Assembly (NCBI GenBank): GCA_038065795.1
Contig: JBBTQG010000056.1
Span: forward strand, 1 to 36,893
Direction of reading: 5' to 3'
Origin: Patescibacteria group bacterium
GTDB lineage: Bacteria > Patescibacteriota > Minisyncoccia > UBA6257 > HR35
DNA length: 36,893 bases
The notes below the pieces were generated by a model that was not told where the DNA came from, made no database searches, and worked only from the letters and a program-made list of their open reading frames with translations. Below, piece by piece: positions 1-36,893 of the stretch. The translations under genes were made by a program, and so were the position numbers. How positions within the stretch are numbered: position 1 is the stretch's first letter; each line of letters opens with the position of its first letter.

Positions 1-8
1 TCCGCAGG

Positions 9-42
9 GCGCGTTGGGCAAAATGCTTAAACGCGCTTTTTT
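9..42 (+). terminator. Rho-independent terminator-like hairpin for an off-window upstream gene
   Basis: Stem GCGCGTT (9-15) pairs with AACGCGC (30-36), followed by TTTTTT (37-42). Bases 1-11 are the reverse complement of 10255-10265 in the GC-rich element after secY. Confidence 0.5.
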
Positions 43-75
43 CTTTTCCATGTTTATTTTGCTATAATTAATTTA

Positions 76-1521
76 ATGGATACTAAAGAGCAGGAGTTAA
101 AATTTATTCGTGAAAATAAAATTGAGCCATATCCTGAAAAAGCTAACAGAGATATATCAATTTCTGAATTTTTAAATCAATTCTCTAAATTTCAAAAAAA
201 TAAGAATTTTTTTTGGCTTGTTGGAAGAATTATGGGGATCAGAACTCATGGCGGAGTTTTGTTTATTGATTTAATTGATGAAAAAGGAAAAATCCAACTT
301 GTTTTTAATGAAAAAAAAACAAAAGATTATGAACTTATTGAAAAAATATTGGGTTTAGGAGATTTTATTTCAGTGAAAGGAATAGCATTTTTGCCAAAAA
401 CCGAACAAAAAAGTCTACTAATAAAAGAATGGATTTTGATTTCAAAATCTTTAAAAAATTTTCCAAAAGAATATTACAAAGTTAAGGACGAAGAGCTTTT
501 ATCTCGCGCTCCATATCTTAAAACAATTTTTTATAAAGAAAACAGAGAAGTGTTTGAAAAAAGATTTAAAATTCTTGAAAATTTGAGAAAGATTTTATGG
601 AGAGAGGGATTTTTGGAAGTTGAAACACCGATTCTGCAAACTCATTATGGCGGAGCATTAGCGCAACCTTTTACAACAAAATTAAAATCGTTGAATCAAA
701 ATTTATTTTTAAGAATTGCGCCTGAAATTGACCTTAAAAAAATGATTATCGGAGGATTTGAAAAAATTTTTGAAATTGGAAAAAATTTCAGAAACGAAGG
801 AATTGACAGAGAACATAATCCAGAATTTACAATGATGGAGCTTTACTGGGCTTATCAGAACCGCGAGGGATTAATGGATTTTACTCAAAAAATAATTCAG
901 GAATTAGTTAAAGAAATAAATCATAGCGAAGTTTTGGAATTTCAAGAACACAAAATAAATTTTGGTGATAAAAATAAAAAATGGAAAAGAGTGGTATATG
1001 CTGATTTGATAAAAGAAAAAACAGGATTGGATTATTTTAAAAATTCTTTGGAAGATTTTGTAAGTCTGGCTAAAAAACTCGAAATAGAAACTAATCCAAA
1101 GATAATCACAAAAGGAAAAATTGTAGATGAAATTTTCAAAAAAACAATCAGACCAAAAATGATTGAACCAGTGTTTTTGATTGACCATCCAAAAGAAATT
1201 TCACCATTAGCAAAGATTAACCCAGAAGATGACAGGATCACTTTAAGATTTCAGCCATATATCGGAGGTTTAGAGGTTGGAAATGGATTTGCGGAGTTAA
1301 ACGACCCAATTGACCAAAAAGAAAGATTTTTGGCTAATTCAGAATTGTTTGAAAAAGGAGATGTTGAAGCTCATCCATTTGATGAAACATTTATAGAAGC
1401 GCTGGAATACGGTATGCCACCAACAGCTGGATTGGGATTGGGATTAGAGAGATTAATAATGCTTTTAACAAATCAATCAAATATGCGAGACATCATCTAT
1501 TTTCCGTTTATTAAATCGTAA
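76..1521 (+). CDS. lysS: Lysyl-tRNA synthetase, class II
   Basis: 481 aa. N-terminal OB-fold region, then class II core motifs (FRNEGID..HNPEFTMMELY, GNGFAELNDP, EYGMPPTAGLGLGLERL). Confidence 0.9.
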   Translation: MDTKEQELKFIRENKIEPYPEKANRDISISEFLNQFSKFQKNKNFFWLVGRIMGIRTHGGVLFIDLIDEKGKIQLVFNEKKTKDYELIEKILGLGDFISVKGIAFLPKTEQKSLLIKEWILISKSLKNFPKEYYKVKDEELLSRAPYLKTIFYKENREVFEKRFKILENLRKILWREGFLEVETPILQTHYGGALAQPFTTKLKSLNQNLFLRIAPEIDLKKMIIGGFEKIFEIGKNFRNEGIDREHNPEFTMMELYWAYQNREGLMDFTQKIIQELVKEINHSEVLEFQEHKINFGDKNKKWKRVVYADLIKEKTGLDYFKNSLEDFVSLAKKLEIETNPKIITKGKIVDEIFKKTIRPKMIEPVFLIDHPKEISPLAKINPEDDRITLRFQPYIGGLEVGNGFAELNDPIDQKERFLANSELFEKGDVEAHPFDETFIEALEYGMPPTAGLGLGLERLIMLLTNQSNMRDIIYFPFIKS

Positions 1522-1571
1522 AAATATGTCTATATCACTGCTATTATTGTTGTATTTGTTGGTATTTTATT

Positions 1572-1600
1572 TTGCATTTTTATAATTATTGCTGTATAAT
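1572..1600 (+). promoter_or_regulatory. Candidate sigma70-type promoter for the ribosomal protein cluster
   Basis: TTGCAT (1572-1577), a 17-nt spacer, then TATAAT (1595-1600), about 105 nt upstream of rplB. Sequence pattern only. Confidence 0.35.
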
Positions 1601-1705
1601 GTAATCATATAAAATAAGGGTAAAAATAATAAAGCCTTGCGATTTGCAAAACCCAGTTTTTGGGTGATATTTATTATTTTGCCTTTAAAAATTTATGTGT
1701 TATAA

Positions 1706-2562
1706 ATGCCCACAAAAATTGTAAAATCAAGAGGCGCCGGAAGAGGAAAGATAGTCGCTGTTTTAATTGATTATAAAAAAACACTTTCTGGCGATAAGCC
1801 GCACAAACCTCTTTTATCAGCCATAAAGAAAAGAGTGGCCCGTAATTCATATGGAAGGATTACGACAAGATTTAGAGCAAATCCTGTTCATAGACGAATT
1901 TACAGAATAATTGATTTTTCAAGATTAGATAAAAAAGGAATTCCAGCAATAGTAGAAACTTTGGAATATGACCCAAATAGAACAGCGTTCATTATGCTTT
2001 GTTTGTATAAAGATGGCGCAAGAAGATATCACTTAGCTCCTGAAGGGGTAAAGGTTGGAGATAAAATAATTTGTGATGACCAAGGACCGATGAAATTTGG
2101 GAATAGATACCCGTTAAAAAATATTTTGTCTGGAACTGAAGTTTGTGAGGTTGAATTAACTCCAAGAGGGAAAGGTAAAATGGGCAGAAGCGCTGGTTCA
2201 AAAGCGACTATTATGGGTTTTGATGAGAAATACTGCACGATAAAAATGGCTTCTGGCGAAATGAGAAAAGTTTCAAAAGAATGTTTGCGACAATTGGAAT
2301 TGTTTCAAACGCAGACCATAGAAATGTTAGAATTGGAAAAGCTGGAAGGTCAAGATGGAAAGGTCAAAGACCAAGAGTAAGGGCAAGCGCTATGAATCCA
2401 AGAGACCACCCCTACGGAGGAGGTGAAGGCAGAACGCAAAGAGGAACAAAGCGACCAAAAACAAAATGGGGTAAAGTAACTGGTGGAAGAAGAACAAGAC
2501 GAAGTAAAAACCCATATAATACATTAATCATTAAGCGAAGAATAAAGAAAAAAAGAAAATAA
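1706..2562 (+). CDS. rplB: 50S ribosomal protein L2, split into two ORFs by a frame change near 2284-2286
   Basis: ORF 1706-2380 carries the L2 N-terminal and central regions ([14 protein letters not shown]). ORF 2281-2562 carries the L2 C-terminus ([21 protein letters not shown]). The join at GAATGTTTGCGACA needs one more T to read ECFATIG. Confidence 0.85.
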
Positions 2563-2568
2563 TTAAAA

Positions 2569-2865
2569 ATGGCAAGAAGTTCAAAAAAAGGATATTTTGT
2601 AGATGAGAAGTTAATGAAGAAAGTTGCGAAATTGCAAGGAGATGAAAAACGCAACGCTGTTATAAAAACTTGGGCAAGAAGCTCAACAGTTACTCCTGAA
2701 ATGGTTGGAATTACATTTGACATTCATAATGGAAAATCATTTATAGCAATTAAAATTTCTGAAGATATGGTCGGACATAAATTGGGTGAATTTGCTTTGA
2801 CGAGAAAATTTACAAAACATGGTGGCAAGCTTCAGAGAGAACAAGAAGGGAAAGTTAAAAAATAA
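2569..2865 (+). CDS. rpsS: 30S ribosomal protein S19
   Basis: [12 protein letters not shown] start and a [18 protein letters not shown] core; canonical position after rplB. Confidence 0.9.
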
Positions 2866-2867
2866 CA

Positions 2868-3203
2868 ATGATAAAAGTAAAGTTAATGAGATTAAATATA
2901 ACCCCAAGAAAGACTAGAATGGTGACAAAGCTTATAAAAGGCAAGAAAGCAATAAATGTGAAGAATAATCTTTTATTTATAGACAAAAAAGCGTCAAGAC
3001 CAATTTTAAAACTTTTGAATTCTGCGCTTGATATTGCTGAAAAATCAAAATTAAATGTGGAAGATTTATTTTTGTCCAATATAATAGTTTCAGAAGGACC
3101 GAAGAGAAAAACAATGCGCGCAGGTTCAAGAGGTCACGCAAAACCAATTATGAAAAGATCATCGCATATTGAATTAACACTTGACACAAAAAATAATAAA
3201 TAG
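2868..3203 (+). CDS. rplV: 50S ribosomal protein L22
   Basis: 111 aa; the ITPRKTRMV motif and its position between rpsS and rpsC. Confidence 0.85.
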   Translation: MIKVKLMRLNITPRKTRMVTKLIKGKKAINVKNNLLFIDKKASRPILKLLNSALDIAEKSKLNVEDLFLSNIIVSEGPKRKTMRAGSRGHAKPIMKRSSHIELTLDTKNNK

Positions 3204-3213
3204 TAAATAGATA

Positions 3214-3894
3214 ATGGGACAGAAAATATCGCCGTATACATTAAGGTTAGGAATAAATGAAGGTTGGTATTCAAGATGGTTTTTTCCGAAAAACTCCGCA
3301 GTATATTTGGAGGCAGATTGTTCTATTAGAAATATAATTGCTGAATTGTTCCCCAAGAGCGGTATTGGTGAAGTAATAATTGAAAGAAAGAGCCCGGACA
3401 CTTGCAGAGTAATTGTAAAAACCGCAAAGCCGGGTTTTTTAATTGGGCGAGAAGGTCAGAATTTAAGAAAACTTCAAGAAAGATTAGATAAAAGTCTAAC
3501 AAAATTATTTGAAAAATTTAAATTAACAAAACCAACAACCGAATTTCAAATTGAAGAAATTAAAAAGCCGTTCACTTCTGCGAGAGTTTTGGCGCAGTTT
3601 GCGGCTGCAGAAATTGAAAAAAGGATTTCTGTTAGGCGAGTTATGAAAGGAATTATTGAAAAAGGAAGACAAAATAAAGAAATTGGAGGAATTAAGATTA
3701 GACTTTCAGGAAGATTAAATGGAGCTGAAATTCATAGAACAGAAGCATTATCATTTGGCAAATTAACGCTTGGAACATTAAAAAGCAAAATTGATTATGC
3801 CGCTGAAATAGCCAAGTGCACATATGGAATAGTCGGAATTAAGGTCTGGCTTTATAAGGGAGAAAGTACAGGAAGAGAAGATGTTACAGCCTAA
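3214..3894 (+). CDS. rpsC: 30S ribosomal protein S3
   Basis: MGQKISPYTLRLG start, KH-domain region and GRLNGAEI motif. Confidence 0.9.
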   Translation: MGQKISPYTLRLGINEGWYSRWFFPKNSAVYLEADCSIRNIIAELFPKSGIGEVIIERKSPDTCRVIVKTAKPGFLIGREGQNLRKLQERLDKSLTKLFEKFKLTKPTTEFQIEEIKKPFTSARVLAQFAAAEIEKRISVRRVMKGIIEKGRQNKEIGGIKIRLSGRLNGAEIHRTEALSFGKLTLGTLKSKIDYAAEIAKCTYGIVGIKVWLYKGESTGREDVTA

Positions 3895-4297
3895 GAAACT
3901 TAAACATAGAAAATGGCATAAAGGAAGGTCTTTGGTGAGAAATGTTTCAACGAGAGGATTAAGTTTGATACACGGAGATTATGGTTTAAAAACATTAGAA
4001 AGCAGATTCATAACTGATAGACAAATTGATTCAGTTGAAAAAACAATTAAAAAGACATTAGGAAAAAAAGGAAGGCTTTGGTTAAGAATATTTCCACATA
4101 AACCAATTACAAAAAAACCGCCAGAAGTTAGAATGGGAGGCGGCAAAGGAGATCTTGACCATTATGTGGCGCTTGTTCATCCCGGAAGAATTTTGTTTGA
4201 AATTTCAGCACTCACTCCTGAATTGGCTCAAAAAGCATTAAAAGCCGCAACATATAAATTGCCAATTAAAACGAAAATAATTAAAAAGGATTATTAG
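3881..4297 (+). CDS. rplP: 50S ribosomal protein L16
   Basis: MLQPKKLKHRK start and a RMGGGKG motif; 14-nt overlap with rpsC. Confidence 0.9.
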   Translation: MLQPKKLKHRKWHKGRSLVRNVSTRGLSLIHGDYGLKTLESRFITDRQIDSVEKTIKKTLGKKGRLWLRIFPHKPITKKPPEVRMGGGKGDLDHYVALVHPGRILFEISALTPELAQKALKAATYKLPIKTKIIKKDY

Positions 4298-4300
4298 ATA

Positions 4301-4492
4301 ATGAAAGCGCAAGAGTTAAGACAAAAATCATTACAGGAATTGCAGAAGATGTTGAAGGATTCAAGAGAAAAGGTTTTTGAGTATAAAATTTCTAAAGTGC
4401 AAAATAGATTAAAAAAACCAAATTTATTAAAAAATGCGCAAAAAGATATTGCGAGAGTTTTAACAATAATTAACCAGAAGATGCAAAGCTGA
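4301..4492 (+). CDS. rpmC: 50S ribosomal protein L29
   Basis: 63 aa with the LRQKSLQELQK pattern; ends in TGA at the expected length. Confidence 0.85.
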   Translation: MKAQELRQKSLQELQKMLKDSREKVFEYKISKVQNRLKKPNLLKNAQKDIARVLTIINQKMQS

Positions 4493-4498
4493 AAACAA

Positions 4499-4750
4499 AT
4501 GAAAAGAAGAATAATTGGAAAAGTAGTTTCAGATAAGACAAAAAAAACTTTGGTGGTCTTAGGAGAAAGAACAAGAAAGCATCCTTTGTATAAAAAATAT
4601 ATTTCGCATCATACAAAATATCACGCGCATGATGAAAAAGAATTAGCAAAGGTTGGCGATAAGGTTGAAATTGAAGAAACAAGACCTTTGTCAAAATTAA
4701 AAAGATGGCGATTAATTAAAGTGATTGAAAGTAAAATAACCAACGATTAA
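4499..4750 (+). CDS. rpsQ: 30S ribosomal protein S17
   Basis: 83 aa with GKVVSDKTKKT, YKKY..HTKYHAHD and VEIEETRPLSK motifs. Confidence 0.9.
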   Translation: MKRRIIGKVVSDKTKKTLVVLGERTRKHPLYKKYISHHTKYHAHDEKELAKVGDKVEIEETRPLSKLKRWRLIKVIESKITND

Positions 4751-4820
4751 CCAATGATTAAGCGAAGAACAATTTTAAAAGTAGCGGATAATTCCGGAGC
4801 AACAACAGTACAGTGCATTG
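4742..4820. repeat. 79-bp direct repeat, copy 1 (end of rpsQ plus the first 67 nt of rplN)
   Basis: Base-for-base identical to 5057-5135 by manual comparison. Confidence 0.9.
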
Positions 4821-4852
4821 TTTTAGTGAAAGAATTTTATAGAATTGTTTGA
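4754..4852 (+). pseudogene. Truncated rplN 5' copy (32 codons)
   Basis: The first 22 codons (MIKRRTILKVADNSGATTVQCI) are identical to the true rplN start. The ORF then diverges into AT-rich sequence and stops at TGA (4850-4852). Confidence 0.7.
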
Positions 4853-5056
4853 GCAATAAAAATGACGATATTTTAATGATTTTTATATAATAATTTAATA
4901 GTTAAATATAAAGTATAAATTGTCAAATAATAAAAATATATCCAATAATAATTCATCGGCGAATTTAATAATTTCAAATATAATTATATATGCGTCAATT
5001 AAAAACGACATGTCAAAAATGTGTGTTTTATAAGCTTTTTCAACAGCTTGCAAAAA

Positions 5057-5135
5057 AACGATTAACCAATGATTAAGCGAAGAACAATTTTAAAAGTAGC
5101 GGATAATTCCGGAGCAACAACAGTACAGTGCATTG
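5057..5135. repeat. 79-bp direct repeat, copy 2
   Basis: Identical to 4742-4820. This copy continues into full-length rplN. Confidence 0.9.
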
Positions 5136-5437
5136 GGTTTGTTAAATTGGGGAACAGAGATTGGGCTCAAGTTGGCGACACTATTACAGTATCTGTAAAA
5201 ACAGCTGAACCAAGAAAGCAAGTTTCAAAAGGACAAGTTGTTAAAGCTATTATTGTTCGCCAAAAAAGAGCGATAAGACGAGCTGATGGAAGCTACATAA
5301 GATTTGCCGACAACGCCGTTGTTATATTAAAAGATAAAAAAGAATTAATGGGAAACAGAATTTTTGGTCCAATACCGCGAGAAATTAAAACAAAAGGTTT
5401 TGATAAAATTGCCAACTTGGCGCCAGAATTAGTTTAG
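5069..5437 (+). CDS. rplN: 50S ribosomal protein L14
   Basis: 122 aa with MIKRRTILKVADNSGA and IRFADNAVV motifs. Confidence 0.9.
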   Translation: MIKRRTILKVADNSGATTVQCIGFVKLGNRDWAQVGDTITVSVKTAEPRKQVSKGQVVKAIIVRQKRAIRRADGSYIRFADNAVVILKDKKELMGNRIFGPIPREIKTKGFDKIANLAPELV

Positions 5438-5444
5438 ATTAGAA

Positions 5445-5753
5445 ATGAAAATAAAAAAAGGAGACACAATCGTTATGACAAAAGGAAAAGATAGGGGCAA
5501 GAAAGCAAAAATTATCCAAGCAAGGCCGAAAGATTCCAAGGTTGTTATTGATGGTTTGAATTTAGTAAAAAAGCATACAAGATCAAAAAAGCAAGGCGAA
5601 AAAGGTCAAGTAATTGTAATTCCAAGAGCTGTGCCTGTAAGTAATGTAAAATTAGTTTGTCCAAAATGTAGCCAGCTTACAAGAGTTGGGTATTCAATTA
5701 TAGAAGGTCGTAAGAGTAGGGCATGTAAAAAATGTAAATCATTAATAGACTAA
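5445..5753 (+). CDS. rplX: 50S ribosomal protein L24 with a four-Cys C-terminal region
   Basis: KOW motif (IKKGDTIVMTKGKDRGK) and GLNLVKKH. The C-terminus has CPKC followed 18 residues later by CKKC. Confidence 0.85.
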   Translation: MKIKKGDTIVMTKGKDRGKKAKIIQARPKDSKVVIDGLNLVKKHTRSKKQGEKGQVIVIPRAVPVSNVKLVCPKCSQLTRVGYSIIEGRKSRACKKCKSLID

Positions 5754-5759
5754 ACGAAA

Positions 5760-6335
5760 ATGGCGCACCTATTATTAAAAGAACAATTAGTTAAAGAAAT
5801 TTATCCAGTATTAGCTAAGGATTTTAAAATTAAAAATAAAATGGGAACTCCAAGACCAATTGTTGGATTCGTTCAAATTGGAATTGGGAAAATGGTTACT
5901 CAAAATTTAGAAAACAAACCCAAAATCTTAGAAGATACAGAATTTATTTTGACAAAAATTACAGGACAAAAACCGAAAGTTATTCTGGCAAAAAAAGCAA
6001 TAGCTGGTTTTAAGCTCAGGGGAAACGAACCCGTTGCTTTATTTATAACGCTAAGACGAAAAAGATTGTTGGATTTTATGGATAGGCTTTTAACATATGC
6101 ATTGCCAAGAAATAAAGATTTTTCAGGGTTAAAAGAAAATAATTTTGATGTAAAAGGCAATATAAATATGGGCATAAGAGAACACATAATTTTCCCCGAA
6201 ACAATATCTGATAAAATTAAGACATCATATGGCTTACAAGTGACGCTAATCGGGAATGGTCGAACAAAAGCCGAAAATATGAAATTGTGGGAATATATAG
6301 GTTTCCCTATAAAAATATCCTCTAATAACTTATAG
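5760..6335 (+). CDS. rplE: 50S ribosomal protein L5
   Basis: 191 aa; the GFKLRGNEPV and MGIREHIIFPE motifs and its position. Confidence 0.9.
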   Translation: MAHLLLKEQLVKEIYPVLAKDFKIKNKMGTPRPIVGFVQIGIGKMVTQNLENKPKILEDTEFILTKITGQKPKVILAKKAIAGFKLRGNEPVALFITLRRKRLLDFMDRLLTYALPRNKDFSGLKENNFDVKGNINMGIREHIIFPETISDKIKTSYGLQVTLIGNGRTKAENMKLWEYIGFPIKISSNNL

Positions 6336-6356
6336 ATATAAGTATGTTAGAGGCGA

Positions 6357-6548
6357 ATGCATATGACTACAAAAGCAAGGGTTGAGCGATGGCAAAAAAC
6401 TCCAAAATATAGCACAAAAAAAGTTTCGTTTTGTTTTAGATGTAAAAGAAATAGAGGATATTTAAGGGAATTTGGAGTGTGTAGAATTTGTTTTAGGGAA
6501 TTAGCTCACAAAGGTCAGATACCGGGATTAAAAAAAGCAAGCTGGTAA
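6357..6548 (+). CDS. rpsN: 30S ribosomal protein S14, short Zn-ribbon (type Z) form
   Basis: About 61-63 aa with CFRC...CRIC and a terminal KASW. The start could instead be the second ATG at 6363. Confidence 0.85.
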
Positions 6549-6563
6549 ATTAATTTATTTACA

Positions 6564-7019
6564 ATGACAGATCCAATAAGTGATTTATTTGCAAGGATAA
6601 AAAATGCATGGAAAATTAGGAAGAAAAAGATTGAGGTTCCATATTCAAATACCAAGATAGCAATTTTAAAAATTTTGAAAGAAAAAAATATTATTGGAGA
6701 TTTTACAATTGTAGGAGATTTGAATAATAATGCCGAAAATGATAAGGCACTTTTATCATCTAAATCTAATAAATCTAAAATTAAAAATTTCCGGCGTTTT
6801 ATTGTGTCGTTAGTCTATGATGAAGACGGAAAATCTCCAGTTGAAAATATAATAAGAGTTTCAAAACCGGGACAAAAAATATATTTTAAATATGCAGAAT
6901 TTAAGCCGGTAAGGCAGGGTTATGGATTTAGAATTATTTCAACATCGCGAGGTATCATGATAGATGACGAAGCCAAAAAACGAAAGTTAGGAGGTGAAGT
7001 CATTTGTGAAATTAATTAA
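6564..7019 (+). CDS. rpsH: 30S ribosomal protein S8 with a ~20-aa internal insertion
   Basis: DPISDLFARIKNA start and STSRGIM..GGEVICEI end. It is 151 aa versus about 130 typical; the extra segment is NNNAENDKALLSSKSNKSKIKN. Confidence 0.85.
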   Translation: MTDPISDLFARIKNAWKIRKKKIEVPYSNTKIAILKILKEKNIIGDFTIVGDLNNNAENDKALLSSKSNKSKIKNFRRFIVSLVYDEDGKSPVENIIRVSKPGQKIYFKYAEFKPVRQGYGFRIISTSRGIMIDDEAKKRKLGGEVICEIN

Positions 7020-7024
7020 TTACA

Positions 7025-7573
7025 ATGTCAAAGATAGGAAAAAAACCAATTGAAATACCAGAAGGAGTAGAAGTCATACAAAATGGCAATGTATTTAAAA
7101 TTAAAGGACCTTTGGGCGAGAATGAATTTATTTTGCATCCAAAAGTTAAATCTGTAAGAGATGGCAACCAAATTATTATTAGTATAGAAAATGAAAGTAA
7201 ATTAACAAAAGCGTTATGGGGAACTATGAGAGCATTGCTTTCAAATAAAATTCAAGGAGTATTAAGTGGCTTTCAAAGAGATTTAATTTTAGAAGGATTA
7301 GGTTTTACTGCGGAAGTTATTGGAGATAATATTTCATTTAAATTGGGATATACTCATCCAGTATTGTTGCCAATTTTAAAAACAGTCAAAGTTGAAATTA
7401 AACCGCAAAGAGGTTCATATATTATTTCAATAAAAGGAATAGACAAAGCAGAAGTCGGTAAGTTTGCTGGAAAGATAAGAAAAATTAAAAAAGCCGAACC
7501 TTATAAAGGAAAAGGATTTAGATATTCAGACGAAAAAATTAAGAGAAAGTCAGTTAAAAAACTTGGCGCATAA
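7025..7573 (+). CDS. rplF: 50S ribosomal protein L6
   Basis: MSKIGKKPIEIP start and a EPYKGKGFRY motif. Confidence 0.9.
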   Translation: MSKIGKKPIEIPEGVEVIQNGNVFKIKGPLGENEFILHPKVKSVRDGNQIIISIENESKLTKALWGTMRALLSNKIQGVLSGFQRDLILEGLGFTAEVIGDNISFKLGYTHPVLLPILKTVKVEIKPQRGSYIISIKGIDKAEVGKFAGKIRKIKKAEPYKGKGFRYSDEKIKRKSVKKLGA

Positions 7574-7575
7574 CA

Positions 7576-7929
7576 ATGAAAAAGAAATTAACAAAACAAG
7601 ATAGGCGGAAGATTAGGCACAAGAGAGTTAGGGCAAGAATTGCTGGTATGCCTGAAAAACCAAGATTAAGTGTTTATAAATCAAACAATAATTTATACGC
7701 GCAAATTATTGATGATACTGTTGGAAAAACTCTTATTGGATTTTCTTCTGTATCAATAAAAGATAAAATGCCAGCATCTGAAAAAGCTAAAAAAGTTGGA
7801 GAAAATATTGCAGATTTAGCAATAAAAGCTGGAATTAAAAATGTTGTTTTTGATAGAGGTGGTTTTAAATATCACGGTCGCATTAAAGCTATTGCTGAAG
7901 GAGCAAGAAGTAAGGGCTTAAATTTTTAA
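7576..7929 (+). CDS. rplR: 50S ribosomal protein L18
   Basis: PRLSVYKSNNNLYAQIID and FDRGGFKYHGRIKA motifs. Confidence 0.9.
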   Translation: MKKKLTKQDRRKIRHKRVRARIAGMPEKPRLSVYKSNNNLYAQIIDDTVGKTLIGFSSVSIKDKMPASEKAKKVGENIADLAIKAGIKNVVFDRGGFKYHGRIKAIAEGARSKGLNF

Positions 7930-7932
7930 AAA

Positions 7933-8433
7933 ATGTTTATATCATCGCAGGCAAAATGGGATTATAAAGTTTTAGAAGTAAAACGGGTTACAAGAGTTAC
8001 TGCTGGCGGTAAAAGATTTAAAATTAGAACAATAGTTATAAGTGGAGATATGAACGGCTTGGTTGGAGTTGGAATTGGAAAAGGAGATGATATTGCGCAA
8101 GCTGTTGAAAAAGCTCGAAAGCAAGCAGAAAAAAATGCCATTCGCGTTGTAATAAAAAATGAAACAATTCCTTATCAAGTTGAAGGAAAATCTGGGGCGA
8201 GCAGAGTATTAGTTAAGCCAGCTCCAAAAGGAACAGGCGTTAAAGCCGGTGGCTCTGTTAGAATCGTTTTAGATTTAGCCGGAGTTTCAAATGCTTCATC
8301 AAAAATTTTAGGCAGAACAAGAAATAAATTAGTCAATACGCTAGCGTGCTTAGAAGCGTTAAAAAAACTTAACAAATACAAATCACATAACAAAGAAGAA
8401 AATGTTAATACACCAGATACAATACAAGAATAA
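7933..8433 (+). CDS. rpsE: 30S ribosomal protein S5
   Basis: VKRVTRVTAGGKRF and GVGIGKG motifs plus its position. The 3' end overlaps rplO. Confidence 0.85.
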   Translation: MFISSQAKWDYKVLEVKRVTRVTAGGKRFKIRTIVISGDMNGLVGVGIGKGDDIAQAVEKARKQAEKNAIRVVIKNETIPYQVEGKSGASRVLVKPAPKGTGVKAGGSVRIVLDLAGVSNASSKILGRTRNKLVNTLACLEALKKLNKYKSHNKEENVNTPDTIQE

Positions 8434-8821
8434 AAAACCGAAAAGAGTCGGAAGAGGAGGAAAGAAAGGAACCTATTCAGGGAAAGGACTCAAAGGGCAG
8501 AGTTCGAGAGCAGGAAGAAAATTTAGACCAGCATTGAGAGATGTGATTATTAAATTACCTAAAAAAAGAGGATATAGATTTAAAACAATTTCTGAAAAAC
8601 CGCATATTGTTAATCTTGGAGATATTAGTAAAAGATTTAGTGATGGAGAAAAAGTTGGAGTAAAGGAATTGGTTGCAAAAAAGTTATTGAATATTCCGAG
8701 GTCAAAAAAGAATCCAAAAGTAAAAATTCTTGGAAAGGGCGAATTTGATAAAAATACCAAATTGATATTTAAAACAGGTATGCTTTTTTCAAAACAAGCA
8801 AAAGAAAAAACCATTAAATAA
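8402..8821 (+). CDS. rplO: 50S ribosomal protein L15
   Basis: KRVGRGGKKGTYSGKGLKGQ motif. It overlaps rpsE by 32 nt, which leaves no room for rpmD. Confidence 0.85.
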   Translation: MLIHQIQYKNKKPKRVGRGGKKGTYSGKGLKGQSSRAGRKFRPALRDVIIKLPKKRGYRFKTISEKPHIVNLGDISKRFSDGEKVGVKELVAKKLLNIPRSKKNPKVKILGKGEFDKNTKLIFKTGMLFSKQAKEKTIK

Positions 8822-10098
8822 TGCAAAAATTTATAAATACAATAGTTAGTTTGTTTAAAGCTCCTGAATTAAGAAAAAGGGTTTTGATAATTTTAGGTTT
8901 GCTTATGATGTTTAGATTGACTGCAAATGTTCCGTTACCAGATGTAGATTTAGCAAGAATTAAGGAATTACTTTCTTCAAATCAATTTCTGGGAATTTTG
9001 AATGTTTTTTCTGGAAATACTCTTTCAAATATGTCAATTGCGATGTTGGGTGTTGGACCTTATATTACAGCAATAATTATTATGCAATTATTGACACTTA
9101 TATACCCTAAATTTAAGCAGATGTACTATGAAGAAGGCGAAGCTGGAAAAGCAAAATTTAATCAATACGCGAGACTTGCGACAATTCCTCTTGCATTTTT
9201 ACAGGGTTTTGGATTTTTAAAGTTTTTACAATCGCAAAATATTTTACTTTTTTCGTCATCTTACGCGATGTTTAGGGATATTATGATTATTACAGCTGGC
9301 ACGATGTTTTTGATGTGGATTGGAGAACTAATAACAGAGCAAAAACTTGCAAATGGAGTTTCATTAATTATTTTTTCAGGTATTGTTGCGCGGGGTCCTG
9401 AATTATTGAGACAAATTATAATCACATTTACTCCTGCCCAAATTAATAATTACATAATTATGGTTGTGATGGCGCTTTTGGTAATTGGTGGAATCGCGTT
9501 TATTACTGAAGCCGAGCGAAGAGTTCCTTTGAATTTTGCAAAACGCGTAAGAGGAACAAAAATTTATGGAGGCTCTTCATCGTATCTTCCAATCAGAGTT
9601 AACCAAGCTGGCGTTATCCCAATTATTTTCGCTTTGTCAATTTTGCTTTTCCCTGTAACTTTTGGACAGATTTTATCATCAACAGGATTATCTGTGTTTA
9701 AAACAATGACAGAAGTAATAAATCAATTATTTCAGAATCAACTTATTTTTTCATCATTTTATTTTATATTAGTTTTTATATTCACATATTTTTACACATC
9801 TATTACTTTTGAACCAAATGAATTAGCAACTAATTTTCAGAAATCAGGCGCATTTATTCCGGGAATAAGACCGGGAAAAGAAACTGCTAAATTTTTACAT
9901 AAACTTGTAACAAGAATTACTCTATTCGGCGCGTTGTTTCTGGGAATTGTTGCAGTTTTGCCAAACATTACACAGGCTTTGACCGGATTGCCATTTGTTG
10001 GAATTGGAGGAACTTCTATTTTGATTTTAGTTTCTGTGGCAATAGAAACTCTAAGACAAATTGACGCAGAGATAAGTGTAAGAAGATACGATGTATAG
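8821..10098 (+). CDS. secY: Preprotein translocase subunit SecY
   Basis: 425 aa and multi-pass hydrophobic, with GVGPYITA and NQAGVIPIIFA motifs; canonical position after rplO. Confidence 0.9.
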   Translation: MQKFINTIVSLFKAPELRKRVLIILGLLMMFRLTANVPLPDVDLARIKELLSSNQFLGILNVFSGNTLSNMSIAMLGVGPYITAIIIMQLLTLIYPKFKQMYYEEGEAGKAKFNQYARLATIPLAFLQGFGFLKFLQSQNILLFSSSYAMFRDIMIITAGTMFLMWIGELITEQKLANGVSLIIFSGIVARGPELLRQIIITFTPAQINNYIIMVVMALLVIGGIAFITEAERRVPLNFAKRVRGTKIYGGSSSYLPIRVNQAGVIPIIFALSILLFPVTFGQILSSTGLSVFKTMTEVINQLFQNQLIFSSFYFILVFIFTYFYTSITFEPNELATNFQKSGAFIPGIRPGKETAKFLHKLVTRITLFGALFLGIVAVLPNITQALTGLPFVGIGGTSILILVSVAIETLRQIDAEISVRRYDV

Positions 10099-10101
10099 TT
10101 A

Positions 10102-10291
10102 ATCGAGCAATATTTTGCTTGTTGCCGCCTCATCCTCCCCCAGCGTGGCGGATGGGCTAAGCCTCGGGCTCGCTCGTCGCGCACCTTTTTTCAAAAAGTG
10201 CGCGACACCATGCCCGCCCCGCCTGCAATGCTTTGCATAGCAATGCGGGCAGGTCGCCCTGCGGAATGCCCCTCGCAAAACATTGCTCGAT
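10102..10291. repeat. GC-rich palindromic intergenic element (family A)
   Basis: A 17-bp terminal inverted repeat, ATCGAGCAATATTTTGC (10102-10118) versus GCAAAACATTGCTCGAT (10275-10291), with 1 mismatch. There is an internal 9-bp stem GTCGCGCAC/GTGCGCGAC. G+C is far above the flanks. It shares collinear 8-, 8- and 12-mers with 25838-26024 in the opposite orientation. Confidence 0.7.
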
Positions 10292-10323
10292 AAGACTGGT
10301 AGTTTTTATGTTAAAATGTTGAA

Positions 10324-10929
10324 ATGGACATATTTTTGATTACAGGAAAGCCGGCTTGTGGAAAAGACACGCAAGCTGATTTTATTGCCAAAAAATTTAA
10401 AGCTAAAAAAATTATTACAAGCAAACTTGTTGGAAATTTTTTATCTAATACAGCATTAAACAAGATAAAAATTGGAAATTCTGTTATAGATTTAGAAAAA
10501 CAAAGAAAAATTCCCGAACAAGGAAAATTATGGAATCCAAAACTCGTTTCGTTTGTTTTGTCAAAAGAATTACTTAAAGCTATAAAATTAAAAAAATCAA
10601 TTGTTATTTCTGGATCTCCAAGAACATTAGCAGAAGCAAAAGATTATTTTGATATTTTAAACAAAAATTTAAACAAAGAAGATTATCATTTTATAAATTT
10701 AAAGATTTCTGACAAAACATCTATAAAGCGTGCCCTTCTGCGAAAAAGAAATATTGATGACTCGGCGAAAGTAGTAAAAGAACGATTAAATGTTTTTAAA
10801 AAACAAATTTTACCAACGATTTTTTTCCTTAAAAAACAAGGAGTTCTCATGGAGATAAACGGCGAAAAAACAAGAAAAGAAATTTTTGCCGAAATTTGTA
10901 AAAAAGTTGAAAAAAAATTTAAGTGTTAA
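10324..10929 (+). CDS. adk: Adenylate kinase-like nucleoside monophosphate kinase (short form)
   Basis: P-loop GKPACGKDT, ISGSPRT (the DGFPRT equivalent), R..DD...RL, and the canonical position after secY. Confidence 0.7.
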   Translation: MDIFLITGKPACGKDTQADFIAKKFKAKKIITSKLVGNFLSNTALNKIKIGNSVIDLEKQRKIPEQGKLWNPKLVSFVLSKELLKAIKLKKSIVISGSPRTLAEAKDYFDILNKNLNKEDYHFINLKISDKTSIKRALLRKRNIDDSAKVVKERLNVFKKQILPTIFFLKKQGVLMEINGEKTRKEIFAEICKKVEKKFKC

Positions 10930-10939
10930 AATATGTATT

Positions 10940-11455
10940 ATGAATGATTTAATAGATGCCGAAAATGCCGAAAACGATTTAACGCTTTCAGCTTTTAAGA
11001 CCGCATCCGGCATAAAATTAGAAACAAATACACTAATCAAAGAAATCAACGATTTTATAAAAGTTGACCCAAACTTTGGATACAGGATTTTAGTTGGAAC
11101 TGATTCAGAAACTAATAACGGCTATATTGATTTCGTAACAGCGATTGTTGTGCATAGAGTTGGACAAGGAGCAAGATATTTTTGGAAAAGAAAAATTTCA
11201 AATAAAAGATTAGAGTTACATCAAAGATTATGGGAAGAAGCTCTTTTTAGTTTAGACATAAGTCAAAAATTACTCGGACTCTTGGTTGATATACGCAAAG
11301 ATTTTAGATTTGAACTTCATTTGGATTTGGGGACAAAAGGAAAAAGCAATAGTGTTGTAAAAGAAATTACAAATTTAATCAGAAGTTATGGAATGGATGT
11401 TAAAATTAAGCCAGAATCTTACGCCGCATCAAAAATCGCTGACAGACTCATATAA
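10940..11455 (+). CDS. YkuK/DUF458-like RNase H-fold protein
   Basis: ILVGTDSE, FVTAIVVHRVGQGARYF, HLDLGTKGKS and KIKPESYAASKIADR match the YkuK family pattern from memory. The start is taken at the internal ATG at 10940 because the upstream part overlaps adk. Confidence 0.6.
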   Translation: MNDLIDAENAENDLTLSAFKTASGIKLETNTLIKEINDFIKVDPNFGYRILVGTDSETNNGYIDFVTAIVVHRVGQGARYFWKRKISNKRLELHQRLWEEALFSLDISQKLLGLLVDIRKDFRFELHLDLGTKGKSNSVVKEITNLIRSYGMDVKIKPESYAASKIADRLI

Positions 11456-11485
11456 AATTTAGCGAAGCAAACAAATTCTCCTCGA

Positions 11486-11659
11486 TCACCCCAGTCGACT
11501 CGCTCCAGCGGCTCGTCGCTGCTCATCTCTCATCCTGCCGACCGAGTTGTTAATTTGAAAAAATGCCGAAAACAATTTATTGTTTTCGGCGCTGAAAATT
11601 ATAAATTTTCAGCATTTTACAGCTCGGACCAATCTCGGCAGGACTACGAGGCGTGCTCC
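11486..11659. repeat. GC-rich structured element (family 1) carrying a nested twin-hairpin element
   Basis: The core halves 11486-11546 and 11623-11659 align with 29343-29450. They are interrupted at the apical loop by about 76 nt that contains the twin hairpin 11565-11613. Confidence 0.75.
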
Positions 11660-11718
11660 TGATTCACTTGAATACGGGGCTTTTTTTATTTATAAATTTT
11701 TGATATAATATATTTATT

Positions 11719-11886
11719 ATGGTTAATACAATAGCATCTCATAAAATAAAGTCCGTAGGAATTAATACCGTATTACAAACAAGACAAAAAGCCTACAGAA
11801 ACATATTAAAATTGAGGAAAAAATTAAAAAATAAAGTTAAAATGTCTGAAATCTTAAAATGGATTCATGAGTCAAGAAAATATTAA
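11719..11886 (+). CDS. Small basic ORF, candidate antitoxin of the downstream PIN toxin
   Basis: 55 codons, overlapping the PIN gene start by 20 nt. TGATATAAT (11701-11709) lies about 10 nt upstream of the ATG. No recognisable antitoxin fold motif. Confidence 0.3.
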   Translation: MVNTIASHKIKSVGINTVLQTRQKAYRNILKLRKKLKNKVKMSEILKWIHESRKY

Positions 11887-12286
11887 TTTATTATCAAAAT
11901 CTAATAATTTTACGGTTGACGCGTCTTTTATAGCCTCTTTCTTTTTACCAGATGAAAAAGTTTTGCAATTTTCTGATGAAATTTTCAAACAATTTAATGA
12001 AAATAAAATTATATTTTATTCATCATCAGTACTTATATATGAAGTCGGAAATGTATTTACATCAAGCCTAAAAAGAAAAAGATTGGATATAAATGTAGCA
12101 AAACAATTTTATAAAGAATTTCTAAATTTAAAAATAATATTTATAGAAATTGAACCTAAATTAATTTTAGAAATATCAAATAATTTAGACCTGACTTTTT
12201 ACGACGCTTCATATGTATATATATCACAAATTACAGGTACGCCACTTTTAAGCTACGATAAAAAATTATTGAGTAAAATTAAGTAA
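11867..12286 (+). CDS. PIN-domain (VapC-like) ribonuclease toxin
   Basis: The four acidic PIN positions are present in the right contexts: FTVDAS, IYEVGN, FYDASYVY and LLSYDKKL. Confidence 0.65.
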   Translation: MSQENINLLSKSNNFTVDASFIASFFLPDEKVLQFSDEIFKQFNENKIIFYSSSVLIYEVGNVFTSSLKRKRLDINVAKQFYKEFLNLKIIFIEIEPKLILEISNNLDLTFYDASYVYISQITGTPLLSYDKKLLSKIK

Positions 12287-13423
12287 ATGGATAAATTTGA
12301 TTTAATTACGCAAAATTTGGAAGAGGTTTTGACGCCAGAAGAATTAAAAATATTGATTGATAATAAAGAAAAATTAGTTCATTATATTGGTTTTGAAATT
12401 TCTGGATTAGTGCATTTAGGAAGCGGGTTATTGAGTTGTATGAAAATAAAAGATTTTCAAGAAGCAGGCGTTCAGACGAAAATATTTTTAGCTGATTGGC
12501 ATGCTTGGATAAATGAAAAATTAGATGGTAAACTTGAAACTATCAAAAAAATTGGAGTTGGCTATTTTAAGGAAGCATTTATTGCGACATTAGAAGCAAT
12601 TGGCGCAAATCCAAAAAAAACAGAATTTATTTTGGGTTCTGATTTATATCATAACGCAGATAAGTATTGGCTCACAGTTGTTGAAGTTGCAAAAAATACA
12701 ACTCTTGCAAGAACGCAAAGAAGTATAGATATTTTAGGAAAAAAATTAGGAGAAGGAACTGATTTTGCAAAATTAATGTACCCAATAATGCAAGCAAGCG
12801 ATATTTTTTTTATGGATGTAAATTTAGCGCACGCGGGAATGGACCAACGAAAAGCGCATGTTATCGCAAAAAATGTTGCTAATAATTTATCATTTAAGCC
12901 ATTGCTAAATAAAAATAAGCAAAAAATCAAACCTGTTGCGTTACACCAGCATTTGCTTTTAGGACTTGGCAAACCACCTAGAGACCCGAAAGAGCTTTCA
13001 AAAGAAGAACTTCAAGATTTACGCGCTGAAATGAAAATGTCAAAATCAAAACCAGACACTTGTATTTTTGTTCATGATTCTCCTTCTGAAATTGAAAGAA
13101 AAATTATGAAAGCATATTGTCCGCCCCCTCTACTTTCATCGGGGCAAGCTACTGACATAGAATACAATCCAGTAGTTGATTGGACAATAAATTTAATTTT
13201 ACCGCTTAAAAATAATATCAATATAAAAACTCAAAGTGGAGCAAAAAATTATAAAAATAAAGAATCTTTAATCAATGATTATCAAAATGAAATAATTCAT
13301 CCAATGGATTTGAAAGAAGCTGTTATTAAAGAACTTCAACAAATTCTAAATCCAATTTATAAACATTTTCAATCAGGCAGACCTCAAAAATTATTGGGAG
13401 AACTAATGCATATTAAGGCATAA
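12287..13423 (+). CDS. tyrS: Tyrosyl-tRNA synthetase, archaeal/eukaryal type
   Basis: Collinear by recall with M. jannaschii TyrRS: YIGFEISGLVHLG (HIGH), LADWHAW, YPIMQASD, KMSKS, KAYCP and HPMDLK. Confidence 0.8.
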   Translation: MDKFDLITQNLEEVLTPEELKILIDNKEKLVHYIGFEISGLVHLGSGLLSCMKIKDFQEAGVQTKIFLADWHAWINEKLDGKLETIKKIGVGYFKEAFIATLEAIGANPKKTEFILGSDLYHNADKYWLTVVEVAKNTTLARTQRSIDILGKKLGEGTDFAKLMYPIMQASDIFFMDVNLAHAGMDQRKAHVIAKNVANNLSFKPLLNKNKQKIKPVALHQHLLLGLGKPPRDPKELSKEELQDLRAEMKMSKSKPDTCIFVHDSPSEIERKIMKAYCPPPLLSSGQATDIEYNPVVDWTINLILPLKNNINIKTQSGAKNYKNKESLINDYQNEIIHPMDLKEAVIKELQQILNPIYKHFQSGRPQKLLGELMHIKA

Positions 13424-13508
13424 ATAAAATACTCTATAATTACAGAATTACAGCTTTTACTTTAAGCATTTTTATGTTATACTTTTGATATATTGATTTA
13501 ATTAAAAA

Positions 13509-15176
13509 ATGACTAAAATTTTATTTCAACGCCTTATAAAATGGGTAAAAAATAATAAAAAAATCGCAGGGATTACAGGATTTTTTATAATTATTGTTAT
13601 TGTATTTTTTGTTAATAAGATAAAAAATAATACTCAATTTGAATTAGTCGAAGTAAGTCGCGGCAATATAAATCAAGAAATATCAGCTACTGGAAAAGTG
13701 AACCCAGCAACAAGAATAGATTTGCAATTTAAAAATAGCGGTAAATTAGTTTTATTAAACGCAAAAATTAATAATAAAGTTCGCGCGGGACAATCGTTGG
13801 CTCAACAAGATACAAGTATGTTATACGCGCAGTCATCTGAAATCAAAGCTCAAATTGATGAGGCTAAGGCGCAATTGAATTCATATAAAGCGGCATTAGA
13901 AGCTCAATCGGCAAAATTAGAAGAATTAAATAAAGGCACAAGACCAGAAGAAATCAAAATTCAAGAAATCAAAGTTGAAAATGCTCAGATATTATATGAG
14001 GATACAAAAACAGCCGTTGTTGACGCCTTGTTGGAAGCTTACACGCAATCCGATGATGCTATAAGAAATAAAATTGACCAATTTTTTAAAGATGCTCAAA
14101 CACAAAATCCAAAATTAACTTTTGATTTGACAGATTTACAGCTTCAGCGAGATGTTGAATTTGGAAGACTTGTTGTGGGGTATGATTTAAGTTTATGGAA
14201 AAATTCCGCTGATAAATTATCTATATCAAGCGAGTTATTACAAGAAGTATATTCAACAAAAACACATCTGGGAAAAATAAAACAATTTTTAAACAATATT
14301 GCGCTCGTAATAAATAATCCAAGCAACGCGCCATCAAGCATCTCTCAATCAACAATAGACGGGTGGAAAAATAGTGTTTCAACTGCAAGAACAAACATAG
14401 ACGCAATAATAAATAAAATATCTTCTGCTGAGGAAAGAATGAAAACATCAGAATCATCTTTAATATTGGCTGAAAACGAATTAATTCTTAAAGAATCGGG
14501 AACAATTCAAGAGCAAATCAACGCTCAAAAAGCACAAGTAAAACAAGCAGAAGCAAATATTTTACTTCAAGAAGCTAAAATAAAAGAAACAGAGGCTTCT
14601 TTAAATAAAAATAACGCGCAAATTAGAGAAATGATTTTAACCTCGCCCGCTAATGGTGTAATTTCAAATGTTGATGGAAATATTGGCGAAATTATCAATT
14701 CAAATAAAATTATTATTTCTATAATTCCAGACGGGAATTTACAAATTGATGTAGATATTTCAGAAGCTGATATTGTGGATATAGAAGTCGGTCAAGTTGT
14801 AAAAATAACTCTTGACGCATTTGGAGGTGATGTAATTTTGAAAGGAAAAGTTGCTCAAATTGAACCAGCAGAAACAACCGTTGGCAATGCGACATACTAC
14901 AAAACCAAAGTTTTATTTGACAATCAAGATAAAAAAATAAAATCTGGAATGACTGCTAATATCTGGATAAAAACAGCGAATAAAGAAAATGTTTTAATTA
15001 TTCCAGCAAATTCAATTAAAGAAAAAACTGACAAAAAATATGTTGAAGTTTTAGAAAATGGAGAAGTAAAACGCAAAGACATAAAAACTGGACTAAAAGG
15101 AGTTGGCGGAATCGTTGAAGTTATTTCAGGATTAAAAGAAGGAGATAAAATAATTGTTTCTACAGAAAAGAAATAA
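13509..15176 (+). CDS. HlyD/MacA-family periplasmic adaptor (membrane fusion protein)
   Basis: N-terminal TM helix, long coiled-coil repeats, and a beta-barrel C-terminus (GMTANIWI); it precedes the ABC permease. Confidence 0.75.
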   Translation: MTKILFQRLIKWVKNNKKIAGITGFFIIIVIVFFVNKIKNNTQFELVEVSRGNINQEISATGKVNPATRIDLQFKNSGKLVLLNAKINNKVRAGQSLAQQDTSMLYAQSSEIKAQIDEAKAQLNSYKAALEAQSAKLEELNKGTRPEEIKIQEIKVENAQILYEDTKTAVVDALLEAYTQSDDAIRNKIDQFFKDAQTQNPKLTFDLTDLQLQRDVEFGRLVVGYDLSLWKNSADKLSISSELLQEVYSTKTHLGKIKQFLNNIALVINNPSNAPSSISQSTIDGWKNSVSTARTNIDAIINKISSAEERMKTSESSLILAENELILKESGTIQEQINAQKAQVKQAEANILLQEAKIKETEASLNKNNAQIREMILTSPANGVISNVDGNIGEIINSNKIIISIIPDGNLQIDVDISEADIVDIEVGQVVKITLDAFGGDVILKGKVAQIEPAETTVGNATYYKTKVLFDNQDKKIKSGMTANIWIKTANKENVLIIPANSIKEKTDKKYVEVLENGEVKRKDIKTGLKGVGGIVEVISGLKEGDKIIVSTEKK

Positions 15177-15178
15177 AA

Positions 15179-16414
15179 ATGTTTAAAGATTGTAAAATCG
15201 CGTTTTTTTTGGCTTATAAATCTATCGCAAGAGGGAATAAGGCTGTAATTTTTCTTGTTGTTTTTATTATGTCTCTCGCTTTTATTAATTTAATTTTTGT
15301 TTCCGGAATTTTAAACGGATTTATTGTAACAATCGCAAAACAAGTAAAAACATATTACACAGCAAATATTGTTGTTAATCCGCAGGAAGAACCAATAAAA
15401 AAAGATTATATTATTCATGTAAATGAATTGCAGGAACAAATTGAAAGTATGCCCGGAGTTGTCGCGACAGCTCGGCATTATAAATTAGCTGGAACTCTTT
15501 CGTTTGATAAAAATAAAAATGGGAAATTAAAATTTATATCAGCTGAGATTTTAGGGATTGACCCAGACAAAGAAAAATTAATAAATAACGCCTATCAAAA
15601 AGTTGTAGATGGATATTATTTAGATGAACTTGACAGAGACGAGATATTGATTGGCGCAGAAATAGCAGGCGGTGAATACGGCGGACTTGATTTTTTAAGT
15701 TTAGGCGGAGTTAAGGCTGGAGACAAAATAAATATTACATTCGGAAATGGTATCTATAAAACATACAGAGTAAAAGGAATTTTACAAACCAATCTTGATT
15801 TTGTTGATATGGGAGCTTATATAAGCTCAAAAGAGGCGGAATCAGTTTTATCTGTTTATAATAATGCCTCACAAATTTTGGTTAAACTCAAAGACGGAGT
15901 TAGCGAGGAAACTGAAAATGATTATCAAAATGAAATTAAAAAACTCGCTCCTAATTTAGAAATAAGAAAGTGGACAGATTATATGGGTTCTCTTAAAGAT
16001 ATTTCAAAAAGTTTTAATTCAATCGCTTTAATGGTTGGAATTATTGGTCTTACTGTTGCCGCAATAACTATTTTTATTATGATTTATATAAATGTTGTTA
16101 ATAAGCGTCGTCAGATTGGAATTTTAAAAGCGATAGGAATTAAACAAAATATAATAATTCTTTCTTATATATTTCAAGCTATGTTTTATTCGGTACTTGG
16201 TGTAATTATTGGGTTGTTCTTAATTTTTTCATTGATTGGTCCGTATTTTATAAGAAATCCAATTAAATTGCCCATGGGTGATGTTGGATTGGCGTTGGAA
16301 AATAACGCGGTAATATTAGGAATAGTTAGTTTAATTTTGGCGTCAGTAATAGCAGGATTAATTCCGTCGTGGAATGCGGCGAGGGAGAATATATTGAAAG
16401 CGATATGGGGGTAA
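15179..16414 (+). CDS. ABC transporter permease, FtsX/MacB-like
   Basis: N-terminal TM helix, a large extracytoplasmic domain, then a C-terminal three-TM FtsX module (RRQIGILKAIG). Confidence 0.75.
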   Translation: MFKDCKIAFFLAYKSIARGNKAVIFLVVFIMSLAFINLIFVSGILNGFIVTIAKQVKTYYTANIVVNPQEEPIKKDYIIHVNELQEQIESMPGVVATARHYKLAGTLSFDKNKNGKLKFISAEILGIDPDKEKLINNAYQKVVDGYYLDELDRDEILIGAEIAGGEYGGLDFLSLGGVKAGDKINITFGNGIYKTYRVKGILQTNLDFVDMGAYISSKEAESVLSVYNNASQILVKLKDGVSEETENDYQNEIKKLAPNLEIRKWTDYMGSLKDISKSFNSIALMVGIIGLTVAAITIFIMIYINVVNKRRQIGILKAIGIKQNIIILSYIFQAMFYSVLGVIIGLFLIFSLIGPYFIRNPIKLPMGDVGLALENNAVILGIVSLILASVIAGLIPSWNAARENILKAIWG

Positions 16415-16453
16415 AAAAAATTTATGAATGTGAAACCCCGTTAGAAACTCGTT

Positions 16454-16636
16454 ATGTGGTATGTTTATTTATTACAAAGCAAAAAGACAAACAAATGGTA
16501 CATTGGGTCAACGAAAGATTTGCGAAAAAGAATTTTATCACACAATGCTGAAAAAAATAAATCTACAAAACACGGTGTCCCATGGAAAATTATTTATTGT
16601 GAAATTAGTTTAAATAAGGAAGATGGTAAAGATTGA
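16454..16636 (+). pseudogene. Truncated GIY-YIG (YhbQ/URI-like) nuclease gene remnant
   Basis: WYVYLLQS..WYIGSTKDLRKRILSHN is present. The ORF ends after 60 aa, before the conserved RE..K segment, and overlaps the ATPase start. Confidence 0.55.
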
Positions 16637-17297
16637 AAATATAAAAAAAACTTATCCAGCAAAAGTTCCGATTGAAGCCCTGAAAGGTATTTCATTTGAT
16701 GTAAAAGACGGAGAATTTGTTGCGATTATGGGTAGAAGCGGTTCTGGAAAATCAACGCTTTTACACCAAATTGGCTTAATAGATGAACCAACTAACGGAA
16801 AAATTTTTATAGATAATGTTGACACTCTTAATTTAACGGAAAGTGAAAAAACCAGATTTCGTTTAGAATTTCTTGGATATATTTTTCAAGAATATGCTTT
16901 AATTTCAGAACTTAACGCGTTAGAAAATGTTTATTTATCAGCTCAAGCTTTGGGTGGAGACCATAATTCTTACAAAAAAAGAGCAGCTGAAGTTTTAAAA
17001 ATTGTTGAATTAGGACACAGATTAGACCATTATCCGTCAGAACTTTCAGGGGGAGAACAACAAAGAGTTGCGATTGCGAGAGCTTTAATCAATCAGCCAA
17101 AAGTTTTGATTGCCGATGAACCGTGCGCTAATTTAGACAGCCTTTCTTCAAAAATGATTTTAGAATTATTCCAAAAACTTAAAAATGAACTAAACCAAAC
17201 AATAATCATAGTGACCCACGAACCAGAGGATAGAGTATATGTTGACAGAGTCATTTGGTTGAAAGACGGATTGATTGAAAAAATTGAAAACAAATAA
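16623..17297 (+). CDS. ABC transporter ATP-binding protein (MacB/LolD-like)
   Basis: Walker A GRSGSGKST, signature LSGGEQQR, Walker B LIADEP, and H-loop VTHE. Confidence 0.9.
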   Translation: MVKIENIKKTYPAKVPIEALKGISFDVKDGEFVAIMGRSGSGKSTLLHQIGLIDEPTNGKIFIDNVDTLNLTESEKTRFRLEFLGYIFQEYALISELNALENVYLSAQALGGDHNSYKKRAAEVLKIVELGHRLDHYPSELSGGEQQRVAIARALINQPKVLIADEPCANLDSLSSKMILELFQKLKNELNQTIIIVTHEPEDRVYVDRVIWLKDGLIEKIENK

Positions 17298-17350
17298 AAA
17301 ATGCATTAGTACTTTTTATCTGTAATTTTGATTTTTTGATTTATCTATTG

Positions 17351-17423
17351 TGCCTCCACCGCGACTCGAACGCGGAACCACCAGCTTAAAAGGCTGTTGC
17401 TCTACCAATTGAGCTATGGAAGC
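17351..17423 (-). tRNA. tRNA-Lys (anticodon TTT)
   Basis: Manual cloverleaf: acceptor GCTTCCA/TGGAGGC, D arm GCTC-AATTGGTA-GAGC, anticodon loop CTTTTAA, T arm CCGCG-TTCGAGT-CGCGG. No CCA encoded. Confidence 0.85.
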
Positions 17424-17496
17424 GCTATTTTGATTAACATTCCAATTAATAATAATTATACCAAAATTAGAAACGAAAGTGGTATAATAATAAATA

Positions 17497-18612
17497 ATGA
17501 AAAAGGAAATAATAATTTCAATAGTTTTTTTTATTGTTTTTTCTATTACTTTTACATATTTCGCGCCAAAAATAAATATGAAAGCGCAAGTCTCTTCTGG
17601 AATTAATATATCCCTTTCTGTTTATAATGGCTCAAGAAATTTAGGGACAACACTAATTCAAGTAGGTTCGCCAACAAAACCAGCTAACGAATTTGACGCA
17701 CCATATAATATAGCCGTATCAGATGACACTGATTATAAAATTATAATAAACGGATTAAGCCCGAGCATTGAATCCTCATTAAAAGAACAGAGGATTGATA
17801 TAGCGTCACAGCCAATTCTTTCAAATGATTTTTCAAATTTACAAAATAGTATAACAATAGACGGAACTTTCTTTTCTCCGACAAATGATTACGAGCTTTG
17901 GAAAATTTGGGCAGAACAAGGCATTAATAAAAGCAATGAAATTTATTTTTATCTAACAAAAAATGATATAGCAAAAAATCCATCAGGATTATCAAACCAA
18001 TATAATATTGAATTTAATCCACCTGAAATAACAAGCCAAGCAACTACAATATCTTCAAACTTAACAGCTAGTTGGAATAAAGCGTATTGTTTAAATAATA
18101 TTGAAGCAGGAACAATAAGTACTGATTTTAATAGAACGGAAAAAATTACAGGGCTTGCGTCTTATTTATCAGAATCCGATTTTCTCGATTTTATAGAATC
18201 TATTAGTTTGCCTTTTGATATTTTGACTCATAATACCGAAGAAACATATACAGCTAAGGTAGAAAATATTTCAAATTCAACAACACTTACAGTTAAACCT
18301 TATACAATCTCTCCTCCACCACAATCAGAATGTAGCGATGGGATAGATAATGACCAAGATGATTTAATTGATTTGGCCGATCCTGATTGTAGTGATTCTT
18401 CCGATAATTCTGAAGCAACAGATATTATAATAATTCCTCCTCCACCAGACAGCACATATAAATACGACTGTTATTTTGGATTTTATCGTGAAATTAAATA
18501 TACTGGTTCAGCTTCTGCACAAACAATAATTACGAGTTGCAATTACGCGCGAGATTCAGAATTATGCCTTGAACAAATTCCAGAACCTTGTAGTATTCAA
18601 ATACACGAATAA
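17497..18612 (+). CDS. Hypothetical secreted or membrane-anchored protein with an Asp/Cys-rich C-terminal motif
   Basis: N-terminal hydrophobic helix. The C-terminus has CSDGIDNDQDDLIDLADPDCSD (resembling a Ca-binding repeat) and further Cys residues. Confidence 0.5.
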   Translation: MKKEIIISIVFFIVFSITFTYFAPKINMKAQVSSGINISLSVYNGSRNLGTTLIQVGSPTKPANEFDAPYNIAVSDDTDYKIIINGLSPSIESSLKEQRIDIASQPILSNDFSNLQNSITIDGTFFSPTNDYELWKIWAEQGINKSNEIYFYLTKNDIAKNPSGLSNQYNIEFNPPEITSQATTISSNLTASWNKAYCLNNIEAGTISTDFNRTEKITGLASYLSESDFLDFIESISLPFDILTHNTEETYTAKVENISNSTTLTVKPYTISPPPQSECSDGIDNDQDDLIDLADPDCSDSSDNSEATDIIIIPPPPDSTYKYDCYFGFYREIKYTGSASAQTIITSCNYARDSELCLEQIPEPCSIQIHE

Positions 18613-18614
18613 CA

Positions 18615-19652
18615 ATGGAAATAAAAGATTCTATTTACCTTATTGAGGTTGAAAAAATACAGCCAAACCCATATCAGCCAAGAAAATTTTTTGACGAAAC
18701 CGCGTTAAAAGAATTGTCTGAATCAATAAAAGAATATGGCATTTTAGAACCATTGATTGTTACGCGAAAAGAAGTATATACAGAAAATGGTGTGGAAGTT
18801 CTTTACGAACTTATTGCTGGTGAAAGAAGACTTGAAGCTTCAAAACTAATTGGACTAAAAACTGTCCCAGCAATAATAAAAATAGTTTCAGAAAAGGGCA
18901 AGCTTGAAATTGCGTTGATTGAAAATTTACAACGACGCGACTTAAATCCTATTGAAAAAGCAAAAGGTTTTTCAAGATTGATTGATGAATTTAGTTTAAC
19001 TCAAAGAGAAGTTGCATTTAAGCTTGGCAAGAGTAGGGAATATGTAGCGAACACTTTAAGGTTATTAAAACTTCCCGAAAAAATTCAAGAGTCAATAGGG
19101 AGGGGTGAGCTTTCAGAATCTCAAGCGCGACTGCTTCTTTCAATAGACGATATAGAAATTCAAAATCAATTATTTGACGAGGTTGTCAATGAGAGACTTA
19201 CTATACGAGACACCCAAAAACGATTAAAAATAAAACTTAGAGATAAAAATGCTGAGAAGCCCAAAGATATATCTTTGGGCGCCGAAAACGGTAAATCGTT
19301 TTCGGCATTGACTTTCGGCGCTGAAAGCGATTTATCGCTTTCAGCAATTGAAATTTCTAATCAAGACGAATTAGATTCAGACTGGATTGCATTTGAGCAG
19401 AAATTTGAAGAAGTGTTAGGAACAAAAGTTAAATTACAAAAAACAACTGACGGATTAAAGCTTGAAATAAATTTGTATTCAGAAGACGATTTACAAAAAG
19501 TCTTAGACAGCTTAAAAGCAAAAAAAATTCCGAATAGTAATGAAGAGGGAATAAGCGATGATGATATTGCCTTGATAAATATGAAAATGCAAAAGCTGGA
19601 TATTTTTGAAGAAGAGAAAGCAGAGAATTTATCATCGTTTGAAAAATTTTAA
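18615..19652 (+). CDS. parB: ParB/Spo0J-family partition protein with an extended C-terminus
   Basis: PNPYQPRK and GERRLEASK motifs and an HTH region (SLTQREVAFKLGKSREYVANTLRLLKL). No parA lies adjacent. Confidence 0.85.
   Translation: MEIKDSIYLIEVEKIQPNPYQPRKFFDETALKELSESIKEYGILEPLIVTRKEVYTENGVEVLYELIAGERRLEASKLIGLKTVPAIIKIVSEKGKLEIALIENLQRRDLNPIEKAKGFSRLIDEFSLTQREVAFKLGKSREYVANTLRLLKLPEKIQESIGRGELSESQARLLLSIDDIEIQNQLFDEVVNERLTIRDTQKRLKIKLRDKNAEKPKDISLGAENGKSFSALTFGAESDLSLSAIEISNQDELDSDWIAFEQKFEEVLGTKVKLQKTTDGLKLEINLYSEDDLQKVLDSLKAKKIPNSNEEGISDDDIALINMKMQKLDIFEEEKAENLSSFEKF
19261..19345. repeat. Hairpin triplet (family 2 twin hairpin plus an 18-bp palindrome) inside parB
   Basis: CCAAAGATATATCTTTGG; GCCGAAAACG-GTAAAT-CGTTTTCGGC; GCTGAAAGCG-ATTTAT-CGCTTTCAGC. 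In frame, they encode PKDISLGAENGKSFSALTFGAESDLSLSA. Confidence 0.8.
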
Positions 19653-19747
19653 AAAATTATATTGAAGCTATTCTAGGGTGGTGGGGTAAAATTTTTTTAA
19701 AAAATCAACATTTTACCGTAAAATTAGATATATTCAATTAATTTATT

Positions 19748-20788
19748 ATGCTAATAGGTCTTTGCGGTTTGCCAAATTCTGGAAAAAGCACATTTTTTAA
19801 ATTGTTGTCAAGAATTGAAACTGAAATTGCTAATTATCCCTTCACAACATTAAAGCCCAAGGAAGCTGTTGTTCCTATTCTTTCAAAAGAATTAGAATAT
19901 TTACATAATATTACGCAAACGAAAGAGATTGTGCCCGGTTTTTTAAAATTCTTAGATGTTCCGGGATTGATAAGAGGCGCGCATAAGGGTGAAGGTTTGG
20001 GGAACGAATTTTTAAGTTACCTAAGACAATGCGATGTTATTTTAGAAGTTGTAAGGACATTTAAAAATGAAAATGTTCCTCACCCAGAAAATACCATTAA
20101 CCCCGAGCGAGATATCTTAATTATTGAGGAAGAAATCATTGAATCTGAAAAAAATATTATTAAACACAATCTAATCAAACTTAACCGAGCAACTACCAAG
20201 GAGGAAAAGATAAAAAAAGAATCGCTTGAAAATATATTAAATAAAATAGAATCACTTAATTGTGCCGAAAAGTCAGGACATTCATTTTTTGACACCAGAA
20301 ATAATTTTGAAAATTTTAGCGAATATTTAAAAGAATATAATTTATTGCTTACAAAAAATTGGTTTTTAATATTTAACGGGGAATCGCCTGATATAAAATT
20401 ATTAAATAATATTTTTAAAAATATTTATTCATTGGATTTTAAATGGGAGCTTGATTTGGAAGAAACTATCGAGCTACAAAATGACTTCGTAATAGAGGCG
20501 CATAATTTTTTGGAGCAATTTAGAAAAGATTTAAATTTAATACAATTTTTTACGTTTACTCAGGATATAACTCAAAGTTGGTTTATTCAAAAGGGAAGTA
20601 ATGTTTTTGATTGCGCGGGGTTAATACATACTGACTTTCAAAAGAAGTTTAGGAGCGCGGAAATAATAAACTTGACAGATTTGATAAATGTAGGTGATTT
20701 TAAGAAAGCAAAAGAACACGGACTTGTCAAGACAGGAGGAAAGGACACAATTATTAAAGAAAATAATATTATAAAAATTTTGGTATAG
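19748..20788 (+). CDS. ychF: Ribosome-binding ATPase YchF (Obg-like)
   Basis: G1 motif GLPNSGKST, then NYPFTTL and DVPGLIRGAH, and a C-terminal TGS-like AGLIHTDF. Confidence 0.8.
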   Translation: MLIGLCGLPNSGKSTFFKLLSRIETEIANYPFTTLKPKEAVVPILSKELEYLHNITQTKEIVPGFLKFLDVPGLIRGAHKGEGLGNEFLSYLRQCDVILEVVRTFKNENVPHPENTINPERDILIIEEEIIESEKNIIKHNLIKLNRATTKEEKIKKESLENILNKIESLNCAEKSGHSFFDTRNNFENFSEYLKEYNLLLTKNWFLIFNGESPDIKLLNNIFKNIYSLDFKWELDLEETIELQNDFVIEAHNFLEQFRKDLNLIQFFTFTQDITQSWFIQKGSNVFDCAGLIHTDFQKKFRSAEIINLTDLINVGDFKKAKEHGLVKTGGKDTIIKENNIIKILV

Positions 20789-20876
20789 TATAATAGAGTA
20801 AATTGAGATTAAAGGTTAAAAATCAAAATGCAAAATTATTGTTGTTCCCTAATATTATTAACCAAAATTATATTGT

Positions 20877-20947
20877 GCCCATGTAGTTTAACGGCAGAAC
20901 GAATCCTTGGTAAGGATTAAAAGGGAGTTCAACTCTCCCCTTGGGCT
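20877..20947 (+). tRNA. tRNA-Thr (anticodon GGT)
   Basis: Manual cloverleaf: acceptor GCCCATG/CTTGGGC (one U-U), anticodon stem AATCC/GGATT with loop TTGGTAA, T arm GGGAG-TTCAACT-CTCCC. Confidence 0.8.
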
Positions 20948-21027
20948 TATAATAAATGATTAAAAAAAACAACCTAAAAATATATAGGCTATTAAGTTCC
21001 GAAAATAATTCTTCTGCGAACTAAGAA

Positions 21028-21915
21028 TTAATTTACTAAATTATTACTTAAAAATAGCTTTTGATAATGTACTATTCGCTCCCTTAATGAGCTAATTACA
21101 CCATTGAGTATTTTATATGGAACAACTGTTTCTGCCTGTAATTCCCTTAATAAACTATCTCTCCAAATTTTTCTAAATTCAGTGTTTATATGAACGATTT
21201 TAATGCCATTTTTAATAGCGTTTTTGAAGTCTTTATCGGTCAACCCTGACCCACCATGTAAAACAAGCCCTGAGAATAACTTAAATTGTTGAGTGCGTTC
21301 ATATATATCCTTAATACGCTCAAAGTCAATTTGCATTGAATTTATCGCAGGAATACCATGAATATTGCCAACAGATATTGCGAGTAAATCAACGCCGGTT
21401 TGTTGTAAAAAATTTTCAGCGTCTTCAGGTTTTGTAAAATTTTTTTCATCAAGCTCAACTGTTCCACCTATATCAGAACTTCCCGGAAGATATCCAATCT
21501 CGCCTTCAATTAGAATTTCTTTATTATCATTTTTTGTTCTACTACTCTCTTCGAAACTTTTCACTTCCTTAGTTCGCAGAATATTATTATTTAAATCATT
21601 TTGTTTTTCACTTGTCAAATCAAAAAGAACAGAATCAAACGAGTTGTCAATTGCTTCCTTTGATGATTCTACACTTTTGCAATGGTCGGCATTTATAAAC
21701 ACTGGTAGTCCCCTATTCTGAGCTTCACCTACCCAAAATTTTATATTTTTAGTATCTAGATATTTTCTTTCTCCTTCAGACGCGCCAAAAATTAACGGGA
21801 TACGAGTTTCTTGAACAGCTTCAATCCCAGCCTTAAATTGTTCAAATGTAGCAATATTATAATGAAGTAAGGCTTGATTAGATTTCAAATTTTGTAAAGC
21901 TTGTTTTAGGGTCAT
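21028..21915 (-). CDS. fba: Class II fructose/tagatose-bisphosphate aldolase
   Basis: LLHYNIATFEQ, INADHCKS and LVLHGGSG motifs. The start is taken at the internal Met (MTLKQAL) because the longer ORF would abut tRNA-Ser. Confidence 0.75.
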   Translation of the reverse strand: MTLKQALQNLKSNQALLHYNIATFEQFKAGIEAVQETRIPLIFGASEGERKYLDTKNIKFWVGEAQNRGLPVFINADHCKSVESSKEAIDNSFDSVLFDLTSEKQNDLNNNILRTKEVKSFEESSRTKNDNKEILIEGEIGYLPGSSDIGGTVELDEKNFTKPEDAENFLQQTGVDLLAISVGNIHGIPAINSMQIDFERIKDIYERTQQFKLFSGLVLHGGSGLTDKDFKNAIKNGIKIVHINTEFRKIWRDSLLRELQAETVVPYKILNGVISSLRERIVHYQKLFLSNNLVN

Positions 21916-21953
21916 TAAAAAATTATACCATTGTATGATAAAATTAAACAATT

Positions 21954-22041
21954 GGAAGGGTGCCAGAGCGGTCCAATGGAACGGCTTGGAAAGCCGTGAC
22001 CCTTCGGGGTCTCGTGGGTTCGAATCCCACCCCTTCCGCCA
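21954..22041 (+). tRNA. tRNA-Ser (anticodon GGA), CCA encoded
   Basis: Acceptor GGAAGGG/CCCTTCC, anticodon stem ACGGC/GCCGT with loop TTGGAAA, a long variable arm, T arm GTGGG-TTCGAAT-CCCAC, then GCCA. Confidence 0.9.
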
Positions 22042-22183
22042 AGTTTCCCGATAACTTCTTTATATTTTTGTAGTGGTTTAAGAAAAAAATTCTGGATAAT
22101 TTCGCTCAAAACAAAAACACCGGATATTACCGTCTGAAAAACAATACTTTGAAATAAATTTAATAACCAATTCATTTATTTTT

Positions 22184-22732
22184 TTATCTATCACCGAATA
22201 AAGTTTTAAATCCAGCAGTATTCACCCAAAAATTCTGCGGGTTGTGGAGTAAATATTTTTTAATCTCTTTTCTTTGCGTTGCTAGTTTTTCTCCGCCATT
22301 CGTTTCGCTTAAAAGAATATTGGAATAGCTGCCATCTAAAAATGCGATATAAGAGATATTTTTATTCTGTTCCTTTAAACTAATAATTTCAATCAATTCG
22401 GCGATTTGTTTATCTTGTCCGCCGCCGGAAGTATTTAAATGTTTTGCCTCGCATAAAAATATTTTACCATTCACTTTAATAATCAAATCCAATTTTTTAT
22501 TTTGTTTCTTGGTAGCCAATCTAATGCCTAAATTTTTACGGACATTTTTTACGCTAAAAATCTTTGAAAATTTGGCTACACATTTTCGCTTGTTTAAAAA
22601 TTCTTTCCATTTTTTAACCTCTTGAAAATCATTTTTTGTAAGAATACGCAAAAGTTTTTTCTCTCCGCATCTCCCTTTTTTGCGCGATGAGTTCGTATCC
22701 AATATCGCCTGCACCCACTTTTCCAGCGCCAT
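22184..22732 (-). CDS. PD-(D/E)XK nuclease, DpnII/MboI-like restriction endonuclease core
   Basis: KKLDLIIKVNGKIFLCEAKHLNTSGGGQDKQ gives D-x13-E-x-K followed by a Gly-rich SGGGxxK. This mirrors DpnII (FDFVIK..LIEVNFYSGSGSKLNE) as recalled from memory. Confidence 0.55.
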   Translation of the reverse strand: MALEKWVQAILDTNSSRKKGRCGEKKLLRILTKNDFQEVKKWKEFLNKRKCVAKFSKIFSVKNVRKNLGIRLATKKQNKKLDLIIKVNGKIFLCEAKHLNTSGGGQDKQIAELIEIISLKEQNKNISYIAFLDGSYSNILLSETNGGEKLATQRKEIKKYLLHNPQNFWVNTAGFKTLFGDR

Positions 22733-22783
22733 TTCATTCAGCGCTCTTTTGATAAAATATCTTTCAGTAATTTTTTATTATTT

Positions 22784-22996
22784 TTAAATTTTTCCATTTG
22801 ACCAATTTTCAAAACAACTTTTACATAGGTAAAGATTGTTGTCATTTATTGGTTCTTCTATATCAAAAGTATCAAAATTTTTATCTTCATTATAATTTCC
22901 TTTTTTATCTATATTGTATTTAACCCAAACTTTTTGTAAATTAAACCTTGAATTTTTATTGCAGTAATAACATTTTATAAAATTTTCTTTATTCAT
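22784..22996 (-). CDS. Small zinc-ribbon protein (CxxC...CxxC)
   Basis: 70 aa with CYYC near the N-terminus and CKSC near the C-terminus. It starts 11 nt after the upstream gene. Confidence 0.5.
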   Translation of the reverse strand: MNKENFIKCYYCNKNSRFNLQKVWVKYNIDKKGNYNEDKNFDTFDIEEPINDNNLYLCKSCFENWSNGKI

Positions 22997-23007
22997 ATTT
23001 TTTTATG

Positions 23008-23637
23008 TTAATTATTCATATTTTGCTCCATTATTCTTATGAAATTAGACAGAGATGTGGCATCAACACCGGTTCTGTAATAACAATCCTTATATTTTTT
23101 CCAGCCAGTTCTTGTTCCATGTTTATTAAATTCCTCAAATTCTTTTACAGTTAATAAAACATTTCTGTTGCCATTATTATTTAATAATTTTTTAATTATA
23201 TTTATTTTTTCACCATTAGCCTCATCTATTAACGAAATTATTTGTTCAGCAAATCGAGTGGTTAATGGAATTTCATTTTTTGTTGTTGATGATGTTATTT
23301 TAATGCTAATTTTGCTTCTATCTATATTTTGAGAGTTCTTATCGTCTAAATTTCCACCTAGACACTTAAGTAATATACAAGCTTTGTAAAATTCAATTTG
23401 ATAAAATTCAGTAGTGTTTATTCTTTTCAGTACCTGTTTGCATATTTTTTCAATAACTAAAACTTTTGTACTTTCAAAATCAAAAATAGCTAATTTATTT
23501 TTCTTTGATTTCTCATTACTTTCGAAATATCTATGTGCATTTTTTGCTCGCTCCAAAGTTCCAATACCTATTTTACAAACATCTTTAATATTGTGCTCAA
23601 AAATATACAAAATTTGTTTTTCAGTTGTCTTGCTCAT
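23008..23637 (-). CDS. T5orf172/GIY-YIG-like N-terminal domain protein with an unassigned C-terminal domain
   Basis: ILYIFEHN..VCKIGIGT..RAK...IEKICKQVLKR..TEFYQI fits the T5orf172 pattern (hYhh...KIG.T...lE..h...l...r..EFF). The C-terminal ~110 aa have no recognisable motif. Confidence 0.45.
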   Translation of the reverse strand: MSKTTEKQILYIFEHNIKDVCKIGIGTLERAKNAHRYFESNEKSKKNKLAIFDFESTKVLVIEKICKQVLKRINTTEFYQIEFYKACILLKCLGGNLDDKNSQNIDRSKISIKITSSTTKNEIPLTTRFAEQIISLIDEANGEKINIIKKLLNNNGNRNVLLTVKEFEEFNKHGTRTGWKKYKDCYYRTGVDATSLSNFIRIMEQNMNN

Positions 23638-23697
23638 ATTTTTTATTTCTTTAATTGTAAATCGATATAAAACATATTCTTCACAACTTATAATTGA

Positions 23698-24051
23698 CTA
23701 TATTGAAACCTGATACAAATCTTCAAAACTTGAATGTATTCCAGAAAAAAATATTTCTTTGGTTTTTTGGTCCGCTTTGTTTTTGTGCAAATACGGCGGA
23801 TTAGTACAAACAAATTTATATTCTTGAGGAAGATTTATTGAGTCATTATAAAAAACATTGCTATTATCAACATATTTTCTATCGCAATCAAAACCAATAA
23901 CTTTTTTGGCATTACTTTTCTTTGCCCACTTAATCAAATCTTGGTTTCCTGCAAAGGGGTCGGTAACTTCCTCATCTTTTATAAACTTTTCTAATCCTTG
24001 CAGAATAAGATCTGAGTTTGTTGTAAAAAATTGTCCAAATTGCTTTTTCAT
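23698..24051 (-). pseudogene. N-terminal half of a gamma-class N6-adenine DNA methyltransferase (truncated)
   Basis: GQFFTT (motif X), TDPFAGNQDL (motif I) and NPPY (motif IV) occur in that order. The ORF ends at TAG about 30 codons after NPPY, at DLYQVSI, with no motifs V-VIII or target-recognition domain. Confidence 0.65.
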
Positions 24052-24256
24052 AGAGAGAATTTATCCTATTATCATTTTACCGGATTTTTAAGATTTGTTC
24101 AAATTCTGTCGCACGCTAATGCACGATAGGATTTCGGCGAGCGGGCTAAAAGTCAGCGTCGGGATTTTTCGTAAAATAGGTTCGGATTTTAACCAAAAGG
24201 CACCGCCAATTTTCTTTTATAAAAGAAAATTGGCAAAAAGCGAATGCTTTTTGCCC

Positions 24257-24547
24257 CTATATCACATAGTATTCACAACTTTGGGGACATATTAGCCTTG
24301 GCTCTCCTTCCGTTGTAAGTTCAAGTGAAAGCCCGCAACCTTCTCTGGAATAACCATTGGTACAAACACCGTCAACGCCCTCGTAAAAAACAACTCTGAT
24401 TGTCTCAGGTGTCATTGGTATACAAACCTGAGTTGACCAACGCTCATACCTCGATTCAAATTCGGCATCCATTACAAAGAAGCCGACCTTAACCGTCAGA
24501 TCTTTCTCGATTAAGATTTTGGGGCATTGAACTTCAACCGAGCTCAT
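24257..24547 (-). CDS. Hypothetical small Cys-rich protein in a G+C-richer segment
   Basis: 96 aa with 7 Cys and a GAAAGG about 14 nt upstream of the ATG. Its composition is visibly richer in G+C than neighbouring genes. No family recognised. Confidence 0.4.
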   Translation of the reverse strand: MSSVEVQCPKILIEKDLTVKVGFFVMDAEFESRYERWSTQVCIPMTPETIRVVFYEGVDGVCTNGYSREGCGLSLELTTEGEPRLICPQSCEYYVI

Positions 24548-24726
24548 TTATGCATCTGCCTTTCTCGTGAAATTTTCTACTTATTATTTTAATCCTCCGG
24601 TATTTTTTTGTCAACCCCGTTAAAAGTTTATCACGAATTATTTTTAGTCCTTATTTTTAATCCGAATTCACCCTATCGGCTTGATTTAAATTTACCCAAT
24701 AAATAGACTTAAAACTTCTAACGGGG

Positions 24727-25497
24727 TCAAATACCTAAAACCGGTGTTAAAACCAATGTTTTGTCTTCAAAAATCGCGAGAGTTGCTTCAAAATGAGCTG
24801 AAACCGAATTGTCTTCTGTTCTAAACGGGCATTGAGATGGATTGCACTGCAATGAAAACTGGCTACTTATTGAAGCCATTGGCTCAATTGTAAAAATCAT
24901 CCCACCCTTTATTTTATTTCCTGTCCCCGGGTCGCCAAAATTCAAAACCTGTAAATTTCCGTGTAAAAATTCTCCTATATCATGCCCACATAAATCTCTT
25001 ATTGGCTTAAATCCATAATCCATTATTGTGCTTTCAACCTCCCATCCAATATCGCCAAATGTATTTCCTGCCGCGGTAATCTTTATCGCATTTTCTAATG
25101 CCTTACGAGTTGCTAATATTAATTTTTTATTTTCTTTGCTTATTTTCCCTGCCCCAACTGTTATTGCGGCATCGGTAAAATAATTTTTAAATTTCACGCC
25201 TAAATCTAAAGACACAATGTCCCCATCTTTAATTATTAAATTTTCAGAAGACAACCCATGAACAACAATTTCATTTATTGAAACGCACAGAGAATACGGA
25301 TAAGGTTCTTTGCAAAAATTTGGATGATAATTTTTAAATGCTGGTTTTGCCCCTGCCTCTAAAATTAATTTTTCAGCAAGTGCGTCTAATTCTGAAGCTT
25401 TCACGCCCGGTTCAATTTTTTCTTTCAAAATTTTTAAAACCGAAGTCAGAATAGTTCCACCTTCCCGCATAATTTCAACTTGTTCACTAAAAGTCAT
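24727..25497 (-). CDS. map: Methionine aminopeptidase type I
   Basis: Metal-ligand contexts VVHG, DLGV..YFTD, GHDIG, FTIEP and HFE; 256 aa. Confidence 0.85.
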   Translation of the reverse strand: MTFSEQVEIMREGGTILTSVLKILKEKIEPGVKASELDALAEKLILEAGAKPAFKNYHPNFCKEPYPYSLCVSINEIVVHGLSSENLIIKDGDIVSLDLGVKFKNYFTDAAITVGAGKISKENKKLILATRKALENAIKITAAGNTFGDIGWEVESTIMDYGFKPIRDLCGHDIGEFLHGNLQVLNFGDPGTGNKIKGGMIFTIEPMASISSQFSLQCNPSQCPFRTEDNSVSAHFEATLAIFEDKTLVLTPVLGI

Positions 25498-25503
25498 ATG
25501 TAT

Positions 25504-25653
25504 TTATTTTTCATAAAGAGCTTTACTTTGAGCGTAGGGCGGCTGTTCTATTGAAACAACTTTTATAAACGAGGATTTAGATACAAAATATGACAGCGCC
25601 AAAACAAACGCAACGAGTATTATTGTATTTATTGTTTTTGATTTATTTTCCAT
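25504..25653 (-). CDS. Possible small single-TM protein
   Basis: The internal Met gives MENKSKTINTIILVAFVLALSYF... The longer ORF (to 25746) runs through a tRNA-like fragment, so the short form is preferred. Weak support. Confidence 0.25.
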   Translation of the reverse strand: MENKSKTINTIILVAFVLALSYFVSKSSFIKVVSIEQPPYAQSKALYEK

Positions 25654-25756
25654 TTTATTTTTGGTGGAGCGTGCCGGACTCGAAGGGACAGAAGCCCCAA
25701 ACTCATTTTTGTTCCATATTGTTAATTTTGTTTTATATACGCTCATTTGTATAATC

Positions 25757-25829
25757 TGGAGACAAGGGGGCTCGAACCCCTAACCTCCGGTATGCAAAAC
25801 CGGTGCTCTTCCAGTTGAGCTATGTCCCC
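25757..25829 (-). tRNA. tRNA-Ala (anticodon TGC)
   Basis: Acceptor GGGGACA/TGTCTCC with G3:U70, anticodon loop TTTGCAT, T arm AGGGG-TTCGAGC-CCCCT. Confidence 0.85.
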
Positions 25830-25837
25830 GTAAAAAG

Positions 25838-26024
25838 GAGGGCGACAAGTGTTCCCTGCCCGCCATAGCCTTCTTCCGATAATTATAATTTTTTTATAAA
25901 TATTTCATAAATTTTATTATATTTTATATTTAATCGAATAAATGGCTTAGGCAGGCGGGCTTGTCCGCCATCGGCTATCGCTGAAGGCGATTGCAGGCGG
26001 GTACCAGCTGAACTAACGCCCCTG
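25838..26024. repeat. GC-rich element related to family A, split by an AT-rich segment
   Basis: AGGGCGAC (25839-25846), CTGCCCGC (25856-25863) and ATTGCAGGCGGG (25990-26001) are collinear with the reverse complement of 10218-10260. GC-rich arms flank about 75 nt of AT-rich sequence. Confidence 0.55.
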
Positions 26025-26054
26025 ACTTATCTATATTTTACCATTTCGGCGTTC

Positions 26055-27062
26055 TTATCGCAACAAAAAATTCTTTCCTCCCCTTACTTCAAAATGCAGA
26101 TGGCATCCAGTTGGACCGCTCACATTTCCAGTATTTCCAACAGACGCAACTAGGGTTCCCTTTTCAACATAGTCCCCCTGATTAACATATCTTTCTGAAA
26201 GATGACCATATAAAGTCATGACTCCATCGCTATGTTGAATTCGTATGTTTGTTCCGTATCCGTCATTCCAGCCATTAGATGATTCAATAACCATACCAGA
26301 ATTAGCAGAATAAACTGGCTTGCCACACTCTGCTGAAACATCAACACCATTATTAGAATGAGCTCCCGGCTGATCATATCCAGAAACAGGCGATAACCAA
26401 TTTCCAATAGGGGTTAACGCTTCAACAAATCTCCCAACTAATGGAATTTTGGCGATAATATTATTTTTTGACGCCACCGTAACATTCACTCCCGGTGGTA
26501 AATAAATTGTTTGACCAGCTATAATTGTATTCTTTTTATTTAATTGATTTAATGCAATAATTGTTTTTTCGGATACTTTAAATTTGTAGGCAATATGTGA
26601 TAAGGTTTCATTTTTCTTAACAATATATTTCCAATTATTATTACTTGGTAAAACAACGCTATGAATAACTTCTTCATAATTTTCCCAAGTTTTATCTTTA
26701 TTTAAAATAGAAAGAACGCTTAAACTATTTAAATCGCCACTTTCGTCAATCGCTATAGTAGGATTTATCGAATTTTCATAATTTATAGATGATAAAAAGT
26801 TTTCTTGAAAATCAGTTGTTGGGGTTGGAACTTTTTGTGCAAAACTAAAATCACCTCGCTTTATCAATAAAACGATTGCTATTATAAAAAATATAAATCC
26901 TATTTTTTCAAATTTACTAATTTTAATAAAACCAAAGCCGAAAAATAACGAATATTTTGTATTTTTTGGCGCTAAAAATGGTACCGAAAATGACGGAAAT
27001 TTATTTTCCGTCGCTGAAAATGAATTATCATTTTCAGCATTACTTTTCGGCGCACAAAACAA
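26055..27062 (-). CDS. LysM-domain M23 family metallopeptidase
   Basis: LysM (YIVKKNETLSHIAYKF...IIAGQTIYLP) and M23 (GVDVSA.., YGHLS, GPTGCHLHFEV). An N-terminal TM helix is preceded by repeat-encoded residues. Confidence 0.85.
   Translation of the reverse strand: MFCAPKSNAENDNSFSATENKFPSFSVPFLAPKNTKYSLFFGFGFIKISKFEKIGFIFFIIAIVLLIKRGDFSFAQKVPTPTTDFQENFLSSINYENSINPTIAIDESGDLNSLSVLSILNKDKTWENYEEVIHSVVLPSNNNWKYIVKKNETLSHIAYKFKVSEKTIIALNQLNKKNTIIAGQTIYLPPGVNVTVASKNNIIAKIPLVGRFVEALTPIGNWLSPVSGYDQPGAHSNNGVDVSAECGKPVYSANSGMVIESSNGWNDGYGTNIRIQHSDGVMTLYGHLSERYVNQGDYVEKGTLVASVGNTGNVSGPTGCHLHFEVRGGKNFLLR
26964..27053. repeat. Family 2 hairpin cluster inside the 5' end of the M23 peptidase gene
   Basis: GACGGAAA-TTTAT-TTTCCGTC and GCTGAAAATGA-ATTATC-ATTTTCAGC, flanked by TTTTGGCGCTAAAAA and TTTTCGGCGC. 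On the minus strand they encode CAPKSNAENDNSFSATENKFPS. Confidence 0.7.
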
Positions 27063-27198
27063 TTTATTTTTTTGTGCTTTATCCCTTTTAATTTAATATC
27101 ATTATCCACTATGTAAAACCCGAAAAGAGGGATAACTTAATTATAATATATCATTGCGTATTGTTATACTTAAAAGTGGATACAATCCACATTAAAAA

Positions 27199-29109
27199 AT
27201 GCAGAAAATAAGCCAGTTAATTAACGAATTAAATGAAGAACAGCAAAAAGCTATAAGTCATGATGGAATTAGCTTGGTTTTTGCGGGCGCTGGTTCTGGT
27301 AAAACAAGAACTCTCATTTATAAATTAGCGAATGTTTTGCTTAATGGATTTGACCCTGATAAAGTAGTTGCCTTAACTTTTACTAATAAAGCCGCGCAAG
27401 AAATGAGTCAGCGGGCTTTTGAATTAGTGCGAGGATTCACGCAAAACAAACGAAGCAAATTCGGAGTATTTGTTGGGACATTTCATAGTTGGGGAGCGAG
27501 ATTTTTAAGAAAAGAGGTGTCGTCTACCTTAACAATTTATGATACAGAGGATTCATTAAAATTAATCAAGGGAATTTTAAAAGAAATTGACTACGATTTA
27601 GACCCAAAATTTGTAGCTGAAACAATTAGTTCAGCTAAAAACAGATTAGGCACTCCTGAGGCATTATTAGAATCTGACTTTTCCAACGCATCTCTTCACG
27701 CTGAAATTTGGAAAATTTATGAAAAAAAACTTAGAGAACAAAACGCTTTTGATTTTGATGACTTGCTTCTCTGCTCCCTTAAAATGCTTTTAGATAATCC
27801 AGAACTCAAAAAAAAATATCAGTATCATTATGTTTTAGTTGACGAATTTCAAGACACAAACTTGCCGCAATATTTACTCGTAAAAACATTAATTGAAAAA
27901 AATAAAAATCTATTTGTTGTCGGAGACGACTACCAAAGCATATACGGATTTCGCGGCACAAATTACAGAAATATTTTAGAGCTTGAAAATGATTTTCCAA
28001 AATTACAAACTTTTATTTTGGGAAGAAATTATCGCTCAACGCAAAAAATTGTTGAATCTGCAAACCATTTAATTTTAAATAATAAATTCCAAAAGCATAA
28101 AAATCTTTGGACAAAAAATAAACCGGGTGAAAATTTAGATATTCTTGAAGCTTACAACGGAGACGATGAAGCCGAAATGGTTTCAAGCATAATTGCTGAC
28201 CTACTTTCACCGATAGGCAAAGCCCGAAGGGTTGAAGCGAGCGACATTGCTATTCTTTATAGAATGAATTTTTTGTCTCGAGCGTTGGAAGAAAAATTTC
28301 TTGTTAAAAAAATTCCTTATAAAATTTATGGCGGAGTTCATTTTTATCAAAGAAAAGAAATTAAAGATTTGCTGGCTTATATAAGAATATTGGATAATCC
28401 GCGAGATTTAATTTCATTAAAACGGGCAATAAATATGCCTCCAAGGGGCATTGGTTTAAAATCGCAAGAAAAGTTTTTTGCGTTAGGCGTTGATAACATA
28501 GAAAGATTGCTTGTTAATGGTGCTCAATTTAAAGGAATAGAAAATTTTATAAAAATTTATAGTCATTTGAAAAAATTGGCAAATGAATCTCCGCCTATAA
28601 CTGAATTCTTAAAAAATTTAGTTGACGCAGTTAGATATCTTGAATACATAAAAGAAGATTATGACAGAATTTTAAACATCTCAGAACTTATCAGCGTTGC
28701 GAGCAAATTTGATGATATGGAATTTAAAGACGCGTTTCAAGAATTTTTAAATCTCGCGTCTTTATGGCAAGCGCATGATGAAATTGACACAAATGATAAA
28801 ATTAAATTAATGTCAATTCATCTTTCAAAAGGTCTTGAATTTAAAAATGTTTTTGTTGTTGGAGTTGAAGAAGGAATTTTTCCACACCATAAAAGTATGA
28901 ATGGCGATTTATTTTCTGAAAACAGCGACTTAGAAGAAGAACGCCGACTTGCATATGTTGCCATAACGAGAGCAAAAGAAAAAGTTTATTTGTCATACAC
29001 AAAAAGACGAAAGCAATGGGGTAAATTTATAGATGTTATTCCATCAAGATTTATTAGCGAACTTCCAATAGAATATACAAATCGTAAAATTAACAATTTT
29101 ACGGCTTAA
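27199..29109 (+). CDS. pcrA: UvrD/PcrA/Rep-family ATP-dependent DNA helicase
   Basis: Motif I AGAGSGKTR, motif II VDEFQDTN, then GDDYQSIYGFRG and NYRST, with late motifs SIHLSKGLEF and RRLAYVAITRAK. Confidence 0.9.
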   Translation: MQKISQLINELNEEQQKAISHDGISLVFAGAGSGKTRTLIYKLANVLLNGFDPDKVVALTFTNKAAQEMSQRAFELVRGFTQNKRSKFGVFVGTFHSWGARFLRKEVSSTLTIYDTEDSLKLIKGILKEIDYDLDPKFVAETISSAKNRLGTPEALLESDFSNASLHAEIWKIYEKKLREQNAFDFDDLLLCSLKMLLDNPELKKKYQYHYVLVDEFQDTNLPQYLLVKTLIEKNKNLFVVGDDYQSIYGFRGTNYRNILELENDFPKLQTFILGRNYRSTQKIVESANHLILNNKFQKHKNLWTKNKPGENLDILEAYNGDDEAEMVSSIIADLLSPIGKARRVEASDIAILYRMNFLSRALEEKFLVKKIPYKIYGGVHFYQRKEIKDLLAYIRILDNPRDLISLKRAINMPPRGIGLKSQEKFFALGVDNIERLLVNGAQFKGIENFIKIYSHLKKLANESPPITEFLKNLVDAVRYLEYIKEDYDRILNISELISVASKFDDMEFKDAFQEFLNLASLWQAHDEIDTNDKIKLMSIHLSKGLEFKNVFVVGVEEGIFPHHKSMNGDLFSENSDLEEERRLAYVAITRAKEKVYLSYTKRRKQWGKFIDVIPSRFISELPIEYTNRKINNFTA

Positions 29110-29165
29110 AAGTTAATAAAATTAACATTAACTTTTAAGCTTTTTATAATTTAGGGTCATAAAAA

Positions 29166-30098
29166 ATGTTCTACAAAAAATCATTGGGGCAACATATATT
29201 ACACGGAGAAGGAATTTTGAAAAAGATTGCTGGGGCGTTGGGGGATATTGGTGATGAGATTGTTGTTGAAATTGGAGGAGGCACAGGCAATTTGACTGGT
29301 TTTTTGGTTAATAATATTTTTTTGCATACAACTTTTTCTCAGTCATCGCAGTCGGTTCGCTCCAGCGGCGAACCGCTGCTCATCTCTCACCCCGCCGACT
29401 CCTCGCTAACGCTCGGAGACCAATCTCGGCGGGGCTACGAGGCGTGCCCTCAAAAAAGTTGTATACAAAAAAATACCAAAAAACTTATGGTCTATGAATT
29501 GGATAATGATTTGGCGGAGTTGCTGAAAGGTAAGTTTCCGGATGCTGAAATTAAAAATGAAGATTTTTTGCAGGCGGATTTAGCTCAATTCAAAAATAAT
29601 TATCTCTTGATTGGCAATATTCCATATTTTATTACTGGACAAATTTTGCGAAAAGTTTTTACATTAGAAAATTATCCCAAAATAGCTGTTTTTACAATTT
29701 CAAAAGAACAAGGTGAAAAATTTCTATCCGTTCGCTCCGCTCAGGGTAAAGTAAGTGGAAGTTTTTGGAGTAATTGGATTAAAGTTTGGGGAAAAGTTGA
29801 AAAAGTTTGTACAATAAAAGCCAGTTCATTCTTCCCCCCCCCGAAAATTGATTCAATAGCGATAAAAATAAATTTTTATAAAAAACCAATAATTTCAGAA
29901 CCAGAAAATTTTGTAAAATTTTTAAAAATTATTTTTAACCGTCCCAAGCAAACAACTGTCAATAATTTAAAAGGCGCGTATGGGAATGAGGGTGTTAAAA
30001 AATTTATAGAGGAGTTGGGAACATTACGACCCCACCAACTAACATTTGAACAGGTTTTGAAGTTGTATGGAGCAATGACGAATAAAAGGTTAAAATAA
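29166..30098 (+). CDS. rsmA: 16S rRNA dimethyladenosine transferase RsmA/KsgA with a ~53-aa repeat-derived insertion
   Basis: SLGQHIL, VVEIGGGTGNLT and GNIPYFITGQIL motifs. Residues ~51-103 are encoded by the GC-rich element. Confidence 0.8.
   Translation: MFYKKSLGQHILHGEGILKKIAGALGDIGDEIVVEIGGGTGNLTGFLVNNIFLHTTFSQSSQSVRSSGEPLLISHPADSSLTLGDQSRRGYEACPQKSCIQKNTKKLMVYELDNDLAELLKGKFPDAEIKNEDFLQADLAQFKNNYLLIGNIPYFITGQILRKVFTLENYPKIAVFTISKEQGEKFLSVRSAQGKVSGSFWSNWIKVWGKVEKVCTIKASSFFPPPKIDSIAIKINFYKKPIISEPENFVKFLKIIFNRPKQTTVNNLKGAYGNEGVKKFIEELGTLRPHQLTFEQVLKLYGAMTNKRLK
29317..29473. repeat. GC-rich structured element (family 1) inserted in frame in rsmA
   Basis: A 21-bp AT-rich inverted repeat (29317-29337 versus 29453-29473, 1 mismatch) brackets the 108-nt core 29343-29450. 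That core aligns over its whole length with the reverse complement of 31346-31453. Confidence 0.85.
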
Positions 30099-30103
30099 AA
30101 AAT

Positions 30104-30538
30104 TTAAATAGTCTTAATTGTATCTATATTGTCAATTGTTATCCAAGCTGACATTGCGCCGAAACCAGTTTTGTCTATATTGAACGGAGTAATTTTTTGT
30201 GGATTTTTAAGAAAAATTAACATGCAATAATTTTTATTTTTAAATAACTCATAAAATTCTTGAATTTTATTTTGTTCTATCCCGTCATCTTCTCCGTATT
30301 CTTTTAAAATTTTCATTACTTTTTGTGGAGTTAAATTTTCAATTTGAATAACTTTTTCAACTTCTGCTTTAATAGTTACGGGTTCCCCGGAATCTTTAAA
30401 ATAAACAATTTCTCCGGATTTAATTTTATCCCAAGGCGAGTATTTTACTTTATACCAGCGAGATTCTATTTTCTTTTTTCCATTTAAAATTTTTTGTGTT
30501 AACCCCCAATTTTTTCGCATAATCGCCAAATGTTGCAT
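30104..30538 (-). CDS. ASCH-domain (PUA-like) protein
   Basis: 144 aa with GKKKIESRWYK (the ASCH K.iE.R signature) and a beta-rich pattern. Assigned from memory of the family. Confidence 0.5.
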   Translation of the reverse strand: MQHLAIMRKNWGLTQKILNGKKKIESRWYKVKYSPWDKIKSGEIVYFKDSGEPVTIKAEVEKVIQIENLTPQKVMKILKEYGEDDGIEQNKIQEFYELFKNKNYCMLIFLKNPQKITPFNIDKTGFGAMSAWITIDNIDTIKTI

Positions 30539-30571
30539 TTTTAAAATTAATATGAATAAAGTAAAAAAATG

Positions 30572-30644
30572 TGCGCCCAGCAGGAATCGAACCTACAACC
30601 TTATCCTTAAGAGGGATCTGCTCTGCCGATTGAGCTATGGGCGC
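30572..30644 (-). tRNA. tRNA-Lys (anticodon CTT)
   Basis: Acceptor GCGCCCA/TGGGCGC, D arm GCTC-AATCGGC-AGAGC, anticodon loop CTCTTAA, T arm GTAGG-TTCGATT-CCTGC. Confidence 0.85.
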
Positions 30645-30950
30645 GCTTCGCTTATGCTCAGCGTAAACTTCTCACTATGCTCGGAGTGAACTTTTTCGCT
30701 CAGAGTAAATTGTTTTATTAATTTTAACTTTTTTTCTTTACGCCAACCTTTTATTTCTTTTTCTCTTTTTGCGGCTTCATTACGAGAATTAAATCTTTCA
30801 TAATATTTTAACATTATAGGAACCTTATTTTTTTTGCAAGCAACTTTTTATTCTGGCATTATGCTCTGTGATTCGTCTTGTCAAATTTGAAGTTATACCA
30901 GTATAAAATGAACCGTCTCTACATTCAATTATGTAAACAAAGCAAATCAT
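30635..30950 (-). pseudogene. Frameshifted GIY-YIG (YhbQ/URI-like) nuclease gene
   Basis: Frame 1 reads MICFVYIIECRDGSFYTGITSNLTRRITEHNA and then stops after an A8 run (30828-30835). The +1 frame continues VPIMLKYYERFNSRNEAAKREKEIKGWRKEKKLKLI. The ORF tail runs into tRNA-Lys. Confidence 0.7.
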
Positions 30951-30985
30951 TATTTTTTAAGCTTGCCCTGAGCCGAAGCGAAGGG

Positions 30986-31059
30986 TGACCCCAACCGGAT
31001 TTGAACCGGTGTTCTCAGCTTGAAAAGCTGATGTCCTAACCAAACTAGACGATGGGGTC
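30986..31059 (-). tRNA. tRNA-Glu (anticodon TTC)
   Basis: Acceptor GACCCCA/TGGGGTC, anticodon stem TCAGC/GCTGA with loop TTTTCAA, T arm ACCGG-TTCAAAT-CCGGT. Confidence 0.85.
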
Positions 31060-31102
31060 TTATGCTGAGAATAAACTTTATTCAAGTTTTACACATTCAT
31101 TC

Positions 31103-31257
31103 GCGTCTATTTCCTCAGGCACCGGCGGTTCTCGTATTCCAGCGATTCGATCCCGCCTCGTGTCTCGGCGTCACAACCCAGCCGTAATTTTGAAAAGAAT
31201 TATACGGCTGGGACCAAGCTTGCGACGCCTCCGACACGTGCCTTCGGAAATAGACGC
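31103..31257. repeat. Long GC-rich imperfect hairpin (~155 nt) next to tRNA-Glu
   Basis: Base stem GCGTCTATTTCC/GGAAATAGACGC (12 bp), then GGCAC/GTGCC, CGTGTC..GGCGTC/GACGCC..GACACG, and apical CCCAGCCGTA/TACGGCTGGG with an AT-rich tip. A side branch runs GGCGG...CCGCC. Confidence 0.7.
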
Positions 31258-31320
31258 TCGTTAAATTATTACATCGTTATAAAATTTACTCTGTTGCAAT
31301 TTATGGAACTATTATTGTAT

Positions 31321-31481
31321 ACATTATACGCGAATATGTTTTATAAGGGCACGCCTCGTAAGTCTTGCGAGATTGGTCTCCGAGCGTTAGCGAGGAGTCG
31401 CAAGACTGAGAGATGAGCAGCGGTGAGCCGCTGGAGCGAACCGACTGCGGTGACCGAATAAAGTATATTCGCGCATAATAT
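31321..31481. repeat. GC-rich structured element (family 1), intergenic copy in reverse orientation
   Basis: The core 31346-31453 is the reverse complement of the rsmA copy, with differences concentrated in paired positions. It is flanked by a 17-bp imperfect inverted repeat (31321-31337 versus 31465-31481). Confidence 0.85.
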
Positions 31482-31489
31482 GTAATTTT

Positions 31490-31807
31490 TTACACGCTCC
31501 CGTTCTTTTTGTCTTTTAATTTTTCTAATACTTTATCTGCCCAAACTTGAACTTTTAACGACTCTATTTTTGTTTTTCTTATAAATTTTTCAAATACATT
31601 ATACATTAATTTTTCAAACTTTAACGCCTTTTCTCCTAATTTTAATCTTCTAAATTTTGCTCTAAATTTACTCTGAAAATTATTAAACCATAAATAATCA
31701 TAACCCATTAACTTGACTTTTCCCCCTCTTATTTTTATAAAAACAGCGATGCCTGTAAATATCAAAAGCGCTAAAATTGGCGAAAAATAAAAAATAAACT
31801 CCTGCAT
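31490..31807 (-). CDS. Hypothetical small membrane protein
   Basis: 105 aa with an N-terminal TM helix and a basic, helical C-terminus. It lies 12 nt downstream of tsf. Confidence 0.4.
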   Translation of the reverse strand: MQEFIFYFSPILALLIFTGIAVFIKIRGGKVKLMGYDYLWFNNFQSKFRAKFRRLKLGEKALKFEKLMYNVFEKFIRKTKIESLKVQVWADKVLEKLKDKKNGSV

Positions 31808-31819
31808 ATAATTTTGTAT

Positions 31820-32419
31820 TTATTCAGAAATTGATAATCGCGTAAATCGTCTTACTTTAATTTTTTCACCAAAATTATTTGCAATTTGCGAAATCAAATC
31901 TTGAATTTTCATTTTTTCATCCTTAAAATAATACTGATTTAACAAACAAATGTCTGAATACCATTTTTGTAATTTTCCTTCAATAATTTTTTCCGCCTTC
32001 GCTGAAGCTTCGGCGGACAAGTCTTGAACTTCCCCATATATCTCTTCTTTTTTGGATTTTAAAATATCTTCGGGGATTTCTTCTGGTTTAACGAATAATG
32101 GTTTCATTGTTGCGACTTGCAACGCAATTTCATGCGCTAATTTTTTGAATTCATCGCTTTTTGCTACAAAATCAGTTTGACTTCGTAATTCAACCAATGC
32201 TCCAACCTTGCCATTAAAATGAATATATCCTTCAATAATTCCAAATCCCGCAACAGCTCCTGCTTTTTTTGTAAGCAATGCTTCCCCTTTTTTTATTAAA
32301 TATTCTTTTGCTTTTTGTATATCGCCTCCACTTGATTCCAATGCTTCTTTACATAATCCAAGCGGCGCTTCAAGTTCTTGTCGTAAAGCTTTTATTTTTT
32401 CCAAAACATCTTTATCCAT
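31820..32419 (-). CDS. tsf: Elongation factor Ts (short form)
   Basis: N-terminal UBA-like IKALRQELEAPLGLCKEALESSGGDIQKAKEYL, then YIHFNGKVGALVEL and TDFVAK; downstream of rpsB. Confidence 0.85.
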   Translation of the reverse strand: MDKDVLEKIKALRQELEAPLGLCKEALESSGGDIQKAKEYLIKKGEALLTKKAGAVAGFGIIEGYIHFNGKVGALVELRSQTDFVAKSDEFKKLAHEIALQVATMKPLFVKPEEIPEDILKSKKEEIYGEVQDLSAEASAKAEKIIEGKLQKWYSDICLLNQYYFKDEKMKIQDLISQIANNFGEKIKVRRFTRLSISE

Positions 32420-32435
32420 TTTTCTCTGAGTAATT

Positions 32436-33281
32436 TTACGCCGCTAAGTCGTTTTGCTCTAACGGGGTAATATTAATGTTTTCTTCTGTGTTTTCAATTG
32501 GACTCTCTGCTACTGCGTCTAGTACATTCTGAATTTCTTTTTCTTCAAGTTCTTCAATGCTTTTAGTATTTTGAGCCGCCTCTGGATTTATTTGATTGAT
32601 AATATATCTCATAATCCATTTTATACTTGCAGGAGCTTTATCATTGGCAGGTATAAACATTTTAAATTTATCTGGATTATTATCAGAACCGCAAATTCCA
32701 ACAACAGGAATTCCCAGTATACCCGCTTCTCTTAACATTGTTTTATGCGGTTTGTAATTCAAATTAGCGGTAAAAATAAGAGCAGGAACTTTTGTGAGAT
32801 TTAATACGCCATCATAAATATTTTCCATTTTTTGAAGTTCTCGCAAAACTCTTCTCTTCTCTATCGGATTATATGAATCCAATTCTCCGTGGTCTTGTTT
32901 TGCTTTTAATTCTTCAAAAAATTTAACTCTCATTCTTATGGTTGAAAAATTTGTCAAAAATCCTCCAACCCATTTATTGACAAGATACGGTTGGTTTATT
33001 GATTTTGCAATTGCCTCCATTTCTTTAGCGGCGGCAGGCTGTATACCTACAAACAATATGGTTTTTTCTTCATCTAATAATTTTTTTAAAAATATACTTA
33101 ACTCGTCAATTTTTTCTAATGTTTTTACGGCATCAAAAATCTCTACGATTTTGCTGGATTTAATAAGGAACTCCCTCAATTTGGAGTTTGTAAATCTTTT
33201 CGCGCGACCATACTGAACACCATTTTCAAACATTTCTTTTACTATTTCGTCCTTGTTTTGTGTTTCTGCGATATTTTGCAT
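32436..33281 (-). CDS. rpsB: 30S ribosomal protein S2 with an acidic C-terminal extension
   Basis: The GVQYGR, ILFVGIQ, WVGGFLTNF and IPVVGICGSDNNPD motifs. Confidence 0.9.
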   Translation of the reverse strand: MQNIAETQNKDEIVKEMFENGVQYGRAKRFTNSKLREFLIKSSKIVEIFDAVKTLEKIDELSIFLKKLLDEEKTILFVGIQPAAAKEMEAIAKSINQPYLVNKWVGGFLTNFSTIRMRVKFFEELKAKQDHGELDSYNPIEKRRVLRELQKMENIYDGVLNLTKVPALIFTANLNYKPHKTMLREAGILGIPVVGICGSDNNPDKFKMFIPANDKAPASIKWIMRYIINQINPEAAQNTKSIEELEEKEIQNVLDAVAESPIENTEENINITPLEQNDLAA

Positions 33282-33306
33282 TTTTATGGTATAATTTAAT
33301 TATACG

Positions 33307-33570
33307 ATGAAAAAAATAATCCACCCACAATACATCATTACTAAGGTTACATGCGCATGCGGGGCTATTTATGAAATTCCCGGAACAGCCAAGCAAATTG
33401 AAGTTGAAATATGCAAAAATTGTTCTCCATTATTCACTGGAAATGAAGAAAAAAGGGCTGTTTTAGGTCAAGTAGAAAAATTCCTTAAACGAAAAGCTAA
33501 GGCTAAACCTAAAGCTCAACTCAAAAAGAGAACTAAGATTAAATCTAAAGACAAACAACAAACAAAATAA
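33307..33570 (+). CDS. rpmE: 50S ribosomal protein L31 (Cys-containing form) with a Lys-rich tail
   Basis: MKKIIHPQY start, CACG...CKNCSPLFTG, and a C-terminal KAKAKPK extension. Confidence 0.8.
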   Translation: MKKIIHPQYIITKVTCACGAIYEIPGTAKQIEVEICKNCSPLFTGNEEKRAVLGQVEKFLKRKAKAKPKAQLKKRTKIKSKDKQQTK

Positions 33571-33591
33571 TTATACCATATATTTTATTTA

Positions 33592-33622
33592 CCCCCATAC
33601 ATATACATATGCATGGGGGTTT
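33592..33622 (+). terminator. Possible terminator hairpin after rpmE
   Basis: CCCCCAT (33592-33598) pairs with ATGGGGG (33613-33619), followed by only TTT. Weak U-tract. Confidence 0.35.
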
Positions 33623-33654
33623 AGAAAAAAAATCACCTTAAATGCAAGCTTATT

Positions 33655-34389
33655 ATGGATAAAAAACAAAAAATAATTTTTGAAATTAGGGCTGGGGTTG
33701 GTGGTGATGAAGCAGGATTATTTGCTGCTGATTTATGGCGAATGTATTCCCGATATTTTGAAAAGCAAGGCTGGAAGATAAAAATTTATGAAGACCAACG
33801 CGGTGAAATGGGAGGCATTAAAAACTTCTCTGCTGAAATTAGCGGCAATAATGTTTATGATTTATTAAAACAAGAAAGCGGGGTTCACAGAGTTCAAAGA
33901 GTTCCTAAAACTGAAAAATCTGGAAGAATTCACACATCAGCGGCTTCAATCGCAATTTTACAAAAAGCCGATGCTTCGCCTATTGAAATTAAACCACAAG
34001 ACATATCGATTGAATTTTTTAGATCTTCGGGTCCGGGCGGACAAAATGTAAATAAAGTTGAAACAGCGGTAAGAATTATACACAAACCAACGGGTATAAT
34101 TGTAGCAAGTCAAACTGAAAGAAATCAGCTCAAAAATAGAGAGATTGCTATGAGTTTATTAAAAGCAAAGTTGTGGGAAAATGAAAGAAAACAAATTGAA
34201 GGAGATGTTGCTGAATCAAGAAAATCCCAAGTTGGAACTCAAGACCGCTCTGAAAAAATCAGAACATATAATTTTCCGCAAAATAGAATCACAGACCACA
34301 AAATCAATAAAAGCTGGCATAATTTAGAAAATATTATGGACGGCAATTTCGAGCCAATAATTAAAGCGTTTCAAAAAAACGATGGGTAA
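33655..34389 (+). CDS. prfA: Peptide chain release factor 1-like protein lacking the N-terminal domain
   Basis: Starts at the domain 2 motif [14 protein letters not shown] and has [14 protein letters not shown] (RF1-type PxT), [10 protein letters not shown] (GGQ) and [13 protein letters not shown]. It is 244 aa versus about 360 typical. An in-frame TAG at 33622-33624 prevents upstream extension. Confidence 0.8.
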
Positions 34390-34514
34390 AGGAGCAGTTT
34401 TAGTTATAATTTTTTATATAGTAATAGCAATATATCTCTGGTTATTCACAGACCCTTTAACTTGGAAAAGTATATTTAGTGGGGTGAAATAAATCTATTT
34501 AACTTCTTGTGTTC

Positions 34515-35096
34515 TTAAATTCCGCTTAAATTTTCTTTTGCGGATTTTTTTGCTCGTTCGTTTATTTTCTCTAATAGAACATCACGCAATCCATTAGCCG
34601 CATCTTTTTCTAATCCGTCAATATGAGAAACTATTCCAGATAAAAAAGTCGCGCTTGATAAATGAACATCATAAATTCCAAAAATCCTATCCCAAATGTC
34701 TTGGTCTACGAAAATGTCTTGCACTCGCTCATATAATATAGAAATCTCACGCGGAGTAATTGGTCCTTTTTTTATAACAATATAATTTTCAGTAAGTTCA
34801 TAAAAATAAGTTACAAAATACCATAATTGATAAAGCAGATTTATAAGCAACACAAATAATACAAAAATAAAATAAGAATCCAGAATAATTCCGATATCTA
34901 TATTTTTCAAAAAAGTAAAAGAACCCAAATTTATTTCTGGAATTAAAATAAATGGAATCGCAACAGAAGCAAAAACAGGAATAAAAATAAGTGGCAATAA
35001 AATTACCCAAAACATTGTTTTAGCAATTGCTTTTTTAAAAATTTTTCTCAAACTCAACGGAAATCGCTTTCTTGTATTACTCAATGCTATTTTCAT
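34515..35096 (-). CDS. Membrane protein with a bacterial PH (YdbS/YdbT-like, bPH_2) domain
   Basis: Two N-terminal TM helices, then YELTENYIVIKKGPITPREISILYERVQDI..GIYDVHLSSA, typical of bPH_2. Confidence 0.6.
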   Translation of the reverse strand: MKIALSNTRKRFPLSLRKIFKKAIAKTMFWVILLPLIFIPVFASVAIPFILIPEINLGSFTFLKNIDIGIILDSYFIFVLFVLLINLLYQLWYFVTYFYELTENYIVIKKGPITPREISILYERVQDIFVDQDIWDRIFGIYDVHLSSATFLSGIVSHIDGLEKDAANGLRDVLLEKINERAKKSAKENLSGI

Positions 35097-35169
35097 TTTG
35101 ATGTTTTATTTTTGTGCCGCAGTTATATTTCAAAACTGGGTGCTCAGTGCCCGAAGTGGGACTCGCCCG

Positions 35170-35213
35170 GCATTCGCTCTTCGTCCCGCATATGCGGGAC
35201 GAAGAGCGAATGC
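35170..35213. repeat. Perfect 44-bp GC-rich palindrome
   Basis: GCATTCGCTCTTCGTCCCGCAT|ATGCGGGACGAAGAGCGAATGC, verified base by base. It lies between tRNA-Leu and a tRNA-3'-end-like fragment. Confidence 0.9.
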
Positions 35214-35238
35214 CCATTTCATTTTGGCTCCTTGCCTT

Positions 35239-35322
35239 TGCCCGGAGAGAGACTCGAACTCTCACAGCCTTTCGACCACAAGATTTTAAGTCTTGCGCGT
35301 ATACCAATTCCGCCACCCGGGC
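35239..35322 (-). tRNA. tRNA-Leu (anticodon TAA), class II
   Basis: Acceptor GCCCGGG/TCCGGGC, anticodon stem CAAGA/TCTTG with loop CTTAAAA, a long variable arm, T arm GAGAG-TTCGAGT-CTCTC. Confidence 0.85.
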
Positions 35323-35326
35323 TTAT

Positions 35327-35737
35327 TTATTTTTTACTTTCTAACAACACCACTCTTCTTTCCAATTTTTCAAATTCATCTAAATTGGCTTTTCTTCTTA
35401 AATCGCTTTTAAGTATTGTCATCTCATATTTCATTATCTCAATATCTTTTTGTATCGCGCAAAGAATTTTTGTGTGCTCTCTTAATATTGATTCATGTCC
35501 TCTTAATATTAATTCTATGCTGTTAAACCTTATATGAAATGCGTCAAATTCTTTATCAAGTCGCGTATTTGTCATTGAATACGCTTCCAAGGTCATATCA
35601 ACTTTTTCTTCTAATCTTTCTAAAATCACGCCAAAATACCTCAAGTCCTGATTGTCTTTTAACGCCTTGACAAATTTCTTATATTCGCCGTTATTATGAT
35701 TGGCGTTTTTTAATTTTTTATTTACAATCTTTCTCAT
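35327..35737 (-). CDS. Hypothetical coiled-coil protein
   Basis: 136 aa with heptad-like charged and hydrophobic periodicity. No family recognised. Confidence 0.4.
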   Translation of the reverse strand: MRKIVNKKLKNANHNNGEYKKFVKALKDNQDLRYFGVILERLEEKVDMTLEAYSMTNTRLDKEFDAFHIRFNSIELILRGHESILREHTKILCAIQKDIEIMKYEMTILKSDLRRKANLDEFEKLERRVVLLESKK

Positions 35738-35754
35738 ATAAGTATTATACCAAA

Positions 35755-35834
35755 GCCGAAAATTAAATGTTAAAAATGATAATTTATTTTTGACATTTAA
35801 TTTTCGGCGCTAAAAGCGATAAATCGCTTTTAGC
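35755..35834. repeat. Family 2 twin-hairpin element, intergenic copy
   Basis: GCCGAAAATTAAATGT...GACATTTAATTTTCGGC (35755-35808) is immediately followed by GCTAAAAGCGA-TAAA-TCGCTTTTAGC (35809-35834). Confidence 0.8.
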
Positions 35835-35850
35835 ATTTAAAAAAGAGTCG

Positions 35851-36798
35851 CTACTCCACATAACTAGTATAAATTTCTGCGGCAAAAACCACCATAGGCA
35901 AAACTATCAAAATTCCCAAAACCCCATTTATTGCTCCGCCAATCATAATTGCTATAAGAGTAAAAACAGGATTAATCGCTAATGCTTTTTTCATAACCAT
36001 TGGCACCAAAACATTATTTTCAATCTGTTGAATTATAAAAAATCCAAAAATTACCCACCAAATCATTTGCGGGGTTTCAATCAATGTAACTAAAATCGCA
36101 ATACTCGCGGCAATTATTGGACCAAGAACGGGAATAATTTCTGTCATTCCAGCGATTGTTCCAATTAAAGCGGCATTCGGTACTTTTAAAATAGCCATTA
36201 AAACATAAACAGCAATTCCAATAATAATCATTAAAAACATTTCACCGACAAGCCAAAACGCAAATTTCTTTCTTCCGCTAATCCACAATTTCTGAACTTT
36301 TTCTTTATTTTGAACAGGCAAAAAGCTTATAGCATTTTTATAAAGATTTATATGTGTTGTAAAATAAAAAGATAAAACTAAAATCAAAACTGCTGAAATT
36401 ATTCCACCAAGCAGATTTAAAACAAATGGTCCAACATTAGAAAAAACGCCAGAAATTGAATCTATTATTTGTGTTCCAAAAAAATCTTCTTGGATATTAA
36501 GTTGTTTTAAAATTGTTTGCGTATTTGGTAAAAATGTTGCTAACTCTTGTTTTAGTACAGGCAAAAGCCCATAAATTGTTATAACAAATATAGCTATTAA
36601 AGTTATATAAATAACTAAAACTCCGAGCAAAAAAGGAATTTTAATTTTCCCCTTTAACCAAAGAGCCCAAGTTTGTATAGCAGAACCAAAAATAAGCGCG
36701 GCGACAACTATAAAAAATATATCTTTCAAAAACCACAACAAAAGAGCTCCTATTGGCACACTCCAAAAAATGAACGATTCTTTTATTTTTTGATTCAT
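35851..36798 (-). CDS. AI-2E family transporter (PerM/UPF0118)
   Basis: 315 aa and multi-pass, with the GMTEIIPVLGPIIAA motif typical of the family. Confidence 0.75.
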   Translation of the reverse strand: MNQKIKESFIFWSVPIGALLLWFLKDIFFIVVAALIFGSAIQTWALWLKGKIKIPFLLGVLVIYITLIAIFVITIYGLLPVLKQELATFLPNTQTILKQLNIQEDFFGTQIIDSISGVFSNVGPFVLNLLGGIISAVLILVLSFYFTTHINLYKNAISFLPVQNKEKVQKLWISGRKKFAFWLVGEMFLMIIIGIAVYVLMAILKVPNAALIGTIAGMTEIIPVLGPIIAASIAILVTLIETPQMIWWVIFGFFIIQQIENNVLVPMVMKKALAINPVFTLIAIMIGGAINGVLGILIVLPMVVFAAEIYTSYVE

Positions 36799-36820
36799 TA
36801 TAAATATTTTACCAGATTAT

Positions 36821-36893
36821 GCTGAAAATCCCCTACATTAAATTATTTACATGGTGGATTTTCAGCGTGAAGCGTTTCACCCGCTGAAAATCC
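36821..36893. repeat. Family 2-type hairpins running off the window end
   Basis: GCTGAAAATCC (36821-36831) pairs with GGATTTTCAGC (36856-36866). Then come a GTGAA-GCGT-TTCAC hairpin and a second GCTGAAAATCC (36883-36893). Confidence 0.65.

Follow-up and report, generated by a model that had tools for sequence, protein, structure and literature searches.

A block of four minus-strand genes in a Patescibacteria group bacterium is best explained, with a probability that we put at roughly two in three, as a dead type II restriction-modification (R-M) operon whose center has been replaced by a selfish, homing-like cassette of two small genes, here called ii and iii. On this explanation the genes on either side of the cassette, i and iv, are by-products of the replacement, fresh pseudogene fragments rather than its partners. 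"The window" denotes the whole 36,893-nt stretch of DNA that was analyzed. The original prediction had offered two readings of the block, and that of a decaying R-M locus invaded by a selfish T5orf172-type gene is the one borne out: intact relatives consist of a methylase (M) and an endonuclease (R) only, and a bounded, conserved cassette recurs in divergent R-M loci.

The locus and its surroundings

The four open reading frames run in the same direction, and re-checking them returned the coordinates and the gaps of 60, 11 and 51 nt as originally reported. They are gene i (23698-24051, 117 aa), the 5' remnant of a gamma-class N6-adenine methylase; gene ii (23008-23637), encoding a 209-aa orphan protein; gene iii (22784-22996), encoding a 70-aa CxxC...CxxC zinc-ribbon protein that is a cassette-specific orphan; and gene iv (22184-22732, 182 aa), the 3' remnant of a DpnII/Tsp45I-family type II endonuclease. 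At 24052-24109, also on the minus strand, lies what was the leader and promoter region when the R-M operon was whole; nucleotide homology to the R-M loci L001 and L003 runs some 40-60 nt upstream of the window methylase ATG, and a promoter-like TTGAAC-17-TAAAAT is found at 24102-24074, upstream of gene i. The locus is identical across four independent Hainich groundwater assemblies, and is therefore not an assembly chimera.

On one side the block is flanked by map (24727-25497, Peptidase_M24), and on the other by tRNA-Ser(GGA) (21954-22041, plus strand; identified with ARAGORN and Rfam), which is a neighbor only and lies outside the element. The description of the block as an island tied to this tRNA did not hold: there is neither an integrase ORF nor a distal direct repeat of the tRNA 3' end, the marks of a tRNA-targeted genomic island. 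Elsewhere the R-M operon is found in unrelated contexts, its preceding gene being rpoC in L001 and queH in L030.

Two truncated R-M genes

Gene i contains the methylase motifs that had been noticed in it (GQFFTT, DPFAG and NPPY) with a stop 30 codons past NPPY, and it is indeed an incomplete methylase, in that profile matches are N-terminal only and the C-terminal ~250 residues are lost. It aligns with positions 4-101 of the 325 of phrog_18657, i.e., with the N-terminal third only, and shares 71% identity with the first 117 residues of the L001 methylase (378 aa). Methylase homology passes the gene i stop and continues to about codon 128, near 23677 (tblastn places M residues 1-128 at 24051-23668), and the TAG stop codon is common to the cassette-bearing loci L012, L016, L032 and L066. 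At 117 aa, against 378-387 aa in intact relatives, gene i is not a complete methyltransferase: the motifs that should follow IV are missing, as is a target-recognition domain.

Gene iv had been taken for an apparently intact nuclease, which it is not: its product has 182 aa where relatives of 80-90% identity have 302-305 aa, and the N-terminal third is missing. The first ~107-125 residues of full-length relatives are absent, the endonuclease homology in the window corresponding to codons ~108-303 of 303 and starting at 22774; upstream of the gene iv ATG, in-frame homology extends to ~22774 and is then met by a stop codon. The protein passes the Pfam cut-offs for both DpnII and Tsp45I, with a match covering only profile positions 164-246 of 278. 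The DpnII layout proposed for its core, D-x13-E-x-K and then SGGGQDK, stands, and the spacing needs correction to D82-x12-E95-x-K97. In the alignment with full-length relatives D82, E95, K97 and SGGGQDK are invariant, and the PD-(D/E)XK core is kept. With both genes truncated, the window cannot work as a functional type II R-M system.

Cassette-free relatives

Alleles with and without the cassette exist at the homologous R-M locus. In L001, L002, L030 and L031 an M gene (378-387 aa) overlaps an R gene (303-304 aa) with nothing between them, and L029 contributes an uninterrupted R only, its contig beginning inside R; among the loci that carry the cassette are the window, L012-L016 and L032-L038. 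Close relatives therefore carry an ordinary two-gene R-M system from which the extra ORFs are absent, an arrangement that the original prediction had itself named as telling against a defense module. The window has lost ~1.05 kb, namely methylase codons ~129 to the end and endonuclease codons 1 to ~107, and no insertion without deletion was found among the cassette-bearing loci. R-M decay also takes place without the cassette, as in L003, which is shattered by frameshifts, and an IS200-type insertion is seen in L004, in the same gene family.

A bounded and conserved cassette

The mobile cassette occupies ~908 nt at 22768-23675 on the minus strand (boundaries ±10 nt) and comprises genes ii and iii, a short leader and a spacer. 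It is 95-97% nt-identical to the cassettes of L012, L013, L015, L016 and L032, the flanks being 70-79% identical; by segment, nt identity is 0.95-0.99 for the cassette, 0.69-0.83 for the methylase remnant (M') and 0.69-0.85 for the endonuclease remnant (R'). Sliding nt identity is 0.93-1.00 within 23668-22785 and 0.6-0.8 outside, with an abrupt drop at both borders, and the 95-100% identity of the cassette extends to synonymous sites and to the non-coding leader and spacer. Near-identical cassettes (95-99% nt) recur in R-M operons of many groundwater bacteria that are not related to one another, Parcubacteria, Falkowbacteria and Saccharibacteria among them; viral contigs yielded no copy. The GC content of the cassette is 25-27%, against ~31% for the window.

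A second M-R family, 31-39% identical, has also been invaded (L038, L048, L064 and L068). One and the same cassette left end (GTGTTTT..GATTGATTTACAATTAAAG) meets the methylase gene at six or more different places, the junctions lying at M codons ~35, ~76, ~128, ~140, ~228 and ~251, plus a family-2 M. The right end falls a few nt past the iii stop codon; in most loci it abuts R codon ~108, in L037 codon ~45, and it is also found joined to a family-2 R. All cassette-bearing family-1 loci lack the stretch between M codon ~251 and R codon ~45. Neither terminal inverted repeats nor target-site duplications were found at the cassette ends in the junctions compared.

Donor-like tracts and independent acquisitions

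Both borders of the cassette carry donor-like, co-converted tracts on the minus strand. The left tract (23677-23720, ~40 nt), which includes the TAG ending gene i, is 0.87-0.91 identical to L012, L016, L032 and L066 versus 0.54-0.71 to intact or longer methylase genes, and upstream of it the window resembles L028 and L001 instead. The right tract (22690-22775, ~90 nt) lies inside the endonuclease remnant and is 0.73-0.87 identical to the cassette-bearing L012 and L013 versus 0.60-0.71 to the intact close relatives L029 and L030; downstream of ~22685 the pattern reverses, with 0.84-1.00 against L029 and mostly 0.6-0.8 against L012. Almost half of the window-specific substitutions (31 of 63) fall in the first ~34 codons of the endonuclease remnant. 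The tracts are ~80-90% identical to the sampled cassette-bearing loci, which indicates that the true donor is unsampled.

The endonuclease remnant of the window has about 86-90% aa identity to intact genes and at most 68% to other cassette-bearing remnants. L012, L015 and L032 interleave with the intact P0115, and L016 and L004 are separate again. On these sequence comparisons, the cassette-bearing endonuclease remnants are not a clade and record at least three to four independent acquisitions, and the cassette phylogeny is decoupled from, and younger than, the host genes. Beyond the donor-like tract, gene iv shows 24 synonymous to 8 non-synonymous changes on the window branch; a decay signal is not yet visible, and the lack of an excess of non-synonymous change in R' suggests that the invasion was recent. 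The greater closeness of R' to intact genes and the donor-like tracts at both cassette ends argue for repeated, recent, homing-like invasion.

The cassette proteins

The ~90 homologues of gene ii are all 205-213 aa long and 57-91% identical, and their hosts are Patescibacteria, Bacteroidota, a cyanobacterial MAG and Kapaibacteria; a profile search of 1.84 billion representatives returned just one full-length cluster. Residues 1 to ~100 are T5orf172/GIY-YIG-like and residues ~122-209 form a compact alpha/beta domain. The earlier label "T5orf172-like" survives in part: gene ii has no direct match in Pfam, NCBIfam, PHROG or PADLOC, there being no Pfam hit at E<=1, PF10544 and PF01541 included, and the label is supported by a transitive link via P0221. 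The A2 profile reaches P0221 with an E-value of 5e-5 in 1.84e9 proteins (hhalign 95.6%, E 1e-8, residues 1-102), and P0221 itself passes Pfam T5orf172 with 25.5 bits against a cut-off of 20. Y11, K22-I-G24, R30, E63 and E77-F-Y are invariant in 18 sequences from across phyla; these residues align with the GIY, YIG, Arg and Glu positions, and by analogy their roles are putatively catalytic. The AF2 model gives the N-terminal domain a beta-beta-alpha-beta-alpha-alpha order at low confidence (pLDDT 45-59) and the C-terminal domain a pLDDT of 86-90. Foldseek returned no significant match for the gene ii model; the low-confidence N-terminal domain found I-TevI (1ln0) at E 2 and 1zg2 at E 5.5, and the fold of the C-terminal domain weakly resembles that of the C-domain of SeqA, a GATC-binding protein (TMq 0.58, E 3.3). 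Judged by its sequence, gene ii represents an orphan family, linked only transitively to T5orf172/GIY-YIG nucleases.

The CxxC...CxxC arrangement reported for gene iii was confirmed. No family match was found in Pfam, NCBIfam or PHROG, and PADLOC gave noise only (E 0.035); among 5.8 billion proteins there are just nine clusters, at least two of which are on contigs equal in size to contigs bearing gene ii. Gene iii is present in the ii clade of >=86% identity, is replaced in the 79-80% ii clade by a 33%-identical Zn-ribbon or by an unrelated 75-78-aa ORF, and is absent from the Tsp45I-type loci; half of the ii-family loci are without it.

Genomic contexts of gene ii

By counts that are not de-replicated, about 50 of 60 ii loci are inside R-M operons, with ~25 in M-R (DpnII-type) operons, ~25 in Tsp45I-type R-M operons and ~10 elsewhere; hardly any insertions lie outside R-M operons, and all of them run in the direction of the operon. 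Some ten ii loci have no nuclease neighbor. R' is frameshifted in L013 and L033 and is down to ~55 codons in L014, L035, L060 and L061; in L004-L007 an IS200-type gene lies between it and the cassette. In the Tsp45I-type loci the endonuclease is full-length and under purifying selection, and the adjacent methylase is without a DPPY motif; for L021 and L023 the dS of ii is 0.33, versus 0.91 for the adjacent R. When PADLOC-DB 2.0 models were applied, ii and iii had no match, and i and iv matched generic MTase and REase models only.

A proposed homing-like mechanism

We infer nuclease-driven homing by gene ii. Its product would be a site-specific endonuclease of T5orf172/GIY-YIG type, with the Zn-ribbon protein iii possibly serving as a DNA-binding helper. 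The predicted endonuclease would cut cassette-free R-M alleles inside the segment that all cassette-bearing alleles lack, the candidate target lying between M codon ~251 and R codon ~45, and the break would be resected and then mended with a cassette-bearing allele as template, probably on DNA that neighboring cells had released. Repair would copy the cassette together with a few tens of nt of donor flank, i.e., homing with co-conversion, and occasional microhomology-mediated joins may produce new junction types and jumps into more distant R-M families.

Counting against the homing explanation, flanks that share just 70-80% nt identity between loci are poor substrates for ordinary homologous repair, and entry into the 31-39%-identical R-M family cannot be homology-driven. 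The lack of a direct family match for ii, the low-confidence model of its N-terminal domain with I-TevI (E 2) as best GIY-YIG structural match, the limited identity of the donor-like tracts to the sampled loci, and the failure to find either a deletion-free insertion or a viral copy weigh in the same direction. A purely parasitic model also fails to explain the constrained, full-length endonuclease of the Tsp45I-type loci. Gene ii might in addition interact with DpnII/Tsp45I-superfamily endonucleases, by repressing or neutralizing them or by occupying their sites via its C-terminal domain, and so replace the methylase as protective partner. We hold this to be quite improbable; it would explain the constrained endonuclease beside a DPPY-less methylase in ~25 Tsp45I-type loci and, if true, ii would be a new "methylase-replacing" selfish gene and a new kind of restriction antidote.

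Alternative explanations

Spread need not start with a cut: naturally competent ultra-small bacteria could take up the cassette and recombine it via M'/R' homology with no cassette-encoded cutting, and keep it since loss of R-M, or another function of ii (as a regulator or in restriction alleviation), is advantageous. We regard this as unlikely, if deserving of some weight. The mosaic flanks show recombination and are silent on what started it, R-M decay happens without the cassette (the L003 frameshifts), domesticated T5orf172 repressors such as CapR exist (PMC10448857), and the C-terminal domain of ii, well folded in the model, could be a DNA-binding domain only. Without a break, however, exchange ~40-90 nt from the cassette across 70-80%-identical flanks would be inefficient; at least three to four acquisitions at the same R codon, entry into the 31-39%-identical family through microhomology joins, and the invariance across phyla of all putative catalytic positions in the T5orf172-like domain also speak against passive spread. 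The candidate defense module of the original prediction, in which ii, iii and the shortened iv would form a methylase-independent nuclease system with ii (and iii) replacing the lost N-terminal part, or controlling or neutralizing iv, lost its support because its premise, an intact nuclease, fails with the N-terminal truncation, and we consider it very unlikely. The uninterrupted iv ORF with all PD-(D/E)XK core residues would suit such a module, as would the presence of ii beside DpnII/Tsp45I-superfamily nucleases in two operon layouts and once beside a DpnI-family fragment, the weak SeqA-like appearance of the ii C-domain, and an intact, constrained Tsp45I-type nuclease beside a DPPY-less methylase, as if made tolerable, possibly by ii. 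The intactness of iv is, however, explained by recency, and the in-frame stop upstream of it looks accidental, as does its weak start context; loci that retain the cassette can do without R' (frameshifted, shortened or IS200-separated), the nuclease-free ii loci and the frequent absence of iii fit poorly, and neither ii nor iii matches PADLOC.

A small transposon or IS with ii as its transposase, the variable methylase junctions being transposon-mediated adjacent deletions, would account for one precise cassette end joined to many upstream positions, as IS-mediated adjacent deletions give. The missing inverted repeats and target-site duplications, the dissimilarity of ii to any transposase family in Pfam, NCBIfam and PHROG scans, the near confinement to R-M operons in a constant orientation, and donor-flank tracts pointing to copying by recombination make it highly improbable. 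To a single ancient insertion followed by vertical inheritance, with strong purifying selection conserving the cassette while the flanking pseudogenes drift, we give virtually no credence. The gene order and orientation common to all loci and the R codon-108 junction of most would agree with it, but it is already contradicted by cassette identity that includes synonymous and non-coding sites, by flanks showing low dN/dS-type change rather than drift, by the proximity of the window R' to intact genes, and by hosts that span different Patescibacteria classes.

Comparison with known systems

For the preferred reading, a homing-like cassette in a dead R-M operon, the closest parallels are in phages, where T5orf172 genes are documented homing-endonuclease genes and frequently come with DNA-binding modules of CxxC..CxC zinc-finger type (PMC10448857). 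Like the free-standing GIY-YIG/T5orf172 homing genes of phages (T4 seg and mob; ICP1 T5orf172; PMC10448857), the cassette has a small free-standing gene whose product combines a putative GIY-YIG-type domain at the N-terminus with a separate C-terminal domain, is associated with a Cys4 zinc module, shows presence/absence polymorphism, is more conserved than its surroundings and has co-converted donor flank. It differs in being chromosomal (Patescibacteria, Bacteroidota), with no viral copy found, in targeting an R-M operon and not an essential phage gene, in replacing ~1 kb instead of inserting cleanly, and in encoding its zinc ribbon as a separate 70-aa gene; ii, moreover, is an orphan family below Pfam T5orf172 detection, and its cleavage activity is putative. 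Phage homing genes can split or truncate their neighbors, as with mobE and nrdA of phage Aeh1.

R-M systems of DpnII/MboI and Tsp45I type (Pfam PF04556 and PF06300) are the source of genes i and iv, and gene iv keeps their D..ExK..SGGGQDK core; unlike them, the window has both genes truncated. IS- or frameshift-mediated R-M decay (L003 and L004) has the same outcome, the simultaneous loss of restriction and modification, whereas the agent here is a recurrent, near-identical cassette that prefers R-M operons. CapR of Vibrio PLE satellites is a domesticated relative of T5orf172 homing endonucleases that serves as a repressor (PMC10448857). Its existence demonstrates that proteins of T5orf172 type that carry Zn-finger modules for DNA binding can be co-opted as regulators, and suggests by analogy one way in which ii could silence a neighboring nuclease gene; the two proteins have no sequence similarity beyond the superfamily, and a regulatory role of ii is drawn by analogy only.

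Implications

R-M systems are selfish and addictive, and are the main barrier to gene flow in bacteria. The element described here is compact and has repeatedly and recently disabled the two R-M genes in a single step in several classes of Patescibacteria; its relatives occur in Bacteroidota and in at least one cyanobacterial MAG. For annotation, blocks consisting of a methylase fragment, an unknown protein, a Zn-ribbon and a short nuclease in candidate-phyla genomes are to be taken as wrecked R-M operons and not as new defense systems. If the cassette truly homes, it would be one parasite preying on another and would act as a natural "gene drive" directed at the barriers that restriction sets up; it would add a new orphan nuclease of T5orf172-like type, whose target may be long and specific, and would bear on DNA exchange among ultra-small groundwater bacteria.

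Two ends of one restriction-modification operon

Four minus-strand ORFs lie between tRNA-Ser(GGA) (21954-22041, plus strand) and map (24727-25497, minus strand), exactly as described in the original prediction, and are separated by spacers of 60, 11 and 51 nt: gene i (23698-24051), gene ii (23008-23637), gene iii (22784-22996) and gene iv (22184-22732). The motifs assigned to them also held: GQFFTT, DPFAG and NPPY in gene i, CxxC...CxxC in gene iii, and D82-x12-E95-x-K97 with SGGGQDK in gene iv. The window is AT-rich (GC ~31%), and it matches, at 99.9-100% identity, a contig of 53 kb from the 0.1-µm fraction of Hainich groundwater; three further independent assemblies also carry the locus, and its being identical in four assemblies rules out an assembly chimera. 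The tRNA was the only match in an Rfam scan of the region and its surroundings at gathering and permissive thresholds, and a tRNA-linked integration island was ruled out, there being neither repeats nor integrase.

The outer genes, i and iv, have intact counterparts elsewhere. Gene iv scores above the Pfam cut-offs for DpnII and Tsp45I, but only across profile positions 164-246 of 278, and it aligns with the last ~180 residues of homologs of 302-305 aa that are plentiful in Patescibacteria and 80-90% identical; no solved relative was found when the profile of this endonuclease (R) was compared with the PDB. Upstream of the ATG annotated for gene iv, similarity persists in frame as far as ~22774 (KITERYFIKRALNE vs KIAQRYFEKRxLNE), where a stop codon follows. 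In the intact loci L001, L002, L030 and L031, the methylase gene (M, 378-387 aa) overlaps the R gene (303-304 aa) by 38 nt, with nothing between them. Gene i matches residues 1-117 of the intact methylase at 71% identity, and its homology passes its own stop codon and ends at about codon 128. Genes i and iv are thus, by these alignments, the two ends of one ordinary restriction-modification (R-M) operon, of which the window keeps M codons 1 to ~128 (M') and R codons ~108-303 (R'). Given that ~1.05 kb of operon sequence is missing, the premise of an apparently intact nuclease, from which the original prediction had argued, is wrong. The same M-R operon is found, frameshifted into many pieces and without the cassette described below, in another Patescibacteria contig (L003:4647-6651), and the M-R family evidently decays often.

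Several further features of the locus were noted. An 86-aa ORF running antisense through the tRNA-Ser (21915-22175, minus strand) is almost certainly spurious, and is nonetheless annotated by gene callers in public contigs (L071:4463-4723). Between the R-M remnant and map is a discrete minus-strand unit (24203-24614) whose GC content is ~40% against the 31% background. It has a promoter close to the consensus (TTGACA-17-TAAAAT, 24614-24586), an orphan ORF of 96 aa that is rich in Cys (24257-24547; in a cluster of three sequences without a family match), two tandem terminator hairpins (24255-24232 and 24236-24203) and an RNA fold z-score of -4.1 without an Rfam match; its product could be either a small protein or non-coding RNA. 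A 33-nt inverted repeat (24597-24629/24712-24744, 73% complementary, core GACCCCGTTA/TAACGGGGTC) brings the region of the map stop codon into pairing with sequence ~80 nt downstream, possibly as a terminator or an attenuator-like long hairpin. The displacement of map from adk, remarked on in the original prediction, does not bear on this locus.

A near-identical cassette between the two ends

Loci of gene ii were taken from species-representative genomes (17), metagenomes (39) and exact-protein look-ups (eight), and their neighbors were mapped by tblastn. The order M fragment, ii, iii, R fragment is common to the window and its closest relatives, which include L012 (Parcubacteria), L013 (Falkowbacteria), L015 (Saccharibacteria), L016 and L032-L034. 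Sliding-window nucleotide identity among them is 0.93-1.00 inside 23668-22785 and 0.6-0.8 outside; for whole segments it is 0.95-0.99 for the part carrying ii and iii, 0.69-0.83 for M' and 0.69-0.85 for R'. The non-coding leader and spacer share this high identity, which is therefore not explicable by purifying selection on the proteins. By this measure genes ii and iii constitute a sharply bounded, near-identical cassette (~908 nt, 22768-23675, boundaries ±10 nt) present in many genomes.

One and the same left end of the cassette (GTGTTTT..GATTGATTTACAATTAAAG..ATG) is joined to differing positions of the methylase: M codon ~128 in the window and most other loci, ~228 in L013/L033, ~251 in L004, ~140 in L037, ~35 in L014/L035/L060, ~76 in the 79-80% clade of gene ii, and directly after the NPPY motif of a second methylase family in L038/L068. 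The right end, within a few nucleotides of the gene iii stop codon, most often meets the endonuclease gene at R codon ~108; in L037 it meets codon ~45, and in L038/L064 its partner belongs to a second R family. The joins are located in A/T-rich microhomologies. Neither terminal inverted repeats nor target duplications were found at the cassette ends, and on this ground a transposon was rejected. A group I or II intron, considered because of a splice-like junction (AAG|GTGTTT), was rejected: the element replaces two gene ends, is AT-rich, and has neither intron structure nor reverse transcriptase. In L004 (5978-6436; also L005-L007) an IS200-type Y1 transposase gene sits exactly at the junction of the cassette right end and the endonuclease remnant.

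The protein families of the cassette

Homologs of gene ii number ~90, all of 205-213 aa and 57-91% identical, in Patescibacteria, Bacteroidota, Kapaibacteria and one cyanobacterial MAG. NCBIfam, PHROG and PADLOC gave no usable direct match for ii or iii; no family library recognized gene ii directly, and a weak match to Pfam TOTE Mu-Gam-like (E 0.006, below cut-off) was disregarded. Searched against 1.84 billion representatives, the gene ii profile retrieved a single full-length cluster together with some fragments and two distant proteins. One of these two (P0221) is above the Pfam T5orf172 cut-off, and its alignment with the family spans residues 1-102 (hhalign 95.6%, E 1e-8). Invariant positions are Y11, K22-I-G24, R30, E63 and E77-F-Y. 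The only match of the same profile among PDB sequences was a choline-binding repeat aligned with GWKxYKxxWYY, at chance level, and a scan of viral contigs found no relatives.

AlphaFold models the N-terminal domain of gene ii as beta-beta-alpha-beta-alpha-alpha at low confidence, and the C-terminal domain confidently (pLDDT 86-90). Foldseek comparisons of the full model, and of the C-terminal domain by itself, with PDB and BFVD returned nothing below E 0.7; I-TevI appeared at E 2, and the C-terminal domain (residues ~122-209, window 23008-23273) was geometrically closest to that of SeqA (3fmt_B; TMq 0.58, E 3.3). The SeqA C-terminal domain binds hemimethylated GATC, and the modeled resemblance is a lead at most, suggestive given the DpnII and DpnI neighbors of gene ii. 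Genes of the T5orf172 type are documented in phages as homing-endonuclease genes, and they are often linked to DNA-binding zinc-finger modules (CxxC..CxC; PMC10448857), a pairing paralleled here by the zinc ribbon encoded separately as gene iii.

Gene iii belongs to a tiny orphan family of nine clusters, of which at least two come from contigs equal in length to contigs that bear ii. In the 79-80% clade of gene ii its place is taken by a Zn-ribbon of 33% identity (L043/L044) or by an unrelated conserved ORF of 75-78 aa (MKKNKQTK..EYLVIGSNNFWYA..; L039, L042, L046, L017); several ii copies of this clade lie outside any R-M operon.

The M-ii-(iii)-R arrangement accounts for about 25 gene ii loci, and ~10 have no detectable R-M neighbor. 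A further ~25 (including L008, L019, L021, L023, L027, L047, L050, L052-L054, L059 and L067) are ordered Tsp45I endonuclease, ii, beta-class methylase, and lack gene iii. Their methylase is always without its N-terminal DPPY motif, with a variable 5' truncation point, and the endonuclease keeps its full length, at a dN/dS of 0.07-0.16. Between L021 and L023, dS is 0.33 for ii versus 0.91 for the neighbor, and ii is thus again the younger at synonymous sites. Simple parasitism does not explain an intact, constrained nuclease beside a dead methylase. Two further remnants were seen: a fragment of the DpnI family (methyl-directed GATC endonucleases) immediately 5' of a frameshifted copy of ii (L017:326-721), a third kind of restriction gene adjoining this family, and, upstream of a Tsp45I-type gene, an ORF (L020:1920-2261) that starts like a beta-class methylase (…HLIITSPPYW…), continues as staphylococcal-nuclease-like sequence (Pfam SNase, E 3e-9) and looks like a chimeric remnant.

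Repeated recent invasion

The R' of the window is 86% identical to intact R proteins, versus ≤68% to every other cassette-bearing remnant; at the nucleotide level it is 84-100% identical to the uninterrupted R gene of L029. The R' of L012/L015/L032 interleave with an intact R protein (P0115), and L016 and L004 are again separate, a scatter that points to at least 3-4 acquisitions. At the start of the window's R', a stretch of ~90 nt (22775-22690) is closer to cassette-bearing loci (0.73-0.87) than to its own intact relatives (0.60-0.71), and downstream of it the likeness flips; these ~34 codons hold half of all the window-specific substitutions. On the left side, the final ~40 nt of M', with the TAG stop of gene i among them, are 0.87-0.91 identical to L012/L016/L032/L066, and further upstream M' instead resembles other loci. 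Both donor-like flanks are co-conversion tracts. Beyond the right-hand one, the R' lineage of the window shows 24 synonymous against 8 non-synonymous changes, without any frameshift; selection on gene iv thus lasted until very recently, and the intact look of its ORF is a sign of youth, not of function.

A single old insertion, vertically inherited since, is contradicted by the identity profile, the substitution pattern of R' and its relationships, and transposition is contradicted as well. That genes ii, iii and iv act together as a functional module is unlikely, because other cassette-bearing loci have an R' that has suffered frameshifts, is almost wholly deleted or is cut off by an IS, and because ii is also found without any nuclease. 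The main rival is passive spread of the cassette by transformation. The cassette's mobility, locus preference and recombinational copying are shown by the sequence comparisons; cleavage by gene ii is what we infer.

Free-standing GIY-YIG/T5orf172 homing genes are already known; the present case differs in its chromosomal setting in candidate-phyla bacteria, in having an R-M operon as target, in replacing ~1 kb rather than interrupting cleanly, and in an orphan protein family. A literature search of incomplete coverage found T5orf172 homing genes in phages, none invading R-M operons, and no description of such an element. The best-supported reading is that a selfish, homing-type cassette targets R-M operons and has recently destroyed the one in the window.

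Follow-up and report, generated by a model that had tools for sequence, protein, structure and literature searches.

A dispersed palindromic element lies in frame within rsmA of a Patescibacteria group bacterium and is probably read through as a surface loop

Results

The rsmA reading frame holds a GC-rich palindromic insert

The window (the whole stretch of DNA that was analysed, 36,893 nucleotides) contains an rsmA/ksgA gene, assigned to the 16S rRNA adenine dimethyltransferases (target bases A1518/A1519), whose product matches Pfam RrnaAD (PF00398, E = 1.4e-23) and, among PDB sequences, KsgA 3ftc/3r9x (E = 1.5e-22). A homologue search returned no second rsmA copy in the same genome. The initial annotation had placed a GC-rich structured element in frame within this gene, and the open reading frame, its composition, its folding and the presence of repeat copies confirm that description. 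The ORF translation also agrees with the claim of about 53 added residues, I51-N103, lying between the SAM motif and the next strand without a stop codon. The gene and the parts of its insert are listed below.

29166-30098, + strand: rsmA/ksgA ORF (host gene), 310 aa plus stop, a single ORF in the ORF list
29299-29308, + strand: host-gene flank outside the left arm, GTTTTTTGGT, codons G-F-L-V
29315-29337, + strand: left outer arm, TATTTTTTTGCATACAACTTTTT, inverted repeat of 23 nt, 96% complementary
29316-29474, + strand: 53 extra codons I51-N103, 159 nt, stop-free, missing from orthologues
29338-29451, + strand: conserved GC-rich three-way-junction core, 114 nt, found by covariance model at 134 bits
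29348-29379, + strand: core hairpin P2, GCAGUCGGUUCGC-UCCAG-CGGCGAACCGCUGC, with conserved loop CUCCAGCGG; helices 2 and 3
29380-29389, + strand: conserved unpaired junction, UCAUCUCUCA
29390-29434, + strand: core hairpin P3, with asymmetric conserved loop ACCAAUC (29419-29425) and variable tip; helices 5 and 6
29453-29475, + strand: right outer arm, AAAAAGTTGTATACAAAAAAATA, inverted-repeat partner of 29315-29337
29475-29484, + strand: host-gene flank outside the right arm, ACCAAAAAAC, T-K-K-L

The insert encodes the peptide IFLHTTFSQSSQSVRSSGEPLLISHPADSSLTLGDQSRRGYEACPQKSCIQKN, including SSGEPLLISHPADSSLTLGDQSR and GYEACPQK, and is bounded by VVEIGGGTGNLTGFLV before and KKLMVYELDNDL after. 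In the protein, the bordering residues are ...GFLVNN and TKKLMVYELD, and identical AAT codons (N50, N103) stand at the two edges. GC content is 50-53% in the insert versus 23-39% in its flanks.

The layout of inverted arms around a core was as first described, but the sizes given then (21 bp and 108 nt) were not: the arms are 23 nt, 115 nt apart, and the covariance model delimits a core of 114 nt. Both the repeat search and the fold show that the two host-gene flanks pair perfectly over 10 nt, lengthening the stem into rsmA proper. T-run and A-run codons similar to these flanks are present at the empty site of relatives, and the element may have entered a short palindrome already present there, GTTTTTTGGT...ACCAAAAAAC. 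The idea that the arms are an inverted duplication of the target was ruled out for rsmA, as neither arm occurs in orthologues. TA/TA borders the copy within the palindrome, and because the element ends are themselves palindromic, it is ambiguous as a target-site duplication.

Within the core, P2 helices 2 and 3 are 94-96% paired and every pair covaries, and P3 helices 5 and 6 are 97-98% paired. The junction UCAUCUCUCA is invariant in all eight own-genome copies examined, with CUCUC retained in other genera, and long variants of the element carry about 80 additional nucleotides at the P3 tip. The insert region folds at -75.7 kcal/mol on the + strand (z = -8.3; none of 200 shuffles was as stable) and at -88.8 kcal/mol on the - strand (z = -10.5). 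Rfam 15 gave no relevant match in the whole window at the gathering threshold or in 29200-29600 at E = 10, and a search of 15 related loci returned one tRNA and nothing else.

Most orthologues have an empty site

RsmA was present in 53 of the 61 genomes searched, the genome under study included. Relatives' RsmA matches are split at query residues 3-48 and 104-305 and are contiguous in the relatives' own DNA. The empty site is a linker of two or three residues in 24 same-family and about 30 same-order orthologues, reading ...FLT-xA-KKLIVYEID when aligned; Aquifex KsgA also aligns on either side of the insert (query 3-49 and 99-263), and by alignment two orthologues (L034 and L040) have 5-15 extra residues there. 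The comparison with close RsmA orthologues that had been proposed as a check thus finds the 53-residue insert absent from them.

The two closest orthologues, both metagenomic, are 52-57% identical to RsmA (62% and 58% in a larger multiple alignment) and carry 20-30 extra, hairpin-like residues at the same site. Their inserts share weak colinear DNA similarity with the rsmA insert (p ~0.04 and 0.014) and gave no match to the covariance model, so it is no more than suggestive that they are degraded copies of such an element and not native peptide. It had been asked whether orthologues generally bear a homologous peptide of non-repeat origin at this position; they do not, because the shorter inserts of the closest ones look like decayed elements. 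We infer that the element was already inserted in the ancestor shared with these two relatives and has since decayed in them to shorter loops.

An exact-motif search gave no matches in public genome contigs and seven among metagenome contigs, all from one population of Hainich well H43 at 99.9% identity; the Hainich contig names point to a groundwater bacterium. Three full-length 310-aa RsmA variants, on at least six contigs of independent assemblies from several samples, have identical insert, arms and junctions. The population variants differ by single substitutions only, one of which (D133N, in P0001) falls at a nearly invariant position, and one population contig (P0039) ends inside the element.

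RsmA keeps its invariant residues and predicted fold

We asked what the host protein has retained. RsmA retains all 20 residues that are invariant in an alignment of 37 homologues, among them E35, G37, G39, G41, E111 and N151-P153-Y154. It thereby has the catalytic N-(L/I)-P-Y motif, SAM motif I (E-x-G-x-G-x-G) and an acidic residue at the end of strand 2. AlphaFold2, which had been proposed as a check on whether the insert forms an excluded loop, predicted a confident KsgA fold (mean pLDDT 84.3, pTM 0.80, 214 residues at or above 90) from which residues 49-103 are excluded as a low-confidence coil (pLDDT 39-50 for blocks 51-100; values this low mean that the loop is unmodelled and say nothing about harmlessness). 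The top Foldseek matches of the model were KsgA structures 3ftf, 1qyr and 3tpz, with TM scores normalised to the target of 0.82-0.87.

The insert had been described as close to the cofactor site of an essential gene. The closeness holds along the sequence but is not expected in the fold: by the established topology of class I methyltransferases, the connection from helix A to strand 2 lies at the sheet edge opposite the SAM pocket. Essentiality is too strong a word, since ksgA, though universally conserved, is dispensable in laboratory E. coli, and for this reason an intact frame is a weaker proof of function.

The element is dispersed in the genome and across the order

The covariance model identified 13 copies in the genome, plus remnants. 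Copies on C37, C17, C3 and C56 match the rsmA insert at 84-90% identity, and further in-frame copies lie in tgt, argS, rnhB (antisense) and pheT (a remnant). Arms are copy-specific across the family, those of the rsmA copy being unique to it. The window itself contains three more copies, all intergenic.

11467-11675, + strand: long-variant copy, intergenic, 3' of a co-oriented ORF
31114-31245, + strand: diverged copy, intergenic, found by covariance model
31339-31464, - strand: copy 85% identical to the rsmA copy, intergenic

With a covariance model trimmed to the core, this core was detected in 68 of the order's 400 genomes, representing 65 genera. A BLAST-level search did not find the element in 24 family relatives; the order-wide family emerged only with the covariance model. 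Arms are unrelated between most copies, with the innermost 5-8 bp shared by subfamilies. Consistent direct repeats were not seen at the copies, and some copies in G117 have CTCGCT on both sides. Some genomes hold bursts of near-identical copies.

About 25 of the 109 copies in other genomes lie inside genes (20 sense, 4 antisense, plus L087). None of them contains a stop, each has a length divisible by three, and the downstream frame is kept. All three phases (0, 1 and 2) and both orientations occur among them, which indicates selection on an open frame and not on a peptide. Together with the copies of the genome under study, about 30 of 30 genic copies obey this rule, in four readings. In any one frame, a core lacks stops in only about 50-65% of cases, and the length has to be divisible by three as well, so chance falls far short of explaining this outcome. 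Among the 85 remaining copies we found no split genes when flank pairs were compared for matches to the same G000 ORF; at least one flank had a homologue at 58 of these 85 loci, and 17 were also inspected by eye.

Copies tend to be oriented with the host or upstream gene, in genes (21 sense versus 4 antisense) and between them (about 56 versus 13). Host sites recur across families, with MnmA occupied 10 times and Tgt and an IscS-like gene also among them. The MnmA copies of families f22 and f24 have homologous arms with compensatory changes, and unrelated peptides arise from the same core at homologous host sites.

Covariation is strong, and pair counts argue against sense-strand RNA as the selected form

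Across the alignment, 92.4% of cells were paired versus 59% in shuffles, and double changes numbered 835 versus 230. Unpaired motifs conserved across genera are CUCCAGCGG, CUCUC, ACCAAGCU and CCGAGAC. In the core helices we counted 27 G.U and 35 A.C among 3067 Watson-Crick cells, and in the arms 30 G.U and 85 A.C, both in an alignment fitted to the model. That G.U is no commoner than A.C in the stems argues against sense-strand RNA as the selected form, and a structured RNA on that strand was set aside as a candidate. The counts fit maintenance of the palindrome at the DNA level, for example by template-switch correction of quasipalindromes or by gene conversion.

Discussion

A read-through element and its alternatives

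In our view the rsmA insert is probably a selfish element, comparable to the Rickettsia palindromic elements, whose translation adds a surface loop to the protein. Under this proposal, a dispersed palindromic element, consisting of copy-specific arms of 15-30 bp that close a conserved three-way-junction core of 110-120 nt, would have integrated into the DNA encoding a short connection in the Rossmann fold, leading from helix A (past the SAM motif GxGxG) to strand 2. Because its 159 nt (53 codons) contain no stop codon, the ribosome would read through it, and RsmA would gain a disordered loop of 53 residues rich in Ser, Pro, Arg and Gly. The loop would leave the domain away from SAM and the helix-45 cleft, and the enzyme would stay functional. 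Of this, actual translation of the insert and harmlessness of the loop to RsmA are what we infer. In the transcript, a hairpin of -72 to -76 kcal/mol might delay the ribosome or be a target for RNase III.

Three outcomes had been envisaged: a tolerated loop, an inactivated gene, or removal of the segment at the RNA level. The invariant residues, the AlphaFold and Foldseek results and the frame rule in genic copies favour the first, and the varying length of this site among other orthologues (L034, L040 and the two closest) also speaks for tolerance. For removal, the RNA would be cut and rejoined at the foot of the stem in the manner of an intron; for skipping, the ribosome would bypass the insert from AAT (N50) to AAT (N103). 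The long perfect closing stem does juxtapose the junctions, the element is structured and conserved, the same codon stands at both edges, and rRNA genes of the Candidate Phyla Radiation carry insertions that are excised. Neither excision nor bypass would constrain length or stops, so the open frames of about 30 of 30 genic copies count against both, and not one genic copy among 109 + 13 breaks the frame. Antisense copies (rnhB, L085, L109, L153 and L155) are tolerated yet unable to form the same RNA, no Rfam intron or ribozyme model matched even at E = 10, and 159 nt is far above the gap of about 50 nt bypassed in T4 gene 60; we regard removal or skipping as very unlikely. It is hardly credible, too, that rsmA is a decaying pseudogene or makes a non-functional protein. 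The insert separates SAM motifs I and II, loss of ksgA is tolerated by E. coli, and one variant carries D133N, but against this stand a full 310-aa ORF with all invariant residues and both domains confidently predicted, and a population in which only single substitutions are seen. The insert is also apparently old, with related hairpins at the same site in the 52-57% identical orthologues, and its frame is still open; the same element sits in indispensable genes such as argS and pheT. An assembly chimera, in which a repeat was mis-joined into rsmA, might be imagined for a dispersed repeat within which one contig (P0039) breaks. With the identical insert, arms and junctions in independent assemblies, arms found in no other copy and a length exactly in frame, the chance of this is negligible, and the earlier concern on this point can be dismissed.

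A further alternative concerns the element more than the gene. It may have a nucleic-acid function of its own, as a DNA or RNA signal for a conserved trans-acting factor or as a cis element governing mRNA fate, and be selected inside genes. Such a function is compatible with read-through, the loop being the price of hosting, and opposes only the view of the element as merely a selfish passenger. The core is conserved over family-level divergence and the encoded peptide is not, so a purely passive passenger model is insufficient. As the peptide switches phase and strand between copies, any selection is not on protein. The core and its three-way junction in 65 genera, the conserved unpaired motifs, the covariation, the occupation of the same host sites across families (with homologous arms in MnmA of f22 and f24) and the orientation bias all speak for a function. 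Yet the element is missing from 332 of the order's 400 genomes and, within the family, from 23 of 24 relatives; it decays in sister lineages while the host gene stays, some genomes show bursts of near-identical copies typical of mobile elements, and antisense copies persist; for a function as sense RNA, the G.U counts are a further objection. We therefore hold a function of its own to be unlikely. One version, which we put forward tentatively and do not expect to be right, is that the core is a functional module, most likely folded DNA on either strand, that is bound by a conserved factor (a hairpin-targeting recombinase or a host protein) and has been kept in housekeeping genes since before the family-level splits. 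Hosts named in connection with such a module are MnmA, Tgt, IscS-like, RsmA, ArgRS, RNase HII, LepA, RecG and others.

Comparison with known elements

The parallel with Rickettsia palindromic elements (RPEs) had been drawn from the first, and both the repeat origin of the insert, with copies 84-90% identical, and its in-frame position support it. RPEs are palindromic repeats, many of which lie in frame in unrelated housekeeping genes with a peptide judged compatible with the fold, while others are intergenic (PMC10969869). Like them, the present family consists of palindromic repeats some 100-150 bp long, is found in a reduced genome that is small and AT-rich, and shows no evident transposase; its copies are in frame in rsmA, tgt, argS, rnhB and pheT and elsewhere intergenic. 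The likeness drawn here is one of features. The hosts belong to an order of Patescibacteria (Candidate Phyla Radiation), another phylum. Whereas an RPE family has one conserved peptide in a single frame, here three phases and the antisense strand are read and the peptide is not conserved. Outer arms differ from copy to copy instead of being conserved terminal repeats, the three-way-junction core shows heavy Watson-Crick covariation over 65 genera, and some host sites are occupied in more than one family (MnmA 10 times, Tgt, IscS-like). A literature search returned no paper on in-frame palindromic elements in the Candidate Phyla Radiation or Patescibacteria.

MITEs and intergenic palindromic repeats are occasionally intragenic and give in-frame fusions (PMC10969869). 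With MITE, ERIC, BOX, Correia/NEMIS, REP/BIME and REPIN-RAYT repeats the family shares the character of short, non-autonomous, dispersed hairpins that are often 3' of genes and co-transcribed. It lacks the conserved terminal inverted repeats of classical MITEs and shows no clear target-site duplication, and about a quarter of its copies are within genes, unlike repeats of the MITE/ERIC/BOX type. In contrast to REP/REPIN-RAYT systems, its copies do not flank the Y1 genes of G000 and do not reliably co-occur with Y1 genes across genomes. We considered a Y1/RAYT transposase as the mobiliser and rejected it as unsupported: Y1_Tnp was found in 11 of 21 element-positive versus 3 of 21 element-negative genomes in a first batch and in 8 of 30 versus 8 of 30 in a second, overall 19/51 versus 11/51, which is not significant, and 63% of element-positive genomes have no Y1_Tnp match. 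G000 has two Y1 genes, flanked by other palindromes, with no copy of the element on their contigs.

In yeast mitochondria, mobile GC clusters and 'byp' elements are likewise GC-rich hairpins that spread in an AT-rich genome and land in protein-coding genes. Byps disrupt the frame, and ribosomes skip over them. The elements described here are 3-5 times longer and every genic copy keeps the frame, which makes bypass unnecessary. RNase III-processed intervening sequences (IVS) and group I/II introns offer a similar picture of a structured insert in a conserved gene with a long stem that juxtaposes the junctions; they differ in that no intron or ribozyme model matches here and that the universal preservation of frame is a translational constraint.

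Consequences for reduced-genome proteins

The helix A-strand 2 connection of RsmA appears to be a permissive site that bears 53 foreign, disordered residues between the first two SAM-binding motifs. In-frame palindromic elements are not confined to Rickettsia, and a structurally conserved element resides in coding sequence in about one-sixth of the genomes sampled from an order of the Candidate Phyla Radiation. The apparently decayed, shorter versions in sister lineages offer a concrete route to lineage-specific loops in the proteins of reduced genomes; if the core should prove to be a functional module, the family would also be a recurring source of lineage-specific protein insertions in the Candidate Phyla Radiation. 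For annotation and phylogenomics, inserts of this kind mean inflated protein lengths, split Pfam matches and broken assemblies.

A second site in rsmA may have a related history.

29726-29752, + strand: possible older second insertion remnant, tccGTTCGCTCCgctcaggg, peptide LSVRSAQGKV, at the second indel-variable site of the protein

The sequence GTTCGCTCC occurs eight times in the genome versus about 0.8 times expected from a composition estimate, and four of the eight occurrences lie in recognised copies of the element, which is suggestive of a remnant of a second, older insertion into rsmA.

A palindromic repeat lies in frame within rsmA

The window is contig C56 of a 581 kb genome (G000; 32% GC, 99.6% complete). 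The initial annotation had described a GC-rich, structured and stop-free insert within rsmA, and analysis of the reading frame, inverted repeat, GC content and folding bore this out, with positions correct to within a few bases.

29166-30098 (+): rsmA/KsgA open reading frame, 310 aa, Pfam RrnaAD match
29316-29474 (+): insert of 53 stop-free codons, flanked by VVEIGGGTGNLTGFLV and KKLMVYELDNDL
29315-29337 and 29453-29475 (+): outer arms, 23 nt each, 96% complementary

GC content reaches 50-53% in the centre of the insert against 23-39% in the surroundings, and folding relative to shuffled sequence gives z = -8.3 on the plus strand and -10.5 on the minus strand. The stem extends into rsmA proper through perfect pairing of 29299-29308 with 29475-29484.

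Comparison with orthologues, as the initial annotation had proposed, showed that the segment is extra. RsmA matches in the 60 relatives searched jump from query residue 48 to 104, every one of them being contiguous in its own DNA; same-family orthologues align at the site as LTQFLT-xA-KKLIVYEID, and Aquifex KsgA (3ftc/3r9x) aligns to query residues 3-49 and 99-263.

The insert belongs to a structured repeat family found across the order

We found sequences 84-90% identical to 157 bases of the insert elsewhere in the genome. With a covariance model built for the element core (R1; 118 positions, 35 pairs), 13 copies were identified in the genome; a search of Rfam returned no family matching the element. 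Further R1 matches in the window are:

11467-11675: copy of the element
31114-31245 (+): copy of the element
31339-31464 (-): copy of the element

The last two are adjacent and opposed, just past a tRNA gene at 30986-31059 (-). All copies in this genome share the following parts, and the sequence of the outer stem is peculiar to each copy.

P2 hairpin (29348-29379 in rsmA): loop CUCCAGCGG
Unpaired junction: CUCAUCUCUCA
P3 hairpin (29390-29434 in rsmA): asymmetric loop ACCAAUC and a variable tip
Closing segment: CUACGAGGCGUGCC

In long variants, the P3 tip is extended by a module of about 80 nt. This module, composed of two AT-rich hairpins (GCCGAAAACAATTTATTGTTTTCGGC and GCTGAAAATTATAAATTTTCAGC), occurs at 11543-11621 in the window, at C32:19871-19949 and C13:30370-30449, and on C9 in the argS copy, and seems to be another small repeat that inserted into the element. 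Other genes of the genome, identified by Pfam, also contain the element in frame:

tgt (C32): read in the register used in rsmA
argS (C9): sense, long variant
rnhB (C44): antisense, still open
pheT (C21): fragment of the element

R1 matched at full length (E 1e-7 to 1e-18) in 68 further genomes out of 400 searched from the order, covering 65 of the 251 genera in that sample. Elsewhere in the phylum, just 6 of 400 sampled genomes contained R1 matches. A BLAST-level search of family relatives found none. All 109 copies fetched from the order genomes have the same layout, with a copy-specific outer stem (median 18 bp, 92% complementary). Among 81 sequences, in an alignment that was itself fitted to the model, 92.4% of cells are paired, compared with 59% after shuffling and about 40% with slid partners, and 835 cells show double changes compared with 230 after shuffling.

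Copies within genes preserve the reading frame

Taking as genic any copy with at least 50 residues of open reading frame on each side, we found 20 sense and 4 antisense copies in long reading frames among the 109, plus one at locus L087. None contains a stop codon or shifts the downstream frame, and reading phases 0, 1 and 2 are all used.

MnmA: one site in ten genera; nine copies sense, one antisense
Tgt: same region as the tgt copy of G000
IscS-like desulfurase: one site in two genera
Further hosts: LepA, RecG, phosphoglucomutase, an aminotransferase, membrane glycosyltransferases and ComF

Pfam matches identified LepA, RecG, phosphoglucomutase, the aminotransferase and a single copy each of the MnmA, Tgt and IscS-like hosts; all others were named by alignment or by eye. 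None of the 85 remaining copies was found to split a gene. By BLASTP, no pair of flanks matched a single G000 reading frame at the 58 informative loci of these 85, and at 17 loci checked by eye the flanks belong to separate genes, each of them complete (such as Ddl/DnaG, GlyA/FolD and MurC).

Given that the core has only about a 50-65% chance of being stop-free in a given frame, and that its length must in addition be divisible by three, frame preservation in about 30 of 30 genic copies cannot be due to chance. This is our main argument that the inserts, including that of rsmA, must be translatable. It is likewise our chief argument against removal of the element at the RNA level, which would place no constraint on frame.

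RsmA itself retains 20 of 20 invariant columns in a 37-sequence alignment, including motif I, E111 and N-x-P-Y, and a homology search of the genome found no second rsmA. AlphaFold2 modeled the protein with a mean pLDDT of 84.3 and a pTM of 0.80 (214 residues at 90 or above), and superposition of the model on solved KsgA structures gives TM scores of 0.82-0.87, normalised to the target. The insert, for which the initial annotation had suggested such modeling, is low-confidence coil (residue blocks 51-100 at pLDDT 39-50). In class I methyltransferases, the connection between helix A and strand 2 lies at the sheet edge opposite the cofactor and substrate loops; as the insert falls at this connection, its loop would point away from the cofactor side. 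The initial reading of an in-frame, repeat-derived insert is supported, and the family-wide open frames, intact residues and predicted fold favor a tolerated surface loop among the outcomes it had listed. We consider it most likely that the insert is read through as a tolerated, disordered loop.

Three full-length variants, represented on six or more contigs that were assembled independently, share an identical insert; the only differences among them are single substitutions outside it. This rules out an assembly chimera and shows that the insert is fixed in the population. One population contig (P0039) terminates within the rsmA element (...EACPRRI). Repeats of this kind break short-read assemblies, and could account for the 56 contigs of this small genome.

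Old and recent copies, and probable maintenance of the palindrome

Mean core identity is 0.78 within genomes, 0.70 within the same family and 0.65 between families, and some genomes hold bursts of cores at 0.9-1.0. The likeness within genomes and the bursts, together with the diverged cores, indicate that both recent spread and old copies exist. Homology of the outer arms, accompanied by compensatory changes, links the MnmA copies of families f22 and f24 and also those within f17. The arms of the IscS-like copies are homologous between two genera, with the core flipped. From these sequences, some old copies look vertically inherited. At the IscS-like site, the core occupies 1501-1613 in both L098 (G336) and L085 (G292), sense in one genus and antisense in the other, with the outer arms in the same orientation and the reading frame open both ways. 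Recombination across the inverted arms appears to have flipped the core in place.

The two closest RsmA orthologues in a large protein collection, P0002 (313 aa, locus L060) and P0003 (286 aa, locus L061), have extra residues at the exact insert site, but fewer. The P0003 insert is an 81-nt hairpin with perfect 16-nt arms (AGCGATCAACCTTTCT / AGAAAGGTTGATCGCT) and a 33-nt centre, and its inner arms resemble those of G000 by eye (CAACCTTTCT and CAACTTTTTCT). R1 recognised neither insert, and both resemble the element only marginally at the DNA level (p about 0.04 and 0.014). They are tentatively read as probable decayed remnants, in which case the insertion would predate the split of the three lineages.

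The stems consist almost entirely of Watson-Crick pairs. G.U is not commoner than A.C (27 versus 35 in the core, 30 versus 85 in the arms) and antisense copies are tolerated. Together these observations suggest that the palindrome is maintained as DNA, for example by template-switch correction of quasipalindromes or gene conversion, both established mechanisms, and not through selection on a sense RNA. Orientation is biased toward that of the host or upstream gene (21 versus 4 genic, about 56 versus 13 intergenic), which could stem from transcription or from the direction of replication. In genome G117, the cores of six copies (L118, L133, L135, L158, L169 and L178) are 78-95% identical. A segment of 8-12 bp in the middle of their outer stems is hypervariable yet always paired: it differs from copy to copy and is perfectly complementary within each. 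Conserved CACTCGCT on the left and AGCTCGC on the right flank this segment in four of the six.

The nearest known system is the Rickettsia palindromic element, a small palindromic repeat of a reduced, AT-rich genome that lies in frame in many housekeeping genes (reviewed in PMC10969869). The present element shares all of these traits, but encodes no conserved peptide, being read in every frame and on either strand; its arms differ from copy to copy, its core is a deeply conserved three-way junction, and identical host sites are reused across families. It lacks the conserved terminal repeats that define a classical MITE, and the defining features of a REP/RAYT system or an intron are likewise absent. 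Our literature search found no paper on such elements in Candidate Phyla Radiation bacteria.

IS200/RAYT-type Y1 transposases showed no significant association with the element (19 of 51 element-positive and 11 of 51 element-negative genomes, 102 in all). G000 encodes two paralogous Y1 transposase-like genes (Pfam Y1_Tnp; C10:10400-11125 (+) and C49:2848-3594 (-)) with motifs THIHF/THIHL and RYIHLNP. Each adjoins its own, different perfect palindrome (TAACCAACCACACCCGACGGGTGTGGTTGGTTA and TAACCCAAAAATGTACGCCCGTCGGGCGTACATTTTTGGGTTA), and together they look like a separate REP/RAYT-like system.

Other variable sites in rsmA

A second small insert at 29726-29752 encodes LSVRSAQGKV (DNA ...CGTTCGCTCCGCTCAGGG...) and shares the 9-mer GTTCGCTCC with the P2 hairpin. 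This 9-mer occurs 8 times in G000 against about 0.8 expected by our composition estimate, four times within recognised copies and otherwise at C9:14581, C13:20734 and C45:664. The second insert may thus derive from an earlier insertion event, of which only a remnant is left, at another permissive site. P0002 (L060, 6320-6365) and P0003 (L061, 1412-1455) have at this site short CGCG-rich mini-repeats (AATCCGCG... and GTCCGCGTAA..., respectively) that add 7-13 residues to the protein and appear to be a small repeat of another kind.

In this 32% GC genome, rsmA also contains a run of nine C (29835-29843; TTC CCC CCC CCG) encoding the FPPP of a conserved F-x-P-x-P motif, a potentially slippage-prone tract; population variant P0041 has FPTP there. 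Another population variant, P0001, has Asn in place of the nearly invariant Asp133 (NEDFL to NENFL).

Follow-up and report, generated by a model that had tools for sequence, protein, structure and literature searches.

What is the strongly folded, GC-rich sequence that recurs in an AT-rich genome of the Parcubacteria (Candidate Phyla Radiation), and is it a structured RNA or a structured mobile element? This question is addressed here in a stretch of 36,893 nucleotides of groundwater origin, which is called the window. The window has a GC content of 32% and carries a ribosomal-protein operon together with secY, adk, rsmA, tsf and rpsB. The relatives of its SecY protein carry the names Patescibacteria or Parcubacteria. 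Exact matches were found in MAG GCA_964360415.1 and in contigs from three wells of the Hainich aquifer (H41, H43 and H52).

Copies in the window

The copy under study (31.3-kb copy) occupies positions 31321-31481 on the minus strand and scores 138.8 bits. The whole element of 161 nt contains a core of 115 nt (31345-31459) and an AT-rich outer stem, an inverted repeat of 17-24 nt in which 31465-31481 pairs with 31321-31337. Its fold has an energy of -65.9 kcal/mol (z = -7.7), and it starts 9 nt past the stop codon of a 105-aa gene (31490-31807, minus strand). A second copy is located on the plus strand at 29315-29475, inside the gene for the 16S rRNA dimethyladenosine transferase RsmA. It measures 161 nt between the outer stem ends, scores 143.5 bits and folds with a z of -9.0; its core (29337-29451) is also 115 nt long, and its outer stem of 23 nt (29315-29337 with 29453-29475) has 22 pairs and one C·A mismatch. 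The third copy (11.5-kb copy; 11480-11660, plus strand) begins 25 nt 3' of the stop codon of an RNaseH-like gene (10886-11455). It is without a long outer stem, and a hairpin and a T-run come after the element.

The first-pass annotation of this DNA had placed three copies at these sites, and all of them were confirmed in the sequence. In a repeat search, the 31.3-kb and rsmA copies align as arms of 124 nt (29334-29457 and 31339-31462) that are 85% complementary, while the split 11.5-kb copy aligns at 11467-11542 (79%) and 11627-11675 (78%). The core had been drawn too short, at 108 nt, and the count of three was incomplete. The window holds four copies, the last being a divergent one at 31103-31258 (core 31113-31245) on the plus strand. 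This copy has a 12-bp outer stem of its own, GCGTCTATTTCC/GGAAATAGACGC, and lies 62 nt from the 31.3-kb copy in the opposite orientation. By eye its identity is about 60%; the architecture is kept and nearly all helices are re-written, with the loop UCCAGCG and the bulge ACCAAGC retained.

A first covariance model was built from four copies. With this model the window copies other than the divergent one score 93-144 bits (E = 1e-24 to 2e-39), which excludes chance and indicates that the repeat is real. The value for the 11.5-kb copy, which has a 72-nt insert, is 92.7 bits; another search gave 125 bits. The divergent copy, which the first model brought to light, scores 51.9 bits (E about 1e-12 to 6e-15) with a covariance model that was not trained on it.

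Copy number and distribution

Family 1, as we call it, has eight known copies, each with a score of 118-132 bits under model R2. Four of them lie in the window, one is on another contig (L045) of MAG GCA_964360415.1, and three are on contigs L024, L025 and L027 from the same aquifer samples; matching coverage suggests that the last three contigs come from the genome that also contains the window. Four copies lie within about 57 kb of contiguous sequence that includes the window, and the tgt contig has one more in 17 kb. By extrapolation of this density the genome would contain tens of copies. The units are 156-287 nt long and have no transposase ORF inside; the sole open frame in them is a read-through frame. 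None of the copies is a near-identical duplicate of another (about 91% for the closest pair, hand count), and recent activity is thus not evident.

The distribution of the family is narrow. A metagenome scan with ACCAATCTCGN7TACGAGGCG gave nine loci; five of them, all in Hainich assemblies, are true copies and represent three distinct sites, and the other four were chance matches in GC-rich DNA. The scan of GTDB representative genomes with CCAGCGGN5CGCTGCTCATCTC resulted in 21 matches, all of them chance matches in GC-rich genomes, and in no true copy. Pattern scans of viral contigs gave no true match; three candidates scored 8.9 bits or fell below threshold. In relatives whose SecY is 68-74% identical, a model search of the 9-21 kb near secY detected no copy.

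The earlier statement that the sequence matches no RNA family agrees with our searches. Nothing in Rfam 15 overlaps any copy at the gathering score, and nothing overlaps the family 1 cores at E <= 10 in 29250-31550 and 10050-11750. The only overlapping Rfam matches are sub-threshold sRNA models on nested AT-rich hairpins (11556-11647). A full-text literature search found no description of such repeats in Candidate Phyla Radiation bacteria. The family is previously undescribed and consists of GC-rich, strongly folded repeats of about 160 bases, which occur between and inside genes.

Fold and covariation

The core is formed by helices P1 and P2 and by hairpins A and B. P1 (model columns 5-10 with 108-113) reads GGuCAC/GUGcCC, and P2 (columns 46-50 with 103-107) reads UCUC/GAGG, or GUGUC/GACAC in the divergent copy. 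Hairpin A (columns 12-43) has a covarying stem of about 12 bp, GCAG-U-CGGYUCRC and GYGARCCG-CUGC, which encloses the conserved loop UCCAGCG. Hairpin B (columns 54-98) is composed of a variable 9-bp helix, a conserved 7-nt bulge ACCAAUC and a replaceable apical stem. The tetranucleotide after helix B is CTAC in five of the eight copies, TTAC in two and CTCC in one. While every helix covaries, the loop UCCAGCG, the linker UCAUCUCUC, the bulge ACCAAUC and a 3' segment CGA..CGUGCC are conserved, also in the divergent copy.

Outside the core lies P0, the AT-rich outer stem of 12-27 bp, which is near perfect and specific to each copy. It is present in six of the eight copies and absent or short in two. 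The sequence differs between copies and only sub-groups are alike. The AT-rich inverted repeats that the first-pass annotation had seen at the rsmA copy (23 nt, one mismatch) and the 31.3-kb copy (17-24 nt) are real, but they are not wholly unrelated, as it had assumed, because subsets of the stems have common motifs. The 31.3-kb copy and the L025 copy have the motif GCGCGAATA..TTT.T in common; the motif AACTTTT(T)CTC is found in the rsmA copy, in the tgt copy and in one copy of a second family (see below).

The 9-bp helix is perfectly Watson-Crick paired in each of the three copies for which this had been reported: CCCCGCCGA/TCGGCGGGG at 29390-29398/29426-29434 in the rsmA copy, GTCTTGCGA/TCGCAAGAC at 31362-31370/31398-31406 in the 31.3-kb copy (letters of the plus strand; the copy reads on the minus strand) and TCCTGCCGA/TCGGCAGGA in the 11.5-kb copy. 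The conserved multi-helix fold with its many compensatory changes is supported as well. In the alignment of the eight copies to the covariance model, a fit that in itself favours the structure, 91.6% of the cells are paired over 37 pairs, and 22 of these pairs have changed on both sides. Controls in which the partners were slid against each other gave 31-44% paired cells. After column shuffling none of 500 alignments reached the observed value on four of five measures, and 2 of 500 did so on the further pair types. RNAalifold on its own returned the same helices, P2 included, and folding of the divergent copy by energy only gave the same architecture; these two results are independent of the model fit. 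Against shuffled sequences, the folds of the cores reach z values of -3.5 to -4.4, and inclusion of the flanking inverted repeats lowers these to -7.7 to -9.0.

A second, small hairpin with a variable loop (CAGCGG-NNNN-CCGCTG) had also been proposed. This hairpin is possible, but in it the 3' arm of hairpin A pairs in an alternative way, and the 'variable loop' belongs to this arm of the longer, covarying 12-bp hairpin, whose true loop is the conserved UCCAGCG. The loop bases covary with the 5' arm of hairpin A in the rsmA and L027 copies. In the other copies they are the reverse complement (CGAA/TTCG, CGAG/CTCG), possibly as a result of loop inversion, which would point to hairpin dynamics at the DNA level. 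The loop that had been given as GCTCGT in the 11.5-kb copy is in fact CTCG (4 nt). Together, these results confirm the original observation in a form that is stronger than first stated.

Copies inside rsmA and tgt

The rsmA ORF (29166-30098, plus strand; 310 aa) is open throughout the element. The insert occupies the loop that follows the GxGxG SAM-binding motif (motif I), between residues 49 and 99, and it contributes about 50-53 extra residues in frame. RsmA homologues of 242-256 aa are without this segment, and the alignment to Aquifex KsgA (3R9X/3FTC) skips residues 50-98 of the query. Relatives of this RsmA have ordinary, unstructured insertions of 20-26 aa in the same loop, which indicates that the site tolerates extra peptide. 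These shorter insertions were also considered as possible decayed copies; the DNA alignment (L001, L002) showed no convincing homology.

A word-indexed protein search with the element peptide found nothing. An exhaustive search of representative proteins resulted only in RsmA, a Tgt fragment (P0038) and one repetitive protein; the cluster of the Tgt fragment led to a full-length Tgt of 478 aa (P0160; MEK7673929.1). The tgt copy is on another contig of the same MAG (GCA_964360415.1) that contains the exact matches to the window. This Tgt is open through a complete copy with about 70 extra codons, the nested 72-nt AT-rich insert included. The frame of the element is identical in RsmA and Tgt (..SSG.PLLISHPAD..DQSRRGYEAC..; a peptide predicted from this frame is SSGEPLLISHPADSSLTLGDQSR). 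Over the whole family, five of the eight copies have no stop anywhere in this sense frame and every antisense frame has stops, which is suggestive but comes from too few copies to weigh much.

A contig of 1791 bp (L033, ENA Hain_H41) was considered as a truncated tgt. It turned out to be a chimera across the repeat: the helix B arms are mismatched, and the full-length Tgt exists. In this contig the 5' part of tgt runs on into the locus that lies downstream of position 11.55 kb in the window; a false 185-aa 'Tgt' protein in the databases is the result.

The copies inside genes raise the question of whether the element is removed from the transcripts. A small self-cleaving ribozyme or a new intron or intervening sequence, with the outer stem joining the junctions, would be consistent with a compact three-way junction that has conserved junction nucleotides, with an outer stem that juxtaposes the flanks, and with the multi-copy character, which is known from many ribozyme-bearing repeats; since no known family matches, it could be a novel one. 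However, both host ORFs are open through the whole element. Stops are expected at about 9% per codon in AT-rich sequence, and the fact that the AT-rich arms and the nested insert stay open in spite of this makes removal before translation unlikely. Neither of the stem-to-stem lengths, 161 and 212 nt, is divisible by three, so that removal exactly at the stem would leave a frameshift. In addition, the RsmA loop tolerates extra peptide in the relatives mentioned above, and no match to hammerhead, twister, pistol, hatchet, HDV or group I/II models was obtained at E <= 10. A hammerhead-like junction was also compared by eye and dismissed; the element has CUCAUCU instead of CUGAUGA and no GAAA, and Rfam also argues against it. 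We consider self-removal of this kind very improbable. In both genes the copy is most probably translated and not spliced out, and the open frames of the two hosts argue against an independent RNA gene or an intron at either site.

RNA or DNA

The pair cells of the eight-copy alignment are mostly Watson-Crick (256 of 295), with 13 G·U and 13 A·C cells, and both DNA strands of the element fold equally well. With G·U and A·C equally frequent, the folded form may be RNA or DNA, and of either strand. The first-pass annotation had read the covariation as a sign of selection on structure; with pairs that are nearly all Watson-Crick, a G·U to A·C ratio of 13:13 and equal folding of both strands, selection on an RNA is only one possible reading of it.

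The main rival to the mobile-element reading, which is presented below, is a structured RNA module used by the host. The AT-rich outer stem would then be an RNase III-type processing site, processing would either set the core free as a stable small RNA or regulate how stable the flanking mRNA is, and the loop and bulge would bind a protein. The conservation of the loop, linker, bulge and 3' motif while every helix covaries is consistent with such a module, and so is a core that stays GC-rich in a genome with 32% GC. The position of the copies points in the same direction, since most begin 2-25 nt after a stop codon and six of the eight lie on the strand of the neighbouring or host gene. Furthermore, RNase III is known to cut the terminal repeats of Correia elements (PMC10969869). 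The two remaining copies, however, are antisense to their neighbours (the numbers are small), and two others lie in essential-type genes, where cutting would destroy the mRNA and where the element is kept translatable instead. Also against this module are the G·U cells, which do not exceed A·C, and the narrow distribution: the pattern scans gave nothing beyond Hainich assemblies and the model search of a few related loci gave no copy. An excess of promoters or terminators around the copies was not found.

Strain contigs provide evidence on both sides. Over 10.5 kb (window 5112-15669 versus L035) there are nine single-base differences, three of which fall within the 210-nt element at 11.5 kb; hence the element evolves faster than its surroundings, and this also argues against a host module. 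Two of these three differences are G-C/G·U changes on the sense strand, as a host RNA might show. All nine are C/T transitions on the plus strand and none is G/A, so that a mutational bias explains the G-C/G·U changes equally well. With differences that are exclusively C/T, the two strands are markedly asymmetric in this region, where transcription is co-directional. On balance we regard a host-used RNA module as possible but unlikely.

The same data can be read at the level of DNA, as the dynamics of palindromes without any selection on structure. The copies would be old duplicates with arms that are corrected by intrastrand template switching or by arm-to-arm gene conversion, and the covariation would be mutational. 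The predominance of Watson-Crick pairs, the equality of G·U and A·C and the equal folding of both strands are all compatible with this explanation. The outer stems are near perfect over 12-23 bp and nevertheless different between copies, the 4-nt spacers of CAGCGG....CCGCTG occur as the reverse-complement pairs expected from loop inversion, and one strain polymorphism, U·G to C-G, perfects the palindrome. This explanation does not account, however, for the origin of the copies at eight unrelated sites, genes included, for the highest conservation being in unpaired segments, or for a GC-rich core against an AT-biased composition. As a sole cause it appears improbable to us. It can act together with the selfish-repeat reading and need not replace it; correction of palindromes at the DNA level probably contributes to the perfect pairing.

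Mosaic structure and related repeats

Four copies carry other stems in place of the hairpin B apex. In the 11.5-kb copy (11542-11627) the replacement is a longer stem that holds two AT-rich hairpins (11565-11590 and 11591-11613) from a separate repeat family found elsewhere in the window, and the apex in the tgt copy also holds two such hairpins. In the L025 copy the hairpin A loop holds an insert of 107 nt. The family of AT-rich perfect hairpins occurs in the window at 6727-6763, 10955-11000, 11562-11613, 19263-19353, 27001-27048 and 35797-35842 with the sequences GCCGAAAAC..GTTTTCGGC and GCTGAAAAT..TTTTCAGC, often as tandem pairs; the pair nested in the tgt copy is read as part of Tgt.

A second family (F2) is built like family 1: its core, GC-rich with several hairpins, is enclosed by an AT-rich outer stem that differs from copy to copy. 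Its first copy (10104-10290, plus strand) is located between secY and adk; it has a core of about 155 nt (fold z = -4.9), the outer stem ATCGAGCAATATTTTGC/GCAAAACATTGCTCGAT and no Rfam match. The other copy is at 1747-1930 of contig L027 (plus strand). Both lie directly 3' of a stop codon, that of secY in the window and that of an ABC ATPase gene on L027. F2 shares with family 1 the end motifs ..TCGCC.. and ..TGCCCCTC as well as the CCAGCG motif.

Other GC-rich islands re-use sub-hairpins. An unannotated island at 25939-26027, between tRNA-Ala and a LysM/M23 peptidase gene, contains GGCAGGCGGG motifs, which F2 and the L025 insert have as well; Rfam gives no match to the island at the gathering score, and it may be another module or a small RNA. 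Directly downstream of tRNA-Glu there is a stand-alone hairpin CCCUUCGCUUCGGCUCAGGG (30966-30985, minus strand), which resembles the apical stem CUCCUCGCUAACGCUCGGAG of hairpin B. A perfect 21-bp GC-rich hairpin, GGCATTCGCTCTTCGTCCCGC atat GCGGGACGAAGAGCGAATGCC (35171-35216), adjoins tRNA-Leu; its sequence is unrelated to the other families.

Evidence on possible mobility

Of the two readings offered by the first-pass annotation, a structured RNA or a structured mobile element, the latter is the better one, and there are indirect signs of a dispersed repeat. These are the eight unrelated sites, the insertions inside genes, the contigs that end in the element and the chimeric contig joined through it. 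The contigs that end inside the element are L038 and L039.

No transposase or IS was found among selected window ORFs searched against Pfam. The associated transposase or RAYT gene for which a search had been suggested was not seen in the approximately 130 kb examined, and neither was another candidate mobilising gene (for the other contigs, precomputed Pfam labels of called genes were used). The stems are without a consistent target-site duplication; TA or TTAA is possible at two sites, where it is indistinguishable from the palindrome itself. Five strain-level contigs showed no filled/empty polymorphism. The 11.5-kb copy is present in all five that span its site (two end inside the copy), and both 31-kb copies are present in the two that span them. 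A 155-nt strain difference in L044 proved to be a run of N.

The strain contigs differ in other places. Between rpsQ and rplN lies an AT-rich, unstructured insert of 225 nt, bordered on both sides by a 90-nt direct repeat (4742-4831 and 5057-5146; 96%) that is a duplication of the rplN start; contig L039 is without this insert, and it is thus a strain-level polymorphism. At 16.3-16.7 kb, comparison of L035 and L037 with L036 and the window shows that some strains swap a MacB/FtsX permease gene (411 aa) for a 182-aa ORF and a 60-aa GIY-YIG ORF, which suggests that a homing-endonuclease-type element was gained or lost. Restriction-modification fragments at 22184-24051 (minus strand), the C-terminal part of a DpnII/Tsp45I-like endonuclease and a short N6 methylase-like ORF, appear degraded.

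We favour, with a probability of roughly 0.55, the explanation that the element is a lineage-specific, non-autonomous, selfish structured repeat that works like the Rickettsia palindromic elements or the mitochondrial GC clusters. The unit would consist of the conserved 115-nt GC-rich core (P1, P2, hairpins A and B) and the enclosing AT-rich terminal inverted repeat of 12-27 bp, in which sequence would drift fast while complementarity is kept. We infer mobility through a folded single-stranded intermediate, of DNA or RNA, from which a copy would be made at a new site. An enzyme supplied in trans would recognise the conserved unpaired motifs, and only lineages that keep both fold and motifs would propagate, which would produce the compensatory pattern. 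Once inserted, the unit would be co-transcribed with the host gene, with one sense frame free of stops, and insertions in surface loops of RsmA and Tgt would be translated and tolerated. The repeat family, its fold, its covariation, the in-frame copies inside genes and the narrow distribution are direct observations.

Several points count against the selfish repeat. Even at about 60% identity, the divergent copy keeps the unpaired motifs strongly conserved, and a host function would also fit this. No mobilising gene, consistent target-site duplication, filled/empty polymorphism or recent copy was seen in the sequence examined, and the ends vary between copies. A more speculative idea, which we hold to be quite improbable, is that the core (P1/P2 junction, UCCAGCG, ACCAAUC) is a new functional fold of RNA or single-stranded DNA. 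It would either catalyse a reaction or recruit proteins, and in this way drive its own copying by a so far undescribed mechanism, or it would be a processing signal domesticated by the host. If the core did drive its own copying, outer stems remade by fold-back synthesis at each round would be perfect and different from copy to copy.

Assuming that the selfish-repeat reading is correct, structured repeats of this kind have spread even in the tiny, streamlined genomes of the Candidate Phyla Radiation, and there into the coding sequence of conserved enzymes. The family is a likely source of new protein loops, and its compact, well-covarying fold is suited to structural work on RNA and DNA. If it is true that the conserved unpaired motifs bind an enzyme, this enzyme could represent a new mobilisation system. 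A practical warning also follows: assemblies break or mis-join at the element, and one public contig fuses tgt with an unrelated locus.

Comparison with known systems

IS200/IS605-derived palindrome-associated elements have similar subterminal hairpins at both ends, are without terminal inverted repeats and occur with TnpA (HUH) in the genome. In the present element hairpins A and B are dissimilar and long terminal inverted repeats exist; TnpA was not seen in the approximately 130 kb. REP/REPIN sequences, which are mobilised by RAYT, resemble the element in their GC-rich palindrome, in the conserved tetranucleotide beside the stem (here CTAC in five of eight copies) and, as far as this can be inferred for the element, in propagation as a folded single strand with compensatory upkeep of hairpins. 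REPs, however, are 20-40 nt long with a GTAG/CTAC tag, and REPINs are doublets in which the arms are the conserved parts; the present architecture is far more complex and of another size, and the examined sequence has no RAYT.

Like a classical MITE the element is short, multi-copy and without a transposase ORF inside. Bacterial MITEs such as Correia/nemis and ERIC are also non-autonomous, with long terminal inverted repeats, co-transcription with neighbours and very stable RNA hairpins. In classical MITEs the conserved part is the terminal repeats, which correspond to those of a parent IS, and the target site is usually duplicated. In the present element, by contrast, the ends vary and the interior is conserved, with neither a consistent duplication nor a parent IS seen.

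In behaviour the element resembles the Rickettsia palindromic elements (about 100-150 bp). These short hairpin-forming repeats occur between genes and in frame inside unrelated housekeeping genes, where the added peptide is tolerated (PMC10969869). In the same way the element bears an open frame, and RsmA (310 aa) and Tgt (478 aa) read through it in the same frame. The hosts differ, Parcubacteria here and Alphaproteobacteria there, and so does the structure, with a GC-rich multi-helix core with a side hairpin, copy-specific outer stems and conserved unpaired motifs in the present case. Given the phylum and the base composition, homology between the two is unlikely.

The palindromic GC clusters and double-hairpin elements of mitochondria occur in AT-rich genomes, have constrained stems, merge, nest and shuffle, are found in some coding regions and have no known enzyme (PMC4478555). 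The element resembles them as a GC-rich palindromic unit in an AT-rich genome, in its swapped and nested modules and in the presence of a second family with the same ends. Mitochondrial clusters are organellar, about 20-80 nt long and built of single or double hairpins, whereas the element is bacterial, is 160-290 nt long and has five helices plus the AT-rich outer stem. The parallel extends to the hosts, since the genomes of Rickettsia and of mitochondria are also reduced and AT-rich.
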